From positions 1 through 61,867 of the forward strand of contig CAMBPD010000001.1 of NCBI GenBank assembly GCA_945869405.1: DNA of 61,867 bases. Direction: 5' to 3'. This DNA comes from Chryseobacterium gleum (GTDB taxonomy: Bacteria; Bacteroidota; Bacteroidia; Flavobacteriales_D; Sanyastnellaceae). The position numbers were made by a program, and so were the translations under genes. The notes under the pieces are model-generated. The model saw nothing but the letters and a program-made list of their open reading frames with translations, was not told the DNA's origin and ran no database searches. Positions within the stretch are counted from its first letter, which is position 1, and each line of letters opens with the position of its first letter. Positions 1-61,867 of the stretch are shown one piece after another.

Positions 1-221
1 GCATCTTCATTTGAATACAAAATATCTCGAGCAGCCTTTAAGTCTTCGCTTACCTTTTTATACTCGAGATACTTGCCTACCAGCACTCCTAGATCTTTGT
101 ACTCCTTCATGAGCGTTGGGTAACGCTTCATGTCTGAAATCACATCCGGGTCGGTTATCATCTTGCCCACCTCATTGTGTCTGTCCGCTATGGCCGACAA
201 TCGATCCAACAAATCTTGCAT
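1..221 (-). CDS. prfA: peptide chain release factor 1, N-terminal part (gene runs off the left edge of the window)
   Basis: My own minus-strand translation from the ATG at 219-221 gives MQDLLDRLSAIADRHNEVGKMITDPDVISDMKRYPTLMKEYKDLGVLVGKYLEYKKVSEDLKAAREILYSNEDA with no stop before the edge. This is the typical RF1 N-terminal pattern (..VISD..R...L.KEYK.L). It is absent from the ORF track because it is truncated. Confidence 0.75.
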   Translation of the reverse strand, partial: MQDLLDRLSAIADRHNEVGKMITDPDVISDMKRYPTLMKEYKDLGVLVGKYLEYKKVSEDLKAARDILYSNED

Positions 222-233
222 ACTCTTCTTTCG

Positions 234-1406
234 TTATGATTCGTAAATAAACTCGCCATGCTCACTTTGTAAAGTAAGCTTGCGATTTGAGGATGCCTCT
301 ACTTTTCCTACTACCTGAGCCTCGACATGAAAACTTCGTGCGATTTCTATCATGCGCTCAGCACTTTTGGCATCTGTATAGATCTCCAAACGATGCCCCA
401 TATTGAACACTCGGTACATCTCTTGCCAAGGCGTCTTTGATTCCTCCTGTATCATTCGAAACAAAGGCGGAGTATCAAAAAGATTATTTTTAATGACATG
501 AAGATCGTCCACAAAGTGTAGAACCTTGGTCTGTCCTCCTCCACTGCAATGCACCATTCCGTGGACCTTGGATCGAAGTTCATTCAAAATTACTCGCGCA
601 ATGGGGAGGTAAGTGCGCGTTGGAGAAAGCACCATACGTCCTGCATTTAGAGGCGCATCCTCTACGGGGTCTGTCAAGGAATAGGACCCACTGTATATCA
701 AATCTGATGGCACCGCTGGATCAAAACTCTCCGGATACTTCGAGGTAAGCGTATTGTAAAAAACATCGTGCCGTGCGCTGGTCAGTCCGTTGCTTCCCAT
801 TCCCCCATTGTACTCTCCCTCATAGCTAGCCTGGCCAAAAGAGGCAAACCCAACGATTACATCTCCCGCTGCAATACGTGCATTGTCAATCACCTCATCG
901 CGTCGTATGCGAGCCACCACAGTTGAATCAACTATGACCGTTCTGACCAAGTCTCCTACATCAGCCGTTTCACCGCCCGTTACAGTCACCTTTACTCCAA
1001 GTGCAGTGAGCTCATCGGCCAATTCTTGTGTGCCGTTGATAATTGCACTCACTACTTCACCGGTAATTAGCCCTTTGTTGCGCCCAATGGTGCTGCTCAA
1101 TAAAATATTATCCGTTACGCCAACACACATCAAATCATCCAAATTCATAATGAGAGCATCTTGGGCAATTCCCTTCCAAACACGGATATCCCCGGTCTCC
1201 TTCCAATAGATGTAGGCCAAAGAAGACTTTGTGCCCGCGCCATCGGCGTGCATAACGAGGCAGTGCTCGTCGCTACCCGTAAGATGGTCTGGTACTATTT
1301 TGCAAAACGCCTTGGGGAAAACCCCCTTGTCGAGCGTGCGAATGGCTGCGTGTACATCCTCTTTTTGAGCAGACACACCCCTCATCGAATACCTTGAATC
1401 GTTCAT
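234..1406 (-). CDS. AIR synthase-related (PurM-like) protein, probable phosphoribosylformylglycinamidine cyclo-ligase of the Bacteroidota type
   Basis: RGVSAQKEDVHAAI..FCKIVPD..HADGAGTKSSLAYIYWKETGD..GIAQDALIMNLDDLMCVG matches the PurM/AIR-synthase-like fold. I placed the start at the internal Met (MNDSRYSMRGVSA); the 9 upstream codons of the ORF look like run-on. Confidence 0.75.
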   Translation of the reverse strand: MNDSRYSMRGVSAQKEDVHAAIRTLDKGVFPKAFCKIVPDHLTGSDEHCLVMHADGAGTKSSLAYIYWKETGDIRVWKGIAQDALIMNLDDLMCVGVTDNILLSSTIGRNKGLITGEVVSAIINGTQELADELTALGVKVTVTGGETADVGDLVRTVIVDSTVVARIRRDEVIDNARIAAGDVIVGFASFGQASYEGEYNGGMGSNGLTSARHDVFYNTLTSKYPESFDPAVPSDLIYSGSYSLTDPVEDAPLNAGRMVLSPTRTYLPIARVILNELRSKVHGMVHCSGGGQTKVLHFVDDLHVIKNNLFDTPPLFRMIQEESKTPWQEMYRVFNMGHRLEIYTDAKSAERMIEIARSFHVEAQVVGKVEASSNRKLTLQSEHGEFIYES

Positions 1407-1464
1407 ATATAAAAAATAAAAGAGGCGAACCAACCGGCTCGCCCCTGTATGCTATTTACTCTAC

Positions 1465-3519
1465 CTACTTAGAAGGAACATAATCATTGCTCAACACTCG
1501 GAAAACCGTGCGTCGATTCAATTGATGCGCAGCCTCCTGAAGGTCTTTACTGGTCAGTTTATTGATGTAAGCCTCTGTAAGTTCCTCACCCTTCTTGAAG
1601 CCCGACATATCGCGCTTCAAATTGCGTGGTTCAGTTTCACCTTTACCCAGCGCAACAATACGCTTAGCATCTACTCCCTTTTCTTTAACCAAATAATCAA
1701 CACATGCCTGAGCACGTGCCTGCGATAACACTTGATTGTCTTTGTCCGCGCCACGTGCATCCGTGTGTGCCTCCAATTGAACCACTAGCTTTGGATTATT
1801 CTTCATAATGTCGAAGAGATAATTGAGGGAATCTTTGGAGTTAACCTCTGCATTGACTTGCAATGAACTCTTATTGTAGTCGTAGCGCACCTCTGGCATT
1901 TCTATACCACCCTGACGTGAGCTTGGGTCCGGAATCGGAATGATGAAGTACTCCCTTGCAAAGTTTGTTGATGCATTGAGTCCAACCGTAGAGAGCTTGT
2001 CTGATGTGCCTATGTACTTCTCCTTTTGTACATCAAGCGTATACGTGTAGTTCGAACCGATTTGTGATTTGTCGAAGCTAAAACCTCCGTTGGCATCTGT
2101 ATTCACCTTAAGGTTTACAGGATCGCCAGAGCTACTCGAGCCCACAAGTGTTATTTCACATCCCGCCACCGGTGTGCCACTGTCCTTATCATAGACTGTC
2201 CCCACGAGAGAGAAGTCAAGTCCTGCCTCTACAAATCGATAGATGTCGTCCTTACCCTTGCCTCCAGGGCGATCGGAGGTGATGTATCCTGAAAACGTTT
2301 TGTCGCCTTCCTTCTTTGGATCAATCACAAGTGCAAAATCATTTGAAGATGTATTCAACGGATAATCCACACCTACAGGAGCGTTGAAGGCCATGTCGCC
2401 AGCTTTGGCAGCCTTGAATACATCTAGACCGCCTAGACCTCCCCAACCGTTGGAAGAAAAATACAGTGTTCCATCCGGACCTATAACAGGAAACATATCA
2501 TCACCCTTGGAATTGACCGCAGCTAAATTTTGCGGTTTAGACCAAGTCGATGAATTACGATCGTAGTTGATATACCAAATATCCTTTCCACCCTTTCCAC
2601 CCACCATGTTCGAGGCAAACAACAGATACTTACCATCTGAGGTGAGGAAGGGCTGGCCAACCACCGTGGAATCATCTGAGTTACGATCAATCACATTCAA
2701 ATTTGTAACCTCTGTATACTTGCCATCTGCTTGGCGCGTTGCTCGTGCAATGTCGCAAGCAAAGTAAGCTTTTGCACTCTCGTAACGGCATGAGGTATAG
2801 AGTATGTCGGAATAATCTTTATTAAAACAAGCGGCCCCCTCATTACCCATGGTATTGACACCGCCAGGGAGTGGGCTTGGTATACTCCACTTACCTTTTT
2901 TGTCTTGTTCGGCTGTAAACAAATCCATAAAACTCTCCCCGGTAATCGGATCCTTGTAGGAACCTGCGCTTGATGGTCGCGCAGAAGAAAGCACTACTTG
3001 GCTTGGACCGGAAAACACTAAACCATAATCAAAAAATTCTGAATTCAACTCCACTACATTGGAAACCGTGATGCGTGTTTTAGTCGATTTTTTTGACGCC
3101 GCTTCTTGGGCTGATTTCACGCCTAAGGCAGCTTTCGCCTTGTCGCCACCCTTTGCACTGTATTTGTTGAATTGTGTAACGGCATCATCCCATCGCCCCA
3201 ATTCAAGCAAACTCATTCCGTAACCATAATACACTTCAGGATTAACCTTGTAATATTGAGCGACGATCGCCTTTTCAAACCACTGCAAACTTTGCTGTGG
3301 ATCAGCAACCATGCGATAACACTCGCCCAATCGATAAAATATCCTTGCCTTTTCATCCAATGATTTGGCAATGGGCTCTGCCTTTATATAGAGCTTGGTT
3401 GCCTCATAATAGGCAGCTCTATCGAATTGCTCATCTGCCTTTTTTGTTGGTTGCGCCCAACTTACAATTGCTATCAACATGAAAACTGATGTAGCAAGCA
3501 CTGAAATAACTCTTTTCAT
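1465..3519 (-). CDS. OmpA-family protein with PorE-like architecture (signal peptide, TPR, PD40/WD40-like beta-propeller, carboxypeptidase-regulatory-like domain, OmpA_C peptidoglycan-binding domain)
   Basis: It has a signal peptide (MKRVISVLATSVFMLIAIVSWAQ). TPR-like helices are present (FYRLGECYRMV.., YYGYGMSLLELGRWDDAVTQFNKY). PD40-like repeats are present (SDGKYLLFASN..GGKDIWY, PDGTLYFSSNGWGGLGGLDVF, ITSDRPGGKGKDDIYRF). The CRD reads FSLVGTVYDKDSGTPVAGCEITLVG. The OmpA_C domain reads LEAHTDARGADKDNQVLSQARAQACVDYLV..GKGETEP. Confidence 0.8.
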   Translation of the reverse strand: MKRVISVLATSVFMLIAIVSWAQPTKKADEQFDRAAYYEATKLYIKAEPIAKSLDEKARIFYRLGECYRMVADPQQSLQWFEKAIVAQYYKVNPEVYYGYGMSLLELGRWDDAVTQFNKYSAKGGDKAKAALGVKSAQEAASKKSTKTRITVSNVVELNSEFFDYGLVFSGPSQVVLSSARPSSAGSYKDPITGESFMDLFTAEQDKKGKWSIPSPLPGGVNTMGNEGAACFNKDYSDILYTSCRYESAKAYFACDIARATRQADGKYTEVTNLNVIDRNSDDSTVVGQPFLTSDGKYLLFASNMVGGKGGKDIWYINYDRNSSTWSKPQNLAAVNSKGDDMFPVIGPDGTLYFSSNGWGGLGGLDVFKAAKAGDMAFNAPVGVDYPLNTSSNDFALVIDPKKEGDKTFSGYITSDRPGGKGKDDIYRFVEAGLDFSLVGTVYDKDSGTPVAGCEITLVGSSSSGDPVNLKVNTDANGGFSFDKSQIGSNYTYTLDVQKEKYIGTSDKLSTVGLNASTNFAREYFIIPIPDPSSRQGGIEMPEVRYDYNKSSLQVNAEVNSKDSLNYLFDIMKNNPKLVVQLEAHTDARGADKDNQVLSQARAQACVDYLVKEKGVDAKRIVALGKGETEPRNLKRDMSGFKKGEELTEAYINKLTSKDLQEAAHQLNRRTVFRVLSNDYVPSK

Positions 3520-3622
3520 AAGGGTTTCTTTAAGGAGGAGATCTCTTTATTGGTGACGAAAATAAGGCATTCTACCAAAAGCTCAAAGCAGAGGTTGATT
3601 GGCCTTTGAGCGGCGAAACCAA

Positions 3623-4216
3623 TTATTGGGCCGTTTTTCTTTTCTCGATCAGACTTCGTTTAATGCGACTCAGCGCTTCAGGTGTGATGCCCAAGAAGGA
3701 TGCAATGTGGTGCTGAGCAACACGCAATTCCATCTTTGGATAGCGACGAACCAGATCCAGGTAGCGCTTCTCTGCACTCAACGACATAATATCCATGGTG
3801 CGTTTTTGCGACGCCACGTAAGCGTTTTGCATCAGCAAACGAAAGAAACGCTCAAACTTTGGATAGTTACTTAGCAACACTTCGTAATCGTCTCTGTGAA
3901 TGGACAGAACCTCGGTGTTTTCGAGCGCCTCAATGCTGAAAAAGGCAACATCACCGGTAATAAAACTGAACAAATCCGCAGTCCACCAATCTTCAAAAGC
4001 AAGATGAAAAATGTGCTCGTGCCCCCGATCATCGGTCGTGTATGTTCTCAAACTTCCCGAGAGCACAAAATAAAAGTGCTCACACGATGAACCCGCAGTT
4101 ACAAGGGCTTCGCGCTTCTTGAACGAGGCGCGTTCCATCACCCGACAAATCGCCTCAAATTCAATATTTGAAAGCGGTATATGATTTTTTATATGATCTC
4201 TTAGCTGTTGATACAT
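3623..4216 (-). CDS. Crp/Fnr family transcriptional regulator (cyclic-nucleotide-binding domain plus C-terminal HTH)
   Basis: The cNMP-binding region reads FKKREALVTAGSSCEHFYFVLSGSLRTY and the C-terminal HTH reads VAQHHIASFLGITPEALSRIKR. I chose the start at MYQQLRDHIK (4216), 7 nt after the upstream stop; the longer ORF would overlap the upstream gene. Confidence 0.8.
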   Translation of the reverse strand: MYQQLRDHIKNHIPLSNIEFEAICRVMERASFKKREALVTAGSSCEHFYFVLSGSLRTYTTDDRGHEHIFHLAFEDWWTADLFSFITGDVAFFSIEALENTEVLSIHRDDYEVLLSNYPKFERFFRLLMQNAYVASQKRTMDIMSLSAEKRYLDLVRRYPKMELRVAQHHIASFLGITPEALSRIKRSLIEKRKTAQ

Positions 4217-4223
4217 GCAAGGA

Positions 4224-7200
4224 CTAATTCTTGACAACGCGAAATGTTCCCCGTCGCTGACCGTCATTTAATTGCACAAAGTACAATCCTTTCGGGAGTT
4301 GCGCCATCGAAAGTTCAAAAATTTCCGTCTCAGATTTTCTCACCACAATTTTTGAATCCATTCGACGCCCCATCCCATCAAACACGGTGTAGGTCACAAC
4401 CCTATCATAACCCATGGCATCTATATTCACCACACTCTCTGTTGGGTTGGGATAGATGCGAACCCGGTGTGCAGGCAATTCGGCCAGAGAAGTTTCCAAA
4501 TTTGTTTCAAATCTGAACCGGTGAATAATCTCCTTCCCGAAATCACGCTCAAAGCTTTCAAAGTCAAAACCTGCTACTCGATCCAACTTACAGTAACCTG
4601 AACCATCACTGTTGGCAAAAAAATCTAAGCCGTCGTCGTCACTATCTTTTAAATGAAAGGTGTAACATCCAGCGTTGAGTGCAAGAGTGTCCCTATAAAT
4701 CGTTGAAGGCTCTGCAAAGTCATCGCGCTCAAACACTACCTCGTCCCATTGGTTGTAGAGTGTATACGATGACTCCCAGTTGGCGTTGTTTGTGCGCAAA
4801 ATGATTATGATTCGGTTATCATCCAAATCAACATACGAATAGGTCGGCGGGCGATGAAAGACCGATTCCGCATAGTTGTTACTCACATTCTCGTCCACAC
4901 CATCAGTACTTTCGGCTAGTCGAATGTAAAACCGCATGGTCTCGCCATCATCTCCATTCCACAAACTAGCGTCGCCGTAAGTGAGTTCAATCTCTTCCTT
5001 CTCCATAAACCCTAAACTTCCGGTCCATTCCATCTGCTCCTCAACTCCTCCTACAACTCCATAATAAATCGTTTGCTGAGTGAGCGGTTGTGAACCTTTG
5101 TTTCGAAGGATGAAGCGCGGATTATCGCAAATAGGATTCCAGCGCGAATGGATCTTCCAATCACTTGGCGCAGTAATCATATCAATCTCAGGGTCATGGG
5201 CGTGGTTTGCATCGCCGTAGGCAACAAGCGTCCCGAAGAACACATAATTACCATAATCGTTGTAGGTAATATCATAGTCAACCGTAAATGAATCCGTAGA
5301 TGCCACGAACGGGGTCAAATCAAACTCTTTGGTGGTTGAGTTCATTCCCGGACACCACCCTGCTCTATCAAACAACCATGTGCCGCCCTGCGGATAGAGC
5401 GCATTATCCGCGCATTCTTGCATAATGTCCCACGACCAATGCTCTACTCCATTCACCTTCACACTTTGTTGGTTATTGCAAAATTCTGCACAATTGGGCG
5501 GGTTATTAAATTGGTGGCCGGTATTGGTTGAAATCAATTTCCACGATGCCTCACCGTCTTGCTTGTGCACTGTTCGGGCCGCTACTGCATTATCAAAAGC
5601 ACTAAGCCCCTGATTGGTATCCCAAAGAGGTTCCACACGCTTTACATCGTGCGCAGGTGTTCCCTCGATAAAAAGAAACTTCATATCGAGCAGTTCTTGC
5701 CAATTGCCTGATTCAAGCTCTACGGAGTCTCTCAATAGCGGCTCCCAATCCGTTACATCAACTACCCAGGTCCAGCCATCCGAACCTAGATCAAGCTGGA
5801 TCCCATACATGGTGATAAACCGATTCAATTCATATCGGTCGATAACCTCAAAGGGGCGCTGCCAGTAGGTGAAATCATTATTGTTGAGAACGAATTCGAC
5901 GGGGGTTTCTTCAAGCGCTATGGTATCGCCAAGCAACCCTATGGTGAAAGAAGGCTGCACGATCCAATTATAAACTACCGTGAGTGGAATCACACTATAA
6001 TTTTCAGAACCGAATTCCACAATGGACACAGGGGGCACTATTTCTTGCACAGGCCACACCGTCGATTCAATGTGGCTTTGATATGTACCCGTCTTCACTT
6101 GCAGCAATGGCCTTATGGAACCTATTGAGCTATTGCGCCATAGCTCATCGCCACGCAAAGAAATTCGATCAGCGTTTCCATGCATCCAAGCATGGTTTCC
6201 ATTTCCACTTGCGTCCAACACCATTTCTCCATCATCCTCATTAAATTGATAATACGCTTGCAGATTATTCCAATAGGGATGATCCATTGTGAGGTCTCTA
6301 TTCACCCACTGCGCAATTGTAGCTTCATCAAGCGCTGCATTGAATACAGCAAATTCATCTATGCTACCCGAATAGAAGTTAGACCAACTTGTAGCCCCGC
6401 CAATACTGAAGCGCTGGATGTCGAGCATCAAATTGTCGAGGTTAGCACCGACATGCCAAAGAGCACCGTTCAAAAAAATCTTCATTTCTCCGGAAGAGGC
6501 ATTCTTGGTAAAGGCCCAGTGATTCCATCCACCTTCGAAGTCCTGCGGAGTAGCTAATTTATTGATTCGATCATACCCTCCATTGAACCCTGCATCCCAA
6601 TACACATTCGAATTGCTCCATGGCAAATGCACATTGAGCACGCGTTGATTGAGTGTATTTACGCCTTCGAAAATGGTTCCATTTTGCGGCTGAACGTCGG
6701 CATCGCCCTTTTGCCAAAGCATGATGGTTACTTCGCTGCTCACAGACTCAAAAACCTCGCTGGGCACCTTCACCTCATCCTGCCAATCCATGTGCATATA
6801 TCGATCTGTTCCTTGATAGGTTAATGTCGAGGAAAAGTCTGCGACAGCAGCCTGCCATTGGGCATCAACCGGGGTTTCACTGTTAGACCACGTTATGCGA
6901 ACCACCAATGAAGAAAATCCATCCCATTCCCAATTACTGAGTAAATTAAGATCGCTCCATCCCTGAGCACTTGGCAATACATGCGCATCAAACAAGGTTG
7001 TAAATGCCGACTGCGTCAATTGCTCTGAAACAATTGTATCTGACGTGATTGCCAGTTCAATTTTGAAAAAATCCGTTCCGCTAGGAGCGTTTACGAAAGC
7101 CAACGCTAGACGTGAAAGAGAATCTCCAGCCAACAACCCTTGGGCCAACAACTCTTCCGCCCTATACAACAGCAACGTTTGAGCCGATGTTCCGGAAATA

Positions 7201-7706
7201 GCCTGAGCAGAAAAGGCATTCACATCGTCACCGAGAGTGTAGGTGTTTTCCTCTAGAACATTATCAAAAACACGAACCGTCTGGGAAAACTCCCGTGTAA
7301 TCAGGATAGGCTGCGAAGTCATCGCGACGGAATCAAAATCCGCGTTGTTTACGAAATATTGCGGATGCTCAGACAGCGTGCTATCTATTGCTCCGGTATG
7401 GTCATATAAATATGTGTAAGAGAGATAGTCCCACTCGCCACAGGGGTACCCAAGATTACCCGCCGTTCCATCCTCGAAGCATTTCAAGTTATAGTACATG
7501 AGTATTTTCTGATAATCAACACCATTATTACTCTGTGGAAAGTTGAACCAGCGCCGACCGGGTGAGTCATAGGCTGCGGCCGGATTGTTCTGAGCTTCCC
7601 ATGTAAACGTTTGGACGATGGATGTATCTGCTACTTGCGCTGTAACAACATTCGATATGCTGCAGTACAGACCAAGTAAAATCAAAAATACAGAGGGCTT
7701 TCTCAT
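4224..7706 (-). CDS. secreted PNGase F-related protein with an inserted LamG/concanavalin-like domain and a type-A T9SS C-terminal sorting domain
   Basis: The signal peptide is MRKPSVFLILLGLYCSISNVVTAQ. PNGase F-like motifs are PCGEWDY (aa 88-94), RYELNRFITMYG..VDVTDWEPLL (aa 624-658), NCAEFC (aa 738-743) and FDRAGWCPGM (aa 779-788). The LamG-type segment ends ..FSIGGATSWSNFYSGSIDEFAVFNAALDEATIAQW (aa about 325-470). The CTD reads RIYPNPTESVVNID...GLYFVQLNDGQRRGTFRVVKN. Confidence 0.75.
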   Translation of the reverse strand: MRKPSVFLILLGLYCSISNVVTAQVADTSIVQTFTWEAQNNPAAAYDSPGRRWFNFPQSNNGVDYQKILMYYNLKCFEDGTAGNLGYPCGEWDYLSYTYLYDHTGAIDSTLSEHPQYFVNNADFDSVAMTSQPILITREFSQTVRVFDNVLEENTYTLGDDVNAFSAQAISGTSAQTLLLYRAEELLAQGLLAGDSLSRLALAFVNAPSGTDFFKIELAITSDTIVSEQLTQSAFTTLFDAHVLPSAQGWSDLNLLSNWEWDGFSSLVVRITWSNSETPVDAQWQAAVADFSSTLTYQGTDRYMHMDWQDEVKVPSEVFESVSSEVTIMLWQKGDADVQPQNGTIFEGVNTLNQRVLNVHLPWSNSNVYWDAGFNGGYDRINKLATPQDFEGGWNHWAFTKNASSGEMKIFLNGALWHVGANLDNLMLDIQRFSIGGATSWSNFYSGSIDEFAVFNAALDEATIAQWVNRDLTMDHPYWNNLQAYYQFNEDDGEMVLDASGNGNHAWMHGNADRISLRGDELWRNSSIGSIRPLLQVKTGTYQSHIESTVWPVQEIVPPVSIVEFGSENYSVIPLTVVYNWIVQPSFTIGLLGDTIALEETPVEFVLNNNDFTYWQRPFEVIDRYELNRFITMYGIQLDLGSDGWTWVVDVTDWEPLLRDSVELESGNWQELLDMKFLFIEGTPAHDVKRVEPLWDTNQGLSAFDNAVAARTVHKQDGEASWKLISTNTGHQFNNPPNCAEFCNNQQSVKVNGVEHWSWDIMQECADNALYPQGGTWLFDRAGWCPGMNSTTKEFDLTPFVASTDSFTVDYDITYNDYGNYVFFGTLVAYGDANHAHDPEIDMITAPSDWKIHSRWNPICDNPRFILRNKGSQPLTQQTIYYGVVGGVEEQMEWTGSLGFMEKEEIELTYGDASLWNGDDGETMRFYIRLAESTDGVDENVSNNYAESVFHRPPTYSYVDLDDNRIIIILRTNNANWESSYTLYNQWDEVVFERDDFAEPSTIYRDTLALNAGCYTFHLKDSDDDGLDFFANSDGSGYCKLDRVAGFDFESFERDFGKEIIHRFRFETNLETSLAELPAHRVRIYPNPTESVVNIDAMGYDRVVTYTVFDGMGRRMDSKIVVRKSETEIFELSMAQLPKGLYFVQLNDGQRRGTFRVVKN

Positions 7707-7767
7707 GGTCTAAAAATAGAAAAAAATCATTTCTATCCTTGCTTGACCTCTACGAATATTTCACTTT

Positions 7768-7815
7768 GTTATGGGCATACTATGCGTGATTTTCGGGAGA
7801 AATCGTGCCCATAAC
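7768..7815. repeat. perfect 10-bp inverted repeat (gttatgggca / tgcccataac) separated by 28 nt, in a 382-bp divergent intergenic region
   Basis: Read directly from the sequence: 7768-7777 is the reverse complement of 7806-7815. No T-run follows on either strand, so it is not a canonical terminator. Confidence 0.6.
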
Positions 7816-8088
7816 CCTCGCTAATCCATCAGCCAAAAAAAACACTTCCATAAAATTCCCAAGAGGCATATACCAAACGATAGCGATAGGTATTCATGGT
7901 ATCAACTTGCACCGTTGATTGTAATGTAAAAAACGTAAACAACAGCCGCATTTGATCTGACCATGAAATCTAATGCTGCGCACTCAGAAATAACTGTATC
8001 GTATTCATTCCGTGGCCAAACAATCCATAAAAAACACTTCAACAAACATCTGAATTGCAAAGCAAGGTGCACAAACAAACACAACACA

Positions 8089-9378
8089 ATGGCAAAAATT
8101 AGCGAGGCGTTCCTTCATCACGCATGGAAATTCAACTGGCTTGAAAAGAAGCCGCTTTCAACTCACAATGGTAAACCATTAGAAATAATTCACCCCGGTA
8201 TTCACAACCACCACGCAGGCCCTGACTTTCTGAATGCACGCCTGCGCATCGATGGAACACTTTGGTGGGGAAATGTTGAAATTCACATCTACGGGTCAGA
8301 TTGGAACAAGCACAACCATCAAGAGGATAGCAACTACAAAAACGTCATTCTACATGTTGTGCTCCACAACGACACCGAAATATTTCATCATACCCCTGGC
8401 GATCTTCCCATTTTAGATCTCTCCACTTGCCTCAATCTTTCCATATGGGACGCCCATCAAAAATGGCTTAATAACTACCGATGGATTCCCTGTGAATCTG
8501 TCATTCAACAAATCGATCCCATACTATGGCACAACGCCAGTGACCGCATGCTGATTGAGCGTATGGAGCAGCGAGTGACGAGCATAGTTGCGGCCCTCGA
8601 CAGCCATGGAGGTGATTGGTCGCAAATAGCTTTTATCGAACTATGCAAAGCTTTTGGTTTCAAATCGAACAGCCTACCCATGGAAATGCTTGCCAACTCG
8701 ATCCCATATACAGCAATTGCTCGACACCGAAGTGACCCTCTGCAAGTGGAGGCCATGATATTCGGTCAAGCAGGCTTGCTTAGGGGTCCTAGCAGCGACG
8801 AGTATGAAAATAGACTGGCGAAAGAATATGCGATTCTTCAACAGAAATATGGGCTCACACCAACCGAAGCTACCATTTGGAATTTCGGCAAGGTGAGACC
8901 GCACAACAATCCCATACTACGACTGGCGCAGTTGGCAGGTGCGGTGAACAAAAGTGAGCATCTCGTGTCGTCACTGCTCTACTTAGACTCCTCAGCACTC
9001 TTAGAATGGCTGAGAAGTGAAACACATCCATACTGGGAAACGAACAAACATTTCGGACAAAAAAGATCCAAACACATGGACACAATCATGGGAATTCCTT
9101 CCGCCCAACAACTCATCATCAATGTGGCCTGCCGGCTTCGATTTGCATTTGGGAAACACCACAACGACATGCGCATGATAGACAATGCGCTATCGCTTAT
9201 GCATTCATTAACTGCCGAACAAAATAGCATTACCCAAAAATGGAACAGTGCGGGAATTCAATGTGAACACGCCGGCGACTCACAGGCGCTGATACAACTT
9301 TATAGTGTATATTGCACACAAGAAAGATGCTTTGAATGCCCACTTGGCATCTCGCTCCTTCAGTCTACTCACCCATGA
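8089..9378 (+). CDS. DUF2851 family protein
   Basis: MAKISEAFLHHAWKF..IHPGIHNHHAGPDFLNARLRIDGTLWWGNVEIHIYGSDWNKHNH is the characteristic DUF2851 N-terminus as I recall it. The start is at ATG 8089 rather than the ORF-track start. Confidence 0.7.
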   Translation: MAKISEAFLHHAWKFNWLEKKPLSTHNGKPLEIIHPGIHNHHAGPDFLNARLRIDGTLWWGNVEIHIYGSDWNKHNHQEDSNYKNVILHVVLHNDTEIFHHTPGDLPILDLSTCLNLSIWDAHQKWLNNYRWIPCESVIQQIDPILWHNASDRMLIERMEQRVTSIVAALDSHGGDWSQIAFIELCKAFGFKSNSLPMEMLANSIPYTAIARHRSDPLQVEAMIFGQAGLLRGPSSDEYENRLAKEYAILQQKYGLTPTEATIWNFGKVRPHNNPILRLAQLAGAVNKSEHLVSSLLYLDSSALLEWLRSETHPYWETNKHFGQKRSKHMDTIMGIPSAQQLIINVACRLRFAFGKHHNDMRMIDNALSLMHSLTAEQNSITQKWNSAGIQCEHAGDSQALIQLYSVYCTQERCFECPLGISLLQSTHP

Positions 9379-9599
9379 AAAAGATACACAGCTTACTTGA
9401 AAGGCAACTCTTTGGCATATGCGCAGGCATTGCCGATTACATGGGAGTGAAGACCCCTCAAGTGAGGCTGAGCTTCATCTACTTGTCTTTTCTCACCTTT
9501 GGCTCTCCTATATTCGCCTACCTCGTTCTTCTCTTTTGGAGGCGCAACACGAAAATATGGAAGCCTTGGTTATGGAGAAAAAGCAACGTTGAGCTATAG
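9375..9599 (+). CDS. PspC domain-containing membrane protein
   Basis: LERQLFGICAGIADYMGVKTPQVRLSFIYLSFLTFGSPIFAYLVLLF is a PspC-domain pattern. ATG 9375 overlaps the DUF2851 stop (ATGA). Confidence 0.7.
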   Translation: MKKIHSLLERQLFGICAGIADYMGVKTPQVRLSFIYLSFLTFGSPIFAYLVLLFWRRNTKIWKPWLWRKSNVEL

Positions 9600-11000
9600 C
9601 ATTTCGTTGGCTAGGTTGGCCAGCTCACTTCGCTCACCACGTTCGAGAGTTACATGGCAGTATAAGTCTTGCCCCTTCATCCGCTCAATAACATACGACA
9701 GTCCATTGCTTTGCTCATCCAAGTATGGCGTATCAATTTGACGGACATCCCCTGTTAGAATAACTTTTGTGTTTTCACCTGCTCGCGTTATGATTGTTTT
9801 CACCTCATGCGGTGTGAGGTTCTGTGCTTCATCTACAATAAAAACACAGTTTGAAAGACTGCGGCCGCGTATGAAGGCCAACGGACAAATAGTAATCTTT
9901 CCCTGAGCCTGTAACTCATCAATCATTTTCCGCTTCTTCTCGTGCTCAGAAAATTGATTCTTTATGAACGACAGATTATCCCAAAGTGGCTGCATATAGG
10001 GATTTATCTTTTCCTCGGCATCGCCCGGTAGAAATCCAATTTCCTTATTACTCAATGGCACAATAGGCCTCGCTAGATAAATCTGATCATACTGATTCTT
10101 CATCTCCAACGCACCTGCCAAGGCTAGCAAGGTCTTGCCAGTGCCAGCCACACCAGAAATCGTAACCAACTTGACCTTCGGATTAAGAATTGCGTGCAAC
10201 GCAAAAGCCTGTTCTGCATTCTTAGGTTTTATGCCGTAGGCGTATGCCTTGTCTACACGCTCTATCTCTTGCGCTTTCGCATTGAAGTAGGCTAGTGCCG
10301 AAGATGTGCAGTTCTTTAGTATATAAAAATGATTGTTCTGCTTCTCCTTACCCAAAACATCAGTTTGCGTTGAACGCCCTTCCTGATACAACGAGCGAAT
10401 GACCTCTGAATCCAAGCCTTCAATAGTAGACATCCCACTATACATTACCATGGAGTCCTTGACCTTTCCAGTCTTGAAATCTTCAGCAGGTAAATTGAGT
10501 GCTTTGGCCTTCAAACGCAAGTTGATATCCTTTGTGACCATTACGACTCTGCTCGCCGGTTCTTCCTCTTGTAACTTAATGGCGGCATTCAATATCTTAT
10601 GGTCATTCTTGCGCGACTCGAAAATTGACTCCGCATTTTTCGATACGTCATCCGAGGTGTTAAGTATGATTCGCATCGTGCCACCCATGCCATTCTCAAG
10701 CGGAATCCAATCTTGCAAAGACTGTTCTTCTGATAGGCGATCGATCATACGGATGCACTCTCGCGCTTCAAAGTTTTTTATATCATTACCCACTTTGAAC
10801 TTGTCGAGCTCTTCCAGCACCGTAATGGGTATCGCAATTCGATTGTCCTCAAAGCTGTTGATGCAATTGTGGTCGTGCAGTAATACAGATGTATCAATTA
10901 CGTAAATTTTTTGAACTCGGGTTGCGCTTGTTGTAGTTTCAACTGCTTGCTTCGTTTGTCTTTTAGCGCTTGGCACTCTCGACTTCTTTGCTACTGCCAT
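9594..11000 (-). CDS. PhoH-family ATPase with N-terminal PIN domain (YlaK-like)
   Basis: The PIN-like start is KIYVIDTSVLLHD..IPITVLEELD. The Walker A motif is GVAGTGKT and the PhoH core reads VFIVDEAQNLTPHEVKTIITRAGENTKVILTGDVRQID. The start is at MAVAKKSR (11000). Confidence 0.85.
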   Translation of the reverse strand: MAVAKKSRVPSAKRQTKQAVETTTSATRVQKIYVIDTSVLLHDHNCINSFEDNRIAIPITVLEELDKFKVGNDIKNFEARECIRMIDRLSEEQSLQDWIPLENGMGGTMRIILNTSDDVSKNAESIFESRKNDHKILNAAIKLQEEEPASRVVMVTKDINLRLKAKALNLPAEDFKTGKVKDSMVMYSGMSTIEGLDSEVIRSLYQEGRSTQTDVLGKEKQNNHFYILKNCTSSALAYFNAKAQEIERVDKAYAYGIKPKNAEQAFALHAILNPKVKLVTISGVAGTGKTLLALAGALEMKNQYDQIYLARPIVPLSNKEIGFLPGDAEEKINPYMQPLWDNLSFIKNQFSEHEKKRKMIDELQAQGKITICPLAFIRGRSLSNCVFIVDEAQNLTPHEVKTIITRAGENTKVILTGDVRQIDTPYLDEQSNGLSYVIERMKGQDLYCHVTLERGERSELANLANEML

Positions 11001-11218
11001 ACTAATTAGGTTATTTAGGTTTTTGAACAATACACTTGATGCAATCCTCCACACCTCCAACTACGCTACCGAATGTACCCGAAAGCGAAGCCGACGCTCC
11101 AAAAAAAAGGACTAGTTATGAACTGCAAGACAGTGAATTAGACACTAACAATTCCTTCATTATAAGATCACAATTGATTCACAAAAAACTGAACCCAAGA
11201 GCTAACTAACTGTTGTTC

Positions 11219-11226
11219 TACCTTTG
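11219..11226 (+). promoter_or_regulatory. candidate Bacteroidota -7 promoter box (TACCTTTG, matching TAnnTTTG) upstream of bshA
   Basis: This is a motif match only, 8-17 nt upstream of the candidate ATGs at 11234 and 11243. No convincing -33 TTG lies at the expected spacing. Confidence 0.25.
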
Positions 11227-11242
11227 TCTAATTATGCATAAA

Positions 11243-12373
11243 ATGCTGAAAATCGGAATCGTGTGCTACCCCACCTACGGGGGGAGTGGAGTGGTTGCAA
11301 CAGAATTAGGTAAGGCACTCGCCGACCAAGGACACGAGATTCATTTCATAACCTATTCTCAACCTGTCCGTTTGGGTGCTGCGCACAAACGAATTCGATA
11401 CCATGAGGTGAATGTGAGCGACTATCCACTTTTCTACTATCCACCTTATGAATCTGTACTCGCCAGTAAAATGGTCGATGTAGTGAAATATGAGAAACTA
11501 GATTTAATGCATGTGCACTATGCCATCCCTCATGCTTCGGCAGCGATAACGGCAAAGCTTGTACTTGCCGAGGAAGGAATACCTCTTCCGGTAATAACTA
11601 CGCTGCACGGAACAGACATAACACTGCTCGGCAAAGACGCATCATTCGAGCCGGTCATCTCTTTTGCAATAAACAAAAGCGACGCAGTCACCGCGGTATC
11701 TCAGAGTTTGAAAAACGACACCTATAAACTCTTCGGTATAAATCAAGAAATTGAAGTGATTCCTAACTTCCTCAATGCAGATCATCACCCTGTCCAGCAA
11801 TCCCCGGAATTGCGCCAAGAGTACGCATTGGACAGCGAGCGCATAATCATCCACATGTCGAACTTTCGACCTGTAAAAAGAATTATGGATATCATTGAGG
11901 TGTTCGCTCGTATGCACGACATAGTTCCGTCAAAGCTTATCTTACTCGGCGACGGACCCGAGCGCACACGTGCAGAACAAAAATGCCGCGAGTTAAACAT
12001 CACCGAGCATGTGACATTTGTTGGCAACCTCAAACAACCTCAAGAACTATTGAGCATCGGTGATCTTTTCATCTTACCCTCAGAGTCAGAAAGTTTCGGA
12101 CTGGCCGCTCTTGAAGCAATGGCCTCGGGCTTGCCCGTTATATCGACCAATACAGGCGGTCTTCCTGAAGTGAACCGCCACGGCGTTACTGGCATGATGA
12201 GCGACGTTGGCGATATCGAAGACATGGTCAAGAACTGCATTTACCTCCTCGAAGACGGCAACAGACTGAGTAAGTTCAAGGCACAAGCTATCCGACGGGC
12301 GGAAGACTTTTCAATCGATAAAATTCTCCCATTGTATGAGAAACTGTATCAATCCGTACTCTTAAAATCATGA
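11243..12373 (+). CDS. bshA: N-acetyl-alpha-D-glucosaminyl L-malate synthase (bacillithiol biosynthesis glycosyltransferase)
   Basis: MLKIGIVCYPTYGGSGVVATELGKALADQGHEIHFI.. and the GT4 C-terminal region (LILLGDGPE..DLFILPSESESFGLAALEAMASGLPVIST) match BshA. An alternative ATG lies at 11234. Confidence 0.8.
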   Translation: MLKIGIVCYPTYGGSGVVATELGKALADQGHEIHFITYSQPVRLGAAHKRIRYHEVNVSDYPLFYYPPYESVLASKMVDVVKYEKLDLMHVHYAIPHASAAITAKLVLAEEGIPLPVITTLHGTDITLLGKDASFEPVISFAINKSDAVTAVSQSLKNDTYKLFGINQEIEVIPNFLNADHHPVQQSPELRQEYALDSERIIIHMSNFRPVKRIMDIIEVFARMHDIVPSKLILLGDGPERTRAEQKCRELNITEHVTFVGNLKQPQELLSIGDLFILPSESESFGLAALEAMASGLPVISTNTGGLPEVNRHGVTGMMSDVGDIEDMVKNCIYLLEDGNRLSKFKAQAIRRAEDFSIDKILPLYEKLYQSVLLKS

Positions 12374-12939
12374 ACCATTCTGAACCTAAATTCATTGGAA
12401 AACGCATTCGAATCGAGCGATCTAAAAATGATTTTCACATAGAAATAACTCAGAAGATTGAACGGTGGCAAGAGGCAATGCTTCTCTTTTGGCTCACAGC
12501 CTGGACATTTTGCGGCGGAGTCTTTCTGTACTTCGCCTTTAATACAACCAACCAAAAGGAACAACTGTTTTACATCATCAGTAGTTCGCTGTGGCTATTT
12601 TTCTTTGTGCGTATATCAAAAGTTTTTTTCTGGCGACTTGCGGGAAAAGAAATTATTGATATCAGCCGCGATGGCATCCGCATTCGGAACAGCTTCGGCA
12701 AATGGGGAAAGTCTGAACTCTTCCAGCAACAAAACATCTTTAAGTTAGGCCTTATAAAACGCGACTCAACCTCCTTTCTGGCGTTTCTCGATGATTCTTT
12801 TTGGATTATAGGCGGCGAGCGTGTAGGATTCAGTTATTCTGCACGCCGCATACAAATTGGAAAACAACTCTCTCTTCGAGATGCAGAACTTTTGCTGAGA
12901 GTAATCGAAAGTGCTATTCGCGAGTTCAAAAAGAACTAA
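12370..12939 (+). CDS. hypothetical membrane protein (two predicted TM helices plus a soluble C-terminal domain)
   Basis: Hydrophobic segments are AMLLFWLTAWTFCGGVFLYFAF and LFYIISSSLWLFFFV. The ATG overlaps the bshA stop (ATGA at 12370-12373). I recognise no family motif. Confidence 0.55.
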   Translation: MNHSEPKFIGKRIRIERSKNDFHIEITQKIERWQEAMLLFWLTAWTFCGGVFLYFAFNTTNQKEQLFYIISSSLWLFFFVRISKVFFWRLAGKEIIDISRDGIRIRNSFGKWGKSELFQQQNIFKLGLIKRDSTSFLAFLDDSFWIIGGERVGFSYSARRIQIGKQLSLRDAELLLRVIESAIREFKKN

Positions 12940-13364
12940 CGCATGTCGACTGCATACTCCAATGCCAGCTCGTAGCCTCGCAACCCGAATCCTATGATAA
13001 TACCAGAGCAATGAGGTGCAGTAAGTGATTGGTGCCGAATTTCTTCGCGAGCGTAAACATTACTGAGATGTACCTCAACGACCGGAGTAGTTATTGCTGC
13101 AACAGCATCGGCAATGGCAATACTTGTGTGAGTATATCCGCCTGGATTAAAAACAATCGCATCGTAAGAGAATCCTACCTCGTGCAACTTGTTGATCAAT
13201 TCTCCCTCGACATTACTCTGGTAATATTCCAAGCGCACCTCACTGTAAATCTTGATGAGCAGCGCGAGGTAACTTTCAAAATCCTGCCTTCCGTATATTT
13301 CTGGCTCACGTCTGCCCAACAAATTTAGATTCGGGCCATTGATAATAATAATTCGTTTCGACAT
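12936..13364 (-). CDS. aroQ: type II 3-dehydroquinate dehydratase
   Basis: IIIINGPNLNLLGRREPEIYG..INKLHE..DAIVFNPGGYTHTSIAIADA..PVVEVHLSNVYAREEIRH matches AroQ. ATG 13364 lies 2 nt after the upstream stop; the ORF-track start at 13370 is a TTG. Confidence 0.9.
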   Translation of the reverse strand: MSKRIIIINGPNLNLLGRREPEIYGRQDFESYLALLIKIYSEVRLEYYQSNVEGELINKLHEVGFSYDAIVFNPGGYTHTSIAIADAVAAITTPVVEVHLSNVYAREEIRHQSLTAPHCSGIIIGFGLRGYELALEYAVDMR

Positions 13365-13366
13365 AC

Positions 13367-16096
13367 TCAATCGGGTTCAGCCAAGGTGGCCTCTTTCCAT
13401 GTTTCTTCGGTAATACTTTGTCCGTTTCGGAAATAATAAATGGCCGACTTAGAAACAACCTTTTTGTACTTCTCTACCTTATTTCCAATTTTGACCAAAC
13501 GCTCTGTCACCATCTTGTTGCCCAACTTATAAGAGTTTTCTGTCACGCCTTGTTTCAAGTTTTCGGTGCCTGCAATTGCCTTGTACTCCTCTTCCTTCCT
13601 TGGCTCACCAACATTCTTGTCAAACGCTTCCTTTCTCGCTTCATAGCGACCGTTGGAAGACTTGCTCTCACGTTCACGCTCAGCAAATTCAGCATCACGC
13701 TTTTGACGCTCGATATCTATCGCATTCTCACGCGATTGAATTTCCTTGCCTTCAACAAAGGATTCAGCGGCGTCTTTACGCTGATCGATTTTCAGCTGTG
13801 TGTTTGTAATGCGTTGGTCAGCACTCTGGCGCTCATCACGTGCTTGAATATCCACTTCCTTTTTCTGGTAAGCCACTTGCTCCGACTTCTGTTTCCTTCG
13901 CTGTTCGCCAGTGTCACCCACCGATTTCTGCTTCTCGCGGGCAATCTGCGTCTTCATCTGATTCTCGGCCCTTTGTGTATCACCCTTGCGCCCAAACTCT
14001 TCCGTTTGCTTTTCTGAGCGTGTAAATAGATCTTTGTTTTTCTCAACGATCTGTTTTCTGTAGCGATCGTTCTGCTGCACTGAAGCTTGCATTTCGCGTT
14101 GCTCGTCGGCACTCTCCTTATTCTCTCTTATTCGCACATCCGCGCGTCGTTGTGCCTCGCCTTGCTCCCGGCCCGTCTCTTTCTTCTTTCGGTCATTGTC
14201 CGCTATTGCTGCATTTTGAATACTCGCACCGATGTTCATTAACTCCGACTGTGTTTCAAACTGATCGCGCACATGGTCTCTATTTATTGAAACCAGCACA
14301 TCACTGTCCTTATCTTTTTGCTCGAAAAAAGCAACGTAATCCTGCACATCTTGTTCAATCTCCCGAACCTTGTTGGCATATTCCTTTTCGGCGGCCTCGC
14401 GATAGTACCTCTCCACTTGATCCTCCGCCTCCACATCAACATCACTATGCCAATTGCGCTTCTTGGCGCGCATTTTTGCCTCAGCTGCGAGGCGCGCCTC
14501 ATCCAATTCGCGCTGTTTACGCTCTTGATCCAATCGCTCCTGCTCAAGTAAATCAGCCAAGCGCTGCTCTCCGGCCAAACGCTCGGAATCTGCCAATGCA
14601 GCCAACGAATCAGCCAATGCCTTTGAGGCACTCGCATCATTTTCTGCTAATTGTGCTATCAGTAAATCAATCGTTTCAATTTTTGATTTCGGATACTGAG
14701 CTTCAGATTTCACCACGAGCGCTGCCACATAACGCTCTCGGGCCTCGGGTAGTTTTTGATCCGTAAACAAACCGTCTGCAATCGCAACTATTTCCTGATA
14801 CTCCTTTTCAATTCTCTCACGCTCTGCATTTGCAGCTGAATTGGTATCGTCCTGCTCTTTTTGCGTCCGCCGCTGCTCGATAAGCGCTTCCAACTCCGTA
14901 ATCTTATCTTTTGGCAGCTGCTCAGAAGGCTTCAACTCTAAGGCTGCCCTATAATGAGTGATTGCCTGCTCCAACTTATCTTCATCGAAACTTCGAGCGC
15001 CCAAGGCCAATTTATCCTGATACTCCTTCTCTACGCGCATTCGCTCCGCTTCATAAGCGAGCATGTCCTTCAATGCAGATTCCGCTTTGAGTATTTGGTC
15101 CTTCGGGTAGCTTTCCGTCGGGAAAAGTTTAGATGCCTCTCTGTACTTCTCTATGGATACAGCGTAATCTTTGTTGGTGAACTTCTTGTCTGCATCCTCT
15201 ACGAGGGCATTGTATATCCCACGATTTTGGCCATCTGAGATCGCCAAATCGATTTTATGCAGCATCTCCTTTTCATAGGCTTGGTTCTTCAAGTCTTTCG
15301 CCTTGGTAAATCGATCCCTCGCATCGGTATACTTCTTCTGCTCAAAAAAGACATCCCCCTCATCAATCAACTTCTTGTATCGTGCCTCCAAATCTTTGTT
15401 GGCGTTTTCTTCATCCAACTTGGCTTGCGCAGCTGCCAACTTGGCCTTTGCTGTTGGGTCGTCAGGGAAAATTCCTAGGGCACCTCGATAGTTCGTTATG
15501 GCATCAGCATACTTCTTTTCGAGCACTTTTTGATCTCCATCCTTAATGAACTTTTCGAAGTCAGCCTTCAGTTTGGCAAGATCCTTTTCAATATCGTCGA
15601 GTCTCTTAAATTCAGCATCAATTTCTTTGGCCTTCATTTCGCTGTAAGCAAAATCGAAAGACAAACCATCTTCAGAAGGATTGTAAGTGGCTTTTGCCAA
15701 GGGCTCACGAAGTAAATCAGTGTTGAAACCCTGTCGATACGGGAATAAGGTACCATCCACATTCATGTCGAAGCCACCGTAGCGATCTTCTTCAGGGATG
15801 TTTCGCGTATCTATACGAATGACCTTTGCCAAGTATTCGCCCGTCTTTGAGAATTTTATATCATAAGTAAACCCCAAAGGCAATTTGAAATCATATTTTC
15901 CGGTAGTTCCAGCGTTGTAGGAATCGAACACCATTCCATCTTTAAAAACCTGGACAGTAACGCCTTCTAATTTCTTTTTGGTGGTTTGATCCTTTAGCTG
16001 CCCAAAGACATGGGCGATATCATTTTGCGCAAATCCGGCAAGGCCCAAAAGGGCAAGAGCAAGAGCAAGCACATATTTCAGCGTTCCGTCTTTCAT
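13367..16096 (-). CDS. secreted 909-aa protein with an N-terminal carboxypeptidase-regulatory-like domain, five degenerate TPR-like repeats and a long highly charged coiled-coil region
   Basis: The signal peptide is MKDGTLKYVLALALALLGLAGFAQ. The CRD reads VFGQLKDQTTKKKLEGVTVQVFKDG..GKYDFKL. A repeat unit (KKYADAITNYRGALGIFPDDPTAKAKL, KDYAVSIEKYREASKLFPTESYPKDQI, DKLEQAITHYRAALELKPSEQLPKDKI, QKLPEARERYVAALVVKSEAQYPKSKI) recurs. About 400 aa rich in E/K/R/Q follow. Confidence 0.7.
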   Translation of the reverse strand: MKDGTLKYVLALALALLGLAGFAQNDIAHVFGQLKDQTTKKKLEGVTVQVFKDGMVFDSYNAGTTGKYDFKLPLGFTYDIKFSKTGEYLAKVIRIDTRNIPEEDRYGGFDMNVDGTLFPYRQGFNTDLLREPLAKATYNPSEDGLSFDFAYSEMKAKEIDAEFKRLDDIEKDLAKLKADFEKFIKDGDQKVLEKKYADAITNYRGALGIFPDDPTAKAKLAAAQAKLDEENANKDLEARYKKLIDEGDVFFEQKKYTDARDRFTKAKDLKNQAYEKEMLHKIDLAISDGQNRGIYNALVEDADKKFTNKDYAVSIEKYREASKLFPTESYPKDQILKAESALKDMLAYEAERMRVEKEYQDKLALGARSFDEDKLEQAITHYRAALELKPSEQLPKDKITELEALIEQRRTQKEQDDTNSAANAERERIEKEYQEIVAIADGLFTDQKLPEARERYVAALVVKSEAQYPKSKIETIDLLIAQLAENDASASKALADSLAALADSERLAGEQRLADLLEQERLDQERKQRELDEARLAAEAKMRAKKRNWHSDVDVEAEDQVERYYREAAEKEYANKVREIEQDVQDYVAFFEQKDKDSDVLVSINRDHVRDQFETQSELMNIGASIQNAAIADNDRKKKETGREQGEAQRRADVRIRENKESADEQREMQASVQQNDRYRKQIVEKNKDLFTRSEKQTEEFGRKGDTQRAENQMKTQIAREKQKSVGDTGEQRRKQKSEQVAYQKKEVDIQARDERQSADQRITNTQLKIDQRKDAAESFVEGKEIQSRENAIDIERQKRDAEFAERERESKSSNGRYEARKEAFDKNVGEPRKEEEYKAIAGTENLKQGVTENSYKLGNKMVTERLVKIGNKVEKYKKVVSKSAIYYFRNGQSITEETWKEATLAEPD

Positions 16097-16174
16097 TGTT
16101 TTAAGCTTTACCTTGAACGTAAATATAAGACATTTTGTTTCTTACGTGCCGAGTCTGATTAAAAACCAGTTTGA

Positions 16175-17734
16175 TCAAGCAGATAATTTACCCAAAATGG
16201 CCAAGACCACGCGCTCTCCATCCATCGCAGCACTTACAATTCCTCCCGCATAACCGGCGCCTTCAGCACAAGGAAAAAGATTCGATAGCTCCACATGGTG
16301 AAGCAATTCAGCATGGCGCGGAATACGGACGGGAGATGAGGTGCGAGTTTCGGGTGCCACCAGCATGGCATCATCGGAAACATATCCACGGATTTTTTTA
16401 CCAAAGGCATCAAAGCCAGCGCGCAGATGTGTGGAAACCCAATCCGGAAGCAATGTGTTTAAATCTGTTGCGACAACCCCCGGCTGGTAAGAAGTAACGC
16501 CTACATCGCTAGATTTTCGCCGCTGAACAAAATCCACTAACCGCTGGGCGGGAGCACGCTGCGTTGAACCACCGGCAAGCCAACACGCATGCTCAATGGC
16601 CCTCTGATAATGCATACCTGCAAGAGGACCAAACCGTTGCATGTCGCCCATTTCACTCCATGCCACAGGCACTACTATTCCACTATTTGCGAATGGATTA
16701 TTGCGTTTGCTAGGAGACCATCCGTTGGTCACAATTTCGTCTTGACTGGTTGCGCATGGAGCAATAATGCCCCCAGGACACATACAAAAAGAATACACTC
16801 CGACACCACCAACTTGGTGTACCAAATTATAGCTGGCCGCCGGCAATTCAACAGGACGCACCGCGCAATGATACTGCGATGTGTCGACCAGCGATTGCGG
16901 ATGCTCAGCCCTAACACCAACGGCAAATGGCTTGAACTCAATCGCTATATTTCTTTTATGCAGCAGCTCAAAAACGTCGCGAGCGCTGTGACCAGTAGCA
17001 AGAACATACGCATCACCGCACAAAATTTCACCCGTTGCCAGAACCAGCCCCTGAACCTCACTTCCGTTATGTAAGACATCGATCATTCTCGAACCAAAGC
17101 GGACCTCGCCACCCGAGGCCAAAATGAGGTTTCGCATCGATTCGATAATAGCAGGCAACTTGTTCGTGCCAATGTGCGGATGGGCCTCCGATAGAATACT
17201 ACTTGGCGCGCCAAATTGAACAAGCGTTTCGAGTATCGATCGTACATCTCCGCGCTTGTTACTGCGTGTATACAACTTACCATCAGAATAGGTACCTGCA
17301 CCTCCTTCGCCAAAACAGTAATTTGAATCCGCGTCAACACTATGTTGCTTGTGAATGGCAGCTAAATCACGTCTACGAGCACGGACATCCTTTCCCCGTT
17401 CGATTACAATTGGCTTTATGCCCAACTCAATGCACTTAAGCGCTGCAAACAAACCCGCTGGGCCCGCCCCAACAATGACAACTGTTCTAGAGGCCGGCGC
17501 CAATGGCTGGAAATCACGACTTTTATATTCCGGAGGAATCTCTTCGAAACCGAAATAAAGTGCAACCTTATAGTTGAACTTTATCTCTCTGCCTCTTGCA
17601 TCAATAGACCTCTTGAGAACCCTGAAATGGGTTAAATCCGGAGAGGAAGACAAGCTGCTAATCACCGCTTGATCTAATCCACCGCCGCTCACCATTTGGC
17701 GAAGCGTTAAAACAAATTCTTTTTCAATTGCCAT
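16175..17734 (-). CDS. NAD(P)/FAD-dependent oxidoreductase (COG2509-type uncharacterised FAD-dependent dehydrogenase)
   Basis: The Rossmann motif is VVIVGAGPAGLFAALKCIELGIKPIVIERG. Also present are GEGGAGTYSDGKLYTR and a C-terminal FPCAEGAGYAGGIVSAA. Confidence 0.75.
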   Translation of the reverse strand: MAIEKEFVLTLRQMVSGGGLDQAVISSLSSSPDLTHFRVLKRSIDARGREIKFNYKVALYFGFEEIPPEYKSRDFQPLAPASRTVVIVGAGPAGLFAALKCIELGIKPIVIERGKDVRARRRDLAAIHKQHSVDADSNYCFGEGGAGTYSDGKLYTRSNKRGDVRSILETLVQFGAPSSILSEAHPHIGTNKLPAIIESMRNLILASGGEVRFGSRMIDVLHNGSEVQGLVLATGEILCGDAYVLATGHSARDVFELLHKRNIAIEFKPFAVGVRAEHPQSLVDTSQYHCAVRPVELPAASYNLVHQVGGVGVYSFCMCPGGIIAPCATSQDEIVTNGWSPSKRNNPFANSGIVVPVAWSEMGDMQRFGPLAGMHYQRAIEHACWLAGGSTQRAPAQRLVDFVQRRKSSDVGVTSYQPGVVATDLNTLLPDWVSTHLRAGFDAFGKKIRGYVSDDAMLVAPETRTSSPVRIPRHAELLHHVELSNLFPCAEGAGYAGGIVSAAMDGERVVLAILGKLSA

Positions 17735-17770
17735 AACTAGTTGGACTATTCATCCAAAAATAAAATATCT

Positions 17771-17796
17771 AAAAAAAAGGCCCATTGGGCCTTTTT
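17771..17796 (-). terminator. rho-independent terminator downstream of the Lys-rich protein gene
   Basis: On the minus strand the sequence reads aaggcccaatgggcctt (7-bp GC-containing stem, 3-nt loop) followed by 8 T. It starts 2 nt after the stop codon. Confidence 0.65.
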
Positions 17797-17798
17797 CA

Positions 17799-18695
17799 TT
17801 ATTTCAAAAACTCCACTTTCGGCTTAGTTCCATCGAACCAAGTAGGTAAACCCCAAAGTCCTGAGCGCATTTTATTGCCTTTGGCATCTTGAGTGACTAC
17901 TAACAATTCTTTTCTTGCCTTCATGTTTGATAGTATTACCGAAATATACTTTCCAAGGTCAGAGCGTGACTTTCCAGGGTATAAGCTTGCTAGCTTATCG
18001 GTAATCACCGAGTTAGTTGTAAAACGAGCGCTACTGCCTACAATCCCCTGAATTTTCTCGGCTAAATCCGGTATACGATTACGTTTGCCTGGCTTACTTG
18101 GCTTGCTGGCCGTTGGTTTTTTAACCGGCTTCTTTGCCTTTGCCAATGGTTTTACAATTCCTTTTTTCGATGCCGATGGCTTAGATGGCTTGACTGCCTT
18201 AGCACTCTTCTTCTTCTGCGCCAAAGACTTGGATAATACCGGCATTGATACCAAAACCACATTTTCATTCACAGCAGATTCCACTGGTTTTACAATTCCT
18301 TTTTTCGCTGCCAATGGCTTAGATGGCTTAACCGCCTTGGCACTCTTCTTCTGCGCTTTAGGCTTCGATAAAACTGACTTTGATGCCACAACAACATTTT
18401 CATTCCGAGCAGACTCAACCGGGGTATTGTTCGATACTGGCAAAGCACTCGCCTTCTTAGGCCCTGTCTTTTTCGATCCTGGCTTATTCTTAGCACCAGG
18501 TGGACGACCTCGCTTGCCCGTTTTCACTTTTACCTCCGTGCCCAACATTTGTTGCAGCGTTGGGATCTTTGCCTTCCTTCCTCTGCTTGCACCAACACCT
18601 TGAAGTATTCGGTATGCCTCAGATAGAACATTATATTCTTTTTGAATAGACTCCATTCGATTGCGAATTTGAGCCAAGTATATTGCTTTCGCCAT
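17799..18695 (-). CDS. Lys-rich histone H1-like DNA-binding protein with an AT-hook motif and a C-terminal winged-helix-like domain
   Basis: The AT-hook core is KTGKRGRPPGAKNKPGSKKTGPKK. A tandem 45/46-aa K/A/P/S-rich repeat is present. The globular C-terminus is ..FTTNSVITDKLASLYPGKSRSDLGKYISVILSNMKARKELLVV..SGLWGLPTWF. The start is at MAKAIYLAQIRN (18695). Confidence 0.6.
   Translation of the reverse strand: MAKAIYLAQIRNRMESIQKEYNVLSEAYRILQGVGASRGRKAKIPTLQQMLGTEVKVKTGKRGRPPGAKNKPGSKKTGPKKASALPVSNNTPVESARNENVVVASKSVLSKPKAQKKSAKAVKPSKPLAAKKGIVKPVESAVNENVVLVSMPVLSKSLAQKKKSAKAVKPSKPSASKKGIVKPLAKAKKPVKKPTASKPSKPGKRNRIPDLAEKIQGIVGSSARFTTNSVITDKLASLYPGKSRSDLGKYISVILSNMKARKELLVVTQDAKGNKMRSGLWGLPTWFDGTKPKVEFLK
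18148..18420 (-). repeat. in-frame tandem duplication (138 bp plus 135 bp) inside the Lys-rich protein gene
   Basis: Copies at 18148-18285 and 18286-18420 both begin ggttttacaattccttttttcg and are roughly 80 percent identical by eye. One copy carries an extra ctt (one extra Lys). They encode PVESA(R/V)NENVV..SKS..AQKK(K)SAKAVKPSKP..KKGIVK. Confidence 0.85.
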
Positions 18696-18919
18696 GAGTA
18701 TTAAATTATGAGGCAAATGTAGCAAAGACCGCATTTAACAGGTAAAAAAAATGACACTAATTGTCATATTCCTATTTAATCGCATCTAATAAGATAAACA
18801 CCAAGACCTGGTTTAAAGAATTTTATAATCATTTGATTCCACAACGACTAGTGAAATTCAAACCCATCCGAGCATTGCAAAGCCTCAAAATTCGCTAATT
18901 TCACAGCCAAATTTTTTGT

Positions 18920-20935
18920 ATGCCCGCACTTCAAAAACCCTCTATTAAGTTCAACAAAAATCACGGTCTTAGCAACGATGAACTTCTACGTTTCTATCAA
19001 GCGATTCTTCTTCCACGACTCATAGAGGAGAAAATGCTCAGTCAACTCAGATTGGGTAAAATATCAAAGTGGTTCAGCAGTTTCGGACAAGAGGCTATTT
19101 CAGTGGGTGTTGCGTTGGCCATGGACAAAGAAGAATATATCTTACCCATGCACAGGAACCTAGGCATTTTTACCGGGCGCGATTTACCCCTTGACCAGTT
19201 GTTTATGCAGTTTCAAGGCAAAGAGCGAGGGTTCACAAAAGGACGAGACCGTTCGTTTCATTTTGGAACTCAAAAGCACAAAGTTGTGGGCATGATATCA
19301 CACCTCGGTCCGCAACTTGGCATTGCAGACGGCATCGCTCTGGCCAACAAACTAGGCAAGGAAAAGAAGGCAACGATTGTTTTTTGTGGAGATGGTGGAG
19401 CAAGTGAGGGCGACTTCCATGAAGCACTAAATGTTGCTGCAGTATGGGATCTTCCTGTGATTATTGCAATAGAAAACAATGCGTGGGGTTTGTCTACGCC
19501 AAGTAAAGAACAGTTTCGATGCAAACAATTCATCGACAAGGCCATTGGCTACGGCATGCCCTCAGAAGATGCAATACAGGTCGACGGAAATAATATACTG
19601 GAAGTTTACAATGCAGTGAAAACCGCGGCAGAAAGCATTCGCGAACGTCCGCGACCTATCCTAATGGAATTCATGACTTTCCGTCTGCGTGGCCACGAAG
19701 AAGCCAGTGGCACGAAGTATTATCCAGACGGACTAATACAAGATTGGGAGAAAAAAGACCCTGTAGATAATTTCGAAGCCTGGTTGTATGAAAAGGGTAT
19801 AATCAATGAAGAGTCTGAAGGACGTATTCGCTCTGCACTCAAGCAACAAATAAGTGACGCGCTCAAAACCGCTTATGCCGAGCCTGATATTACCCCTGCA
19901 ACAGAGCTGGAAGTGAATGATGTCTATGCACATTTTGAGAATGCCGCTATTCATCCAACGAGTCCAGAAAAAACTGAACGTAGATTTATTGATGCCATAG
20001 GTGACGGCCTTCGCCAGAGCATGAATCGTCATGAAAAACTGGTACTGATGGGTCAAGACATTGCTGATTATGGTGGTGTTTTCAAAGTAACTGAGGGTTT
20101 TGTTGCTGAATTCGGCAAAGAGAGAGTGCGCAATACTCCTCTGTGCGAATCTGCCATTGTGGGCACCGGACTCGGGCTCTCCATGCGCGGATGGAAGGCG
20201 ATGGTGGAAATGCAGTTTGCAGACTTCGTGACCTGCGGATTCAATCAAATCATCAACAACCTCGCAAAGCTTCACTATCGCTGGCAGGAAAATGCGGATG
20301 TTGTCGTAAGAATGCCAACCGGCGCAGGTATGGCTGCCGGCCCCTTTCACAGCCAAAGCAATGAGGCTTGGTTTGCGCACACCCCCGGCCTCAAAGTAGT
20401 TTATCCCGCCTTTCCATATGACGCAAAAGGTCTTCTCTGCCAAGCGTTTGAAGATCCTAATCCTGTTATTTTCTTTGAGCACAAAGGATTGTATAGAAAT
20501 ATTTCTGGCGATGTCCCCAATGACTTTTACACCATTCCATTCGGCAAAGCGCAATTAATTAAACAGGGCGAAAAAATCACCATTGTAACCTACGGTTTAG
20601 GGGTGCATTGGGCACTTGATTATTTAAAGCAATACCCGGGTTTAAGCGCCGATTTAATTGATTTGAGAACCCTGCTTCCACTCGATATGGAAACTATTTA
20701 CGCGTCGGTGAAAAAAACAGGGCGCGTTATAGTGTTGCATGAAGACTCGCTCACCGGGGGAATCGGCGGAGAAATCGCGGCTCGAATTGGAGAGCATTGT
20801 TTCGAGCACCTCGATGCCCCAGTTGTTCGGTGTGCAAGTTTAGATACACCCATACCGTTTAATGCTGAGCTCGAGAAAAACTTCTTGGCGAATAAATACC
20901 TCGAAAATGCCATCGACAAACTGCTTCGATATTAA
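18920..20935 (+). CDS. fused 2-oxoacid (branched-chain type) dehydrogenase E1 component, alpha and beta subunits in one polypeptide
   Basis: The N-terminal half carries the TPP-binding E1-alpha motif (FCGDGGASEGDFHEALNVAAVWDLPVI..ENNAWG). The C-terminal half is E1-beta-like (MGQDIADYGGVFKVTEGF..NTPLCESAIVG..). This fusion is common in Bacteroidota. Confidence 0.85.
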   Translation: MPALQKPSIKFNKNHGLSNDELLRFYQAILLPRLIEEKMLSQLRLGKISKWFSSFGQEAISVGVALAMDKEEYILPMHRNLGIFTGRDLPLDQLFMQFQGKERGFTKGRDRSFHFGTQKHKVVGMISHLGPQLGIADGIALANKLGKEKKATIVFCGDGGASEGDFHEALNVAAVWDLPVIIAIENNAWGLSTPSKEQFRCKQFIDKAIGYGMPSEDAIQVDGNNILEVYNAVKTAAESIRERPRPILMEFMTFRLRGHEEASGTKYYPDGLIQDWEKKDPVDNFEAWLYEKGIINEESEGRIRSALKQQISDALKTAYAEPDITPATELEVNDVYAHFENAAIHPTSPEKTERRFIDAIGDGLRQSMNRHEKLVLMGQDIADYGGVFKVTEGFVAEFGKERVRNTPLCESAIVGTGLGLSMRGWKAMVEMQFADFVTCGFNQIINNLAKLHYRWQENADVVVRMPTGAGMAAGPFHSQSNEAWFAHTPGLKVVYPAFPYDAKGLLCQAFEDPNPVIFFEHKGLYRNISGDVPNDFYTIPFGKAQLIKQGEKITIVTYGLGVHWALDYLKQYPGLSADLIDLRTLLPLDMETIYASVKKTGRVIVLHEDSLTGGIGGEIAARIGEHCFEHLDAPVVRCASLDTPIPFNAELEKNFLANKYLENAIDKLLRY

Positions 20936-21029
20936 GACCAGAACGACGATTAATTCATAAAAGAGTAACACACCTTTCACGCGCCCTCAACACAGCGGAT
21001 ACACATTTGTCGCCTATCACAAAGCGCTT

Positions 21030-21341
21030 TTGGAACAGAAGGTTAACTACAATGATTTTGAACGAGAATTGGCTCATTTCACCCGGGCTGTTGGTCACCC
21101 TGCGCGCATCGCTGTGCTCGTCGAAATAGCGCGCAGAGGCTTTGTGGTTCAAGGAGAAGTCATTGAAGTGCCTCAACTGTCCCAAGCAACCGTGTTGCAG
21201 CATTTACGCGAATTGAAAAGGGCAGGACTTCTCCGAGGGAGGATCTTCGGTTCCAAAGCAGATTATAGTATCGATGTAGAGAATCTCCACAAATTCGACG
21301 AGCAGTTTGCCGCATTTATGCAGCACTTCAAAAACTCTTAA
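21030..21341 (+). CDS. ArsR/SmtB family transcriptional regulator (winged HTH)
   Basis: FTRAVGHPARIAVLVEIARRG..EVPQLSQATVLQHLRELKRAGLL matches the family. The only in-frame start is a TTG at 21030, so the start is uncertain. Confidence 0.65.
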   Translation: MEQKVNYNDFERELAHFTRAVGHPARIAVLVEIARRGFVVQGEVIEVPQLSQATVLQHLRELKRAGLLRGRIFGSKADYSIDVENLHKFDEQFAAFMQHFKNS

Positions 21342-21397
21342 GAACAAGGTAACAAACCCATAACAATGGATTCGTCCGGGAACTTGAGATTTGTAAC

Positions 21398-21727
21398 ATG
21401 GTATCCAAAGTGTTTCCTTTCCTCGTTGCAATCGGAATATTGTGTCTTTCGCTAGAAGCGTTTGCTGGTGTTCCTAAGACAGAAACCCGACACATCCATG
21501 GTAAAATCATTGATGCAACCACGGGGGAAGCGCTCACCGGAGTGCTCATCAAACTAGAGGGCTTTGATCAAAGTACCCTATCAGACGAAAGTGGGAATTT
21601 TACCATTGACTATTGTGCTGACAACCCCAAAACGCTCACTCTATCCTTGGTTTCGTTTCAAACCATTTCTCTTTCTTTAACGGATCTTAGCGCCGAATCT
21701 ACCATAGCGCTGCACGAAAAACCTTAG
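21398..21727 (+). CDS. small secreted carboxypeptidase-regulatory-like domain protein
   Basis: A signal peptide (MVSKVFPFLVAIGILCLSLEAFA) is followed by IHGKIIDATTGEALTGVLIKLEG..LSDESGNFTI. The protein is the length of the domain only (109 aa). Confidence 0.6.
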   Translation: MVSKVFPFLVAIGILCLSLEAFAGVPKTETRHIHGKIIDATTGEALTGVLIKLEGFDQSTLSDESGNFTIDYCADNPKTLTLSLVSFQTISLSLTDLSAESTIALHEKP

Positions 21728-21834
21728 AAACAAGGCCTTGTTGAATTTTTAACAGGGAAATCTGAACTTTAATGTTAAATTATCGTTACGTTTGTGTGAC
21801 CCCAAAGTAAATCAAACTACGGGTCTCATAAATT

Positions 21835-22311
21835 ATGAAACTGAACATCCTGGTAATTGTGCTACTCGCACTAGTTCACTCCTCCGTAATTTCTCAGTCT
21901 GCGCCCGTTTTGCAGAACGGCTTGTATACCGATATAGATGGTTCACTATACAGCGGTAACGCGACCCTCCAATCCAATGAAGAAGGTAATGCAACCCGGC
22001 AGTACATTGAGGTTGACAATGGCCTTTTACACGGTGTTGTCAAGTATTTCCACTCCAAAGGTTATTTGGAAGAAACGGGCAGTTACACTCATGGAAAAAA
22101 AGATGGCGTTTGGGTTCAATATGCCGCTAACGGCCAACAATTAGGCGAAGCATACTACAACGACGGAAAAAAAGATGGCATCTGGACTGTTTGGGACGAG
22201 CAAGGCATAAAACGTTATCATATGGTCTATAGCATGGGCAAAAAAGTAGACACTTGGAAAATGTGGGATCAACATTCTACCTTGGTGAGTGAGCGTTTCT
22301 ACAACGAATAA
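21835..22311 (+). CDS. secreted MORN-variant repeat protein (YwqK family)
   Basis: A signal peptide (MKLNILVIVLLALVHSSVISQ) precedes repeats of G.K.G.W..(Y/W): HGKKDGVWVQY, DGKKDGIWTVW and MGKKVDTWKMW. Confidence 0.65.
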   Translation: MKLNILVIVLLALVHSSVISQSAPVLQNGLYTDIDGSLYSGNATLQSNEEGNATRQYIEVDNGLLHGVVKYFHSKGYLEETGSYTHGKKDGVWVQYAANGQQLGEAYYNDGKKDGIWTVWDEQGIKRYHMVYSMGKKVDTWKMWDQHSTLVSERFYNE

Positions 22312-23285
22312 CCAACCATCTTGCAAAGTTCCTCGTTGTTAGCGTTTAAATGTGGGCCATCTAAATCTGCCCAATCACATAAGTAGGTTAGCTGTTCTGC
22401 TGCATTACAGCCAATACTCGACTCACTCATACAACCAATGAGTGTACTTCCACCTCTGCCCCTGGTATATTCTAACTGACGCCAAGCGGGAGTTATTCCT
22501 CCACACTTTTGCAGCTTCACATTTACTCCATCAAAAGCTTGAAGTACCTCCTCTAAATCGTTAAACCCCTGGCAAGCTTCATCAGCAATTACAGGGATTT
22601 TCGTTCGCTGCGACAGCTGATACGAGTTCTCCCTGTCGGACATGTGAAAAGGCTGCTCAATTAATACGCATCCTTCCCTCTCGAGTGTATCCAAAACTGG
22701 CAACGCTTGTTCGAGCTGACCCCATGCTTGGTTTGCATCAACCGCGAATGGCGCTTTCGACAGCAACCTGAAATTGCGCAAGACATCGAGATCATTCACC
22801 CCATCGAGCTTCAATTTAAAAAATGAAAAACCCTTCTCTGTCGCATACCGGATTTTCTCCTCCATGAGCGACTTATTGCAAACACCAATGGTATAGGAAT
22901 GCGCTACCTGAACACCATGTTCTCTGCTATCGCCCATTGCACGCGATACTGTAGTTTTACATTGTGAAAGATGCACTTGCCAGCGCGCCATATCGAGAGC
23001 AGCGAGGGCGGGCATTAGATCAGGAATCATCTGTTGCAATGCCGAATGCCAATCCTGTGGGCGATCAAGTTGCAACGCATCCCTCAACCCTTCATGCGAA
23101 AGCGCCTCAATCACATGAGTCGTCGTTACCCCGAGGTAGGGAGGCAGTGTTGCTTCACCATAACCAACGAAACCGTCGAGTTCCAACCTCAAAAAAACTA
23201 CATCTGTGCCCAAGCGCTCACCATGTGCAATTCTAAAAGGGTGACGAAAGCGCAAAAAAGAAGATTGGAATTCGAGCTTAATCAT
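22299..23285 (-). CDS. dipeptide epimerase (L-Ala-D/L-Glu epimerase type, enolase superfamily)
   Basis: FRIAHGERLGTDVVFLRLELDGFVGYGEA..FKLKLDG..VDANQAW..LIEQP..IPVIADEA match the enolase superfamily. The start overlaps the cysQ stop. Confidence 0.75.
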   Translation of the reverse strand: MIKLEFQSSFLRFRHPFRIAHGERLGTDVVFLRLELDGFVGYGEATLPPYLGVTTTHVIEALSHEGLRDALQLDRPQDWHSALQQMIPDLMPALAALDMARWQVHLSQCKTTVSRAMGDSREHGVQVAHSYTIGVCNKSLMEEKIRYATEKGFSFFKLKLDGVNDLDVLRNFRLLSKAPFAVDANQAWGQLEQALPVLDTLEREGCVLIEQPFHMSDRENSYQLSQRTKIPVIADEACQGFNDLEEVLQAFDGVNVKLQKCGGITPAWRQLEYTRGRGGSTLIGCMSESSIGCNAAEQLTYLCDWADLDGPHLNANNEELCKMVGYSL

Positions 23286-24055
23286 GGAAGAATCTGAACC
23301 AGAAAAGGGGTATTGTACAGACTCTCCTTATTGTAATGAACTTCGGCTGCACTGACGTACTGAAAACGTGCACCAGCTTCCTCAACAAGAATATGACCGG
23401 CGGCAGTATCCCATTCCATCGTTGGACCATGCCGATAGTACACATCCGCCATTCCAGACGCTATCAATGCGAATTTTAGCGCACTACCCGCCTTGATAAA
23501 CTGAGAAATGGGGAATTCGCGCAACACGTGCCGCTCCTCTTCTGATCCATGTGACCCGCTACCAACCGCGATCCATTCAGACTCCTTTCTATTTGCGCGA
23601 ATTGGAAGAGAGCGTATGCCGTCATCCAAAAACGCTCCGCCACCTTGAACTGCCCAGTAGGTATGGCCAGATACCGGAACGTGGATGAACCCCATGACGG
23701 GCACCTGATTTTCGATGAGTGCCAAGTTAATTGTGAATTGGTCGTTGTGTTTGATGAATTCCTTTGTCCCATCGAGTGGATCAAGACACCAATAACGATC
23801 CCACTGTTTCCGAGTTTCGTAGCGCTCATGAACAGACTCCTCCGAAAGCATAGGAATACTTGCGTCTAATTGATTCAGTTTTTCTGTTAGGTAGTTGTGG
23901 GAGAGGCGATCGGCCAATGTAAGCGGTGAAGAATCCTCCTTCAATTCCACCTGCGCAGCGCCAATATCTTGCTTATACACTTCCATGATTAATCCGCCTG
24001 CATGTCTTAAAAAGGCAAGTATTTCAGGCACCAACTCTCTCATGATGACGCGCAT
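23282..24055 (-). CDS. cysQ: 3'(2'),5'-bisphosphate nucleotidase
   Basis: SPLTLADRLSH..MLSEE..WCLDPLDGTKEFI..GSALKFALIASGMADVY..PTMEWDTAAG are the inositol monophosphatase/CysQ motifs. An alternative ATG lies at 24043. Confidence 0.8.
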   Translation of the reverse strand: MRVIMRELVPEILAFLRHAGGLIMEVYKQDIGAAQVELKEDSSPLTLADRLSHNYLTEKLNQLDASIPMLSEESVHERYETRKQWDRYWCLDPLDGTKEFIKHNDQFTINLALIENQVPVMGFIHVPVSGHTYWAVQGGGAFLDDGIRSLPIRANRKESEWIAVGSGSHGSEEERHVLREFPISQFIKAGSALKFALIASGMADVYYRHGPTMEWDTAAGHILVEEAGARFQYVSAAEVHYNKESLYNTPFLVQILP

Positions 24056-24297
24056 TGTAGGTCGCTATAATAAGACACAAGATCCAATGAAATTCGAGTC
24101 ATAGTGACCCGTGAAGCGCGCAAATCACATCCGAGTTCAGATGCTCTCGGCAACTGCCTACAATTGGGTATTTGACTATATAACTCCATAACTAGATTCT
24201 GGTCGCTTCGAAAGTACAGTAAATGCAATCATCATAAATCACCACACCACTGTTAATGCGAAAACCTCTTATTTTTACGGCCTATTCAAAATTAATC

Positions 24298-25275
24298 ATG
24301 AGAGAAATTCAATTCCGTGAGGCTATATGCGAGGCGATGTCCGAAGAAATGCGCCGCGATGAGTCAGTGTTTTTACTTGGGGAAGAGGTTGCTGAATATA
24401 ACGGAGCCTACAAGGCTTCAAAGGGCATGCTCGATGAATTCGGAGCGAAGCGAGTGATAGACACCCCCATTGCCGAGCTAGGTTTTTCTGGTATTGCCGT
24501 TGGCGCCGCCATGAATGGTCTGCGACCCATTGTTGAGTTTATGACTTGGAATTTCGCCATACTTGCTGCTGATCAAATCATAAATTCTGCTGCAAAAATG
24601 CTGCAAATGAGTGGTGGACAGTATAACGTCCCGATTGTATTCCGAGGTCCAAACGGAACAGCTGGTCAATTGGCAGCTACACACTCGCAAAGTTTCGAGT
24701 CGATGTATGCGCACATCCCTGGATTAAAAGTTATTACTCCATCAAATCCATATGACGCGAAAGGTCTTTTAAAGGCAGCTATTCGCGACAATGACCCAGT
24801 AGTGTTTTTTGAAAGTGAGAAGATGTATGGCGATAAAGGGCTTGTGCCAGATGGTGAGTATATCATTCCAATCGGATTGGCCGACATCAAGAGAGAAGGA
24901 ACTGATGTTACCTTGGTCTCCTTTGGGAAAATAATGAAGACTGCTCTGGCGGCGGCAGCTGAGCTCGAAAAAGAAGGCATCAGCATGGAAGTAATCGATT
25001 TACGTACCATCCGTCCGTTGGATATTGACACCATCGTTCAATCCGTAAAAAAGACCAACCGCCTTATCATCCTAGAAGAGTCTTGGCCCGTAGCAAGCAT
25101 TTCGACAGAGATTGCATACCGTGTGCAACGTCATGCGTTCGATTATCTCGACGCACCTATTCGTCGCCTTACTCAAACAGATACTCCACTCCCCTTCGCA
25201 ACAACACTTATAGATGCCGCACTACCTCAAATAGCTGACGTAGTTCGCACTGCGAAAGAAGTTTTGTACAAATAG
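24298..25275 (+). CDS. pdhB: pyruvate dehydrogenase E1 component beta subunit
   Basis: MREIQFREAICEAMSEEMRRDESVFLLGEEVAEYNGAYKASKGMLDEFG..RVIDTPIAELGF matches E1-beta. The start is at ATG 24298. No E1-alpha gene is adjacent. Confidence 0.85.
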   Translation: MREIQFREAICEAMSEEMRRDESVFLLGEEVAEYNGAYKASKGMLDEFGAKRVIDTPIAELGFSGIAVGAAMNGLRPIVEFMTWNFAILAADQIINSAAKMLQMSGGQYNVPIVFRGPNGTAGQLAATHSQSFESMYAHIPGLKVITPSNPYDAKGLLKAAIRDNDPVVFFESEKMYGDKGLVPDGEYIIPIGLADIKREGTDVTLVSFGKIMKTALAAAAELEKEGISMEVIDLRTIRPLDIDTIVQSVKKTNRLIILEESWPVASISTEIAYRVQRHAFDYLDAPIRRLTQTDTPLPFATTLIDAALPQIADVVRTAKEVLYK

Positions 25276-25288
25276 TACTATGTCAAAT

Positions 25289-25320
25289 AAAAAAAAGCCG
25301 CTTCGAGCGGCTTTTTTTGT
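25289..25320. terminator. bidirectional rho-independent terminator between convergent pdhB and the cytochrome gene
   Basis: The sequence is aaaaaaaa-agccgc-ttcga-gcggct-ttttttt: a 6-bp GC-rich stem flanked by an A-run and a T-run. Confidence 0.7.
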
Positions 25321-25340
25321 TTTTATCCAAACTGAACTCA

Positions 25341-27329
25341 CTAGCGTCGCACAACACGTTCTACCTTACGACCTCTTGAGGTTTGTACATCCAACAAATA
25401 CGTACCTACTATCAAGGGCAAGCGCACTTGCGACTTGGAAGAATTAGGGCGCAGCGTATCCACCAACTTACCATCCAGACTATACACCTGAATCGATTGT
25501 ATGACATCGCGGTTCGCATTTACCTGCACGAATCCATTGGTAGTTGGATTGGGTGAAATACTAAACAGTTGACTCAACTCACGCACACCCGATATCGTTG
25601 TATTGATTGAATGGCTTGCCATTTCTACAGGGTCTGGACCTTCCTGCCAGTACATTTCTTCGAATGAATTAATCAAGGGATGGTCCATGGCAAACATTTC
25701 CTCGTTCCACTTAGGCGGCAATGACTGATACCAAAAGCGAGCAGTCACCGTAATGCTTCCAGACACACCTTGCAATGGGATATGATAGCGCACATCGTCG
25801 GTACCTGAACCCTCAACACCATTCAGAGCGTTGAAATTGAAATCACTCGCCGCTGCTCCGACAACCATAGTCGTGTCGTAGACCGCATGAGTGGTGCTGA
25901 AGCCGGTTGGCACAAGACGATTATCCTTTATCATGTGATGTGCTCGTTCGAGTACAGTAGTGACATTACCCATCACATCGCCCATCACCATTTCGTAGAT
26001 CTGAACCTCGTTCGCATCATCACTGATCATATCGTAATGCGGTTCCCACGCGGGGTCTTGACCCTGTACCTCGAAATCCGGATTGACACGACCCGAATGA
26101 AATACTTCATTGCCATCCTCATCAACTGCGACGAATTCAATGAAGGCACGGCGAGCCGGATAACCGCTAGGCATTTTGTGTCCTGCTTTGTTACTCACGC
26201 GCACTGTGAAACGGGCAGTATCTGTATCCACCACTCCTTGAATGACCTCTATCTCCGCAGTGTGATTCTGGAGATTATCCAATGTGCGATCGATAACTGT
26301 TTGGAAATGGTCCTCAGTGGCCGTGATGCCTAATTCATCTATTCTATTTTTCATCAGCTCGAGCATGAAGCTATTGCCACCCACAAGCCAATGCTGCGCA
26401 AACGGATCTCGCCCTGGTAGCCAGTCGTAGCCTGAAGCAATAATTACTGGCTCCTCAGTCTTTGGCATGTGGCATCCTTGGCATTCCAATGCGTTAAAGT
26501 CTTGAGTGTTGTATGAGCTATTCAGCCATTCGTGATAAGTTGCCTGCTCAATGAAGGTTGTACCTGTAGCATTTCCTTGTAAATCGGCAGTATTGGTTAT
26601 GAGTGAATGACAACCCGCACAACTCTCAGACTTCGAAGCCTTCGGATGCGCTACAGGAGCCACACCCACGAAATTCGACATAATAAAATCTTGCAGTGGC
26701 AAGCCATTCTTTGGTATGTTGAACACTGGACCCCAAATGGTATCGGGGTTATAGTGCAACTCTCCAGAAAAAGAAAGTCCAACAGTTTCGATTTGTTGCG
26801 CATGGCATGCCATGCAACTTACCCCGTCGAGAGCAATCGAATCAACGTCGAGCATGTCTGTAGTGTAAAACTCAACGCCGTCGTGCTCTGCCTCAAATCT
26901 TCCCATTGGCGCATGGCATGAGGTGCACTTGTTGGTGAGCTCACCCGCGTGACCCGGGTTAACCAACGTTTCGTGAGCCAACTTTGCTCTCCACATCGGA
27001 TCCTTGGCAGAGTTTGCCATCATGGTTGCACGCCAATTTTCCGCTGGGCCAACATTCTCACCCGAACCATCCACAAGAGCCAACGGTGGATTGGCGATAT
27101 CCATGTCAACACCGTGACAGCCCGCGCAACGCCCAGAACCCATGAACATGTCTGAGGAGCCGGTTGGCAAATCACCCACTAAACTTCTGTACCCTCCCAT
27201 TTCTTGGGCCGAGTGATAACTCTTGGGTTTACGTTTCTGATGAGCTGCTGTAAAGACAACAAATACCAAAGCGGCCGCTGTGAGCACACCAAACTTTGCC
27301 ATTGCTGTAGACTTCGTCCAAAACTTCAT
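25341..27329 (-). CDS. multiheme (five CXXCH) c-type cytochrome with a type-A T9SS C-terminal sorting domain
   Basis: CXXCH motifs are CAGCH (aa 68-72), CTSCH (135-139), CMACH (172-176), CAGCH (237-241) and CQGCH (283-287). An N-terminal hydrophobic segment (FGVLTAAALVFVVFTAA) is present. The C-terminus reads FSISPNPTTNGFVQVNAN..VYSLDGKLV..GTYLLDVQTSRGRKVERVVRR. Confidence 0.8.
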   Translation of the reverse strand: MKFWTKSTAMAKFGVLTAAALVFVVFTAAHQKRKPKSYHSAQEMGGYRSLVGDLPTGSSDMFMGSGRCAGCHGVDMDIANPPLALVDGSGENVGPAENWRATMMANSAKDPMWRAKLAHETLVNPGHAGELTNKCTSCHAPMGRFEAEHDGVEFYTTDMLDVDSIALDGVSCMACHAQQIETVGLSFSGELHYNPDTIWGPVFNIPKNGLPLQDFIMSNFVGVAPVAHPKASKSESCAGCHSLITNTADLQGNATGTTFIEQATYHEWLNSSYNTQDFNALECQGCHMPKTEEPVIIASGYDWLPGRDPFAQHWLVGGNSFMLELMKNRIDELGITATEDHFQTVIDRTLDNLQNHTAEIEVIQGVVDTDTARFTVRVSNKAGHKMPSGYPARRAFIEFVAVDEDGNEVFHSGRVNPDFEVQGQDPAWEPHYDMISDDANEVQIYEMVMGDVMGNVTTVLERAHHMIKDNRLVPTGFSTTHAVYDTTMVVGAAASDFNFNALNGVEGSGTDDVRYHIPLQGVSGSITVTARFWYQSLPPKWNEEMFAMDHPLINSFEEMYWQEGPDPVEMASHSINTTISGVRELSQLFSISPNPTTNGFVQVNANRDVIQSIQVYSLDGKLVDTLRPNSSKSQVRLPLIVGTYLLDVQTSRGRKVERVVRR

Positions 27330-27385
27330 AATCCTTTCTAATTATTTCGAAAAATACACTTGGGAGCATTAAACACCCGAAAGCG

Positions 27386-27682
27386 TCACCAAACTTCCAA
27401 CTTCTCGATGCCGTTGTCGCCAAGCAATTCATTGATTGCATCAACCAACTTTGTTTTTTGATAGGACAACTCTTGCTTAAGTGGGCCGCTGTCCATTTTC
27501 AGCACTAGCGTTTTCCCATGCAACTTGCTTTCGCGTGTCTTCTTCCAAATTATCTCGCCAACTACCTCTCTATAACAGCGCAAAACCTCCATTTCTTGGT
27601 AACGCTGTTCCAAGCCACTGCTGCGTAAGAGTTCGGAGATTAGCTCCTTGAGAGGAATATCAGTGTATTTGCGTTTCGACAT
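27386..27682 (-). CDS. DUF721 domain-containing protein (the small protein usually found downstream of recF)
   Basis: It reads MSKRKYTDIPLKELISELLRSSGLEQRY..VVGEIIWKKTRESKLHGKTLVLKMDSGPLKQEL. The position after recF is typical. The start is at the internal Met (27682). Confidence 0.65.
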   Translation of the reverse strand: MSKRKYTDIPLKELISELLRSSGLEQRYQEMEVLRCYREVVGEIIWKKTRESKLHGKTLVLKMDSGPLKQELSYQKTKLVDAINELLGDNGIEKLEVW

Positions 27683-27708
27683 CGCTTCAAATATCGGTTG
27701 GAAAACGC

Positions 27709-28821
27709 TTACAAAGCTTCCAGTTTTCCACCATCCACTTTCCATGATTGGACCGTTAGATTGGACTGGCGCAACACCTCAGGCATTCGTTCCGAACTTA
27801 TATCGGTGATAAATAGTTGGCCCACGTCGTTGCGCGAAAGCCAGGCTATGATATTCGCAACACGGCGCTCATCAATCTTATCGAAAAAATCATCGAGCAG
27901 TAAAATGGGTTTTACCAAAGCGGCATCCTTCAAAAAAAGATATTGGGCAAATTTTAGGGCAAACAAGAATGACTTCTGTTGACCTTGCGATGCAAATTTC
28001 TTCAAAGGATGACCGCCGATCAAGAAATCAATATCATCGCGGTGCGTGCCCGCCGAGGTTCGTTCAAGCTGTCGGTCGCGCCTGCGGTTGCGTTGAAGCA
28101 ACTGCTCCATAGTATGCTCATTGAGCTCCGAATCATACTTGAAAGAGACCTCCTCTTGCACAGACACAATTTCTCTGTAAACTTCTTGAAAAACGCGCTG
28201 AAAATCCTTCAAGAAGGACGTTCTAGCCTCATGGATAGACGCTGCACGTTCAATCAACTGAACATCCCAAATCTCAATAAACTCATCGGGAAAATGAACG
28301 TGCTTAGCATAGGTTTTCAGGACTGTATTTCGTTGCAGTAAAGCATGATTATACGCCAAGAGATCATCGAGATAGCCTTTCGACAATTGTGCCAACGTGC
28401 TATCCAGAAACTTCCTACGCACCTCGCTTCCCTCCCATATTAGCTCAATGTCGTAGGGCGTAATCATGACGCACGGCAGCAAACCAATATGCTCCGAAAG
28501 ACGATCATACTCCTTATGATTTCGCTTGAAAATTTTACGTTGATTTCTGCGGACTGAACAAATGATTTGCTCTGGCTGATCCTTGCGCACAAACTCTCCG
28601 GTAATAGCAAACTGATCGGTATCGAATCGGATGTTCTGCGAGTCTATGGGGTTGAAATAACTCTTGCAACTGCACAAGTAATAAATCGCATCGAGAAGAT
28701 TCGTTTTTCCTGAACCATTCAGCCCCAAGAAGCAAATCGCCTGTGCATCCACTTGAATAGACAACTCTTCGTAATTTTTGAAGTTGTAAAGCGTCAATTT
28801 TTGCAAACGAAGTTCTTCCAT
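27709..28821 (-). CDS. recF: DNA replication and repair protein RecF
   Basis: LTLYNFKNYEE..FLGLNGSGKTNLLDAIYYL (Walker A), ..SQGQQKSF (signature) and ..PILLLDDFFDKIDERR (Walker B) match RecF. Confidence 0.9.
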   Translation of the reverse strand: MEELRLQKLTLYNFKNYEELSIQVDAQAICFLGLNGSGKTNLLDAIYYLCSCKSYFNPIDSQNIRFDTDQFAITGEFVRKDQPEQIICSVRRNQRKIFKRNHKEYDRLSEHIGLLPCVMITPYDIELIWEGSEVRRKFLDSTLAQLSKGYLDDLLAYNHALLQRNTVLKTYAKHVHFPDEFIEIWDVQLIERAASIHEARTSFLKDFQRVFQEVYREIVSVQEEVSFKYDSELNEHTMEQLLQRNRRRDRQLERTSAGTHRDDIDFLIGGHPLKKFASQGQQKSFLFALKFAQYLFLKDAALVKPILLLDDFFDKIDERRVANIIAWLSRNDVGQLFITDISSERMPEVLRQSNLTVQSWKVDGGKLEAL

Positions 28822-28826
28822 AACCG

Positions 28827-31800
28827 TCAATACCATTGCACGCTAAAGTCTGTTGAACCAGCGCCAAAATTCACGAACTCTCGATTGAGTTCCTCCAAGT
28901 AGAGATATTCCTCATCCAACTCATGGATTGCATCCTCATCGTCATCTAACACTACCATTCTATCCGACTCAATAAACAAGGGCCATGCATTCGAAATCTC
29001 GTTCGCATCAAATGCAAAGACATGTCCAAGCCACTGATTTGATGACGCCTTAAAAACCTTGTAGTAGTGAACATCCAGCACAACACCGCGGATTTCCTTT
29101 TGACATTGATGCAGCAACAATACTGTGTCGATGCGCTCATCTTCCGATTGAAACCGATTCTTTAGGTATAGCTCTGCCAAAGAAAACCTTGTTGAAAGTT
29201 GGCTGGGCATTTTGTTCGTCGCTGCATGATCCCAGAGTAGGTTGTAGACCTCGTGAGCTTGATCATCCATTCGAATCAGCGTATGAAGCAGAGAATCTGA
29301 AGGCACATTATTGTGATCCCAATTGAAGCGTGCAATATCCAACAACAGCGTGCCTTTGCGCGTGGTGTCTAGTTTTTTGAAGAATGCATCGACATCCTTT
29401 TCTTTTCTGAGCGGCTGAAGAATAGAGCAAAAGTCAAGTAGGATGTCGGAATTCAAGCCATAACCTTCTTCGGTACTGCTCTTGAGTCGCTTCCATTCAT
29501 TTCGCGCTTCCACAAGAATCTGAGGCACGAGATAACGGTATGCTGATGTTGGAAGCCAACCACTATCCACAGCCAACGCCATCAAATGGTAAATACTCTC
29601 CTCGTATTCATCGATTGCCAGCAATTGCATAAGCTGGGGAATTAGTGGTGCGGCCAGACGAACTGAATCAAACAATACCTCGCAACCACTCCCACCCATT
29701 TCATCAAAAACTATGGGTGGCTCCTCGACAACCAGTCGAGCGTATGCCTTCCAGGCCTTGCCCGTTTTTATGCGAAGCAAAGTCGTAAGCAGGTCATATT
29801 GATACGCTGCACTATCAGGGTATTCAGCAAATTCCTTTGCGAGAAAATTGATATTGGCTGAAGACGTATCTGCAGCAAGTCCTGAAATAAGTTTTTCCTT
29901 GATGAGCCCTGCCTCTTCGCCTTCGAAGTAAGGAAGCGTCTTAATCAGCTCACGCATTCGCTGCGCAGAACCCTGCGAAAAATCCATTTCGCTAGTTATT
30001 TCGAGGGCTCGTTGACGTAACAGCGAGTCATCGGAAACCAATGCCTTGAGGTAGGCTTCGTCGCGCTGATCGAAGTGCGGGTAAGGAAAAATGGTGTCGT
30101 TCGAGCGGAAATTATCGAATGCATTTATTACAAAATCAGAAAGGCCAACGATTGAATCGTAGCAAGTGGAGAGATGATAAAATGATTTGTTGTGCAGCAC
30201 CATACGATGCTTAAAACGCCTTGTTGTGGAAGCGTCGCCCACAATGAATTCAAAAACAGCCCCGACATCTGTCCATTCTGCAGTCTGGCGAATCATCATC
30301 ATGTCGAGGCCGAGCACACGCTCACGCTTTTCGCGCAAAAAAGCATTCCTATCTTCCCCATCAGAGTATTCATGATAGCGCTGAAAATCAATTTGAATTG
30401 ACTGAGCATCTCCGGGTGGATTCAACACTATTGAAGCATTTGTGCCGAATGGCGAATCTTGCTCAGACTCTAAGTCAGCATTGAACAACATCGCATCCAA
30501 CGACACCTTCGGCTCTATAGGAATGTAGGGCAGCGTTGTAGTAAAACACAGTTCTGAGTTTTGGTACGTTGTAAATTGGTTGTATGTGGAATGCCCAATT
30601 GTGAGGGAGCTAAACCAATCGCTTCTGCTTTTCGCATCCTCGTCGTTGGTCGACAACACAACGTAGCTCAGAGCATGAATAACAAACAGTGCGTGCACGG
30701 TATAGACACTACCCTTCAAAACAGACTCAAGTGCGGGAAGGCCATTGTGCTCTTTGATAGTAAATGAGACACAGCTAAAGTTATTGTCACTACAGAAGGC
30801 TTTCAGAAAGCGCCTCAACTCGTAGTTATCCTCATCCAAAAACCCAGGACATTCAATAACATGTCGCTGAAGCATATAGAACGCCCCGTTTGTTTTTCTC
30901 GTCGCAATAACTTCCAAGTCAGCGGTGCGAGTGAGCGCATTGGAGGACGCATAGCAAATGCCCTGCGAGGGTAAATTGACTTGTAACGAACCATCTGCAG
31001 ATGCCCATCGGTTACTTTGCTCAGCACTGTCGTGAATTTTAATGCCTTCAAAAAAAGAAGCACCATACCCTTGCATCACTTTTTCACCCGTTGCCTCGAG
31101 TTTAAGTATTAGGATTTCATCGGGCAATACGATGACTTGCTGGCGCTGGTAATCGCCGCGCCTCGTTCTATTAATGACCTCAATCCCTTCATACTTCCCC
31201 TTGGTAATAATACTTTTAGACACCACCTCGCCGGCCACTGTTTCATACATCATGCTGTCTAGCATCGCCAACAACTCATTGGCTGCGGTGCCTGTTAGGG
31301 CCGAATATGACTTCATGCGGGTGATCGTGAAGTTGGCGCCATTGGCGATATCAAGGCATAACCAGGTGCTCGACTCCCGGCTGGAAGCAGCGTGATAAAG
31401 GTGTGCCGGAACATTGGTGGTAATACGGCCATCCGATGTTGTAAACGGAGTAAACGCACGCTGATATATTCGTCTATCTAATTCTTGGCGACGCTTGGCA
31501 TTTCGGGTCCCCTTGTTGACAGGGGTAACCTCATATCCCAAGGATCTTAGTGTCTCGATAACGCCGCCGTTTCCTGGCAGGTGAGCACATCCCATTGCCG
31601 CAAAAACCGATTTCCCTGCGCGCAGCAGACTGTCGATGTTGTGCACAAACAACTTATTACGCTCCAATAAAATGTATGTCCGAAAGGCCTTGGAGGCTGT
31701 TGATCGTGTGAGGGAATCTATCAAGTCTAGATCTTGCCTGCGGTAGGCGGGTTCCAACTGACTTGTTAGTTGTTCAAACTCCAGAATATCACCCTCGTCC

Positions 31801-32441
31801 CATTCCCGTCGATCCTCTTGGCGAGCACCTTCAATACTCGCCTTGCGAATAAAATCGTCGCTTTGAGCGTAGGTCTCAAGACCCAGCGTCTGAAGTCCCA
31901 TCTTCTTGGCAGCTTGATAGATGTGCATATCAAGCCAGGTATCCTCCTCAAAGTCTACAGCACCACTTCCTTCGCCGTAGCGAAACATCAGATAATTGAG
32001 AACAGCGGGGTCGTAGAGCAGTGCCTGGCGCACTCTCTCGTTGGCGCTTTGGACGTTTGACCCACTCCAAAAACCGCGCAATGGCGGCAGCGGTGAATCG
32101 TCCACAAACTCCTCAAAGTATTCTTCTTCTGCAGAGCTACTACCTAGCCATGAAGCTACCTGTGGGTCACTGAACAATGCTTCAAACCAAGCCTCTGGTT
32201 CCAACTCAAGAGCCACTACATCCACAGACTGCATTGCATCGTAGAAAGGATCGCCTAATTGGAAAGCCACCTTCCCGCTGATGTGCATAGTGCCATACAC
32301 ATAAGATGGCTCCCGTAAATTCGTACCCTCTACCTTCCAAAGAAGACTTTGATATTGGGCTGGGGCACTGAGGCACAGACCCGTAATAAAAACAGCGAAA
32401 ACAAGGGCTTTACGGAGGTCTATATACACTAAACGATTCAC
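28827..32441 (-). CDS. very large secreted TraB/GumN family protein (N-terminal roughly 310-aa TraB/GumN domain plus about 900 aa of unassigned sequence)
   Basis: It has a signal peptide (..VFAVFITGLCLSAPAQ). TraB/GumN hallmarks are LLWKVEGTNLREPSYVYGTMHI, ..VVALELEP.. and ..VFAAMGCAHLPGNGGVIETLRSLGYEVTPV. The start is a GTG at 32441. I recognise no motif in the remainder. Confidence 0.65.
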   Translation of the reverse strand: MNRLVYIDLRKALVFAVFITGLCLSAPAQYQSLLWKVEGTNLREPSYVYGTMHISGKVAFQLGDPFYDAMQSVDVVALELEPEAWFEALFSDPQVASWLGSSSAEEEYFEEFVDDSPLPPLRGFWSGSNVQSANERVRQALLYDPAVLNYLMFRYGEGSGAVDFEEDTWLDMHIYQAAKKMGLQTLGLETYAQSDDFIRKASIEGARQEDRREWDEGDILEFEQLTSQLEPAYRRQDLDLIDSLTRSTASKAFRTYILLERNKLFVHNIDSLLRAGKSVFAAMGCAHLPGNGGVIETLRSLGYEVTPVNKGTRNAKRRQELDRRIYQRAFTPFTTSDGRITTNVPAHLYHAASSRESSTWLCLDIANGANFTITRMKSYSALTGTAANELLAMLDSMMYETVAGEVVSKSIITKGKYEGIEVINRTRRGDYQRQQVIVLPDEILILKLEATGEKVMQGYGASFFEGIKIHDSAEQSNRWASADGSLQVNLPSQGICYASSNALTRTADLEVIATRKTNGAFYMLQRHVIECPGFLDEDNYELRRFLKAFCSDNNFSCVSFTIKEHNGLPALESVLKGSVYTVHALFVIHALSYVVLSTNDEDAKSRSDWFSSLTIGHSTYNQFTTYQNSELCFTTTLPYIPIEPKVSLDAMLFNADLESEQDSPFGTNASIVLNPPGDAQSIQIDFQRYHEYSDGEDRNAFLREKRERVLGLDMMMIRQTAEWTDVGAVFEFIVGDASTTRRFKHRMVLHNKSFYHLSTCYDSIVGLSDFVINAFDNFRSNDTIFPYPHFDQRDEAYLKALVSDDSLLRQRALEITSEMDFSQGSAQRMRELIKTLPYFEGEEAGLIKEKLISGLAADTSSANINFLAKEFAEYPDSAAYQYDLLTTLLRIKTGKAWKAYARLVVEEPPIVFDEMGGSGCEVLFDSVRLAAPLIPQLMQLLAIDEYEESIYHLMALAVDSGWLPTSAYRYLVPQILVEARNEWKRLKSSTEEGYGLNSDILLDFCSILQPLRKEKDVDAFFKKLDTTRKGTLLLDIARFNWDHNNVPSDSLLHTLIRMDDQAHEVYNLLWDHAATNKMPSQLSTRFSLAELYLKNRFQSEDERIDTVLLLHQCQKEIRGVVLDVHYYKVFKASSNQWLGHVFAFDANEISNAWPLFIESDRMVVLDDDEDAIHELDEEYLYLEELNREFVNFGAGSTDFSVQWY

Positions 32442-32497
32442 AGAGTATAACTACTTTCGGTCAAAAATAGGCAGTAAGCAAAGTGATGTGCTTATAA

Positions 32498-32529
32498 TTG
32501 TTTTTAATAGCCAAAATCGATTATTTTTG
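32498..32529 (+). promoter_or_regulatory. candidate Bacteroidota promoter (-33 TTG at 32498-32500 and -7 TATTTTTG at 32522-32529) for the TPR-ribH pair
   Basis: TAnnTTTG matches 24 nt upstream of ATG 32553, with a TTG 21 nt upstream of the box. This is motif evidence only. Confidence 0.35.
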
Positions 32530-32552
32530 CGTCCGCATAATTTTTTAAAAAT

Positions 32553-33254
32553 ATGTCAAAACAAGACACTCCCCAAAAAGAAACTATTGTTGATTTCCAA
32601 CAAGTAGCATCGAAGACTGAACAGTTTTTCGAGCAGAATCGTAAAGCAATCACGCTCGGTATGGGCTCAGTAGTATTGCTACTCGCCGGTTTTTTCGCTT
32701 TTCAGTTTTTGTACAAAAAACCACGTGAAGTAGAAGCTTCAAACGCTGCTATTCGCGCCGATTTGTTGGTTGAAATCGATTCTATCCGCTTAGCCGTTCA
32801 AGGCGATGCGAACTTCGAAGGATACGAGGCGATTGCTTCGAACTACAGTGGAACTAAAGTGGCCGATCGCGCTCATTTTTGGTGTGGCGTTTATTATCGC
32901 GACATTGCAAAAGACTACAGCGCAGCTCTAGAGCATTTTAAGCAAGCAAGTTTTGATGACCAAGCAATGAGTGTTGAACTCACCGGTTGCATCGGAGATA
33001 TGTACGTAATGTCTAACGACCTTGAGCAAGGTGCTTCTTGGCTTGAAAAAGCAGCGAAGCAAGCGAACTCAAGTGATAGCCGCGATTTTACAGGTCCGCT
33101 TTACAACCTCAAAGCAAGTAAGGTTTATATGGAATTGGGCAATGATTCTAAGGCCCAAGCTCTACTTCAATACGTTGTAGATACGTATGACAAACGGTCA
33201 CCAGAATATGGTGAATCGGAAAAGCTCCTCTCCTTGTTGAAGGCGAAGGGATAA
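32553..33254 (+). CDS. membrane-anchored tetratricopeptide-repeat protein (YfgM-like)
   Basis: A single TM helice (AITLGMGSVVLLLAGFFAFQFLY) is followed by TPR-like helices (AHFWCGVYYRDIAKDYSAALEHFKQA ..). The gene is 4 nt upstream of ribH. Confidence 0.6.
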   Translation: MSKQDTPQKETIVDFQQVASKTEQFFEQNRKAITLGMGSVVLLLAGFFAFQFLYKKPREVEASNAAIRADLLVEIDSIRLAVQGDANFEGYEAIASNYSGTKVADRAHFWCGVYYRDIAKDYSAALEHFKQASFDDQAMSVELTGCIGDMYVMSNDLEQGASWLEKAAKQANSSDSRDFTGPLYNLKASKVYMELGNDSKAQALLQYVVDTYDKRSPEYGESEKLLSLLKAKG

Positions 33255-33258
33255 CCGA

Positions 33259-33756
33259 ATGGCCACAAACAATCTTTCTTCATATACCAAAGAACATCTT
33301 CCCGATGCACAGACGATGCGCATCGGGATTGTTGTTTCTGAATGGAACGACCACATTACCTCCAACCTTCTCAAAGGTTGTGTGGAGGCACTAACCGATT
33401 GCGGGGTATCTCGCGATTCTATATTGGTCGCTCATGTGCCTGGCAGCTTTGAACTAGCGCTTGGCGCGCAACTTCTATTCGAAAATCATTCTATAGAGGC
33501 AGTTATTTGTCTGGGATGCGTTATACGCGGAGAGACTGCACATTTCGACTTTGTGAGCAATGCTTGCGCAAACGGAATTCAACAACTTGCGTTGAAAAAA
33601 GGGAAACCTGTGATTTTCGGTGTGCTAACGGACGATACCGAGGAACAATCCATTGCCCGCAGTGGTGGAAGCAAGGGCAACAAAGGAACTGAGGCGGCTA
33701 TCACAGCCCTCAAAATGATTGGACTTCATCGCGAATTGGAAAACAATAATTGGTAG
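33259..33756 (+). CDS. ribH: 6,7-dimethyl-8-ribityllumazine synthase
   Basis: RIGIVVSEWNDHITSNLLKG..VPGSFELA..AVICLGCVIRGETAHFDFV..FGVLT..EQSIARSG match RibH. Confidence 0.9.
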   Translation: MATNNLSSYTKEHLPDAQTMRIGIVVSEWNDHITSNLLKGCVEALTDCGVSRDSILVAHVPGSFELALGAQLLFENHSIEAVICLGCVIRGETAHFDFVSNACANGIQQLALKKGKPVIFGVLTDDTEEQSIARSGGSKGNKGTEAAITALKMIGLHRELENNNW

Positions 33757-33769
33757 GGGAAATGGCGTG

Positions 33770-34045
33770 TTAAAACAGCGCAACTTCTTGATAAGACAAC
33801 TCTTCTTTGCCTTTCTTAGTAAGCCTATAACCCGTGTTACTCTTGTTCATGATATACCCATCGAGGTAAAGGTTCGCCACACGTTCTCCCAACTGAGCAC
33901 TGCGCGTAGACTGCGCATCATCATGTTCTATTCTGCTCCAAAAGGCAGTTTCTAATTGACTCAATTTTATAAGTTCATTTTTATTGTTCTTCTTAAACGT
34001 TTGAATAATATCAAGAACTACGTAGTCGTACTTATCTAGAAACAT
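33770..34045 (-). CDS. hypothetical small protein (91 aa)
   Basis: This is an ORF only; coding is plausible because it fills the gap and has no competing ORF. The C-terminal ..YIMNKSNTGYRLTKKGKEEL resembles the wing of a winged-helix protein, but I recognise no family. Confidence 0.4.
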   Translation of the reverse strand: MFLDKYDYVVLDIIQTFKKNNKNELIKLSQLETAFWSRIEHDDAQSTRSAQLGERVANLYLDGYIMNKSNTGYRLTKKGKEELSYQEVALF

Positions 34046-34237
34046 GAGCAGGTTAAATTGAGAGGTTTATTGTGATGTGTGTGTTAACACGCTGCTAATA
34101 TAGAATCGATAGCACGGGTGATTTGTGTGCAACTCACATTCTTTTGCTCACAACTTTTCAACCATAAAAAACAGAGTACTCAATCCGCTAGCAATGCGCC
34201 ACTTGGCCTAACTTGCGATTCTAAAGATTTCAATTTT

Positions 34238-35302
34238 ATGTCGAAACTATTTATAATCGCTCTTTGCCTTGCATGGTTCAACGTGCATGCTCAGATTACC
34301 ATTAACAGTAATCACTTGCCGACGGGAGGAGACTTGTTGTTCGCCCGCTCTGCAACCTTTCTCACCAACGTTGACCTTGAATCTACAGGGCCCAACTACA
34401 CTTGGAATTTCGGTTTCGATGTGCTTGAACCAGGCGCGCTTGATGCAGGAACGGACTGCGCACCCTTGAGTTCTCTTTCCTTGGTAAATCAATTGTTATT
34501 CAATAATTTTCTTTACCCAGAATACGACTCAGACTTTGGTTTAGGAACGACGTTAATTGACAATCCATTCATCGCAATTGAAGATGCCTATCAGGTTTAC
34601 AAAAACAGCGGTGGCGTATATGGAGTTACCGGCCTCGTGGCAACAGTAAGCGGATTTCCATTAGCCGCTCAATTTGACGATAGGGACATAATCTACAACC
34701 TTCCCCTCACTTACCCCGCATCTGGCAATTCGCACTCGGTACTCTCGCTTGATGTTCCTAATGTGGCGTACTACGGAACCGATCAATACCGAAATTACAC
34801 GTGCGATGGATGGGGCACTATAAACATCTATGGTCAATCATACGATGTGCTGCGCGTAAAATCGATAGTAACTGGTTTTGATTCGGTGGCCGTAAATTTC
34901 AATGGAATACCACTTGGCTTTCAGTTCCCAAAAGACATTACAACCTACCAATGGATAAGCACATCTTTTAAGCTTCCTGTGCTCGAAGTAGTTTCGACCG
35001 CGGGTGGCATCGGAGGCGACCAACTAACTGTTCGCACTGCCGATATAAATGCCGTTGGTCTTGCTGAAAGAAATATGGGTACATTGAGCATCTACCCAAA
35101 TCCTGCGGGTGATAGGCTTTTCATCAACAGCTCCTCACCAAACGCAAACTACAGTTTAGTAAACGCTGCTGGGGTTCTTGTAGGCTCAGGTCGCATGGAA
35201 AGCAGCTCTATTGCTACTGATCATCTCGCGCCGGGTATGTATTTCCTACGCGTTCAAAACGAAAACCTAACCTATCTGCAAGGAAGTTTTGTCAAGCAAT
35301 AA
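34238..35302 (+). CDS. hypothetical secreted protein with a type-A T9SS C-terminal sorting domain
   Basis: The signal peptide is MSKLFIIALCLAWFNVHAQ. The CTD reads LSIYPNPAGDRLFINSS..YSLVNAAGVLV..GMYFLRVQNENLTYLQGSFVKQ. The start is at ATG 34238. Confidence 0.7.
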   Translation: MSKLFIIALCLAWFNVHAQITINSNHLPTGGDLLFARSATFLTNVDLESTGPNYTWNFGFDVLEPGALDAGTDCAPLSSLSLVNQLLFNNFLYPEYDSDFGLGTTLIDNPFIAIEDAYQVYKNSGGVYGVTGLVATVSGFPLAAQFDDRDIIYNLPLTYPASGNSHSVLSLDVPNVAYYGTDQYRNYTCDGWGTINIYGQSYDVLRVKSIVTGFDSVAVNFNGIPLGFQFPKDITTYQWISTSFKLPVLEVVSTAGGIGGDQLTVRTADINAVGLAERNMGTLSIYPNPAGDRLFINSSSPNANYSLVNAAGVLVGSGRMESSSIATDHLAPGMYFLRVQNENLTYLQGSFVKQ

Positions 35303-35303
35303 A

Positions 35304-36473
35304 TTAATTGCCGCAAGGAAAATCCGAGGACCCATTGGGATCGCAAAAATTAAGAGGGGCTGTGTACGGACTATTCACCAAAGCGCCCAAATTACCAGAG
35401 TTTGGTTGATTGTTGTTGTCGAAAGCTACGAGTGGCAGGCTAATTAAATTACGCGTACCTCGCGAAGCGAACAACCCTATTCCATTGCTCACATTGGTGT
35501 ATATAGGGCGCTCTTGCACAACACCTGTTGAAGGTGAATTGACTTCGATATAAGACTTGAGATCCTCATTGCCAAGTGTGAGCAGCACATCAAAACACTC
35601 GGTGCGCTGTTGCTGTGTGTCATATGTTCCTATGACGCGACGAATACGTTGGTCTGCAACTAAGCTGTTTTGTAGAAAAGAGAAAAAGGCCTCGCCATCG
35701 AAAGTCAATTTTAGCAACTGCCCTGATGTAATGTCGCTCGATGAAATACTGCCAAGGTAATAGTCAAGAAACTTTGGAGTAGAACTAATAGGTGCGCTTG
35801 ACCAATCCGCATTTTCGTATACCAACTCCGTGTAATTAAACCGTAAGCGAGCATCGTAGACGCTTGCATTGGTTGCTGCATTCCATCGTATGGCAACTTC
35901 AGAAGTATAGTTGAAACCTCCGTTGGTTGAAATGGAGGCAAGAATAAACGTCGTGTTCGGCTGTGGACTGAGCCAAGCAAAACTTGCATAGCTCACAACT
36001 TGCGTAGTTGCGGAAACCTCTCTGCCATCGGTGAACTGAAGAACAATTCGATAATCAGAATTTTGATTCAGCCCGGGAGAAGAAGGAACAAAGTAATACA
36101 TCGTCTGTTGCGGGCCGTAAAAAATCCCATTCAATTGGCGATTACTCACCGTTGTAGATACGAGTTCAAACTCCTCCACTACGTCACCGTCTAAGATCCG
36201 TTCCACCACTTTTTTAACGAAGTCTTCATCAGTGTATTCAGAACTGTCGCGAATAGCAGCATATGCGTTATTGTCGCCCTCTCCCAAAAAAGTCTTATTG
36301 ATTTTAACCCACTGTGTGTCCTGCACAGTTATTTGATTATCGCTATTGGCATCTGGATCCAACAACCCAAAAATCACCGTTGTATTCTTGTAAGGAGCAT
36401 TGAGTTCTACCTCTGTTTCACACGAGGAAAAAAACACCATCGTCAAAAAACCAACAAAAATCGTATTTCTCAT
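35304..36473 (-). CDS. hypothetical lipoprotein, possibly DUF4249-like
   Basis: The lipobox is MRNTIFVGFLTMVFFSSC. The C-terminal ..TNVSNGIGLFASRG resembles the G.G.F(G/A) end of DUF4249 as I recall it, so the family assignment is tentative. Confidence 0.5.
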   Translation of the reverse strand: MRNTIFVGFLTMVFFSSCETEVELNAPYKNTTVIFGLLDPDANSDNQITVQDTQWVKINKTFLGEGDNNAYAAIRDSSEYTDEDFVKKVVERILDGDVVEEFELVSTTVSNRQLNGIFYGPQQTMYYFVPSSPGLNQNSDYRIVLQFTDGREVSATTQVVSYASFAWLSPQPNTTFILASISTNGGFNYTSEVAIRWNAATNASVYDARLRFNYTELVYENADWSSAPISSTPKFLDYYLGSISSSDITSGQLLKLTFDGEAFFSFLQNSLVADQRIRRVIGTYDTQQQRTECFDVLLTLGNEDLKSYIEVNSPSTGVVQERPIYTNVSNGIGLFASRGTRNLISLPLVAFDNNNQPNSGNLGALVNSPYTAPLNFCDPNGSSDFPCGN

Positions 36474-36580
36474 TTTAAACATGCTTGATTGCGTTGAGGC
36501 ACAAATGTACCCAAATGTGAGTGTCACAGCACTTTGTGAAAGCCCACTGTAGACGTTTTACAGATTGATTGTAGCGTACC

Positions 36581-37636
36581 CTACAACGAAATCAAAAACA
36601 TCATGGTGTCTGCGCCATCCGCATAGTCCCAAAGGGCAGGACTTTGACTCCCTCCAAATGGCACGTCGTCATGACTCACTAAACATTGGATTTCATTTTC
36701 TCTTGCGGTTAACTCCTGCCGCAATAATGCCATGTCGGAATAATGCTCGAAATAGAGACTTCCGGTTGGAGAGGCAAGTGACTTGTCTTCTTTCAACAAC
36801 AGAAATCCGTTATCAAGCAGAGGTTCCATGTTCAATAGCCAAACCGCCTTGTTGTAATCATAGTTATTCGCGTATTTATTATGATTTACGATCTCATTGT
36901 ATTCGTACAGCGCCTCGAACAAGCGGTCGATGATAAACCCTTGAGGCAGGTAAACCTTGGATACATTTCTGCATCCCAACCCAAAATAATCAAACACATC
37001 ACGACCCAACGCCTTCAGTTCTTCTTCCGTTTCATTCCCATCAAGTATGGCTACACTGGTTCTGCCTTTTCGAATTATGTGTGGCAAATGACCAAAATAC
37101 TGCTCGAAATACCTGGATGTGTTGTTGCTTCCGGTAGCAATCAATGCCTGCATATCGTTCATACGGCCATTGGAAAAGATAATCTGCTCGCCTACGGACT
37201 CATCCCATCGGATGAGAAACTTCAACAAGGCTGGCATGAGCAAGCTGTCGTCTGAAGACAATTTTATGTAGGCAATGTGCCCACTTAGAACGACACTTAA
37301 AACATCATGAAAGCCCACCAATGGCAAATTTCCGGCACAGATAATTCCAACTCTCTTAGGAGCCCCATCCCCCTCCCACGTGTATCTTTCAATCCACTCA
37401 GAAACTCTGCTGTATTGCAACTCAGCACTCCAAGCGAACAAGGCCTTTCGAATGTTGTTCTCAGTAAACCAACCATTGTGATGAACATGCGTTTCCATAA
37501 GTAGAATTAACTCTGAATACTCTTCCTCTGTAATGCCTGATTCATAACCAGGCCATTTAGGCGAAGAGGCCAAGAGGCCAAGCAACCGACTCAACTGGTC
37601 GATTGCGCGAATTCGGTATTCAGATGGTCTATGCAT
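36581..37636 (-). CDS. acyl-CoA reductase (LuxC-like)
   Basis: ..RVGIICAGNLPLVGFHDVLSVVLSGH..IATGSNNTSRYFEQYF..GRTSVAILDG..DVFDYFGLGCRNVSK is the LuxC-family pattern seen in roughly 350-aa Bacteroidota proteins. Confidence 0.7.
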   Translation of the reverse strand: MHRPSEYRIRAIDQLSRLLGLLASSPKWPGYESGITEEEYSELILLMETHVHHNGWFTENNIRKALFAWSAELQYSRVSEWIERYTWEGDGAPKRVGIICAGNLPLVGFHDVLSVVLSGHIAYIKLSSDDSLLMPALLKFLIRWDESVGEQIIFSNGRMNDMQALIATGSNNTSRYFEQYFGHLPHIIRKGRTSVAILDGNETEEELKALGRDVFDYFGLGCRNVSKVYLPQGFIIDRLFEALYEYNEIVNHNKYANNYDYNKAVWLLNMEPLLDNGFLLLKEDKSLASPTGSLYFEHYSDMALLRQELTARENEIQCLVSHDDVPFGGSQSPALWDYADGADTMMFLISL

Positions 37637-37684
37637 ACATCACATGGTGTTATTTTTGTGTCGCAAAATTAGAACGTATCGACT

Positions 37685-38035
37685 ATGGCTATTATGATTA
37701 CCGATGAATGCATCAATTGTGGTGCATGCGAACCAGAATGTCCGAACCACGCAATCTACGAAGGTGGCGCGGAATGGAAGTATTCTGAGGGTACGGGGCT
37801 AAAAGGAATCTTCACTCCTTTGGTAAACGCCGGAGAAGTGGATGCTGATGCGAACCAGACTCCGGCAAGTATGGAGGTCTACTACATCGTTTCTGACAAA
37901 TGCACTGAATGCGTTGGCTTTCATGATGAACCTCAGTGCGCCGCTGTGTGCCCGGTCGATTGCTGCGTTGACGACCCTGATCATCGCGAAAGCGAAGAAC
38001 AGTTGAAAGCAAAAAAAGCATTCATGCACCTCTAG
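37685..38035 (+). CDS. 4Fe-4S dicluster ferredoxin
   Basis: [12 protein letters not shown] and [18 protein letters not shown] are the two cluster-binding motifs. A TATTTTTG box at 37651-37658 is a possible -7 element. Confidence 0.85.
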
Positions 38036-38038
38036 GGC

Positions 38039-40336
38039 TCAGCGAACAATCAACTCATCGCAAAACAACCAAGAGGGCTCCCCAGGTGCGTCGTGCCAGG
38101 TAGGACAAGGACCGTGATTCTGCGCGACCATTTTAACGTACCGAGCCTTTTCATTCAGTCGTTTCAGCGATAGTGGCTCAAAAAATTCGCCGTCCTTCTT
38201 TTCGTCCATTTTACAGTCTGCTTGGCCGACCGATTTCCAATTCTCTCCGTCATCACTAATGAAATATTCCACCGATTTCGGGAGGAAAATCCAGGCATTG
38301 CCATACATAAACCAACGAGTTTCCAATTCTTGAATTTCTGTTGATGCTCCTAAGTCGACGACTGCTTCCATGTTCTTGCCTTGAACCGCCTGCCACGCGC
38401 CATCACGAAAATTAGTAGAGCCCAACCTACCATCCACCAAGGCTTTTACTCCGCCTCCCGTATACCAAGGCGATGGCTCATAGAAAAGAGTGAGTGAATC
38501 ATTCAACGCCTTATGCGGTTCAAACAACCACATCATGGGCTCGGCATAACGCATTTCACTCATGGTTGCTTGGGCGCTTAGCAACGTTGGCCTGTCAATC
38601 AATATAGCATTATTGTAATTCAGGATTTTGTCTCCCGGCCTTGTGCCTGCAGGTGCCAACGAGTAGGTAACATGTACTCCTTGAAAAGCAGGCTTCAATT
38701 CAACGTTCAAGGTATTTTCCGCAGGAGTCGCGTGCATCGATACGGGCACCGTGGGAAAACCGGAATTGATCCCAAGCGCTCGCAAACGAGGGTAATGTTC
38801 TTCCACCCGCTTGCTGAACGCTTCATAATTACGCTGGTCAGGATAGGTCCACAACACTTCTGCAAGAGCCAACATGCGCGGAAAAACCTTGCTGTCGACC
38901 GTTTCTTGAGGCGCATGCTCTGTCCACATGTTGCACTCACCTCCGCGAATGTATTTCGACTCCGCTAGGGAAAGAGAAGCCGGAATTGGATTGAAATTAT
39001 AGACCTCTTCCATGTCCGTTGAACTCAGACCATAGTCGAAATAGCAATGGCTGGTGGGCGACATTACCACATCATGCCCTGCCTTGGCTGCGTGTTCGCC
39101 GCCCTCCATGCCGCGCCAACTTTGTATCATGGCATCGGCCGGAATGCCGCCTTCCAGAATTTCATCCCACCCAATTATGCGCTTGCCTTTTGATGCTAGA
39201 AAACGAGCAATTCGTTCGATGAAATAGGTCTGTAATTCCGCCTCATCCGCTAGTTTTTCCTGTTTAATTCTTCGCTGACACTTATCGCAATGTTCCCAAC
39301 GAAACTTTGGTGCTTCATCGCCGCCGATATGAATGAAGGCGGAAGGGAAAAGTTCACAAACCTCCGTGAGCACGTTTTCCAAGAACTCAAACGTGTATTC
39401 ATCGCCTGCACAATAAATATCTTTGAAAACACCCCAATCATTTTCAACTGCGATTAGCTCATGCGTGCAGCTCAGGGCGGGGTAGGCAGCAATGGCAGCG
39501 CTGGAGTGCCCCGGCAATTCAATTTCAGGAATAACCGCTATGTGTCGTTGTTCTGCATAAGCAACAATCTCTCGGATTTCTGCCTTTGTATAAAAGCCTC
39601 CGTACGTGGTGCCATCCTTCTCTGTGCGCCATGCACCCACCTCGGTGAGCAATGGATATTGATCGATTTGGATGCGCCAGCCCTGATCTTCCGTGAGATG
39701 CCAATGCAACACATTCATTTTGTAGTATGCCAATGCGTCGATGTATTTCTTAATGAACTCGACCGACATAAAATGTCTACAACAATCGAGAAGCAGTCCA
39801 CGGTGCGGAAAACGCGCGCCATCGTTGATAACCAAAGAGGGCAGTGAATAGGGCAAGGACAATTGATGGTGTTCTGCTTGAGCGGGAAACAACTGCCTCA
39901 AGGTTTGAACACCGTAAAACGCACCTATATCGAACTCCGCATTAATGATAATGCCCTTAGGAGTAATGTTTATTCTATATCGAGAACGATCAGCTTCTAG
40001 AGCGCGCATGCGCAAGGAATCGGGCAAACTCTTTAGGCTCTCCTCCGTAAACTCTTGGCTTCTCTTGGAACTGCTTACTAGTATAAAATTCTCCTTCGGC
40101 AGCTCGTTCATATCAATGAGCTGAAACTCTCTTCCGCAAGCCGTTGAAAGCCATTCGGCAAGAAAAGTCGCTTCTTGCTTTGCTGCCCTGTTACACGCAA
40201 TTACTGTTTGTTCGTTGAGCACAAACTGAGAGGAGCCCATGCTCCACTGATCGGGCTGGGGTATAACCGTGAGTTGGGCAAGCAATTGGAGATGAAAGAA
40301 AATGGGAACTACAACAACCAATAAGTGGCGCATCAT
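38039..40336 (-). CDS. beta-N-acetylhexosaminidase (GH20) with a C-terminal F5/8 type C (discoidin) domain
   Basis: RFPHRGLLLDCCRHF..MNVLHWHLTEDQGWRIQI..IPEIELPGH..IHIGGDEA are the GH20 motifs, and a signal peptide is present. The C-terminal ..WQAVQGKNMEAVVDLG..VEYFISDDGENW.. is discoidin-like. Confidence 0.85.
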   Translation of the reverse strand: MMRHLLVVVVPIFFHLQLLAQLTVIPQPDQWSMGSSQFVLNEQTVIACNRAAKQEATFLAEWLSTACGREFQLIDMNELPKENFILVSSSKRSQEFTEESLKSLPDSLRMRALEADRSRYRINITPKGIIINAEFDIGAFYGVQTLRQLFPAQAEHHQLSLPYSLPSLVINDGARFPHRGLLLDCCRHFMSVEFIKKYIDALAYYKMNVLHWHLTEDQGWRIQIDQYPLLTEVGAWRTEKDGTTYGGFYTKAEIREIVAYAEQRHIAVIPEIELPGHSSAAIAAYPALSCTHELIAVENDWGVFKDIYCAGDEYTFEFLENVLTEVCELFPSAFIHIGGDEAPKFRWEHCDKCQRRIKQEKLADEAELQTYFIERIARFLASKGKRIIGWDEILEGGIPADAMIQSWRGMEGGEHAAKAGHDVVMSPTSHCYFDYGLSSTDMEEVYNFNPIPASLSLAESKYIRGGECNMWTEHAPQETVDSKVFPRMLALAEVLWTYPDQRNYEAFSKRVEEHYPRLRALGINSGFPTVPVSMHATPAENTLNVELKPAFQGVHVTYSLAPAGTRPGDKILNYNNAILIDRPTLLSAQATMSEMRYAEPMMWLFEPHKALNDSLTLFYEPSPWYTGGGVKALVDGRLGSTNFRDGAWQAVQGKNMEAVVDLGASTEIQELETRWFMYGNAWIFLPKSVEYFISDDGENWKSVGQADCKMDEKKDGEFFEPLSLKRLNEKARYVKMVAQNHGPCPTWHDAPGEPSWLFCDELIVR

Positions 40337-41052
40337 GGCAAGGATATTTGTTGATGAAGATTAAATGTGTGTACCGCGGCCAGCGCAGCCGTCTCGGTGC
40401 GCAGGCGTGCTGTTCCAAGACTCACCGGACGAAACGATGACTGGATGGCTTGCTCGATTTCAGATTCAGAAAAATCGCCCTCAGGGCCAATGGCTATGCA
40501 TACCGACGGATTTGAGGTAAGGGCATCACGCAACAAAACACGAGGTAATTGCTCGGCACAGTGAGCAATGAAACGATGATCCGATTCAACCAAAGCAAGC
40601 CATTTATCGAATGCTATAGCCTCGTGAATCGTGGGCAAAATTGTACGTCTGGATTGTTTCAATGCAGAAATGGCCACGCGCTCCAACCGATCGATAGACA
40701 ACCGAGCACGCTCGGAGCGATTGCAGTTCAACAAACTGATTTTTCCGATACCCATCTCTACGGCCTTTTCTACCAACCACTCCATACGATCCGCATTTTT
40801 CGTTGGCGCAATGCCAAGATGCAAAAGAACCGGAGTGTCGGTAGCGCTTAGCAGACCGACAATTTGGGCAGAGACATGGTGCTTGACGATTATCAACTCC
40901 GCTGAAAACAAATCACCCTTTCCGTTAGTAAGATCAATGCGATCAAGATTGCGCAAGCGCAGCGCCTTGGATATGTGCGTGGCTTCCGATGAGTCGAAGG
41001 CCACCACATGGTGTAAACACGCCTCGGGATGATAAAAAAACGTTGTTGTCAT
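40333..41052 (-). CDS. rsmE: 16S rRNA (uracil1498-N3)-methyltransferase
   Basis: ..HISKALRLRNLDRIDLTNGKGDLF.., ..KNADRMEWLVEKAVEMGI.. and ..IAIGPEGDFSESEI..VSLGTARLRTETAA match RsmE. Confidence 0.85.
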   Translation of the reverse strand: MTTTFFYHPEACLHHVVAFDSSEATHISKALRLRNLDRIDLTNGKGDLFSAELIIVKHHVSAQIVGLLSATDTPVLLHLGIAPTKNADRMEWLVEKAVEMGIGKISLLNCNRSERARLSIDRLERVAISALKQSRRTILPTIHEAIAFDKWLALVESDHRFIAHCAEQLPRVLLRDALTSNPSVCIAIGPEGDFSESEIEQAIQSSFRPVSLGTARLRTETAALAAVHTFNLHQQISLP

Positions 41053-41624
41053 TTCCCTAATTTTCGTATATAGGCTAGGTGCATACCGGCATAGGGTTCT
41101 CTGAAATTCCAGTTGCCAACACCCAAAAGACTCAACCCCGATTTTTTTCCTACACTTATCCCGAATTCCACTTGGAAGGGAACACCAAGTGTGACCCCTG
41201 TGATGTACTCATTTTCATAATCGGCACGCCTGCAATACTGACGCACGTTGAATCCAAAACCAACCGAACCTGTTACATACCAGGACCTACCTCCCCAACC
41301 ATCGCCCCACAAAACACCGATTTCAGCTAACTTGTTGTGCTTTTCAGTGCAGGAGTCATCGGCAGCCATGAAAAGCTCTTGCGTAAGTGCAACTCTCGTT
41401 TGCACCAACGACCCTTCGCCGCGCTTGGAGTAGGTAAACATGCCCTGCCATGACCAGTAATCTGAGGTGTTCAACCCTCCACTCACAGATACCCAACGTT
41501 GGCCACGAAGAGGATTGTCTTCGTATTGAGCAATCACTTGAACAGCTGGTGAGAGAGCCAAAAGAGCGCAAAGAAGCGGCACGCTAAATGTTCCAATTAA
41601 TTTTTCTAAGTGCATGAATCTCAT
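41049..41624 (-). CDS. hypothetical secreted protein, probably a small outer-membrane beta-barrel
   Basis: A signal peptide follows the internal Met (MRFMHLEKLIGTFSVPLLCALLALSPAVQVIAQ). Alternating aromatic/Gly-rich strands are present (WYVTGSVGFGFNV, GVTLGVPFQVEFGISVG). The stop overlaps the rsmE start. Confidence 0.5.
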   Translation of the reverse strand: MRFMHLEKLIGTFSVPLLCALLALSPAVQVIAQYEDNPLRGQRWVSVSGGLNTSDYWSWQGMFTYSKRGEGSLVQTRVALTQELFMAADDSCTEKHNKLAEIGVLWGDGWGGRSWYVTGSVGFGFNVRQYCRRADYENEYITGVTLGVPFQVEFGISVGKKSGLSLLGVGNWNFREPYAGMHLAYIRKLGK

Positions 41625-41780
41625 GAGTAGGTGGCAATAACGCCAGAAATGATGACCATTTCTATGGAAACGGACATTTTTTTCCATACTGCCATGTTTT
41701 TGAACCACATCATCGTACATTTGCCACCCTAAAAATCAATACTTGTTAACTGGGTTTCGTACCCTCCAAACAAAAATAAC

Positions 41781-42353
41781 ATGGCAGTAAAACTTAGACT
41801 TCAACGTCACGGTAAGAAAGGAAGCCCTTTCTATCACATTGTGGCAGCAGACGCTCGTTCACCACGTGATGGTAAATTCATTGAGCGTATTGGCAGCTAC
41901 AACCCAAACACCAACCCGGCAATCATCCAGTTGGACAACACTAAGGCCATCGAGTGGCTTAACAATGGCGCTCAGCCGACCGACACAGTTCGTGCGATGC
42001 TCAGCTACACAGGTGTAATGTATCGCCAACACCTGCAAAAAGGTGTACTGAAAGGTGCATTCACACAGGAAGAAGCAGAAAAGCGTTTTGAAACGTGGAT
42101 TGCTGAGAAGGGTAACAAAATCCAATCAAAGAAAGAGCGCCTAGCAAAAGATAAGACTGACAATGCAAGCAAGGCACTCAAGCATGAGCGCGAGGTAAAC
42201 GAAAACCGCTTGAAAGCAATGACTGCCGCGGCAGAAGCTGTTAGCGCGGCTAACGCAGCTAAAGTAGAAGTGGCCGAAGAAGCACCTGCTGCCGAAGCAC
42301 CTGCTGCTGAGGCACCTGCTGCTGAAGAAGGCGCAGAGAACGCAGAAGCATAA
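41781..42353 (+). CDS. rpsP: 30S ribosomal protein S16 with a roughly 100-aa charged/Ala-rich C-terminal extension
   Basis: MAVKLRLQRHGKKGSPFYHIVAADARSPRDGKFIERIGSYNP.. is the S16 core. The tail ends ..EEAPAAEAPAAEAPAAEEGAENAEA. Confidence 0.9.
   Translation: MAVKLRLQRHGKKGSPFYHIVAADARSPRDGKFIERIGSYNPNTNPAIIQLDNTKAIEWLNNGAQPTDTVRAMLSYTGVMYRQHLQKGVLKGAFTQEEAEKRFETWIAEKGNKIQSKKERLAKDKTDNASKALKHEREVNENRLKAMTAAAEAVSAANAAKVEVAEEAPAAEAPAAEAPAAEEGAENAEA
42279..42323 (+). repeat. 3 x 15-bp in-frame tandem repeat (ga[ag]gcacctgctgc[ct]) in the rpsP tail
   Basis: Read directly from the sequence; it encodes (E)APAAE x3. Confidence 0.85.
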
Positions 42354-42371
42354 TTGACACATGACTATACA

Positions 42372-42400
42372 AAGCCACTCCTCGGGGTGGCTTTTTTTTT
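42372..42400 (+). terminator. rho-independent terminator or attenuator between rpsP and rimM
   Basis: aagccac-tcctcggg-gtggctt is followed by a T-run of 9, located 19 nt after the rpsP stop and 17 nt before the rimM ATG. Confidence 0.6.
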
Positions 42401-42416
42401 CTAACTCAACGCACAC

Positions 42417-42959
42417 ATGGCCGTAATTCCCGACAAAAAAGACCTTTACTCCATCGGTTACTTTTCCAAACTCCATGGTTTCAAAGGAGAACTCACTGCA
42501 GCAATAGACACCAAAAACATTCGTGACTACGAAGGTCTAGAAGCTATTTACCTTGAAGTAAATGGCATATTGGTCCCCTATTTCATTGCGTTGTTGGAAT
42601 ACAAAACAAATACCTCAGCCAAGGTAAAATTGGAGGGTGTTGAAGACGAGGCTAGTGCAAAGGCACTAGTAAAGTCGAGCATTTATATAGACCGCAAAGA
42701 CATGAGTACGTTCGACACCGACCGGGCCGCATTGCGGGCTATCACTGGCTACAGAGTTTTTGATGAAGAACATGGTGACATTGGCATTGTAGAGAACATC
42801 GAAGAGTCGAACAACAACCCGTTGTTGATTGTGCGTCATGGTAAGAAGGAAATTCTTCTTCCGTTGAACAGTAATTTTTTCCAAACTATTGACGACGAAA
42901 AGAAAGAAATACACATCATCGCGCCCGGTGGCTTAATCGACTTTTACCTCGGTCAATAA
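42417..42959 (+). CDS. rimM: ribosome maturation factor RimM
   Basis: ..IGYFSKLHGFKGELT.. is the RimM N-terminal pattern, followed by a PRC-barrel-like C-terminus. The canonical position after rpsP supports the call. Confidence 0.85.
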   Translation: MAVIPDKKDLYSIGYFSKLHGFKGELTAAIDTKNIRDYEGLEAIYLEVNGILVPYFIALLEYKTNTSAKVKLEGVEDEASAKALVKSSIYIDRKDMSTFDTDRAALRAITGYRVFDEEHGDIGIVENIEESNNNPLLIVRHGKKEILLPLNSNFFQTIDDEKKEIHIIAPGGLIDFYLGQ

Positions 42960-43074
42960 AGGAAAGTAGGCAAGTTCAACACCCTAGACAGCCGTCAACT
43001 TCTTGGCCCCTTGCAGCGCAATGAGGGTGCAAGTCTGCGTACATTTGCCCCCGAACAAAAAACTTCTGATAACG

Positions 43075-45348
43075 ATGAACAACGTTTTCGATTTAGATAT
43101 GATCAGAGCCGTTTACGGCCGCTTCCCAGAACGTGTAGAAGCAGCTAGAAAGGCTACAGGCAGACCTCTGACCCTTACCGAAAAAATCTTATACACTCAC
43201 CTCTGGAGCGGCAGTGCAAACAATGCTTTTGAACGCGGCAAGAGCTACGTAGACTTTGCTCCCGACCGTGTGGCCATGCAAGACGCAACTGCACAGATGG
43301 CCCTTTTACAATTTATGCAAGCCGGACGCAAACAGGTTGCGGTGCCTAGCACTGTGCACTGTGACCACTTGATACAAGCACGCGTTGGCTCTTCGCAAGA
43401 CTTGACCGATGCTCTTTCCAAGAACAACGAAGTTTTTAACTTCCTTTCCTCTATTTCCAATAAATACGGCATTGGCTTTTGGAAACCCGGCGCAGGTATT
43501 ATTCACCAAGTTGTATTAGAGAACTATGCATTCCCTGGTGGAATGATGATCGGAACAGATTCTCATACGGTTAACGCGGGTGGTTTGGGCATGGTGGCCA
43601 TTGGTGTTGGTGGTGCAGATGCGATGGACGTGATGGCTGGCATGGCCTGGGAGTTGAAATTTCCAAAACTGATAGGTATTAAACTCATCGGCAAGCTCAA
43701 TGGCTGGTGCTCTGCGAAAGACGTCATCTTAAAAGTGGCTGGAATCCTTACCGTGAAGGGAGGAACAGGTTGCATTGTGGAATATTTCGGAGACGGAGCG
43801 AAATCGCTTTCCTGCACAGGAAAAGGAACCATCTGCAATATGGGAGCTGAAATTGGAGCTACCACTTCCACTTTTGGTTACGACGAAAGCATGGAGCGTT
43901 ACCTGCGTTCAACCGGACGTAGCGAAGTGGCTGATTTGGCAAATAGCATCAAGTCTCACCTCACAGGCGACGATGAAGTGTATGACAATCCAGAGCAATA
44001 CTTTGACCAAGTATTTGAGATTAATTTGAGCGAACTGGAGCCGCATTTAAACGGACCCTTCACACCTGATTTGGCAACGCCAATTTCAAAGATGAAAGAA
44101 GAGGCGGCAAAAAATAACTGGCCCACCAAAGTTGAAGTAGGACTCATCGGTTCATGCACCAACTCATCCTACGAAGACATTGCTCGTTCGGCATCATTGG
44201 CCAAGCAAGTAATTGCAAAACACCTTAAGCCAAAGGCTGAGTTTAGCATCACCCCCGGTAGCGAAGTAGTTCGCTATACCATTGAACGTGATGGCTTCAT
44301 TGACACATTCAACAAGATGGGAGCAACCGTATATGCGAACGCATGCGGACCGTGCATAGGCATGTGGGCGCGTGTAGGAGCAGATAAGAAGGAGAAGAAC
44401 ACCATTGTTCACTCATTCAACCGCAATTTCCAGAGCCGCAACGACGGCAACCCCAATACGCTTGCATTTGTTGCTTCGCCAGAATTGACTACAGCACTTG
44501 CAATAGCAGGCGACCTTACATTCAACCCGATTACTGACACACTCATAAACGAAAAAGGCGAGCACGTTAAACTCGACCCACCTAGCGGTGACGAGCTACC
44601 CACCAAAGGATTCGATGCAGAAGACCCAGGCTACCAAGGGCCGGCAGAAGACGGCAGCGGCGTTGAAATCAAGGTGGCAAGCGACAGCGAGCGTCTGCAA
44701 TTGCTTGCTCCTTTCAGCGATTGGGATGGACAGAACATCACTGGCGCACGTGTACTGATTAAGGCAAAGGGCAAGTGCACGACCGACCACATCTCGATGG
44801 CCGGTCAGTGGTTGCGTTTCCGTGGTCACCTCGACAACATTGCCAACAATACGCTCATTGGCGCTACCAACTTCTTCAACGGTGCTCAGAACAGCGTGAA
44901 GAACCAATTGACCGGTGCATACGACGAAGTACCGAAAGTACAACGTGCCTATAAAGCAGCGGGTGTGCCAACGCTTGTAGTGGGCGACCAGAACTACGGT
45001 GAAGGTTCATCGCGTGAGCACGCAGCCATGCAACCACGTCATTTAGGTGTACGTGCGATATTGGTGAAGTCGTTTGCCCGTATTCACGAAACCAACTTGA
45101 AGAAGCAAGGCATGTTGGCCCTTACGTTCAACAACGAAGCAGACTACGATAAGATTCAGGAAAACGATGTGGTGAACTTCACTGACCTCGTTTCGTTTGC
45201 ACCAGATAAGCCCCTGCATTTGGAGCTTGTTCATGAAGACGGTTCGAAAGATACCATTGCCGTGAACCACACCTATAATGCTCAGCAGATAGAGTGGTTC
45301 AAAGCAGGTGGCGCATTGAATTTGATACGGAAGGGTTTGGTGAATTAA
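43075..45348 (+). CDS. acnA: aconitate hydratase (roughly 755-aa mitochondrial-type aconitase)
   Basis: ..[70 protein letters not shown].. match aconitase. The start is at ATG 43075, and a TACATTTG box lies at 43040-43047. Confidence 0.9.
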
Positions 45349-45367
45349 AAAGCAAGCTCTACAACAT

Positions 45368-45400
45368 AAAAAAAGCCCCGATAGAATTGGGGCTTTTTTG
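45368..45400 (+). terminator. rho-independent terminator after the aconitase gene
   Basis: aaaaaaa-agcccc-gatagaatt-ggggct-tttttg, located about 20 nt after the stop. Confidence 0.65.
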
Positions 45401-45498
45401 TTTCAAAAAGATGTCCATAGACTATAGAACATTTTAGTGTCAATGAGGCACTAACGACCACAAACTTCCCATTGAAAATTCACCCTTATTTTTGCGCT

Positions 45499-46935
45499 AT
45501 GATTCCCTCCAAACAACGCACCCTAAAAAATGCTGTCGGTCTGAGCGGTATTGGTCTCCACACAGGGGCTACCGTAAATGTTCATATTCTTCCGGCCCCT
45601 GAAAATCATGGCTATGTCTTTCAGCGCATGGACCTCGAAGGGCAACCCCTGATACCGGCCGATTGTGATTTGGTTGTGAGCACCCAACGCGGCACAACGC
45701 TCGAATACAAAGGCGCACGCGTGTACACCACAGAACATATACTTGCTGCCATCTACGGTTGCATGGTCGACAATGCTATCATTCAGCTTGATGGCCCTGA
45801 AGTGCCCATCATGGATGGAAGTGCCAAACCCTTTGTGGACGCTATTGAAAGTGTTGGCTATCAAGATCAGGATGCTGATCGAAAATACCTGGTGCTAACC
45901 GAAAACCTCACCTACGAAGACAAAGAGAAGAAAATAGAAATGCTTGCCGTGCCATCCAATGGTGGCGAATTCCGAGTTACTGTCATGGTCGATTACAACT
46001 CGCCTGTGCTCGGCACTCAACATGCTCACATGTACGAGCTTGATCACTTTGTGCAGGAGGTATCCAACTGCCGCACCTTCGTTTTTCTAGGAGAACTTGC
46101 TGTATTAGCTAAAAACGGTCTTATCAAAGGAGGTAGCCTCGACAATGCTATCGTACTTGTAGAACGTGCATACAGCGAAATGGAAATCAAAGAAATCCTT
46201 GCACAGCTAGGCAGAGAAAATCTTGATGTGCGCGTAGAAGGAATGGGTGTCTTGAATACTGTTAAACTCCAATTTGAAAACGAGCCTGCACGCCATAAAC
46301 TCCTCGACATCGTTGGAGATCTTGCCTTAACAGGCCGGTTCATTCGCGGACACATATTGGCTGCAAGACCCGGACATTTCGGCAACGTAGAGTTTGCCAA
46401 AATTTTAAAGGGCATTGCCAAAAAGCAAAAAGACGCAGCTCCTGTGTTCGATATTTTCAAGAAGCCACTCTACGACATCAACGACATCACGAAGATGCTT
46501 CCGCATCGGTACCCGTTTCTGTTGGTCGATAAGATTCTGGAAATGGATGCCACAAGTATTATCGGCATGAAGAACGTAACGATGAATGAGCCATTCTTCC
46601 AGGGCCACTTTCCAGGCAACCCGGTAATGCCCGGTGTGCTGCAGGTTGAGGCAATGGCCCAAGTGGGCGGCATCTATGCGCTTTCACAGGTAGAAGACCC
46701 TGAAAATTACAGTACTTACTTCCTGAAAATAGATGGGGTTAAATTCAAAATGAAAGTACTTCCAGGCGACACTCTCATCTTCCGACTTACACTTGAAAGC
46801 CCCATACGCAGGGGGCTTGTGAACATGCGCGGAGTAGCGTATGTAAATGGAAAAGAGGCATGCGAAGCCACAATGCTTGCGCAAGTTGTGCGCGACAGAG
46901 TTGCCAAAGAAACCACACAAGAATCACACGTATGA
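45499..46935 (+). CDS. lpxC-fabZ: bifunctional UDP-3-O-acyl-GlcNAc deacetylase / 3-hydroxyacyl-ACP dehydratase (LpxC-FabZ fusion)
   Basis: The LpxC N-terminus reads KQRTLKNAVGLSGIGLHTG..TTEHILAA..HKLLDIVGDLAL. The FabZ C-terminus reads LPHRYPFLLVDKILE..NEPFFQGHFPGNPVMPGVLQVEAMAQ. Confidence 0.9.
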   Translation: MIPSKQRTLKNAVGLSGIGLHTGATVNVHILPAPENHGYVFQRMDLEGQPLIPADCDLVVSTQRGTTLEYKGARVYTTEHILAAIYGCMVDNAIIQLDGPEVPIMDGSAKPFVDAIESVGYQDQDADRKYLVLTENLTYEDKEKKIEMLAVPSNGGEFRVTVMVDYNSPVLGTQHAHMYELDHFVQEVSNCRTFVFLGELAVLAKNGLIKGGSLDNAIVLVERAYSEMEIKEILAQLGRENLDVRVEGMGVLNTVKLQFENEPARHKLLDIVGDLALTGRFIRGHILAARPGHFGNVEFAKILKGIAKKQKDAAPVFDIFKKPLYDINDITKMLPHRYPFLLVDKILEMDATSIIGMKNVTMNEPFFQGHFPGNPVMPGVLQVEAMAQVGGIYALSQVEDPENYSTYFLKIDGVKFKMKVLPGDTLIFRLTLESPIRRGLVNMRGVAYVNGKEACEATMLAQVVRDRVAKETTQESHV

Positions 46936-47711
46936 GCAGCCTTCAACACATCCACCCCAATGCCCGTATCGGCAAAGACGTAGTCATTGGTGCGTTTACA
47001 AGCATCGACGGCGATGTGGAAATTGGCGAAGGCACATGGATAGGCCCCAACGTCACAATTATGGACGGTGCTCGAATTGGCAAGCATTGTAAAATATTTC
47101 CCGGCGCAGTCATATCAGCAATTCCACAAGACCTAAAGTTCGAAGGTGAGGAAACCACCGCAGAAATTGGAGACTACACCACCATTCGCGAATGTTGCAC
47201 CATAAACCGCGGCACCAAAGACAGGTTCAAAACAAGTATTGGCAGCCACTGCTTACTCATGGCCTACGTGCATATCGCGCATGATGCTACTGTGGGTAAT
47301 CATTGTGTTATTGCCAATAGCGCAAATATTGCCGGCCACGTAGACATTGAGGACTGGGTAATTATTGAGGGGGTTGTTGCTATTCAACAATTCGTTCGCA
47401 TTGGCCAGCATGCTTTTATTGCAGGAGGTAGCTTGGTTCGCAAAAATGTGCCTCCCTTCGTGAAGGCCGCACGCGAACCCCTCAGCTTTGCAGGTGTAAA
47501 TACCGTTGGGTTAAGACGAAGAGGATTCGATAATGAAGTTATCGCACACATCGAAGATGTGTATCGAATGATTTACGTGCACAATAGCAATATGAGCCGG
47601 GCCATGCATGCTGCCGAACTTGAACTGCCAAACACGGAACACAAGCAAATCATTTTGGATTTCATTCGGACTAGCGACAAGGGGATTATTCGCGGGCCAC
47701 AAGGAGTCTAA
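46932..47711 (+). CDS. lpxA: acyl-ACP--UDP-N-acetylglucosamine O-acyltransferase
   Basis: IHPNARIGKDVVIGAFTSIDGDVEIGEGTWIGPNV shows hexapeptide repeats, and the C-terminal ..GVNTVGLRRRGF.. matches LpxA. The ATG overlaps the upstream stop (ATGA). Confidence 0.9.
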   Translation: MSSLQHIHPNARIGKDVVIGAFTSIDGDVEIGEGTWIGPNVTIMDGARIGKHCKIFPGAVISAIPQDLKFEGEETTAEIGDYTTIRECCTINRGTKDRFKTSIGSHCLLMAYVHIAHDATVGNHCVIANSANIAGHVDIEDWVIIEGVVAIQQFVRIGQHAFIAGGSLVRKNVPPFVKAAREPLSFAGVNTVGLRRRGFDNEVIAHIEDVYRMIYVHNSNMSRAMHAAELELPNTEHKQIILDFIRTSDKGIIRGPQGV

Positions 47712-47715
47712 AACA

Positions 47716-48330
47716 TTGAAGGTTGAACTAGAAAATATCGGCAAGCGATTTCGCAAGGAATGGATTTTTCGAAACGTATCGAGAGGACTAACAACACAAG
47801 ATTGCACAGCTATTTTAGGGAGTAATGGCTCCGGAAAATCAACGCTACTGCAAATCATCTCTGGATACCTCACACCCTCGGAAGGAGAAATTATTTGGCT
47901 ACACGGCGACGAAAAAATTCTGCGTGAACATATATACCGTCACACTGCTCTTTGCTCGCCCATGATTCAATTGTGGGACGAACTCACATTGGAAGAAAAC
48001 ATCAACCTGTTCCTTCGGTTTAAAGCGCTACCAACCTGCAAAAATGCGGCGGAATTTATGGAGCGTATTCAACTCCAAAAACAGTACAACAAGCCACTAA
48101 AGTCGTTTTCCAGCGGCATGAAACAACGCGTCAAGTTGGGCCTTGCAATCCTAAGCGACGCTCAGTTGCTACTTCTCGACGAACCATGTTCACACCTCGA
48201 TGCGGCAGGGGTTCTCTGGTATCAGTCACTACTGAGTGATAACCGACAAGAAAGAACAGTGATTATTGCTTCAAACAGCGATGAACGCGAAACCTTCCTA
48301 TGCGAAAACCGCATTGAAGTGTGTGCGTAA
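47716..48330 (+). CDS. ABC transporter ATP-binding protein (short, roughly 205 aa, no permease gene adjacent)
   Basis: GSNGSGKSTLLQIISG (Walker A), FSSGMKQRVKLG (signature) and LLLLDEP (Walker B) are present. I propose a TTG start at 47716, 5 nt after the lpxA stop; the ORF-track ATG would overlap lpxA by 104 nt. Confidence 0.75.
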   Translation: MKVELENIGKRFRKEWIFRNVSRGLTTQDCTAILGSNGSGKSTLLQIISGYLTPSEGEIIWLHGDEKILREHIYRHTALCSPMIQLWDELTLEENINLFLRFKALPTCKNAAEFMERIQLQKQYNKPLKSFSSGMKQRVKLGLAILSDAQLLLLDEPCSHLDAAGVLWYQSLLSDNRQERTVIIASNSDERETFLCENRIEVCA

Positions 48331-48334
48331 AGTC

Positions 48335-49819
48335 TCACGACTGATGGCCTGGGCGCAACAAATCATTGACGGTCTTTACTGGATTAAAAGTTGAAATAGG
48401 CACCTCAACAAAAACAGTGTTCCATAACGCCATCGCCCCGTTCCACAAGCCGGGCCATTCGAGTGCCTTTATTACGGATCCCTGCTGAAACTTCTCGCTC
48501 ACGAAACCAGAACTGTAGTCAATGAATTCATCTAGATTGTAATTCTTGCCTCTAGGATTCTTAATGGAACACACCAAATCGACAGGATTGAAATGAGTAG
48601 AGGTTGAAAACAAGCTGAGCTGTTGGGCATCATTACCATCCACTTGACTTCTTTCGACAATTTGTTTGCTCACATACCCTCCAGGCATCTTCACCCAAAA
48701 AGGTCCGCCACCCGGCTCTCCCTCATTTCGAACCATACCACACACCCTCAGTGGGCGGTCAAGCCTCAATCGGGCATACTGACGCATTTGATCGCGGTTC
48801 ATATCCAATGGAACACCCGGCTGAAACCAATGCTGAATAAAATCCAATGCCTCATCCAACTCATCCTCGCTCGTATCGAGGCGATTCAATAGATCGAAAA
48901 TTCGCTGGCGCAAATCGACCAACATTCCACCTAAAATTTGCTTGTAAAAAATCGTTTCAGATAAACGACTCCTTGTTGTTACGTTATCAATGTTTTTAAT
49001 AAAAATGACATCCGCGTCCAATTCCTGGAGGTTCCGAATTAAGGCTCCGTGTCCACTCGGACGAAACACCAACCGACCCTCATTATCTCTGAAAGGCTCG
49101 TTGTCTTTGGTTAGAGCCAACGTGTCTGTCGAGATTGCCTGAGCACTATAGGTTAACTCGAAATGATCATACTCGAATTGCCTTAGACGCTCCTCAAAAT
49201 ACTGCATCACTTTTTCTGCATGCTGAGGGGCAAGCGTAAAGTGGACTCTACAGCGTCCATCTCCCTGCTTACCATATCCAATAGACTCGCTCAAATGCTC
49301 ATCGAAGGCACTGCTCAACTCCTCACCGTAGCGATGAAATATCACTAGACCTTTCAACTGATCATCGTAGTGCAACCCATCCTCTCCGAGCAACAATTGG
49401 AAGATACGTTCCCATTGGTTCGTTGCGCGTAACTCATCTAAACTCTGTCCGAGAGTCCGCACACGAGCATCCAATAATGGATGAAATGGGAAACGATCAA
49501 AATTCAGAATAAACTCCTCGGTCAACTCCGATACATTTTCTGACTGGTAATTGTATAGGTGCTTGAACATTCGGCTCGCAGCGCCGGAAGATGGAACAAA
49601 CTTTTGAATAGACAGCTTGGATCTTGACTGTTCAAAGATGCGCTGATACGAGTTGCACTCGGAAGCGCTCAAGGCCAAAACCCCGTCTCCAACAGTGCAC
49701 GGTCGGTCTAAACGAGCAGGCTGTGTATCCTGAACAAATTGGTGAATTTGCTGCAATACGTCGCCGACAGTCATACCGCGCTGTAGCAACAATAATTCAT
49801 CTTCAGCATTGAACGCCAT
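48335..49819 (-). CDS. DUF4301-like protein with UDP-sugar-pyrophosphorylase-type signature motifs
   Basis: Its size (494 aa) and the FVPSSGAASRMFKHL and FRPSGHGALIRNL motifs support the call. The DUF4301 assignment is from memory of the family. Confidence 0.55.
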   Translation of the reverse strand: MAFNAEDELLLLQRGMTVGDVLQQIHQFVQDTQPARLDRPCTVGDGVLALSASECNSYQRIFEQSRSKLSIQKFVPSSGAASRMFKHLYNYQSENVSELTEEFILNFDRFPFHPLLDARVRTLGQSLDELRATNQWERIFQLLLGEDGLHYDDQLKGLVIFHRYGEELSSAFDEHLSESIGYGKQGDGRCRVHFTLAPQHAEKVMQYFEERLRQFEYDHFELTYSAQAISTDTLALTKDNEPFRDNEGRLVFRPSGHGALIRNLQELDADVIFIKNIDNVTTRSRLSETIFYKQILGGMLVDLRQRIFDLLNRLDTSEDELDEALDFIQHWFQPGVPLDMNRDQMRQYARLRLDRPLRVCGMVRNEGEPGGGPFWVKMPGGYVSKQIVERSQVDGNDAQQLSLFSTSTHFNPVDLVCSIKNPRGKNYNLDEFIDYSSGFVSEKFQQGSVIKALEWPGLWNGAMALWNTVFVEVPISTFNPVKTVNDLLRPGHQS

Positions 49820-49948
49820 CGAAAGTCAATTTTGTGCGAAGATAATCCCAGGAAAAAAAGTTTACCCCATAAGAAAACCGCCAGGCTCAAATCCGAAGAT
49901 TCTCGCCATGGCGGCCCTCCACCCTATTTCGGTTGAATATCGTTTTGT

Positions 49949-50314
49949 CTATGCTGCCGGACGCTGTATTGCGTCTGTCAATTGAGCATAAACTATCTGA
50001 CAATTTTGTTTTACCCGATTCACCAAGGATGGCAAGCCATCGAGGTTTCTCAAGTATTTTGAGTCTTGTTCAATCTGAACGATATCGGCCTCCATGTCCT
50101 TTATACCCAACATGGCTACCGAACTCTTGGCTTTGTGTGCCAATGGATGCAATGAAAGTGGTTCGTTCTTCCTCACGCACTCCTCCATTTCATGCACGTA
50201 CTTGGGTACTTGTTGTAAGAAGAGCACAATGATATTATTGATCATCTCACGATTTCCCTGAAACACTTGGTTGAGGTAGGAGAGATCATAACGGGCGGTA
50301 GAATTTATTTCCAT
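49949..50314 (-). CDS. stand-alone histidine phosphotransfer (Hpt) domain protein
   Basis: ..LHPLAHKAKSSVAMLGI.. fits the Hpt H-x-x-K-(G/S)-S-x-x-x-(L/F)-G motif. Its 121 aa make up one four-helix-bundle-sized domain. Confidence 0.7.
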   Translation of the reverse strand: MEINSTARYDLSYLNQVFQGNREMINNIIVLFLQQVPKYVHEMEECVRKNEPLSLHPLAHKAKSSVAMLGIKDMEADIVQIEQDSKYLRNLDGLPSLVNRVKQNCQIVYAQLTDAIQRPAA

Positions 50315-50449
50315 TTTCTTTTAGTTAGGTTAGGTGCTTGTACCAACGCAGTTCCGTTTAGGTTACAGTTTCAACCGAAAAAAAATTCACTTCTTGCAAA
50401 AGCCCTTGTTTTTGTTGGAGTGTGGCCACGTAGATTTATCTTGCGCTCC

Positions 50450-51466
50450 ATGATTAAAGTGCTTGTAACAGGAGGTGGCGGCTACATAGGTTCGCACACC
50501 GTGATTGAATTACTCAACCATGGTTTCCTGCCCGTTATCGTCGACAATTTTTCGAATAGCGATGAGCGGGTGATTGGCGGGTTAGAGGAGATACTGGGAT
50601 ATACGCCTGCACTGTACCGATGCGATTGCACCGATAAAGAAGCTTTAAGGAGTGTGTTTCAGAACGAAATGCCCGATGCCGTGATACACTTCGCTGCTTT
50701 TAAAGCGGTGGGTGAATCGACCGAGCAACCCATACGCTACTACCGTAATAATGTATCGTCCTTACTCACTGTGCTTGAACTCATGCAGGAGTTTGGTACA
50801 CGAGACCTGGTTTTCAGCAGCAGCTGCACCGTATATGGCCAGCCTGCAGTGCTCCCTGTGGATGAAGATTGCCCTCAAGCGAAAGCTACTTCGCCCTACG
50901 GATATAGCAAGCAAGTATGCGAACGCATTATAGAGGACGCGTGTAATTCAAATTCTCAACTCCGAGCGGTGTTGCTTCGTTACTTCAATCCGATTGGAGC
51001 ACATCCGTCTGGATTGATCGGGGAACTCCCTTACGGAGTGCCCAATAACCTAGTGCCCTACATCGCACAAACCGCCGCCGGCATTCGTGAAAAGCTCACC
51101 ATACACGGCAACGATTATTCAACGCCAGATGGCACCTGCATTCGAGATTAAATTCATGTATGCGATTTGGCAGTGGCTCACGTAAAGGCCCTTGAATGGC
51201 TCGACACTCAACAAAACATTTGCGAAGCCATCAACCTAGGACAAGGCAAAGGGAACAGTGTGAAAGAAGTGGTAGACACGTTTGTGCGCGTTTGTGAAAC
51301 AGCAGTGCTCGTTGAAAATGGGCCCCGCAGGCCAGGTGATGTGGAGCAAGTTTGGGCAGATGCATCGAAGGCATTGAAAATTCTTAATTGGAAAACGGAA
51401 AAAACGTTGGCCGATGCTTTGAAAGATGCCTGGCGCTGGCAGCAGCGGCTCAATCAAACGTCTTGA
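50450..51466 (+). pseudogene. galE: UDP-glucose 4-epimerase interrupted by a single in-frame TAA (codon 234 of 338)
   Basis: MIKVLVTGGGGYIGSHT.. and ..SPYGYSKQVCE.. lead to ..PDGTCIRD-TAA-IHVCDLAVAHVKALEWL... The ORFs at 50267-51151 and 51167-51466 are in the same frame. The stop at 51149-51151 replaces the Tyr of the conserved DYIHV motif. Confidence 0.8.
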
Positions 51467-51470
51467 TTCA

Positions 51471-52136
51471 TCACATCATAATCGTTTGTGAAATGACTAT
51501 CCAATTCACGACCGCTCCTAAGCAAAACCCTGCATAGACCTGCCCGTGTGTGTGTGCATCGAGATACAAACGCGAATATCCCGTAACGCCCGCCATTAGT
51601 AAGGATAACGCCGGATACAAGGTGTCCAAATTCGGGTGAATCACATTCAGCGCCAGCAACGTGCCGAAGACTCCTCCTTGCGCGAGCATGTGCACCGATA
51701 TTTTCCAAACACTATTAATGGAAAGACTGATAGCAAGCGAAACAATCACAGAAAGAAAAAAGCTGAAAACCGTATCGGGGAGATAAGGTCCCTTCCAACG
51801 CAGCATGATGTAGGATAAGATATAGTAAAAAATCACAAGCAAGTAGGGGCCAAATCGTTCTTTACGATTCCGCAACTCGATGCTAGTCAGCATGCCATAC
51901 CGAATCATTATAAGCATGCTCACAGCCGGAGCAACAATATTTACCCCAAGAAGCAAAAAAACAAAGTAGTCGGCCTGCGAGGGAGCGATGTAATAAGGAT
52001 CTATAGTGCGCACCGACATGTAAATGATAAGTGGCATCCACAGCGGGTGAAAAACCAAGGAGAGCACCTGCGCCATTCGATACACAAAAGGTTTCCTTGT
52101 TGGAATTGCTGCTATTTCGGTGGCCTTTTCTACCAT
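51471..52136 (-). CDS. polytopic membrane protein, PAP2-like phosphatase family (tentative)
   Basis: Six hydrophobic segments are present. The motifs ..RNRKERFGP.., ..KISVHM.. and ..YSRLYLDAHTHGQV.. are loosely compatible with the PAP2 KxxxxxxRP / SxH / SRxxxxxHxxx(D) signature. The start overlaps the rpoN stop; an alternative Met lies at 52076. Confidence 0.5.
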   Translation of the reverse strand: MVEKATEIAAIPTRKPFVYRMAQVLSLVFHPLWMPLIIYMSVRTIDPYYIAPSQADYFVFLLLGVNIVAPAVSMLIMIRYGMLTSIELRNRKERFGPYLLVIFYYILSYIMLRWKGPYLPDTVFSFFLSVIVSLAISLSINSVWKISVHMLAQGGVFGTLLALNVIHPNLDTLYPALSLLMAGVTGYSRLYLDAHTHGQVYAGFCLGAVVNWIVISQTIMM

Positions 52137-53590
52137 TCTTTTCTGAGACGTGCTACAGGTATTCCCAACTGTTCTCTGTATTTCGCTACGGTTCGACGGG
52201 CTATGTTGTACCCTTTCTCATTGAGAATGGTCATTAGCTTTTCATCGGTAACAGGCTTACGCTTATTTTCTACCTCAAGAGCATCACGCAAAATCTGTTT
52301 CACTTCGCGTGAAGATACCTCCTCGCCATCATCGGTACTCAAGCTTTCACTAAAGAAGTACTTCAACAAATACGTTCCATACTGTGTCTGAATGTGCTTG
52401 CTATTCGCTACGCGGCTTATGGTCGAAATATCCATGCTTACCATATCGGCAATATCCTTCAAAATCATGGGCTTCAACTTAGTTTCATCGCCAGACAAGA
52501 AAAACTCCTTCTGATAATTTACGATAGCCTGCATGCAAAAGAGCAGCGTATCGTTGCGCTGTTTTATGGCGTCTATGAACCACTTGGCGCCATCGATTTT
52601 CTGTTTTACAAATAGCAAGGCTTCCTTCTCTTTTGCATCCTTTACTTTCGCCTTTGCGTAGTGTTGCATCATATCGCGATATTCACGACTGATGCGCAAT
52701 TCAGGTGCATTTCTGCCATTCAGGGTCAGCTTCAATTCGTCATCCTCAGCAATCAATAAGAAATCAGGAACGATATGCTGTACCGTTCGAGCCGACTCCA
52801 TCATGCTATTGCCTGGTTTCGGATTGAGATGAAGAATGAGGTCAATGGCTGGCTTTAGCTCTGCCTCTTCTATATCCAGGCGTTTTGCAATTTTCTCGTA
52901 ATGCTTCTTGGTGAACTCTTCAAAATACTTCTGAATTACGCGTTCTGCCATCACAGTGACTGCATTGCGCGTCTCTGATCGCTTCACCTGTATGAGTAGG
53001 CACTCCCGTAAATCGCGCGCGCCAACACCCGGAGGGTCGAGCTCTTGAACCACCTTAAGAACTTCTTCAAGCTCAGCCACGGTTGTGCTTATGTTCATGG
53101 AGAATGCCAAGTCGTTTGCAACCGCGGCCAACTCTCGGCGCAAATACCCATTCTCATCAAGATTCCCAATGAGATATTCCGCCAACAACCGCTGCTCGTC
53201 GTCCAAGTCTGTCATTCCGAGTTGGGCAAACAAAAGATCCTGAAAAGTACGACCAGCCCCGAGCGGTGTATCGCGCTCATCGTCGTCGGCGCTGTGATTG
53301 TTTACTCGTAGCTTGTAATCAGGTACTTCGTCATCGTCGAAATACTCAGAGAGGTCAATCTCGTCCTCTTCCTTTGAATCTTCCTGCTGTTCATCCTGCT
53401 GATCTTCGGATTTCTCGTCCTCTGATCGCTCATCCTCATCGGCACCCTCTTCCAATGCAGGATTAATTTCCATCTCCTCTTTAATGCGCTGATCCAACTC
53501 CATGGTTGGTATTTGCAGCATCTTCATGAGCTGGATTTGCTGTGGCGATAATTTTACTTGTAATCGTTGCTGTAAGGTCTGCTTCAACAT
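52130..53590 (-). CDS. rpoN: RNA polymerase sigma-54 factor
   Basis: MLKQTLQQRLQVKLSPQQIQLMKMLQIPTMELDQRIKEEMEINPALE, an acidic linker, and the RpoN box (..NIARRTVAKYREQLGIP) match sigma-54. Confidence 0.9.
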   Translation of the reverse strand: MLKQTLQQRLQVKLSPQQIQLMKMLQIPTMELDQRIKEEMEINPALEEGADEDERSEDEKSEDQQDEQQEDSKEEDEIDLSEYFDDDEVPDYKLRVNNHSADDDERDTPLGAGRTFQDLLFAQLGMTDLDDEQRLLAEYLIGNLDENGYLRRELAAVANDLAFSMNISTTVAELEEVLKVVQELDPPGVGARDLRECLLIQVKRSETRNAVTVMAERVIQKYFEEFTKKHYEKIAKRLDIEEAELKPAIDLILHLNPKPGNSMMESARTVQHIVPDFLLIAEDDELKLTLNGRNAPELRISREYRDMMQHYAKAKVKDAKEKEALLFVKQKIDGAKWFIDAIKQRNDTLLFCMQAIVNYQKEFFLSGDETKLKPMILKDIADMVSMDISTISRVANSKHIQTQYGTYLLKYFFSESLSTDDGEEVSSREVKQILRDALEVENKRKPVTDEKLMTILNEKGYNIARRTVAKYREQLGIPVARLRKEW

Positions 53591-53657
53591 AACCCTTCAA
53601 ACCTACACCAATTTTTGGTATCCTTCCACTTCTTATCGTTTCTTTGTCGCCAATTGC

Positions 53658-56111
53658 ATGTGGGGTAAAATTGGAGCTTTCATATTACGTTATCGCGCCC
53701 CATTGGGGTTAACACTCCTGTTGCTTACGGCCTTCATGGGCTGGCAGACTCAATATGCGCGCATGAGCTACAAGTTCGGTGGAGTGCTTCCCGAAAACGA
53801 CAGCACCTATATTGAATACAGAAGTTTTGTAGATCAATTCAACGAAGATGGCAATGTGCTAGCGATCGGATATCGGGATGAGCGAATTTGGGAATTACCT
53901 AACTTCTTGAAATGGCGCCAGCTCGTTCGCGACTTACAAGCTACCTCGGTTGAAGTAGACGGTCAATCCTACCCAATGGTAGATAGTGTTTTTTCCACCG
54001 GAAATTGCTATAACCTCGTCAAAGACACCCTTCTTCAGCGTTTCGATTTCCAGCAACTTGTCTCTAGCGAGCCCACCTCACAAACTGAGCTCGACTCAAT
54101 TCGCAATCTCCTGTATCAAATCCCATTTTACCAAGGGCTTCTCTTCCAAAAAGACACTGATGCAGGATTGATGATGGTTTTTGTGAATGCAGACCTATTC
54201 AATTCTGAAAACAGAGGAAATGCTGTGGAACGCATGCTGCTCCTCTCCGATCGTTTTTCATCCGATACCGGTATTAAAACATACGTATCCGGCATGCCCT
54301 ATATCCGTTCAGTGATGACGGTTAAGGTCAAAGCAGAGCTTAAATTCTTTACCATCCTTTCCGCTGTCATTTGCATGGCACTGCTGCTCGTGTTTTTCAG
54401 AAGCATGAAAGTGACGCTCGTGGTCATGAGCGTGGTAGTTGTTTCTGTAGTAATTGCCATGGGAAGCATTGCGCTTTTTGATTATCCCATAACGATCCTT
54501 ATGGGATTGATACCGCCGCTCATGATTGTAACGACGGTTCCAAACTGCATTTACCTTGTTACAAAATACCACCAAGAGTATCAGCGCTACGGCAACAAGA
54601 CGCGCGCATTGGCCCGGGTAGTGCAGAAAGCAGGTGCCGCGGCATTCATGATCAACGCCACCACCGCTGTTGGTTTTGCTACGTTCATCTTCACCTCAAG
54701 TGACCTTCTGAAGCATTTTGGTGTTATAGCCAGCCTGAACTGCCTCTTGGCATTTTTTCTTTCGCTGCTCATCTTCCCGATCGTTTATAGTTTTCTACCT
54801 CCACCAAACGAAAGACATCTAGGGCACCTCAACTCGCCATGGCTCGAGAAAATTCTTGATGTGCTCGTGCGCAGTGTGATCTTTCATCGCAAATGGATCT
54901 ACTCCATAACCATAGTGCTCAGCATTGTTAGCGTTTATGGAATCAGCCGCATACACACTACGGGTAATATCGTTGATGACATTCCTGATAGCGATCGAGT
55001 GATAACCGATTTGAAATGGTTTGAAACGAACTTCAATGGCGTTATGCCGTTCGAAATCTTGGTTGACTGCCAAAAGAAAGGACAGATCACTAAAGAAAAA
55101 AACCTTCTGAAAATTGAAGAATTGCAATCTCTGCTGGCGAATTATGAACTAGCGACAAAAGACACGGTCATTCATCCTTTTTCTCGCTCCCTCTCCATTG
55201 TCGACGCTAGCAAATACTTGCGCCAAGCATTCTATATGGGTGATTCAGCCTATTACACGCTCATTCCGCGCGAAGAACAAGCCTTTATTGCTGAATACAT
55301 TGGCAATGATGACCGCGCGGACAAAGGAGTTCAGCGCACATTTTTGGACAGCACAAAACGTCTTGCGCGAATCACCACTCAAGTCGCCGACATTGGAACC
55401 AAGGAAATGGATCGTCTGATGGCCGACATCAAACCCAAAATCGATAGCATTTTCGACCCTCAGAAATACAAAGTGACACTTACCGGAACCTCCGTAGTGT
55501 TTTTGGAAGGAACCAACTATCTCGTGGGCGACTTATTCAGTTCTCTCTTATTTGGGGTTGTCATCATTTCAATTATGATGGCTTTTATGTTCTGGAGCGC
55601 GCGCATGGTGTTCATCTCCTTTATACCCAATATTATCCCTCAAATTATGACGGCAGGCATTATGGGTTTTGTAGGAATACCACTCAAACCATCCACCATT
55701 CTCGTCTTTTCCATAGCGCTCGGAATCACAGTAGACAATACCATTCACTACCTCGCAAAGTATCGTCAAGAATTGAAGTTTCACGACTGGAAAATCAAGG
55801 AGTCTGCATTGTTGGCTATTCGCGAAACCGGAGCAAGTATGGTCTATACCTCGTTGGTATTGTTGTTCGGTTTTGGTTGCTTTGCTGCGAGTGAGTTTGA
55901 GGGCACGAGAGCCTTGGGTGTATTAACTGCGGTAACTCTGTTGGTGGCCATGATTACCAACCTGATGATTCTGCCCGCTCTGTTGCTTTCATTCCAAAAA
56001 CGCATTACCACCAAATCGTTCAAAGAGCCGTTTTTCCAAACACTCGATGAGGAAGACGACCTCTACTATGACGATTGGAGCGTTCGCAAAATTGAACTCG
56101 AAAAAGATTAA
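53658..56111 (+). CDS. RND-superfamily (MMPL/HpnN-like, COG1033-type) membrane exporter
   Basis: Two blocks of about 6 TM helices each follow large soluble loops (..LIPPLMIVTTVPNCIYLVTKY.., ..VFSIALGITVDNTIHYLAKYRQE..). The start is at ATG 53658. Confidence 0.75.
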   Translation: MWGKIGAFILRYRAPLGLTLLLLTAFMGWQTQYARMSYKFGGVLPENDSTYIEYRSFVDQFNEDGNVLAIGYRDERIWELPNFLKWRQLVRDLQATSVEVDGQSYPMVDSVFSTGNCYNLVKDTLLQRFDFQQLVSSEPTSQTELDSIRNLLYQIPFYQGLLFQKDTDAGLMMVFVNADLFNSENRGNAVERMLLLSDRFSSDTGIKTYVSGMPYIRSVMTVKVKAELKFFTILSAVICMALLLVFFRSMKVTLVVMSVVVVSVVIAMGSIALFDYPITILMGLIPPLMIVTTVPNCIYLVTKYHQEYQRYGNKTRALARVVQKAGAAAFMINATTAVGFATFIFTSSDLLKHFGVIASLNCLLAFFLSLLIFPIVYSFLPPPNERHLGHLNSPWLEKILDVLVRSVIFHRKWIYSITIVLSIVSVYGISRIHTTGNIVDDIPDSDRVITDLKWFETNFNGVMPFEILVDCQKKGQITKEKNLLKIEELQSLLANYELATKDTVIHPFSRSLSIVDASKYLRQAFYMGDSAYYTLIPREEQAFIAEYIGNDDRADKGVQRTFLDSTKRLARITTQVADIGTKEMDRLMADIKPKIDSIFDPQKYKVTLTGTSVVFLEGTNYLVGDLFSSLLFGVVIISIMMAFMFWSARMVFISFIPNIIPQIMTAGIMGFVGIPLKPSTILVFSIALGITVDNTIHYLAKYRQELKFHDWKIKESALLAIRETGASMVYTSLVLLFGFGCFAASEFEGTRALGVLTAVTLLVAMITNLMILPALLLSFQKRITTKSFKEPFFQTLDEEDDLYYDDWSVRKIELEKD

Positions 56112-56123
56112 ATTCGCCCTACC

Positions 56124-56993
56124 ATGAAAGGTATAATTCTCGCCGGAGGAAGTGGTACACGATTGTACCCCCTCACACTTGCTGTAAGCAAACAGCTCAT
56201 GCCTGTATTCGATAAGCCGATGATCTACTATCCGCTTTCGACGCTCATGTTGGCTAACATTCGTGACATCCTTATCATATCTACCCCACACGACCTGCCC
56301 GGGTTCCAAAAATTGCTTGGCGACGGGGCGCGATTGGGATGCAACTTCAGCTATCAAGTGCAAGAGGTCCCCAACGGTTTGGCCCAAGCCTTTGTGCTGG
56401 GGGCCGACTTCATTGCCAACGAAAAGGCGGCACTCATTCTTGGCGATAATATTTTCTACGGAAGAGGCCTTGGCGCAATGCTCAGAGAGAACACCTCTAT
56501 GGAAGGCGGCCTTGTATATGCCTACCACGTTAGCGACCCAGAGCGCTATGGTGTAGTAGAGTTCGACGCAAACGGCAAAGCCATAAGTATAGAAGAAAAA
56601 CCCAAACAACCGAAAAGCAGTTACGCGGTTCCTGGTCTCTATTTCTACGACAACGACGTTGTAGATATTGCAAAAAACCTCAAACCCAGCCCTCGCGGTG
56701 AATACGAAATTACTGATGTAAATAGAGAGTACTTGAATAGAGGTAAACTGAAGGTTCAACGCATGGATAGAGGAACAGCCTGGCTCGACACCGGAACATT
56801 TGCTTCACTCATGCAAGCTGGCCAATATGTTCAGGTAATAGAAGAACGACAAGGTTTGAAAATTGGCTGCATTGAGGAAATTGCCTGGCGCATGGGCTTC
56901 ATAGACGATGCGCAGGCCGAACAAATAGCACAACCACTTGTTAATAGTGGTTATGGAAGATACATCCTCGATCAACTCAAAGTCGGTAAGTAG
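56124..56993 (+). CDS. rfbA: glucose-1-phosphate thymidylyltransferase
   Basis: [66 protein letters not shown] match RfbA. Confidence 0.9.
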
Positions 56994-56997
56994 AGAA

Positions 56998-57957
56998 ATG
57001 ACTTCATTGCAACATTTCCAGGACGTCATTCAAAAAAAAATAGACCAATTTTGTTCGGACAATGGCCAAGAGAATATTCTCCAGCCTGTAAACTACATTC
57101 TTGGTTTGGGGGGAAAACGCGTGAGACCTCTTCTCACATTACTCGCTGCCGATTTATTCACTGATGATATCGAGGATGCTATATACCCTGCTCTTGCCAT
57201 TGAGGTGTTTCACAATTTTACTCTCATGCACGACGACATTATGGATAATGCGCCACTGCGCAGGGGCAATGCAACAGTTCATGAAAAATGGAATCGCGAT
57301 GTAGCTATACTCAGCGGTGACGCGATGCTCATTCAAGCCTATCAGCTCATGATTCGGACTCGACCTGACTGTATTGAGCAAGTGATGCAAACGTTCAACA
57401 CAACCGCGTTGGAGGTCTGTCAGGGCCAACAACTAGACATGGATTTTCAGGAACGAAACAATGTAACCATTGAGGAATACATCGCAATGATTCGTCTGAA
57501 AACATCGGTTTTACTGGGAGGCGCAATGAAAATCGGGGCAATTGTGGCTGGTGCGTCCAAAGAAGATCAACAATGCCTTTATGACTTTGCCATTTCTCTC
57601 GGCTTGTCGTTTCAACTTTGGGATGATTACTTGGACACTTTTGGTGACGGAAACAAAACAGGTAAGCAAGTCGGAGGCGATATACTCGCCAACAAGAAAA
57701 CTTTTCTCATGATTCGTGCAATGGAACTTGCCAATGAGGAACAACAGGAGCTGCTCAAAAAAGATTTTACCACGACCAAGAAGGTGGAACTAGTCACTCA
57801 ACTCTTCAAAGACCTTCAACTCGAAGAGGCATTGAAAACCGTAGTAGACGATTATTACACCAAGGCGCTTCAGAGTTTGCAAAACATTCGCATAGCCCCT
57901 CTAAGAAAAGAGAAGATTGTGATGCTTGCAGAGTCTCTTCACCGACGCGAATTCTGA
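56998..57957 (+). CDS. polyprenyl diphosphate synthase family protein
   Basis: GGKRVRPLL is present, with the first Asp-rich motif LMHDDIMD and the second QLWDDYLDTFGD. Chain length cannot be read from the sequence. Confidence 0.8.
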   Translation: MTSLQHFQDVIQKKIDQFCSDNGQENILQPVNYILGLGGKRVRPLLTLLAADLFTDDIEDAIYPALAIEVFHNFTLMHDDIMDNAPLRRGNATVHEKWNRDVAILSGDAMLIQAYQLMIRTRPDCIEQVMQTFNTTALEVCQGQQLDMDFQERNNVTIEEYIAMIRLKTSVLLGGAMKIGAIVAGASKEDQQCLYDFAISLGLSFQLWDDYLDTFGDGNKTGKQVGGDILANKKTFLMIRAMELANEEQQELLKKDFTTTKKVELVTQLFKDLQLEEALKTVVDDYYTKALQSLQNIRIAPLRKEKIVMLAESLHRREF

Positions 57958-57960
57958 GAA

Positions 57961-59817
57961 TTATTTACCGCCCAATCTTTCAAAATGACCGGTTGTAACT
58001 TCTCCATCTGAACGAGTGAAGATGTAGAAATAAACTCCATCTGCATTGTCCTTTGCCCCCCAATTATTCTTGTAGTCTTCGTCTTCGAACACTACAGTGC
58101 CCCAACGGTCAAATACTTGCAGACGACTACCGCGAAATCCCTCAACACCAAAAATTTCGAAGGTATCATTTATTCCATCTCCATTCGGAGTGAATATGTT
58201 TGGAACCTTGGTATCGCAGCGCTGTGTAATGATTGTAGTGACGCCTGATGAAGCACATTGATCTGTGAAAGTCACAGTGTACGTTCCGTAATATTCAGCT
58301 AGGAAAGAATAACTCGAGAGTGAAAGAGAATCCACTGCAAATTCAACACTGTATGGAGGAGCACCAGCACGAGCGAGGTCCTCAGTGCGTTGCCCAAAGC
58401 AATTATAAACAAGAGGCGCTACTACAATTGGTCCGGGTTCAACTACATCAAAATCCGTACTGAACACACTACCACACCAATCACTCATGGCAATAGAATA
58501 ACTTCCCGCATCGCCGCTTTCAAAGGCATGTGTGGTGGTTTGGGTACCATCCCACCACGTGTACCCAAATGGTGGAAAGCCTCCGGAAATTACTGGTGCC
58601 ACAACCGTGTCGTTGTTACAGATATAAACTGTTCTCATATCGACCTGCGGTTGCGTATAATCACGTATTACGATGTTTGTGGTGTCTGAATCTGGCAACC
58701 CCTCAAGGTTTATGAAGTTCATCACGATCTGAACAGTTTCATCTCCCTCGGTAATTCCATCAGCAACTGCAATAATTGGCAAAATCACAGGCTCTCCTTG
58801 CAAGCTCAGGGTTGTGGGTAACAACTCATAATCAAGCCCATTGATAGCTATGCCTGAATACACAAAGTCAACATCCAAAATTTCCGCTGCACACGCAGGG
58901 GGCTGCACGCGCAGTTCTCCATTGAGACAACCCTCGATGAGCACAAAGTCATCTTCAAACGTGCTTGGCGCACCCACCGAGTAGGCCTCTATTCCAGCAC
59001 CAGAAACTTGAAAACTTCCTTCTTCGAAAAGCACAATAGATTTCAATGCATTGTCTGAACCATCCGCAATGGCTAATTTCATATGGTAGGTTTGACCACA
59101 CTGAAGGTCAGAATAAACCCGCAATGAATCGGTATATCCTGTGCACGATACGGTGTTGTTTATAACGTTACCCGGATTATCGATATAGAACTGATTATTC
59201 AACACATTGTTTACGGAAGAAATCGTAATGGGCAAGAAGGGATCACTATTTGGAACCCCCGCAATGTTCTGGGCTCCATCGGGAAAGGCTGCGGGCGATG
59301 CATAGGGTCCTGCGAGACCCGGACCCGAGATTAAAAATGCAAATACGTCGTTGTACTGTGAGTTCACGAAAGTGAGATACTCATCAGAACCAAAAACATA
59401 TTTGAAGGTGAGTATTGGGCCTGAGGCAACGAAATCAAATTCCAGAATCGCCACATCATTTACGTCGCCTACCACGAATGTTTGACCAATCAAGGGGGGG
59501 ACTGAATTGGCAATATCAAGAAGATCCTGCTCTACGTTCACTGGTGCTGTCGGCTCCCCATTAAACGCGCCAGGCATAAAATCTCCAGCATGGCTTGTAC
59601 TCAGGATAATTCCGTTAGCTATTGGGAAATTCCCCGCTGCATTTTGAAAAACACCCAACTGTATGGCGTCACCGGTAAAGGTAATATTGGTTACTTCCAA
59701 ATCGGGGCCTACCAAGGCAGCAACCGCCTCAGCAGGTGTTACCGTTGTAACTGTGACTTGGGCATGAATGGCCGAAAAGGAGAAAACAACTAAAGCAATT
59801 AGTGTATAGATTTTCAT
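57961..59817 (-). CDS. cell-surface protein with an N-terminal choice-of-anchor-L-like domain, Calx-beta-like and SprB-like repeats, and a type-B T9SS (gliding-motility-associated) C-terminal domain
   Basis: The signal peptide is MKIYTLIALVVFSFSAIHAQ. Also present are ..GIILSTSHAGD..YVFGSDEYLTFVNSQYNDVFAFLISGPG.. and ..GGFPPFGYTWWDG... The CTD reads VPNIFTPNGDGINDTFEIFG..LQVFDRWGTVVFE..NNWGAKDNADGVYFYIF. Confidence 0.75.
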   Translation of the reverse strand: MKIYTLIALVVFSFSAIHAQVTVTTVTPAEAVAALVGPDLEVTNITFTGDAIQLGVFQNAAGNFPIANGIILSTSHAGDFMPGAFNGEPTAPVNVEQDLLDIANSVPPLIGQTFVVGDVNDVAILEFDFVASGPILTFKYVFGSDEYLTFVNSQYNDVFAFLISGPGLAGPYASPAAFPDGAQNIAGVPNSDPFLPITISSVNNVLNNQFYIDNPGNVINNTVSCTGYTDSLRVYSDLQCGQTYHMKLAIADGSDNALKSIVLFEEGSFQVSGAGIEAYSVGAPSTFEDDFVLIEGCLNGELRVQPPACAAEILDVDFVYSGIAINGLDYELLPTTLSLQGEPVILPIIAVADGITEGDETVQIVMNFINLEGLPDSDTTNIVIRDYTQPQVDMRTVYICNNDTVVAPVISGGFPPFGYTWWDGTQTTTHAFESGDAGSYSIAMSDWCGSVFSTDFDVVEPGPIVVAPLVYNCFGQRTEDLARAGAPPYSVEFAVDSLSLSSYSFLAEYYGTYTVTFTDQCASSGVTTIITQRCDTKVPNIFTPNGDGINDTFEIFGVEGFRGSRLQVFDRWGTVVFEDEDYKNNWGAKDNADGVYFYIFTRSDGEVTTGHFERLGGK

Positions 59818-59869
59818 AGAACTGGGTTTCATAGTGCTTGACAGCAGGTTTTGATGTTAAGTTGCTTGG

Positions 59870-61867
59870 CTACCTCAATAGTTGCACGTGGCCAGAGCGT
59901 TCGAATGAATTATATCTTTTATCCGTAGCGAGCAAAATAAAGCCATAGATGCCGTCGGGAGCAAAATAATCTCCCCCACGAACCTCGCCGCTCCAAAAAG
60001 TTTCCATATCGCGCGATTCAAAGATCACCTCACCTGCACGATTGAACACCCGGATGTAATAACTCATCAATTCCCTTCCAACAGGCTTCCAAAAATCATT
60101 CACCCCATCAGCATTCGGTGAAAATCCGGAGGGCACAAAAACATCACCTGTAGGCTGGTAGGTCTGTGAAACTTCGCTGTGACATCCGCTAGGCGTATAG
60201 GCATGAAGCGTTGCCTCCCACAGGCCGAGTGTATTAAAACGATGCGAAGGACTTCGTTCATTCGAAATCGATCCATCCGAAAACTCCCAAAAAGAAACCG
60301 CACTGTCGGGCAGTAGGTTTGTGAAGCCCACACTCTCGTCGTCCAAATATGCTGAGGTAAAATTGGGCTCGATATAATCGATAGTTACCGTAACTGTGGC
60401 AACCGCACTATTCCCGCACTCGTCCTCAACATACAGCCTGTAGTTGGTTGGCTGCACTGCATTAATAAATAGTTCAGACTGGTTAGAACCTCCCTCCCAT
60501 GAGAATATGAGCTCACCTACTCCGCCCTGGGCCGTGCCGCTTAGCAGCACTCCATCGAACAGGCATACAAGCGTGTCAGGCGAGGTCAATACTTCAATCG
60601 GAGCCTGGGGTATAACGACCACCATATTGTCTGAACCAATGTTTCCGCATTCATCCTCGACCACAAGGGTTATGGGTGAATCTGCGCCAGTGGTGTAGTT
60701 GATGGTGGTTGCCGTTGAAAAAACGGAGCCATTGATCGTCCATGTATAGTCCAGATTACCTGTACCTCCTGAAACCACAGGCAGTATCGTATTCGTCTCC
60801 AAACAGGTTGAATATAGATCATCAGGCAGAAGTGCTTGAACCGGTGTAGGTGGCACAAGCACCTCAACTTCATCGCTTATAAAATTCCCGCATTCATCAA
60901 CAATCTCAACACGAACAACCGCATCGCTGAAGAAAAAATGATCAAACACCGGAGTATTATTCTGTGAAGCGCCATCTATATACCACTCGTACTGGTATGC
61001 ACCTACTCCACCCGATGGCATTGGAGTATAGACAACTTCCTCGACACAAGTTACAGTTAGATTATCCCCTAAATCAACCACTATGGGCACAGGTGGGACC
61101 TCATAATTAAAGACATCAGACACCGCTATCCCGCAAAGATCCACCACTGTGAAGACCATCTGAACGCTCTCCTCCGAAGAGTAGAACAAATCCGTATTCA
61201 ACGATTCTACAATGCCGTCAACATACCACGCCACCTCATAAGGTGGAAGGCCTCCCGATACCTGAGGTTGAAAGCTCTGAACGTCCAGACAAGTTGCAGT
61301 TAAGTCATCAGAAACATCCACCACCATCGGCGGATTCACAACAAACTCTACCGCAACATTGCCATTGAATGGCAATACGCCACAGGTGTCACTCACCGTG
61401 AATGAATAGGTTGTGGCTTGGGTAGGAAAAACTGTGAAACTTGGGCCTTCGAAACCGCCAGGCCAAACGACTGTGTAATCTCCCAAACCGCCTGCAATAA
61501 CAGGTGTGAATGTTGCTGATTCACCACAATTGATTAGGGCATCTTCCACGCCCACCTCCAAAGCCGGAAGATCATAAACATTGATGATCAAATTGGCGCT
61601 ACTTGCGCCGCATCCCGCATTCTCCATGGTAATTTCGAGCGATTCCACTCCTTCCAATACAAAATCTTGTATGGCTTGAAAAGTAATAACCACTTCGTCC
61701 TCCCCTGCCGGAAAAACAATTTCGTTGTAGGGGAAATTAATATCGCTTCCTATGATTGCATCGCCGCCAAAAGTCAAGCTGTAACTCACCTCAGCATCCA
61801 ATTGCCCAGCCCGTGTAAAAACCAAATCACCGGCTTGACAACCCTCATATACGCCACCATCAATTGG
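59870..61867 (-). CDS. large cell-surface protein (5' end beyond the window) with a Calx-beta-like region, at least five SprB-type repeats, a PKD-like domain and a type-B T9SS C-terminal domain
   Basis: The frame stays open to position 61867 (I translated PIDGGVYEGCQAGD upstream of the ORF-track start). The repeats are GGLGDYTVVWPGG, GGLPPYEVAWYVDG, GGVGAYQYEWYIDG, GGTGNLDYTWTING and GGVGELIFSWEGG. The PKD-like segment is FSDGSISNERSPSHRF. The CTD reads VPSGFSPNADGVNDFWKPVG..IRVFNRAGEVIFE..DGIYGFILLA. Confidence 0.75.
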   Translation of the reverse strand, partial: PIDGGVYEGCQAGDLVFTRAGQLDAEVSYSLTFGGDAIIGSDINFPYNEIVFPAGEDEVVITFQAIQDFVLEGVESLEITMENAGCGASSANLIINVYDLPALEVGVEDALINCGESATFTPVIAGGLGDYTVVWPGGFEGPSFTVFPTQATTYSFTVSDTCGVLPFNGNVAVEFVVNPPMVVDVSDDLTATCLDVQSFQPQVSGGLPPYEVAWYVDGIVESLNTDLFYSSEESVQMVFTVVDLCGIAVSDVFNYEVPPVPIVVDLGDNLTVTCVEEVVYTPMPSGGVGAYQYEWYIDGASQNNTPVFDHFFFSDAVVRVEIVDECGNFISDEVEVLVPPTPVQALLPDDLYSTCLETNTILPVVSGGTGNLDYTWTINGSVFSTATTINYTTGADSPITLVVEDECGNIGSDNMVVVIPQAPIEVLTSPDTLVCLFDGVLLSGTAQGGVGELIFSWEGGSNQSELFINAVQPTNYRLYVEDECGNSAVATVTVTIDYIEPNFTSAYLDDESVGFTNLLPDSAVSFWEFSDGSISNERSPSHRFNTLGLWEATLHAYTPSGCHSEVSQTYQPTGDVFVPSGFSPNADGVNDFWKPVGRELMSYYIRVFNRAGEVIFESRDMETFWSGEVRGGDYFAPDGIYGFILLATDKRYNSFERSGHVQLLR

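Follow-up and report, generated by a model that had tools for sequence, protein, structure and literature searches.

A conserved three-module protein family of Bacteroidota as a candidate nucleoid-associated protein for AT-rich DNA

Does the lysine-rich reading frame at 17799-18695 of the window, by which we mean the whole stretch of 61,867 nucleotides analysed here, encode a real protein, and what might such a protein do? The preliminary description of this DNA had read the minus strand as a 298-aa product in three parts: a short helical N-terminus, a long K/A/P/S-rich middle region with an AT-hook signature and a tandem repeat, and a globular C-terminus thought to resemble a winged helix of the HARE-HTH kind. 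The features on which the answer depends are the following.

17799-18695, minus strand: coding sequence of 298 aa (protein P0001), with its stop codon within the span
18591-18692, minus strand: N-terminal helix, residues 2-35 (AF2 helix H2-35, pLDDT 74-89), with a heptad pattern
18573-18584, minus strand: RGRK, residues 38-41, within the conserved RGRKAKIPTL (from the alignment)
18483-18518, minus strand: AT-hook sequence GKRGRPPGAKNK, residues 60-71, an R-G-R-P core with basic flanks (from the alignment)
18087-18482, minus strand: linker rich in K/A/P/S/V and predicted to be disordered, residues 72-203 (pLDDT 46-56)
18147-18422, minus strand: 46-aa unit duplicated in tandem and in frame, residues 92-137 and 137-183 (37/46 identical)
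17802-18086, minus strand: basic tail KR-R-IPN (residues 204-210) and predicted winged helix with WGLxxW (pLDDT ~91)
17771-17796, minus strand: hairpin resembling an intrinsic terminator, with U8 behind it, beginning 3 nt past the stop codon
18714-18721, minus strand: TACATTTG, a -7-like promoter box that fits TAnnTTTG, 18 nt from the ATG
18751-18767, no strand assigned: perfect 17-bp palindrome ATGACA-N5-TGTCAT, 29 nt ahead of the -7-like box

The locus at 17799-18695 on the minus strand is a real, conserved gene. Homologues of P0001 number 95 at E <= 1e-3, and the sense frame is open throughout in 12 of 12 related loci. An alternative ATG at 18734 would give a 311-aa product; the start at 18695 is favoured because the homologues begin there, with a matching MAK/MAN in all 32 aligned sequences (some with unconserved extensions before it), and because the TAnnTTTG-type box lies between the two ATGs. 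TAnnTTTG is the consensus of the Bacteroidota -7 promoter box, and among 12 aligned loci the box is kept in the window and in six close loci (L002-L006 and L010). A sigma-70 promoter scan was uninformative, with 3 sites found and 3.0 expected. Downstream, the terminator-like hairpin has a folding energy of -17 kcal/mol (z -3.94), and none of 200 shuffled sequences folded equally well. The strong terminator of its own that the preliminary description had assigned to the gene is thus in place, as is the upstream region of 224 bp, which has exactly that length and ends at a divergent gene at 18920.

Expression of the gene has a weak hint in a 185-nt metatranscriptome contig that matches 18056-18239 with 0 mismatches, a match from which neither strand nor level can be read and which DNA carry-over could also explain. 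The contig came from one of three RNA runs; the other two yielded no contig matching the stretch. A separate 42-nt metatranscriptome piece with 4 mismatches falls in the neighbouring gene and probably derives from another organism.

The family was seen in Bacteroidota only, with 53 representatives among 1.84 billion proteins. In a sample of 301 genomes from the order, the gene occurs in 11, all belonging to one family of lake-dwelling Flavobacteriales, and each of the 11 carries one copy. Its spread is uneven (10 of the 74 genomes from its own family; 8 of 401 in a phylum sample), and so it is no core nucleoid protein for Bacteroidota as a whole. The three-module plan recurs in distant members at 20-30% identity and in the AF2 model of one such member, P0117. 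The preliminary description called the architecture uncharacterised, and this holds for the sources searched: Pfam and NCBIfam scans of P0001 matched no family model, the family proteins are named just 'hypothetical' in their source records, and the open-access literature yielded no published description of the family.

The first module is a conserved heptad coiled coil that likely serves in dimerisation or oligomerisation. Across 37 sequences, 89% of the a/d positions of the N-terminal helix are strongly hydrophobic vs 17% of the positions elsewhere, and the AF2 model of P0117 contains a helix at H3-37 (pLDDT 93-96). A PDB profile search with alignment A3 matched designed coiled coils alone, weakly and on the N-helix. 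An earlier PDB sequence profile, from alignment A1, gave a single match, to ATP synthase b at E 0.11, that we judged to be chance.

Two short motifs follow the helix. RGRK has an AT-hook-like R-G-R core without the proline, while KRGRPPGAKNK (residues 61-71) has the R-G-R-P core and basic flanks of an AT-hook and is predicted from its sequence to bind the DNA minor groove. The core is conserved in the family: of 32 sequences, 90% or more have R64 and P65, and a GRP motif is found in 108 of 142 family proteins. Matches to the short Pfam AT_hook model (PF02178), the best at E 0.0035, are confined to 3 of 32 members in one set and 4 of 37 in the other.

The linker is the variable part of the protein. 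Residues 81-204 contain 30 K, 17 A, 14 P, 18 S and 17 V and carry a net charge of +27, in a whole protein of pI 10.75 and net charge +51; the AF2 model leaves residues 36-205 disordered. Linkers of homologues differ in both length and sequence, and their mean identity to P0001 is 15% vs 64-77% in the flanking parts. When two strains were compared, all 4 non-synonymous differences fell in the linker, and the differences in the winged helix were synonymous in 4 of 4 cases. The linker was lengthened recently by the 46-aa duplication, which P0003 shares but P0004 and more distant homologues lack. At the nucleotide level it appears in find_repeats as two direct repeat families with 135/138-nt spacing, and it was found without indel in a DNA contig from another study; Tandem Repeats Finder reported no array in the region.

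All three parts of the 298-aa product are real. The AT-hook, the K/A/P/S-rich region, the tandem repeat and the winged-helix type of the C-terminus each agree with the preliminary description, which had under-read the N-terminus: the helix stands, and the conserved heptad coiled coil had been missed.

The C-terminal domain is predicted to be a winged helix-turn-helix of the order H-H-H-E-E (AF2 elements H211-222, H228-238, H244-260, E265-269 and E275-282), and the corresponding domain of P0117 is modelled with pLDDT 90-96. Together with the KR-R-IPN tail, the domain has a net charge of +9 and a pI of 10.2. All leading fold matches are winged helices, and almost all of these bind nucleic acid. 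For two family models the best match was the globular domain of histone H5, 1hst_A (Z 9.6, rmsd 2.4, 72/74 residues; for the second model Z 10.1, rmsd 2.0, 72/74), and the H1.8 chain 7kbf_K scored Z 9.1 and 10.0. Further matches after GH5 include H1, Fur/PerR, forkhead and Z-alpha, with PadR and MarR also present. With 48-54 chains reaching Z >= 8 and lying within about 1-2 Z units, these scores are ties, and the fold matches, which compare predicted models, point to no one function. None of the best 50 rows of the fold searches was recognisable as Rok, the delta subunit or ASXL, which does not mean that these are absent.

Sequence profiles give a narrower answer. HARE-HTH (PF05066) is found in the RNA-polymerase delta subunit, in ASXL and in restriction-endonuclease fusions. 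We compared the family C-terminus by hhalign with profiles of HARE-HTH, PadR, Fur and BlaI; an initial HARE-HTH profile of three sequences gave a probability of 0.3% and was replaced by one of 27 independent Bacteroidota sequences, which gave 53% (P 1.3e-4) over 32 columns covering H1-H2 only. Against the eight HARE-HTH repeats of P0114 the probability was 89% over 65 columns, a comparison that is biased because P0114 was recruited by the profile of this very family, and against a merged HARE-HTH profile it was 89.5% over 71 columns. In forty column-shuffled controls each for the independent profile and the P0114 repeats, the maximum score was 12.4-14.6, compared with real scores of 27-36. PadR reached 2.9%, and Fur and BlaI 0.6% each. 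The Pfam model PF05066 (cut-off 25.9 bits) gave no match at E <= 10 among the best 25 of 39 families for 32 members or among the best 25 of 68 families for 37 members, and no match anywhere in the genome at E <= 1. Thus HARE-HTH is the best sequence-level link found, moderately supported by profile comparison and below the level of family membership. The HARE-HTH guess of the preliminary description keeps moderate support from the profile-profile comparison and fails as a match to the Pfam model.

The same description had called the protein H1-like. Only its composition and generic fold speak for this; the Linker_histone model PF00538 matched nothing in the genome at E <= 10. The WH_Rok model PF23159, searched at E <= 1, found nothing there either, and an ESM-Atlas lead at 0.80 is the sole link to Rok. 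Beyond AT_hook in 3-4 members, Pfam scans of the 32 and 37 members returned noise (a Bap31 coiled coil and single-member winged-helix families). P0118, a 632-aa protein recruited at E 8.5e-8, was rejected as a relative, since a beta-propeller-like repeat in it resembles the wing hairpin. This false positive illustrates that summed repeat scores can mislead, and the HMMER match of P0114, at 2-9 bits per repeat, was therefore set aside as evidence.

With the coiled coil recognised, the architecture becomes that of a pairing helix, a basic AT-hook linker and a winged helix, as in proteins of the H-NS type and especially Rok. We lean, with modest confidence, towards the reading that P0001 is a dimeric or oligomeric nucleoid-associated protein, architectural in nature, that binds AT-rich DNA. 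The 34-residue amphipathic N-helix would pair with other copies to form a coiled-coil dimer or a higher oligomer. Each chain would then extend as a long, flexible, strongly cationic arm whose AT-hooks may act as established AT-hooks do, and at the end of the arm the basic, divergent HARE-HTH-like winged helix, behind its KR-R tail, would make a second, folded contact with DNA. A particle that has at least two of these arms could bridge or bend DNA or coat it, acting globally on nucleoid structure and transcription by analogy with H-NS, Lsr2, MvaT and Rok, of which Rok is closest in design. The variable, duplication-prone linker would tune reach and charge and leave specificity alone.

The conserved gene, strain changes that leave the winged-helix sequence unaltered, modules that are all basic and an AT-hook core that is kept speak for such a nucleoid protein. 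So do the heptad pattern, the predicted winged-helix fold with its mostly nucleic-acid-binding matches, the recurrence of the three-module plan in distant members, the single copy per genome and the lack of a conserved functional neighbour outside the home family. On the other side, the single 34-residue helix may give a dimer only, which speaks against a nucleoid filament. H-NS-like genes often occur on phages and plasmids, yet tblastn of the C-terminal domain against phage and plasmid collections gave no match. Nor is DNA binding a known activity of the HARE-HTH domain that the RNA-polymerase delta subunit carries.

A bolder form of this reading, tentative and in our view somewhat unlikely, is that the family is the Bacteroidota counterpart of the H-NS/Lsr2/MvaT/Rok class, a self-associating chromatin protein that coats or bridges AT-rich DNA and was built independently. 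Its parts may have been a coiled coil, RGRP AT-hooks of the genuine eukaryotic type, a lysine-rich arm like that of H1, and a winged helix akin to HARE-HTH, with the globular domain of linker histones among the solved structures closest to it in fold.

A different role, which we consider unlikely, is that of a sequence-specific transcription factor in which a coiled-coil winged-helix dimer binds a palindromic operator such as ATGACA-N5-TGTCAT and the AT-hooks just add affinity. The dimeric winged-helix proteins Fur, PadR and MarR are indeed among the fold matches; profile comparison rejects PadR, Fur and BlaI (0.6-2.9%). The palindrome lies ahead of the gene's own promoter and is possibly an autoregulatory operator. 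Among 12 aligned loci it is kept in 6, being exact in the window and L002-L005 with one change in L006, but it is not kept in the more distant orthologues L009-L012, L015 and L016. Its core, TGACA-N5-TGTCA, is rare in the genome, but its 2 sites in the 2.64-Mb assembly are no enrichment over the 2 found for the reversed control pattern. Furthermore, it is unusual for specific regulators to carry a net charge as high as +51 and a cationic linker 130 residues long. Gene neighbours differ outside the home family, where distant members adjoin an IS1595 transposase, a DUF3800 protein or an HsdR gene and no functional neighbour is conserved, which speaks against a local, operon-specific regulator.

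It is also quite improbable, in our estimate, that P0001 is an RNA-polymerase-associated factor whose HARE-HTH-like domain docks on the polymerase while the AT-hook arm tethers it to AT-rich DNA upstream of promoters. Both halves of this idea have parallels, in the docking HARE-HTH domain of Gram-positive delta and in Myxococcus CarD, which joins an RNAP-binding domain to an HMGA-type AT-hook domain. In sequence the domain comes closest to HARE-HTH, and chains from Gram-positive RNA-polymerase complexes match its fold (8x6g_E, Z 8.0 and 9.1; 7f75_L, Z 8.9), but these values tie with dozens of unrelated winged helices. The delta subunit has an acidic tail, the opposite of the basic arm, the coiled coil lacks a counterpart in either delta or CarD, and the gene is unlinked to any RNA-polymerase gene.

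Less probable again, and by our estimate very improbable, is an RNA-binding or ribosome-associated basic protein that would place its winged helix and lysine-rich arm on structured RNA. Very basic disordered proteins commonly bind RNA, and the fold matches include SelB (1lva, Z 9.2) and the Roquin ROQ domain (Foldseek E 0.06-0.1). Against this, most of the top fold matches are DNA binders, the RGRP AT-hook is known best as a motif for the DNA minor groove, and no translation genes are linked nearby. Finally, the idea that the real gene is the plus-strand ORF at 18085-18603 (open over 172 aa), a possibility that the preliminary description had itself raised, or that the region is non-coding altogether, can practically be dismissed, since that ORF spans the lysine-rich part only, where the antisense of AAG/AAA codons gives no stops, the longest antisense frame ranges from 86 to 225 aa over the 12 loci in which the sense frame stays open, the conserved N- and C-terminal modules fall outside it, the strain differences in the winged helix are all synonymous in the minus frame (differences where the two frames overlap are of the same class in both), and the terminator and promoter box are oriented for the minus strand.

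H-NS-type chromatin proteins are lineage-specific and have been discovered phylum by phylum, and our search of the open-access literature found none for Bacteroidota. The family described here is a small, concrete candidate with clean module boundaries. In it a HARE-HTH-like winged helix appears in a setting new for such domains, combined with a coiled coil and a basic tail, and its canonical RGRP AT-hook is of a type rarely met in bacteria. Additionally, its recently lengthened linker lets one see, as in a natural experiment, how a disordered cationic arm changes in length during evolution. Should the family prove to be the Bacteroidota counterpart of the H-NS class, bacteria would have independently assembled a linker-histone-like winged helix with a K/A/P tail, and the family would offer a first way into the study of nucleoid structuring or xenogeneic silencing in the phylum. 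An ordinary specific regulator would be merely one more uncharacterised family.

How does P0001 compare with known systems? The bacterial lysine-rich H1-like proteins, Chlamydia Hc1/Hc2 and Pseudomonas AlgP, share its very basic lysine/alanine/proline-rich composition. They are essentially low-complexity tails alone, whereas the P0001 family adds two conserved folded modules, and the Pfam HC2 model touches only 1 of 32 members (E 0.054). HMGA and Myxococcus CarD share the R-G-R-P core and its basic flanks, and CarD, in the passages cited, is described as using HMGA-type AT-hooks in a bacterium, joined to an RNA-polymerase-interacting domain (PMC2919716). HMGA lacks a folded domain, and coiled coil and winged helix are missing from both proteins.

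Linker histones H1/H5 resemble P0001 in combining a winged-helix globular domain with a long, disordered, Lys/Ala/Pro-rich tail that binds DNA. The part of the literature cited here describes H1 as having a tripartite plan with a bacterial-like lysine-rich tail (PMC8015243). In H1/H5 the order is short N-tail, globular domain and then lysine-rich tail, whereas P0001 reverses this order and adds a coiled coil; the histones have neither coiled coil nor RGRP hook, and their Z scores tie with those of Fur, PadR and Z-alpha. HARE-HTH domains share with the C-terminal domain a full-domain alignment (65-71 columns, with the P0114 repeats and the merged profile) that includes the aromatic-G-L-x-x-W wing strand, and neither they nor the P0001 domain match PadR, Fur or BlaI. 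The bacterial contexts given in the cited portion of PMC4738411 are endonuclease or methylase fusions. Known bacterial contexts differ from the present one in lacking the coiled coil and AT-hooks.

H-NS, Lsr2 and MvaT each join a domain for oligomerisation through a flexible linker to one that binds DNA, and P0001 appears, in predicted architecture alone, to share this plan, with a disordered linker leading to a basic winged helix at its C-terminus. The fold of every module differs. PMC6936261, in the sections used here, describes H-NS-type filaments as requiring two dimerisation sites, and a Q/RGR motif of the 'AT-hook-like' kind as the means by which H-NS and Lsr2 read the minor groove. P0001 has one helix vs those two sites, and its RGR motifs sit in the linker vs inside the folded DNA-binding domain of H-NS/Lsr2/MvaT.

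The closest parallel is Rok, an H-NS-like xenogeneic silencer and DNA bridger of Bacillus subtilis. Its functions are proven, whereas those of P0001 are proposed, and the sole link between them is the ESM-Atlas lead; according to the portions of PMC6212790 drawn on here, Rok has no canonical RGRP AT-hook, and it differs further in having no 130-residue lysine-rich linker. Both proteins are small and lineage-restricted. As described in the parts of the literature cited, Rok joins an N-terminal helical oligomerisation module and a linker to a C-terminal monomeric winged helix behind a short arginine-rich tail (PMC6212790), a basic tail that sits in the minor groove (PMC6936261, PMC6212790), and it is this arrangement that the predicted modules of P0001 resemble most.

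Translation of the minus-strand reading frame at 17799-18695 yields the 298-residue product (P0001) that the preliminary description had claimed. In the AlphaFold2 model of P0001, built from a 32-sequence alignment, residues 2-35 form a helix with pLDDT 74-89. Similarly, the model of P0117, a distant family member about 30% identical with the same three-part plan, has a helix at residues 3-37 (pLDDT 93-96). In 37 diverse family members, strongly hydrophobic residues fill 89% of cells at the heptad a/d positions (7, 10, 14, 17, 21, 24, 28 and 31), versus 17% elsewhere, and this contrast is seen in just one of seven registers. The only matches to this part in a PDB profile search, all weak, were designed coiled coils. 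Based on the heptad pattern and these matches, we conclude that the N-terminal helix is a conserved coiled-coil module; a short helical N-terminus had been recognized before, while its coiled-coil nature had been missed.

The helix is followed by RGRKAKIP, which contains an R-G-R core, and then by the RGRP AT-hook, where the motif KRGRPPGAKNK is present as proposed (residues 61-71). The number of GRP motifs per family member ranges from zero to five, with at least one in 108 of 142. K, A, P and S abound in the middle region, as had been noted, and so does V, and the net charge over residues 81-204 is +27; the entire protein has a pI of 10.75 and a net charge of +51. From residue 36 to about 205 the model shows no structure (pLDDT ~50), and the linker is disordered in the P0117 model as well. 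The expected tandem repeat consists of in-frame 46-residue units at 92-137 and 137-183 with 37 of 46 positions identical, a duplication that Tandem Repeats Finder did not detect. Compared with P0001, the 31 other sequences average 64% identity over residues 1-36, 61% over 37-80, 15% over 81-203 and 77% over 204-298. The linker is strongly cationic, free to vary in sequence and altered in length by duplication.

Residues 211-290 are modeled as a compact H-H-H-E-E domain with pLDDT ~91 (90-96 in P0117). The domain has a pI of 10.2 and is directly preceded by a conserved basic tail, KR-R-IPN. By fold, the models indicate a winged helix. The best Foldseek matches to the P0001 model were all winged helices (Hop2, Fur, PadR, RPC39, DsrD, FOXO1 and MarR) and those to the P0117 model were forkhead and Fur, none reaching E 1e-3 in either case. 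In a fold search independent of Foldseek, covering 48,161 representative chains, the histone H5 globular domain (1hst_A) was the top match for both P0001 (Z 9.6, rmsd 2.4, 72 of 74 residues) and P0117 (Z 10.1, rmsd 2.0, 72 of 74 residues), with histone H1.8 second for P0117 (Z 10.0); these top rows are tied, since 48 and 54 chains reach Z >= 8 for the two models.

Curated models did not place the domain: across the genome, HARE-HTH and WH_Rok gave no match at E <= 1 and Linker_histone none at E <= 10, and no family was consistent among the 32 and 37 members scanned. Two HARE-HTH clusters headed the ranking of a protein-language-model atlas (0.83), in which Rok was twelfth (0.80), both scores being below the meaningful level. 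An independent HARE-HTH profile, built from 27 domains of Bacteroidota genomes, aligned helices 1-2 with the family C-terminal profile at 53% probability (P 1.3e-4). The profile search had also drawn in P0114, a 984-residue protein with an unusual all-HARE-HTH array of eight tandem 84-residue repeats, each ending in WGLA[ST]WDAARLADF. These repeats are HARE-HTH by Pfam (E 1.7e-14) and match the independent profile at 94% hhalign probability. They matched the family at 89% over 65 columns, the entire domain including the WGLxxW wing strand, a value biased by the discovery of P0114 through the family's own profile; a merged HARE-HTH profile gave 89.5% over 71 columns. Column-shuffled controls, 40 each for the independent profile and the P0114 repeats, scored at most 12.4-14.6, against 27-36 for the real comparisons. 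PadR, Fur and BlaI profiles of the same construction matched the family at 2.9%, 0.6% and 0.6%; they matched each other at 46-86% and HARE-HTH at 0.5-3.2%. In these comparisons, which covered HARE-HTH, PadR, Fur and BlaI profiles, the domain appears closer to HARE-HTH than to the classical MarR/PadR/Fur cluster. The suggestion of a HARE-HTH-like C-terminus thus gains from profile-profile probabilities of 53-89.5%, but the curated HARE-HTH model is unmatched, and we call the domain probably "HARE-HTH-like, divergent", not a HARE-HTH member.

A second protein drawn by the same search, P0118 (632 residues, DUF5122, beta-propeller-like repeats), was rejected as a family member. It scored E 8.5e-8 against the winged-helix profile solely through a repeated hairpin that resembles the wing, illustrating that summed repeat scores can mislead.

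Together, the results describe an N-terminal helix of coiled-coil type and RGR and RGRP motifs, all of them conserved, a cationic linker predicted to be disordered and a conserved basic domain predicted to be a winged helix. Our best reading, held with moderate confidence, is a chain-pairing multivalent protein: the N-terminal helix would pair chains, the winged helix and the KR-R tail preceding it would provide a second contact, and the resulting particle could coat, bend or bridge DNA.

A specific, perhaps autoregulatory, transcription factor is an unlikely alternative that draws on a palindrome upstream of the gene. Starting at an upstream in-frame ATG (18734) would lengthen the product by 13 residues, but in all 32 aligned members the conserved MAK/MAN start corresponds to 18695 and any extra N-terminal residues are unconserved. 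The upstream region has the 224-bp length originally given and contains two features:

18714-18721, minus strand: -7-like box TACATTTG, between the two ATGs
18751-18767: perfect 17-bp palindrome ATGACA-N5-TGTCAT, 29 nt upstream of the -7-like box

The box, kept in the window and six close loci of twelve aligned, fits TAnnTTTG, the Bacteroidota -7 promoter consensus. The palindrome is kept in the window and L002-L006, related loci of which L006 has one change; TGACA-N5-TGTCA occurs at just two sites in the 2.64-Mb assembly, the second on contig C97 (8698-8712). A DNA contig from another study covers the entire 3-kb stretch, differing by 31 substitutions and lacking any indel. Four of these strain differences (18710, 18712, 18730 and 18731) fall within the 39 nt separating the candidate start codons, in agreement with 18696-18734 being a non-coding leader or promoter. 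The strong terminator ascribed to the gene was recovered as a hairpin with U8 at 17771-17796 (z -3.94; none of 200 shuffles folds as well).

A factor that tethers RNA polymerase, after the model of delta or CarD, is quite improbable, and an RNA-binding protein very unlikely. That the strand is wrong or no gene exists is scarcely credible. In a word-indexed protein search, 95 homologues reached E <= 1e-3; they are 185-311 residues long and unnamed or "hypothetical" save for three evidently automatic names. The sense frame is open throughout in 12 of 12 related loci; the longest antisense frame is variable (86-225 residues), as would be expected opposite AAG/AAA-rich sequence. The plus-strand frame at 18085-18603, once raised as the possible real gene, spans the lysine-rich part alone and leaves the two best-conserved modules outside. 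Eleven of the 31 substitutions lie within the gene: the four in the winged-helix part are all synonymous and all four non-synonymous ones are in the linker, although where the frames overlap this test does not discriminate, since the classes are identical in both. One exact 185-nt contig over 18056-18239, from one of three metatranscriptomes, hints weakly at expression.

When 1.84 billion representative proteins were scanned in full by HMMER with the C-terminal profile, 53 reached E <= 1e-3, 18 of these at E <= 1e-10. Excluding P0114 and P0118, these are 81-266 residues long with the domain C-terminal; nearly all of 34 inspected have the N-terminal helix, often with hooks in between. In the order sample the gene occurs, always in single copy, in 11 of 301 genomes, all of the window's family (10 of 74 besides the window's own; five genera), and in none of 226 genomes of 15 other families. 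A phylum-wide sample with a broader profile gave 8 of 401, and phage and plasmid collections held no homologue. The sequencing runs in which the stretch occurs come from 13 studies of lake and freshwater metagenomes. Every one of the twenty loci from species-representative genomes belongs to a MAG, with records titled Flavobacteriales bacterium (16), Crocinitomicaceae (1), "Chryseobacterium gleum" (2) and "uncultured Comamonadaceae" (1). The "Chryseobacterium gleum" loci L005 and L006 and the "Comamonadaceae" locus L012 share the gene order of the Flavobacteriales MAGs, the former keeping both neighbors and L012 just the downstream block; these labels look unreliable.

Within the home family the gene's position is constant. 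An FAD-dependent protein gene (PF21688) lies downstream in 19 of 20 loci, the twentieth ending at the gene. Upstream, in divergent orientation, 16 of 20 loci have a fused E1 dehydrogenase gene; three of the others are on contigs that end earlier and one has other genes. This is vertical synteny of an entire 12-kb block, so the neighborhood is uninformative on function. In the window the divergent neighbor (18920-20935) encodes a 671-residue fused alpha and beta E1 2-oxoacid dehydrogenase (PF00676, PF02779, PF02780), and 3 kb beyond it 24256-25275 encodes a separate 339-residue paralogue of the E1 beta half (~39% identity, tblastn cross-hits). Distant members from Bacteroidota families other than the home family have other neighbors, an IS1595-type transposase (two genomes), a DUF3800 protein or a type I restriction R subunit (HsdR), at L045 6607-7494, L046 6550-7458 and L048 8919-11777, which hints at variable or mobile regions.

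Searches of the open-access literature (AT-hook, nucleoid, xenogeneic-silencer, HARE-HTH, H-NS and Bacteroidota topics) found no description of such a protein, in keeping with its being called uncharacterised in Bacteroidota. The likeness to linker histones is real in fold and composition, judged against the H1 plan given in PMC8015243, but the Linker_histone model is unmatched, the domain order differs and the coiled coil is extra; the H1-like label holds for composition and generic fold only. The boldest reading, that Bacteroidota built a linker-histone-like or H-NS-like chromatin protein independently, is doubtful. The nearest design is Rok, whose C-terminal domain, according to PMC6212790, is a winged helix after an arginine-rich tail seated in the minor groove. 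Coiled coil, AT-hook, lysine-rich tail and winged helix are parts of known kinds, and the H-NS/Rok-like modular nucleoid protein is a known architecture class. The novelty lies in the family, for which there is neither a curated model nor a name, in the joining of a canonical RGRP hook to both a coiled coil and a HARE-HTH-like winged helix, and in the phylum.

Follow-up and report, generated by a model that had tools for sequence, protein, structure and literature searches.

What does a c-type cytochrome with five hemes do when it also carries the sorting tag of a T9SS? This question is raised by a gene present in the 61.9-kb stretch of DNA that we analyzed as a whole (referred to in the following as the window). 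Extracellular multiheme cytochromes are normally tied to anaerobic metal reducers, and they are normally either lipoproteins exported by type II secretion or filament-assembled proteins. The genome under study belongs to the Bacteroidota (Flavobacteriales), as the initial annotation had correctly recognized, and this annotation viewed the encoded protein as a candidate for electron transfer at the cell surface of the type operated by Shewanella and Geobacter. We put forward a different reading, to which we give about an even chance: the protein would be a PHC-type pentaheme cytochrome of the large sub-type that is exported by the T9SS and that probably functions as an extracellular redox enzyme.

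The reading frame (Table 1) yields the annotated 662-aa product, and the annotated heme-attachment sites were recovered by a motif scan of its translation as well; exactly five CXXCH motifs are present across nt 26469-27128. When the whole window was scanned in six frames, no open frame of 80 aa or more other than the cytochrome gene showed any C-X2-4-CH motif, and five CXXCH motifs in one frame are far beyond chance. All five are invariant in 37 aligned homologues and intact at 79 of 80 related genome loci. The window protein contains exactly 10 Cys residues, as do 44 of the 79 full-length proteins from the related loci and most of the 37 homologues, and no conserved Cys was found outside of the CXXCH motifs among the aligned homologues and the related loci. 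The Pfam model Cytochrome_C7 matches the window protein with 34.9 bits (cutoff 24.8). Beyond the heme motifs, the heme domain holds the family-wide motif W99-R-x-T-M-M104-A-N, the pair E261-Q262, and H313 (embedded in QHWLVGGN). AlphaFold is not confident of this domain, with pLDDT values of 35-55 at aa 45-71, 182-240, and 263-284. An NrfA, an octaheme reductase or a HAO enzyme was ruled out: the motifs are all CXXCH, and the family HMMs stay below their cutoffs (PF02335, 15.8 bits vs. 24.1; NrfB-type model, 11.5 vs. 184).

Table 1. The cytochrome gene, its predicted domains and its neighbors, with positions as counted in the window.
Feature	Position (nt)	Position (aa)	Strand	Basis or remark
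ORF, pentaheme c-type cytochrome with T9SS type-A C-terminal domain	25341..27329	662 aa	(-)	complete, ATG start
N-terminal export signal (putative)	27243..27329	1 to ~29	(-)	read by eye
Five-heme alpha-helical domain	26340..27152	~60-330	(-)	motifs, alignments, Pfam Cytochrome_C7
Heme motif CAGCH	27114-27128	68	(-)	
Heme motif CTSCH	26913-26927	135	(-)	
Heme motif CMACH	26802-26816	172	(-)	
Heme motif CAGCH	26607-26621	237	(-)	
Heme motif CQGCH	26469-26483	283	(-)	
C-terminal beta-sandwich (Ig-like), PHC fold	25590..26267	~355-580	(-)	AlphaFold, Foldseek to 5ze8
Loop G383-H-K-M-P-S-G-Y390-P-A-R-R394	26148..26183	383-394	(-)	HMMER alignments
Type-A T9SS C-terminal sorting domain (CTD)	25350..25559	591-660	(-)	TIGR04183, profile search, Foldseek
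Bidirectional intrinsic terminator AAAAAAAGCCGCTTCGAGCGGCTTTTTTT	25290..25318		(.)	13-bp stem, A and T runs flanking
dciA/DUF721	27386..27745		(-)	immediately upstream of cytochrome gene, 56-nt gap
recF	27709..28836		(-)	upstream of cytochrome gene, same strand

Judged from sequence profiles and the predicted structure, the core of the protein is not a new kind of cytochrome; it is a member of the PHC superfamily, in which a five-heme cap is combined with a beta-sandwich. Cytochrome c552 of Thermochromatium tepidum (5ZE8) was both the best PDB match in Foldseek (E 1.2e-11, target-normalised TM 0.63, 524 aligned columns) and the best sequence-profile match (A2 profile, E 4.2e-11), and the same profile matched MccSep (9wt8) with an E value of 2.5e-8. 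Like the window protein, c552 has five c-type hemes in an N-terminal helical domain that is followed by an Ig-like beta-sandwich, and the two proteins share the H-x-x-P-x-G-x-P loop and the W-x-x-S/T-M-[H/M]-A motif. With an identity of 18% to the window protein, c552 differs in that it is soluble, comprises only about 400 aa, lacks a CTD, and carries Ala at the position of Tyr390, a Cys in the heme 4-5 loop and His at the position of M104. It is a low-potential cytochrome whose function is likewise uncharacterised. The beta-sandwich of the window protein, modeled by AlphaFold with pLDDT values mostly of 85-95, is about 100-130 aa longer than that of c552 and is also longer than that of MccSep; within it, H431, Y445, K468-D-N-R471, D496, and D511 are invariant in the family alignment.

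Five hemes and a C-terminal beta-sandwich are also shared by lPHC (GSU2801, cable bacteria) and by PtdA (marine ptd cluster), none of which is described with a T9SS CTD; PtdA adjoins a porin and other multiheme proteins, whereas the window gene does not. The cytochrome domain of large-type PHCs is described as larger than that of small PHCs, and both types were classed as putatively catalytic, with a pentacoordinate heme, in a study of cable bacteria (PMC11976967). The distribution extends to at least 2260 clusters at 90% identity, and the sub-family of the window protein, with about 987 clusters at 50% identity, probably corresponds to the large PHC type, a comparison with GSU2801 that is made by description only. 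In the literature searched, GSU2801 itself appears in omics tables only.

An activity is known for MccSep only among the PHC relatives. This protein (ExtKL, GSU2937-2936; 9WT8) of Geobacter sulfurreducens is a periplasmic pentaheme selenoprotein polysulfide reductase, 97% of whose homologues are predicted to be periplasmic (PMC13510729), and it occurs in sulfur reducers of the Desulfobacterota and Nitrospirota, not in Flavobacteriales. It shares the five hemes and the Ig-like domain with the window protein, and its selenocysteine loop is clearly homologous to a loop of the beta-sandwich (AGHSIPDG-U-P in MccSep, AGHKMPSG-Y-P here); HMMER aligned this loop with PHAMPTGAP of c552 as well. It lies in the peptide SNKAGHKMPSGYPARRAFIEF quoted by the initial annotation, which we located at aa 379-399. 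In MccSep, for which structure and mutagenesis are available (PMC13510729), heme 2 is the catalytic heme, and the equivalent loop reaches its pocket. The position of Sec325 of MccSep is taken by Tyr390 in the window protein and by Tyr in 80 of 80 loci, where the loop invariably reads GHK[FLM]PSGYP, and the MccSep loop with the heme-2 ligand Cys239 aligns to T255/G256, with no Cys. Since the polysulfide mechanism of MccSep depends on Se-S and Cys chemistry, and both the selenocysteine and the Cys ligand are absent, the window protein cannot run it. A polysulfide reductase orthologous to MccSep was ruled out on these grounds and by the NCBIfam ExtKL model (NF040886), which aligns to aa 131-415 (E 8.9e-6) with 24.5 bits against an equivalog cutoff of 250.

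Which residues, then, might set the properties of the hemes? The alignments suggest M104, H313, H384, and H431, all of which are conserved, as candidate sixth ligands for four hemes. M104 stands where c552 and MccSep (H74) have His, a substitution that suggests one His/Met heme. M217 is 98% conserved and could, as a ligand of heme 2, mean that there is no open site. H266 (in EQATYHEW) was ruled out as a family-wide heme ligand, its position being Leu in most non-CTD relatives, and the equation of R100 with R83 of MccSep was dropped; R83 falls near W113/R114, where the alignment is unreliable. At the selenocysteine position, CTD-less relatives carry Y, F, I or H; given this variation in the wider family, Tyr390 need not be catalytic, and its candidacy as a universal catalytic residue or heme ligand was weakened. 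The polar or basic residues E261, Q262, K385, R393, R394, and K468-D-N-R471, which presumably surround heme 2, are invariant. With Tyr and no ligand in place of a Sec/Cys pair, and with Met where a His would be the ligand, the known fold seems to house a new chemistry at its heme sites. In view of this heme 2 setting and the invariant polar residues, we regard catalysis of a redox reaction as the most likely function of the protein, which would then be more than a mere wire.

The initial annotation had assigned the C-terminus to the type-A T9SS CTDs, and this assignment stands. The C-terminal 70 aa (aa 591-660 of 662) reach 37.6 bits on TIGR04183 (cutoff 23), and their predicted fold (pLDDT of about 90) matches translocon-bound CTDs in Foldseek, namely 8gl6_D (the RemA CTD; TM 0.82, rmsd 1.7 A) and 8gl8_D (TM 0.80, rmsd 1.9 A), with 8qb1_A matched as well. 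The A1 profile finds the solved CTDs 7pzj, 5jvk, and 8glk_D. On Pfam PF18962 the window protein scores 24.3 bits, slightly below the cutoff of 27, and a precomputed match to this model is present in many homologues. P593, N594, P595, G620, G642, and Y644 are invariant in the homologue alignment, the PNP motif is found in 77 of 79 full-length copies, and the CTD with its invariant motif residues is kept among proteins that are only 43-50% identical; judged from these alignments, the CTD is under selection across the family. It is limited to the Bacteroidota branch of the sub-family, where it is near-universal in the copies examined, and most of the sub-family clusters lack it. The CTD-bearing branch is represented in at least 521 GTDB species genomes, mostly of uncultured organisms, and nearly all hosts are Flavobacteriales, Crocinitomicaceae, Cryomorphaceae or Saprospiraceae.

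At the other end of the protein, a putative export signal was recognized by eye; it comprises a basic n-region (K2, K6, K12), a hydrophobic core of 17 aa (FGVLTAAALVFVVFTAA), and an Ala-Ala pair at the likely signal-peptidase I site that is conserved in the homologue alignment. AlphaFold models residues 3-29 as a helix. This segment has no Cys and is hence not a lipoprotein signal. The putative mature N-terminus of the window protein is very basic (HQKRKPK), which is atypical right after a cleavage site. The window also contains a gene for a PorE-like T9SS component at 1465..3519, whose 418 bits fall short of the 600 that NF052230 requires, and four further genes for CTD-bearing T9SS cargo, while the core T9SS genes sprA, porV, gldKLMN, and porU lie outside of it. 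Together with the evidence for the CTD, the PorE-like gene and the other cargo genes make export of the cytochrome across the outer membrane likely. With ordinary type-A cargo (glycoside hydrolases, peptidases, and adhesins such as RemA), the protein shares the CTD family, its fold, and the expected Sec-then-T9SS route; it differs in that its passenger is a covalently heme-loaded redox protein. The literature searched contained no link between the T9SS and multiheme cytochromes and no description of covalently heme-loaded T9SS cargo; in agreement with the initial annotation, we found no characterised multiheme cytochrome delivered by a T9SS there, and a large-scale survey of outer-membrane multiheme cytochromes makes no mention of Bacteroidota or the T9SS (PMC11475568).

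In the mechanism that we propose, Sec would export the protein, its hemes would be attached in the periplasm, and the T9SS would carry the already folded protein over the outer membrane, where it would be either released or attached to the cell surface. At heme 2, the Cys ligand would have been lost and the adjacent selenocysteine exchanged for Tyr390, set among the invariant polar and basic residues. The protein would act outside of the outer membrane on a small soluble substrate, for example a peroxide, another form of reactive oxygen, or an oxyanion of sulfur or nitrogen, and would exchange electrons with extracellular donors or acceptors, not with the respiratory chain. In other phyla, the core is found in one chain with, or encoded beside, a PQQ sugar dehydrogenase, class-I cytochrome c, TauE, a metallo-beta-lactamase domain or a multicopper oxidase, and it is fused to surface modules as well; this marks it as a redox module of the extracytoplasmic space whose partners vary.

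A look at the genomic surroundings agrees with the initial description of the gene as a stand-alone unit. The bidirectional terminator separating it from the convergent pyruvate dehydrogenase E1-beta gene (24256..25275) is real, and the 56-nt gap to dciA (DUF721) and recF was correctly given. By eye, nothing closer to a Bacteroidota -7 element than the imperfect match TATTTTTC is seen in this gap, and a scan for sigma-70 promoters yielded no more matches than in shuffled sequence. The order ribH, TPR-like gene, recF, dciA, cytochrome gene is kept in about 35-40 of the 80 related loci, in several of which dciA and the cytochrome gene overlap or are separated by a gap of 0, so that co-transcription is likely there. 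Downstream genes vary among the 80 loci (GNAT acetyltransferase, biotin carboxylase, M28 peptidase). We sought clues to the function in this operon context and obtained none; the conserved neighbors (ribH, TPR-like, recF, dciA) are housekeeping genes. No dedicated redox partner is encoded nearby in the window or at the 80 related loci. An enzyme that sits outside the cell without a visible electron supply is mechanistically incomplete.

Among the alternatives to a catalytic enzyme, a non-catalytic extracellular shuttle fares best, although we judge it unlikely. All hemes would then be six-coordinate, and the protein would relay electrons between secreted redox proteins such as T9SS-sorted cupredoxins, sugar dehydrogenases or oxidative polysaccharide-degrading enzymes, in analogy to the cytochrome domains that feed lytic polysaccharide monooxygenases (LPMOs) of fungi and bacteria. 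The additional His residues H39, H119, and H266 of the Bacteroidota clade could six-coordinate every heme; they might close the heme-2 site and turn this clade into pure electron carriers. Fusions in other phyla also speak for a relay. In Phycisphaerae and another lineage, the core shares one chain with a PQQ-type glucose/sorbosone dehydrogenase and a discoidin-like domain (F5/8 type C), and the simplest role of the cytochrome there is to accept the electrons of the dehydrogenase; in one further lineage the core is joined to DUF642 and dockerin. Class-I cytochrome c, too, occurs fused or adjacent to the core. In 12 of the 80 loci, a T9SS-CTD cupredoxin is encoded 1-2 genes away from the cytochrome. 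However, this linkage occurs in one sub-clade only and on the opposite strand, no dehydrogenase or LPMO gene is linked in the Flavobacteriales loci, and a mere relay would leave the many invariant non-ligand polar residues unexplained.

Very unlikely, in our estimate, is the idea that the protein is the surface-located terminal reductase or oxidase of a respiratory chain for extracellular electron transfer (EET), functionally comparable to MtrC, OmcA or the Omc proteins of Geobacter except for its delivery by the T9SS, and would exchange respiratory electrons with insoluble Fe/Mn minerals, humics or electrodes. It draws on the combination of a multiheme cytochrome with an outer-membrane export tag, on a weak match to PF22113, the model of MtrC/MtrF domain II/IV, that stays under the threshold (26.8 bits vs. 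a cutoff of 30), and on relatives with the PHC fold: ExtKL, whose genes lie in a porin-cytochrome cluster of Geobacter, PtdA, whose gene lies beside that of a porin, and, at a greater distance, AvECN, an archaeal nanowire. Yet later work identified ExtKL as a polysulfide reductase of the periplasm and not a component of a conduit (PMC13510729), and the window protein reaches only 11.8 bits on TIGR03507 (cutoff 209). MtrC, OmcA, and MtrF of Shewanella are likewise c-type multiheme cytochromes whose destination is the outer side of the outer membrane, but their ten hemes form a staggered cross with beta-barrel domains at its flanks, they are lipoproteins exported by type II secretion, and their genes accompany those of the MtrA/MtrB conduit. 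The window protein and its gene show none of these traits. As the initial annotation had noted for the window, there is no ccm gene, porin or partner cytochrome in it, and none was found at the 80 related loci; nor was a porin, a periplasmic multiheme cytochrome or a quinol dehydrogenase present in the window or within +/-8 kb at these loci. A protein with five hemes that sits outside cannot span the outer membrane with them, the invariant polar residues of the pocket speak for catalysis more than for simple hopping, and the hosts stem mainly from lakes, rivers, ponds, and activated sludge or wastewater plants, as the sources are named in the records. Of the surface electron transfer that the initial annotation envisaged, export hence remains likely, but a respiratory EET role is without support, as is the analogy to Shewanella and Geobacter, given that porin and cytochrome partners are missing from the window and the 80 loci and that the nearest solved relatives are soluble or periplasmic.

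The latter relatives bear on a caveat of the initial annotation, which saw its proposal endangered should the closest homologues be periplasmic and lack the CTD. In part this is what we found, since c552 and MccSep are soluble or periplasmic and most clusters of the wider family are CTD-less; on the other hand, the CTD is near-universal in the Bacteroidota copies, and in other phyla fusions of the core with modules of a surface or extracellular kind recur (dockerin, Calx-beta, Ig-like). Some relatives possess a hydrophobic-basic C-terminal tail that resembles, by eye only, a PEP-CTERM anchor. Sulfur-related contexts occur among the relatives in the form of a TauE fusion (P0224), a metallo-beta-lactamase domain fusion (P0237), and a TauE gene that overlaps the cytochrome gene downstream of a metallo-beta-lactamase-rhodanese gene (L082). 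The contexts of five non-CTD relatives are heterogeneous (MerR-NosL-multicopper oxidase; persulfide-dioxygenase-like/rhodanese-TauE; cytochrome c; ABC transporters; cadherin-like), and no single substrate emerges from them. The Bacteroidota clade shows many clade-specific substitutions in the core, which are consistent with a changed role. A periplasmic enzyme that retains the job of its CTD-less relatives (for instance, the oxidation or reduction of a sulfur oxyanion, at which the TauE and persulfide-dioxygenase contexts of some relatives hint) and whose CTD is inefficient or serves quality control or turnover is, despite these relatives, their sulfur contexts and the Pfam score of the CTD just under its gathering threshold, highly improbable: the CTD scores above the NCBIfam cutoff, folds like the CTDs bound in the translocon and keeps its motif residues across strongly diverged sequences, a useless 75-aa tail would not persist in more than 500 species, and the clade-specific core substitutions fit a changed role.

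We thus return to the exported redox enzyme and to what it would mean. A multiheme cytochrome is joined here to a sorting tag that is specific to the Bacteroidota, and this fusion is conserved in at least 521 species-level genomes. That many Flavobacteriales and Saprospiraceae, most of them represented by MAGs from lakes, rivers, and activated sludge, place a heme-loaded and catalytically active pentaheme cytochrome outside the outer membrane via the T9SS, and so possess a previously unrecognised extracellular redox activity that needs no porin-cytochrome conduit, is a tentative proposal with the chances against it. Such an activity might be the turnover of peroxide or reactive oxygen, the oxidation or reduction of iron or of oxyanions of sulfur or nitrogen, or the supply of electrons to secreted oxidative enzymes that degrade polymers. 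If the protein is indeed exported with its hemes, the known range of T9SS cargo would widen to covalently heme-loaded redox proteins, a large and abundant group of polymer-degrading heterotrophs would carry out redox chemistry outside of the cell, and a tractable entry would be gained into the function of the large PHC family with its approximately 1000 clusters at 50% identity.

The 662-residue protein under study contains five canonical CXXCH motifs, whose first cysteines are residues 68, 135, 172, 237, and 283 (nt 26469-27128). In a six-frame scan of the entire 61.9-kb window, open frames of 80 aa or more were otherwise devoid of C-X2-4-CH motifs; since this is the sole frame of the window bearing such a sequence, the presence of five motifs in one protein is not a chance occurrence. 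They are invariant across 37 aligned homologues and were found in 79 of 80 related genome loci, and most homologues possess exactly ten cysteines, which serve heme attachment only. These data corroborate the five-heme cytochrome proposed in the initial annotation, which had also assigned a type-A sorting domain (CTD) of the type IX secretion system (T9SS) to its C-terminus. The last 70 residues match the type-A CTD model TIGR04183 with 37.6 bits (cutoff 23), while the PF18962 score of 24.3 falls slightly short of the cutoff of 27. In an AlphaFold2 model of the protein (mean pLDDT 74.6; about 90 for the CTD), this domain superposes on the translocon-captured CTDs 8gl8_D and 8gl6_D (TM 0.80-0.82, rmsd 1.7-1.9 Å), and six of its residues are invariant among the 37 homologues. 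The assignment as a type-A CTD is confirmed.

The window encodes an OmpA-domain protein that is probably the PorE-like peptidoglycan-anchoring part of the host genome's T9SS, and four further T9SS cargo proteins (see table). Two of these (1160 and 394 aa) carry type-A CTDs and two carry type-B CTDs; the genes for the latter pair adjoin each other, and one of them bears a choice-of-anchor L domain. The PorE-like protein and the four additional cargo genes indicate that the host genome probably uses a T9SS.

Positions of the features discussed in the text (window coordinates unless a locus, L0xx, is named)
Feature	Coordinates	Strand	Remarks
PorE-like OmpA-domain protein, 684 aa	1465..3519	-	T9SS PorE family model, 418 bits (curated cutoff 600)
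T9SS cargo gene	4224..7706	-	CTD
Bidirectional terminator	25290-25318
Pentaheme cytochrome ORF, 662 aa	25341..27329	-	
recF/dciA overlap, 37 nt	27709..27745		first possible start codons used
TraB/PrgY/GumN-family protein, 1204 aa	28827..32441	-	domain at aa 33-307 (N-terminal)
T9SS cargo gene	34118..35302	+	CTD
T9SS cargo gene	57961..59832	-	CTD
T9SS cargo gene	59870..61825	-	CTD
Plastocyanin-like cupredoxin with its own T9SS CTD, 207 aa (cluster c7)	e.g., L073:11183-11806	-	1-2 genes from the cytochrome gene
Context of a CTD-less relative, P0232	L081:5153-9695		Thermodesulfobacteriota MAG
Context of a CTD-less relative	L082:5605-9761

The passenger part of the protein is not an orphan. In a Foldseek search of the PDB, one match stood out: 5ZE8, the low-potential cytochrome c552 of Thermochromatium tepidum, which carries five hemes (E 1.2e-11; TM 0.63 normalised to the target, with 524 columns aligned). 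A single-sequence search yielded weak matches to MccSep (9WT8) and c552; with a profile including more distant relatives, the E-values were 2.5e-8 and 4.2e-11, respectively. The NCBIfam ExtKL model covers residues 131-415 (E 8.9e-6), a match far under its equivalog cutoff. The window protein is a member of the pentaheme cytochrome (PHC) superfamily and works like it; it does not belong to the MtrC/OmcA family. Marine PtdA is another PHC member. Cytochrome c552, ExtKL, GSU2801, and cable-bacteria proteins have been placed together in a PHC family of small and large types, which are considered putatively catalytic and to have a pentacoordinate heme (PMC11976967).

MccSep/ExtKL, characterised in 2026, is a tetrameric periplasmic polysulfide reductase composed of a helical five-heme "cap" and an Ig-like "stem," whose active site is formed by U325, a selenocysteine in a loop of the stem, together with the heme-2-ligating cysteine C239 (PMC13510729). 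The loop AGHSIPDG-U-PTPNR of MccSep corresponds to AGHKMPSG-Y390-PARR in the window protein, so that Tyr390 takes the place of the selenocysteine, and the C239 loop aligns with T255/G256, leaving heme 2 without an available Cys ligand. We therefore rejected membership in the MccSep enzyme family: the fold is common to both proteins, but both defining features are missing.

Outside the heme-attachment motifs, the residues invariant throughout the family are W99, D110, P111, E261, Q262, E267, S271, H313, N319, G383-H384-K385, P387, P391, R393, R394, S412, G413, H431, Y445, K468-D-N-R471, P474, G476, D496, and D511; for M104 and M217, conservation exceeds 90%. Where c552 and MccSep contain the motif W-x-x-S-[IM]-H-A (H74 in MccSep), the window protein reads W99-R-A-T-M-M104-A-N. 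With M104 at the position of this histidine, one of the bis-His hemes seen in the solved relatives has probably become a His/Met heme. Judged from the alignments, M104, H313, H384, and H431 would provide the sixth ligands for four of the five hemes, a count that would fit MccSep, in which four hemes are fully ligated and heme 2 is special. Heme 2, its Cys ligand lost, would face Tyr390 and be surrounded by invariant acidic, amide, and basic residues, and its site might be occupied by M217 or a clade-specific His (H39, H119, H266).

A word-indexed search recovered at least 2260 clusters of relatives at 90% identity. Nearly all of the best 120 are 645-690 aa long, some being shorter fragments of 450-625 aa, and where named they are "T9SS type A sorting domain-containing protein" entries from Flavobacteriales MAGs. 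When GTDB was scanned with one genome per species, at least 521 species proved to carry a relative; Flavobacteriales, Crocinitomicaceae, Cryomorphaceae, and Saprospiraceae account for nearly all of the best 80, whose record titles mention lakes, rivers, ponds, streams fed by glaciers, and activated sludge. Locus L042 (48% identity) belongs to "Flavobacteriales bacterium DA487", whose genome does not seem to be a MAG. Three Flavobacteriales-like, CTD-bearing cytochrome genes (L010, L038, L041; 49-65% identity) reside in bins labelled Comamonadaceae/Gammaproteobacteria, most likely through contig mis-binning rather than horizontal transfer.

An HMM search run exhaustively over 1.84 billion representatives gave 987 clusters at 50% identity with E <= 1e-30 and 2519 with E <= 1e-10. 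Among the 150 matches listed, roughly the top 55 cover the CTD; from about rank 70 down, matches of 360-440 bits span only profile positions ~50-568 and stop at the end of the core. These CTD-less relatives stem from Deferrisomatales, Thermodesulfobacteriota, Phycisphaerae, and others, and many resemble lipoproteins with Pro/Thr/Glu-rich tethers. In some relatives the core is fused to DUF642 and dockerin, Calx-beta or Ig-like domains, a class-I cytochrome c, a metallo-beta-lactamase domain, FN3 repeats plus a T9SS CTD, a TauE/SafE-family transporter (P0224; 760 aa), or a PQQ-type glucose/sorbosone dehydrogenase, which is sometimes accompanied by an F5/8 type C domain. In P0186 (941 aa; Phycisphaerae) and P0194 (1142 aa), the dehydrogenase beta-propeller lies C-terminal to the pentaheme core, and P0194 additionally carries the F5/8 type C domain and, at its C-terminus, a hydrophobic-basic tail that is PEP-CTERM-like by eye. 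Both proteins resemble a natural "quinohemoprotein" architecture, of which we found no description. The existence of CTD-less or otherwise-fused relatives marks the T9SS fusion as a Bacteroidota-specific deployment of a widespread extracytoplasmic pentaheme module, which other phyla, too, frequently combine with domains for surface targeting or with partner redox domains.

The terminator on one side of the gene, the 56-nt gap to dciA (DUF721) on the other, and recF upstream are all as initially described; the true dciA start may lie farther downstream than the recF overlap implies. Directly upstream of recF is the gene for the TraB/PrgY/GumN-family protein, about 900 aa of which have no Pfam or NCBIfam match and which recurs as cluster c10 (~1210 aa) in 11 related loci. 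We called and clustered ORFs across 80 related loci and found the order ribH/TPR-like protein/recF/dciA/cytochrome kept in about 35-40 of them, down to ~47% protein identity. The gap between dciA and the cytochrome gene is zero or negative in several loci, so that co-transcription with recF-dciA is probable, at least there. Depending on the clade, the downstream gene encodes a GNAT acetyltransferase (4-nt overlap), a biotin carboxylase, or a CTD-bearing M28 peptidase. In one sub-clade, genes for a T9SS-sorted cupredoxin and a diheme peroxidase-like protein are found within a few genes on the other strand. This cupredoxin (L055, L061, L063, L066, L068, L070, L071, L073, L075-L077), whose neighbours encode the CTD-bearing M28 peptidase, a DPP-IV-like peptidase, and a diheme cytochrome c peroxidase-like lipoprotein, is possibly a second exported redox protein, despite its opposite-strand location.

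The contexts of five CTD-less relatives are heterogeneous. At L081, genes for MerR, NosL, and a three-domain multicopper oxidase are followed, after a gap of 8 nt, by P0232 and then by ABC and RND efflux genes, a setting reminiscent of copper or metal homeostasis. At L082, a metallo-beta-lactamase-rhodanese (persulfide-dioxygenase-like) gene is followed by a TauE gene overlapping the cytochrome gene by 4 nt; this context and the P0224 fusion hint that the role of some CTD-less relatives involves sulfite or a sulfur oxyanion. A class-I cytochrome c upstream and ABC transporters characterise other contexts.

We consider the protein most likely to be a pentaheme enzyme that is catalytically active, has a remodelled site at heme 2, is exported by the T9SS, and would act on a small soluble extracellular substrate. 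The main alternative, a non-catalytic extracellular electron relay, is compatible with the PQQ-dehydrogenase and cytochrome c fusions of the relatives, which fit an enzyme equally well. A terminal reductase of respiratory extracellular electron transfer is possible and lacks positive support: neither a linked porin nor a periplasmic multiheme cytochrome or heme-maturation gene occurs in the gene context, including the 80 related loci, and the gene, as initially proposed, stands alone, which argues against a dedicated trans-outer-membrane conduit. From the original view of a cell-surface electron-transfer protein, export thus remains likely, whereas the analogy to the metal-respiring systems of Shewanella and Geobacter is unsupported. 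We found no precedent in the literature for a multiheme c-type cytochrome as T9SS cargo. By their record titles, most of the host Flavobacteriales genomes derive from lakes, rivers, ponds, and activated sludge, and what is new about their cytochrome is the combination of a multiheme T9SS cargo, an altered active site, and very broad conservation in the Flavobacteriales.
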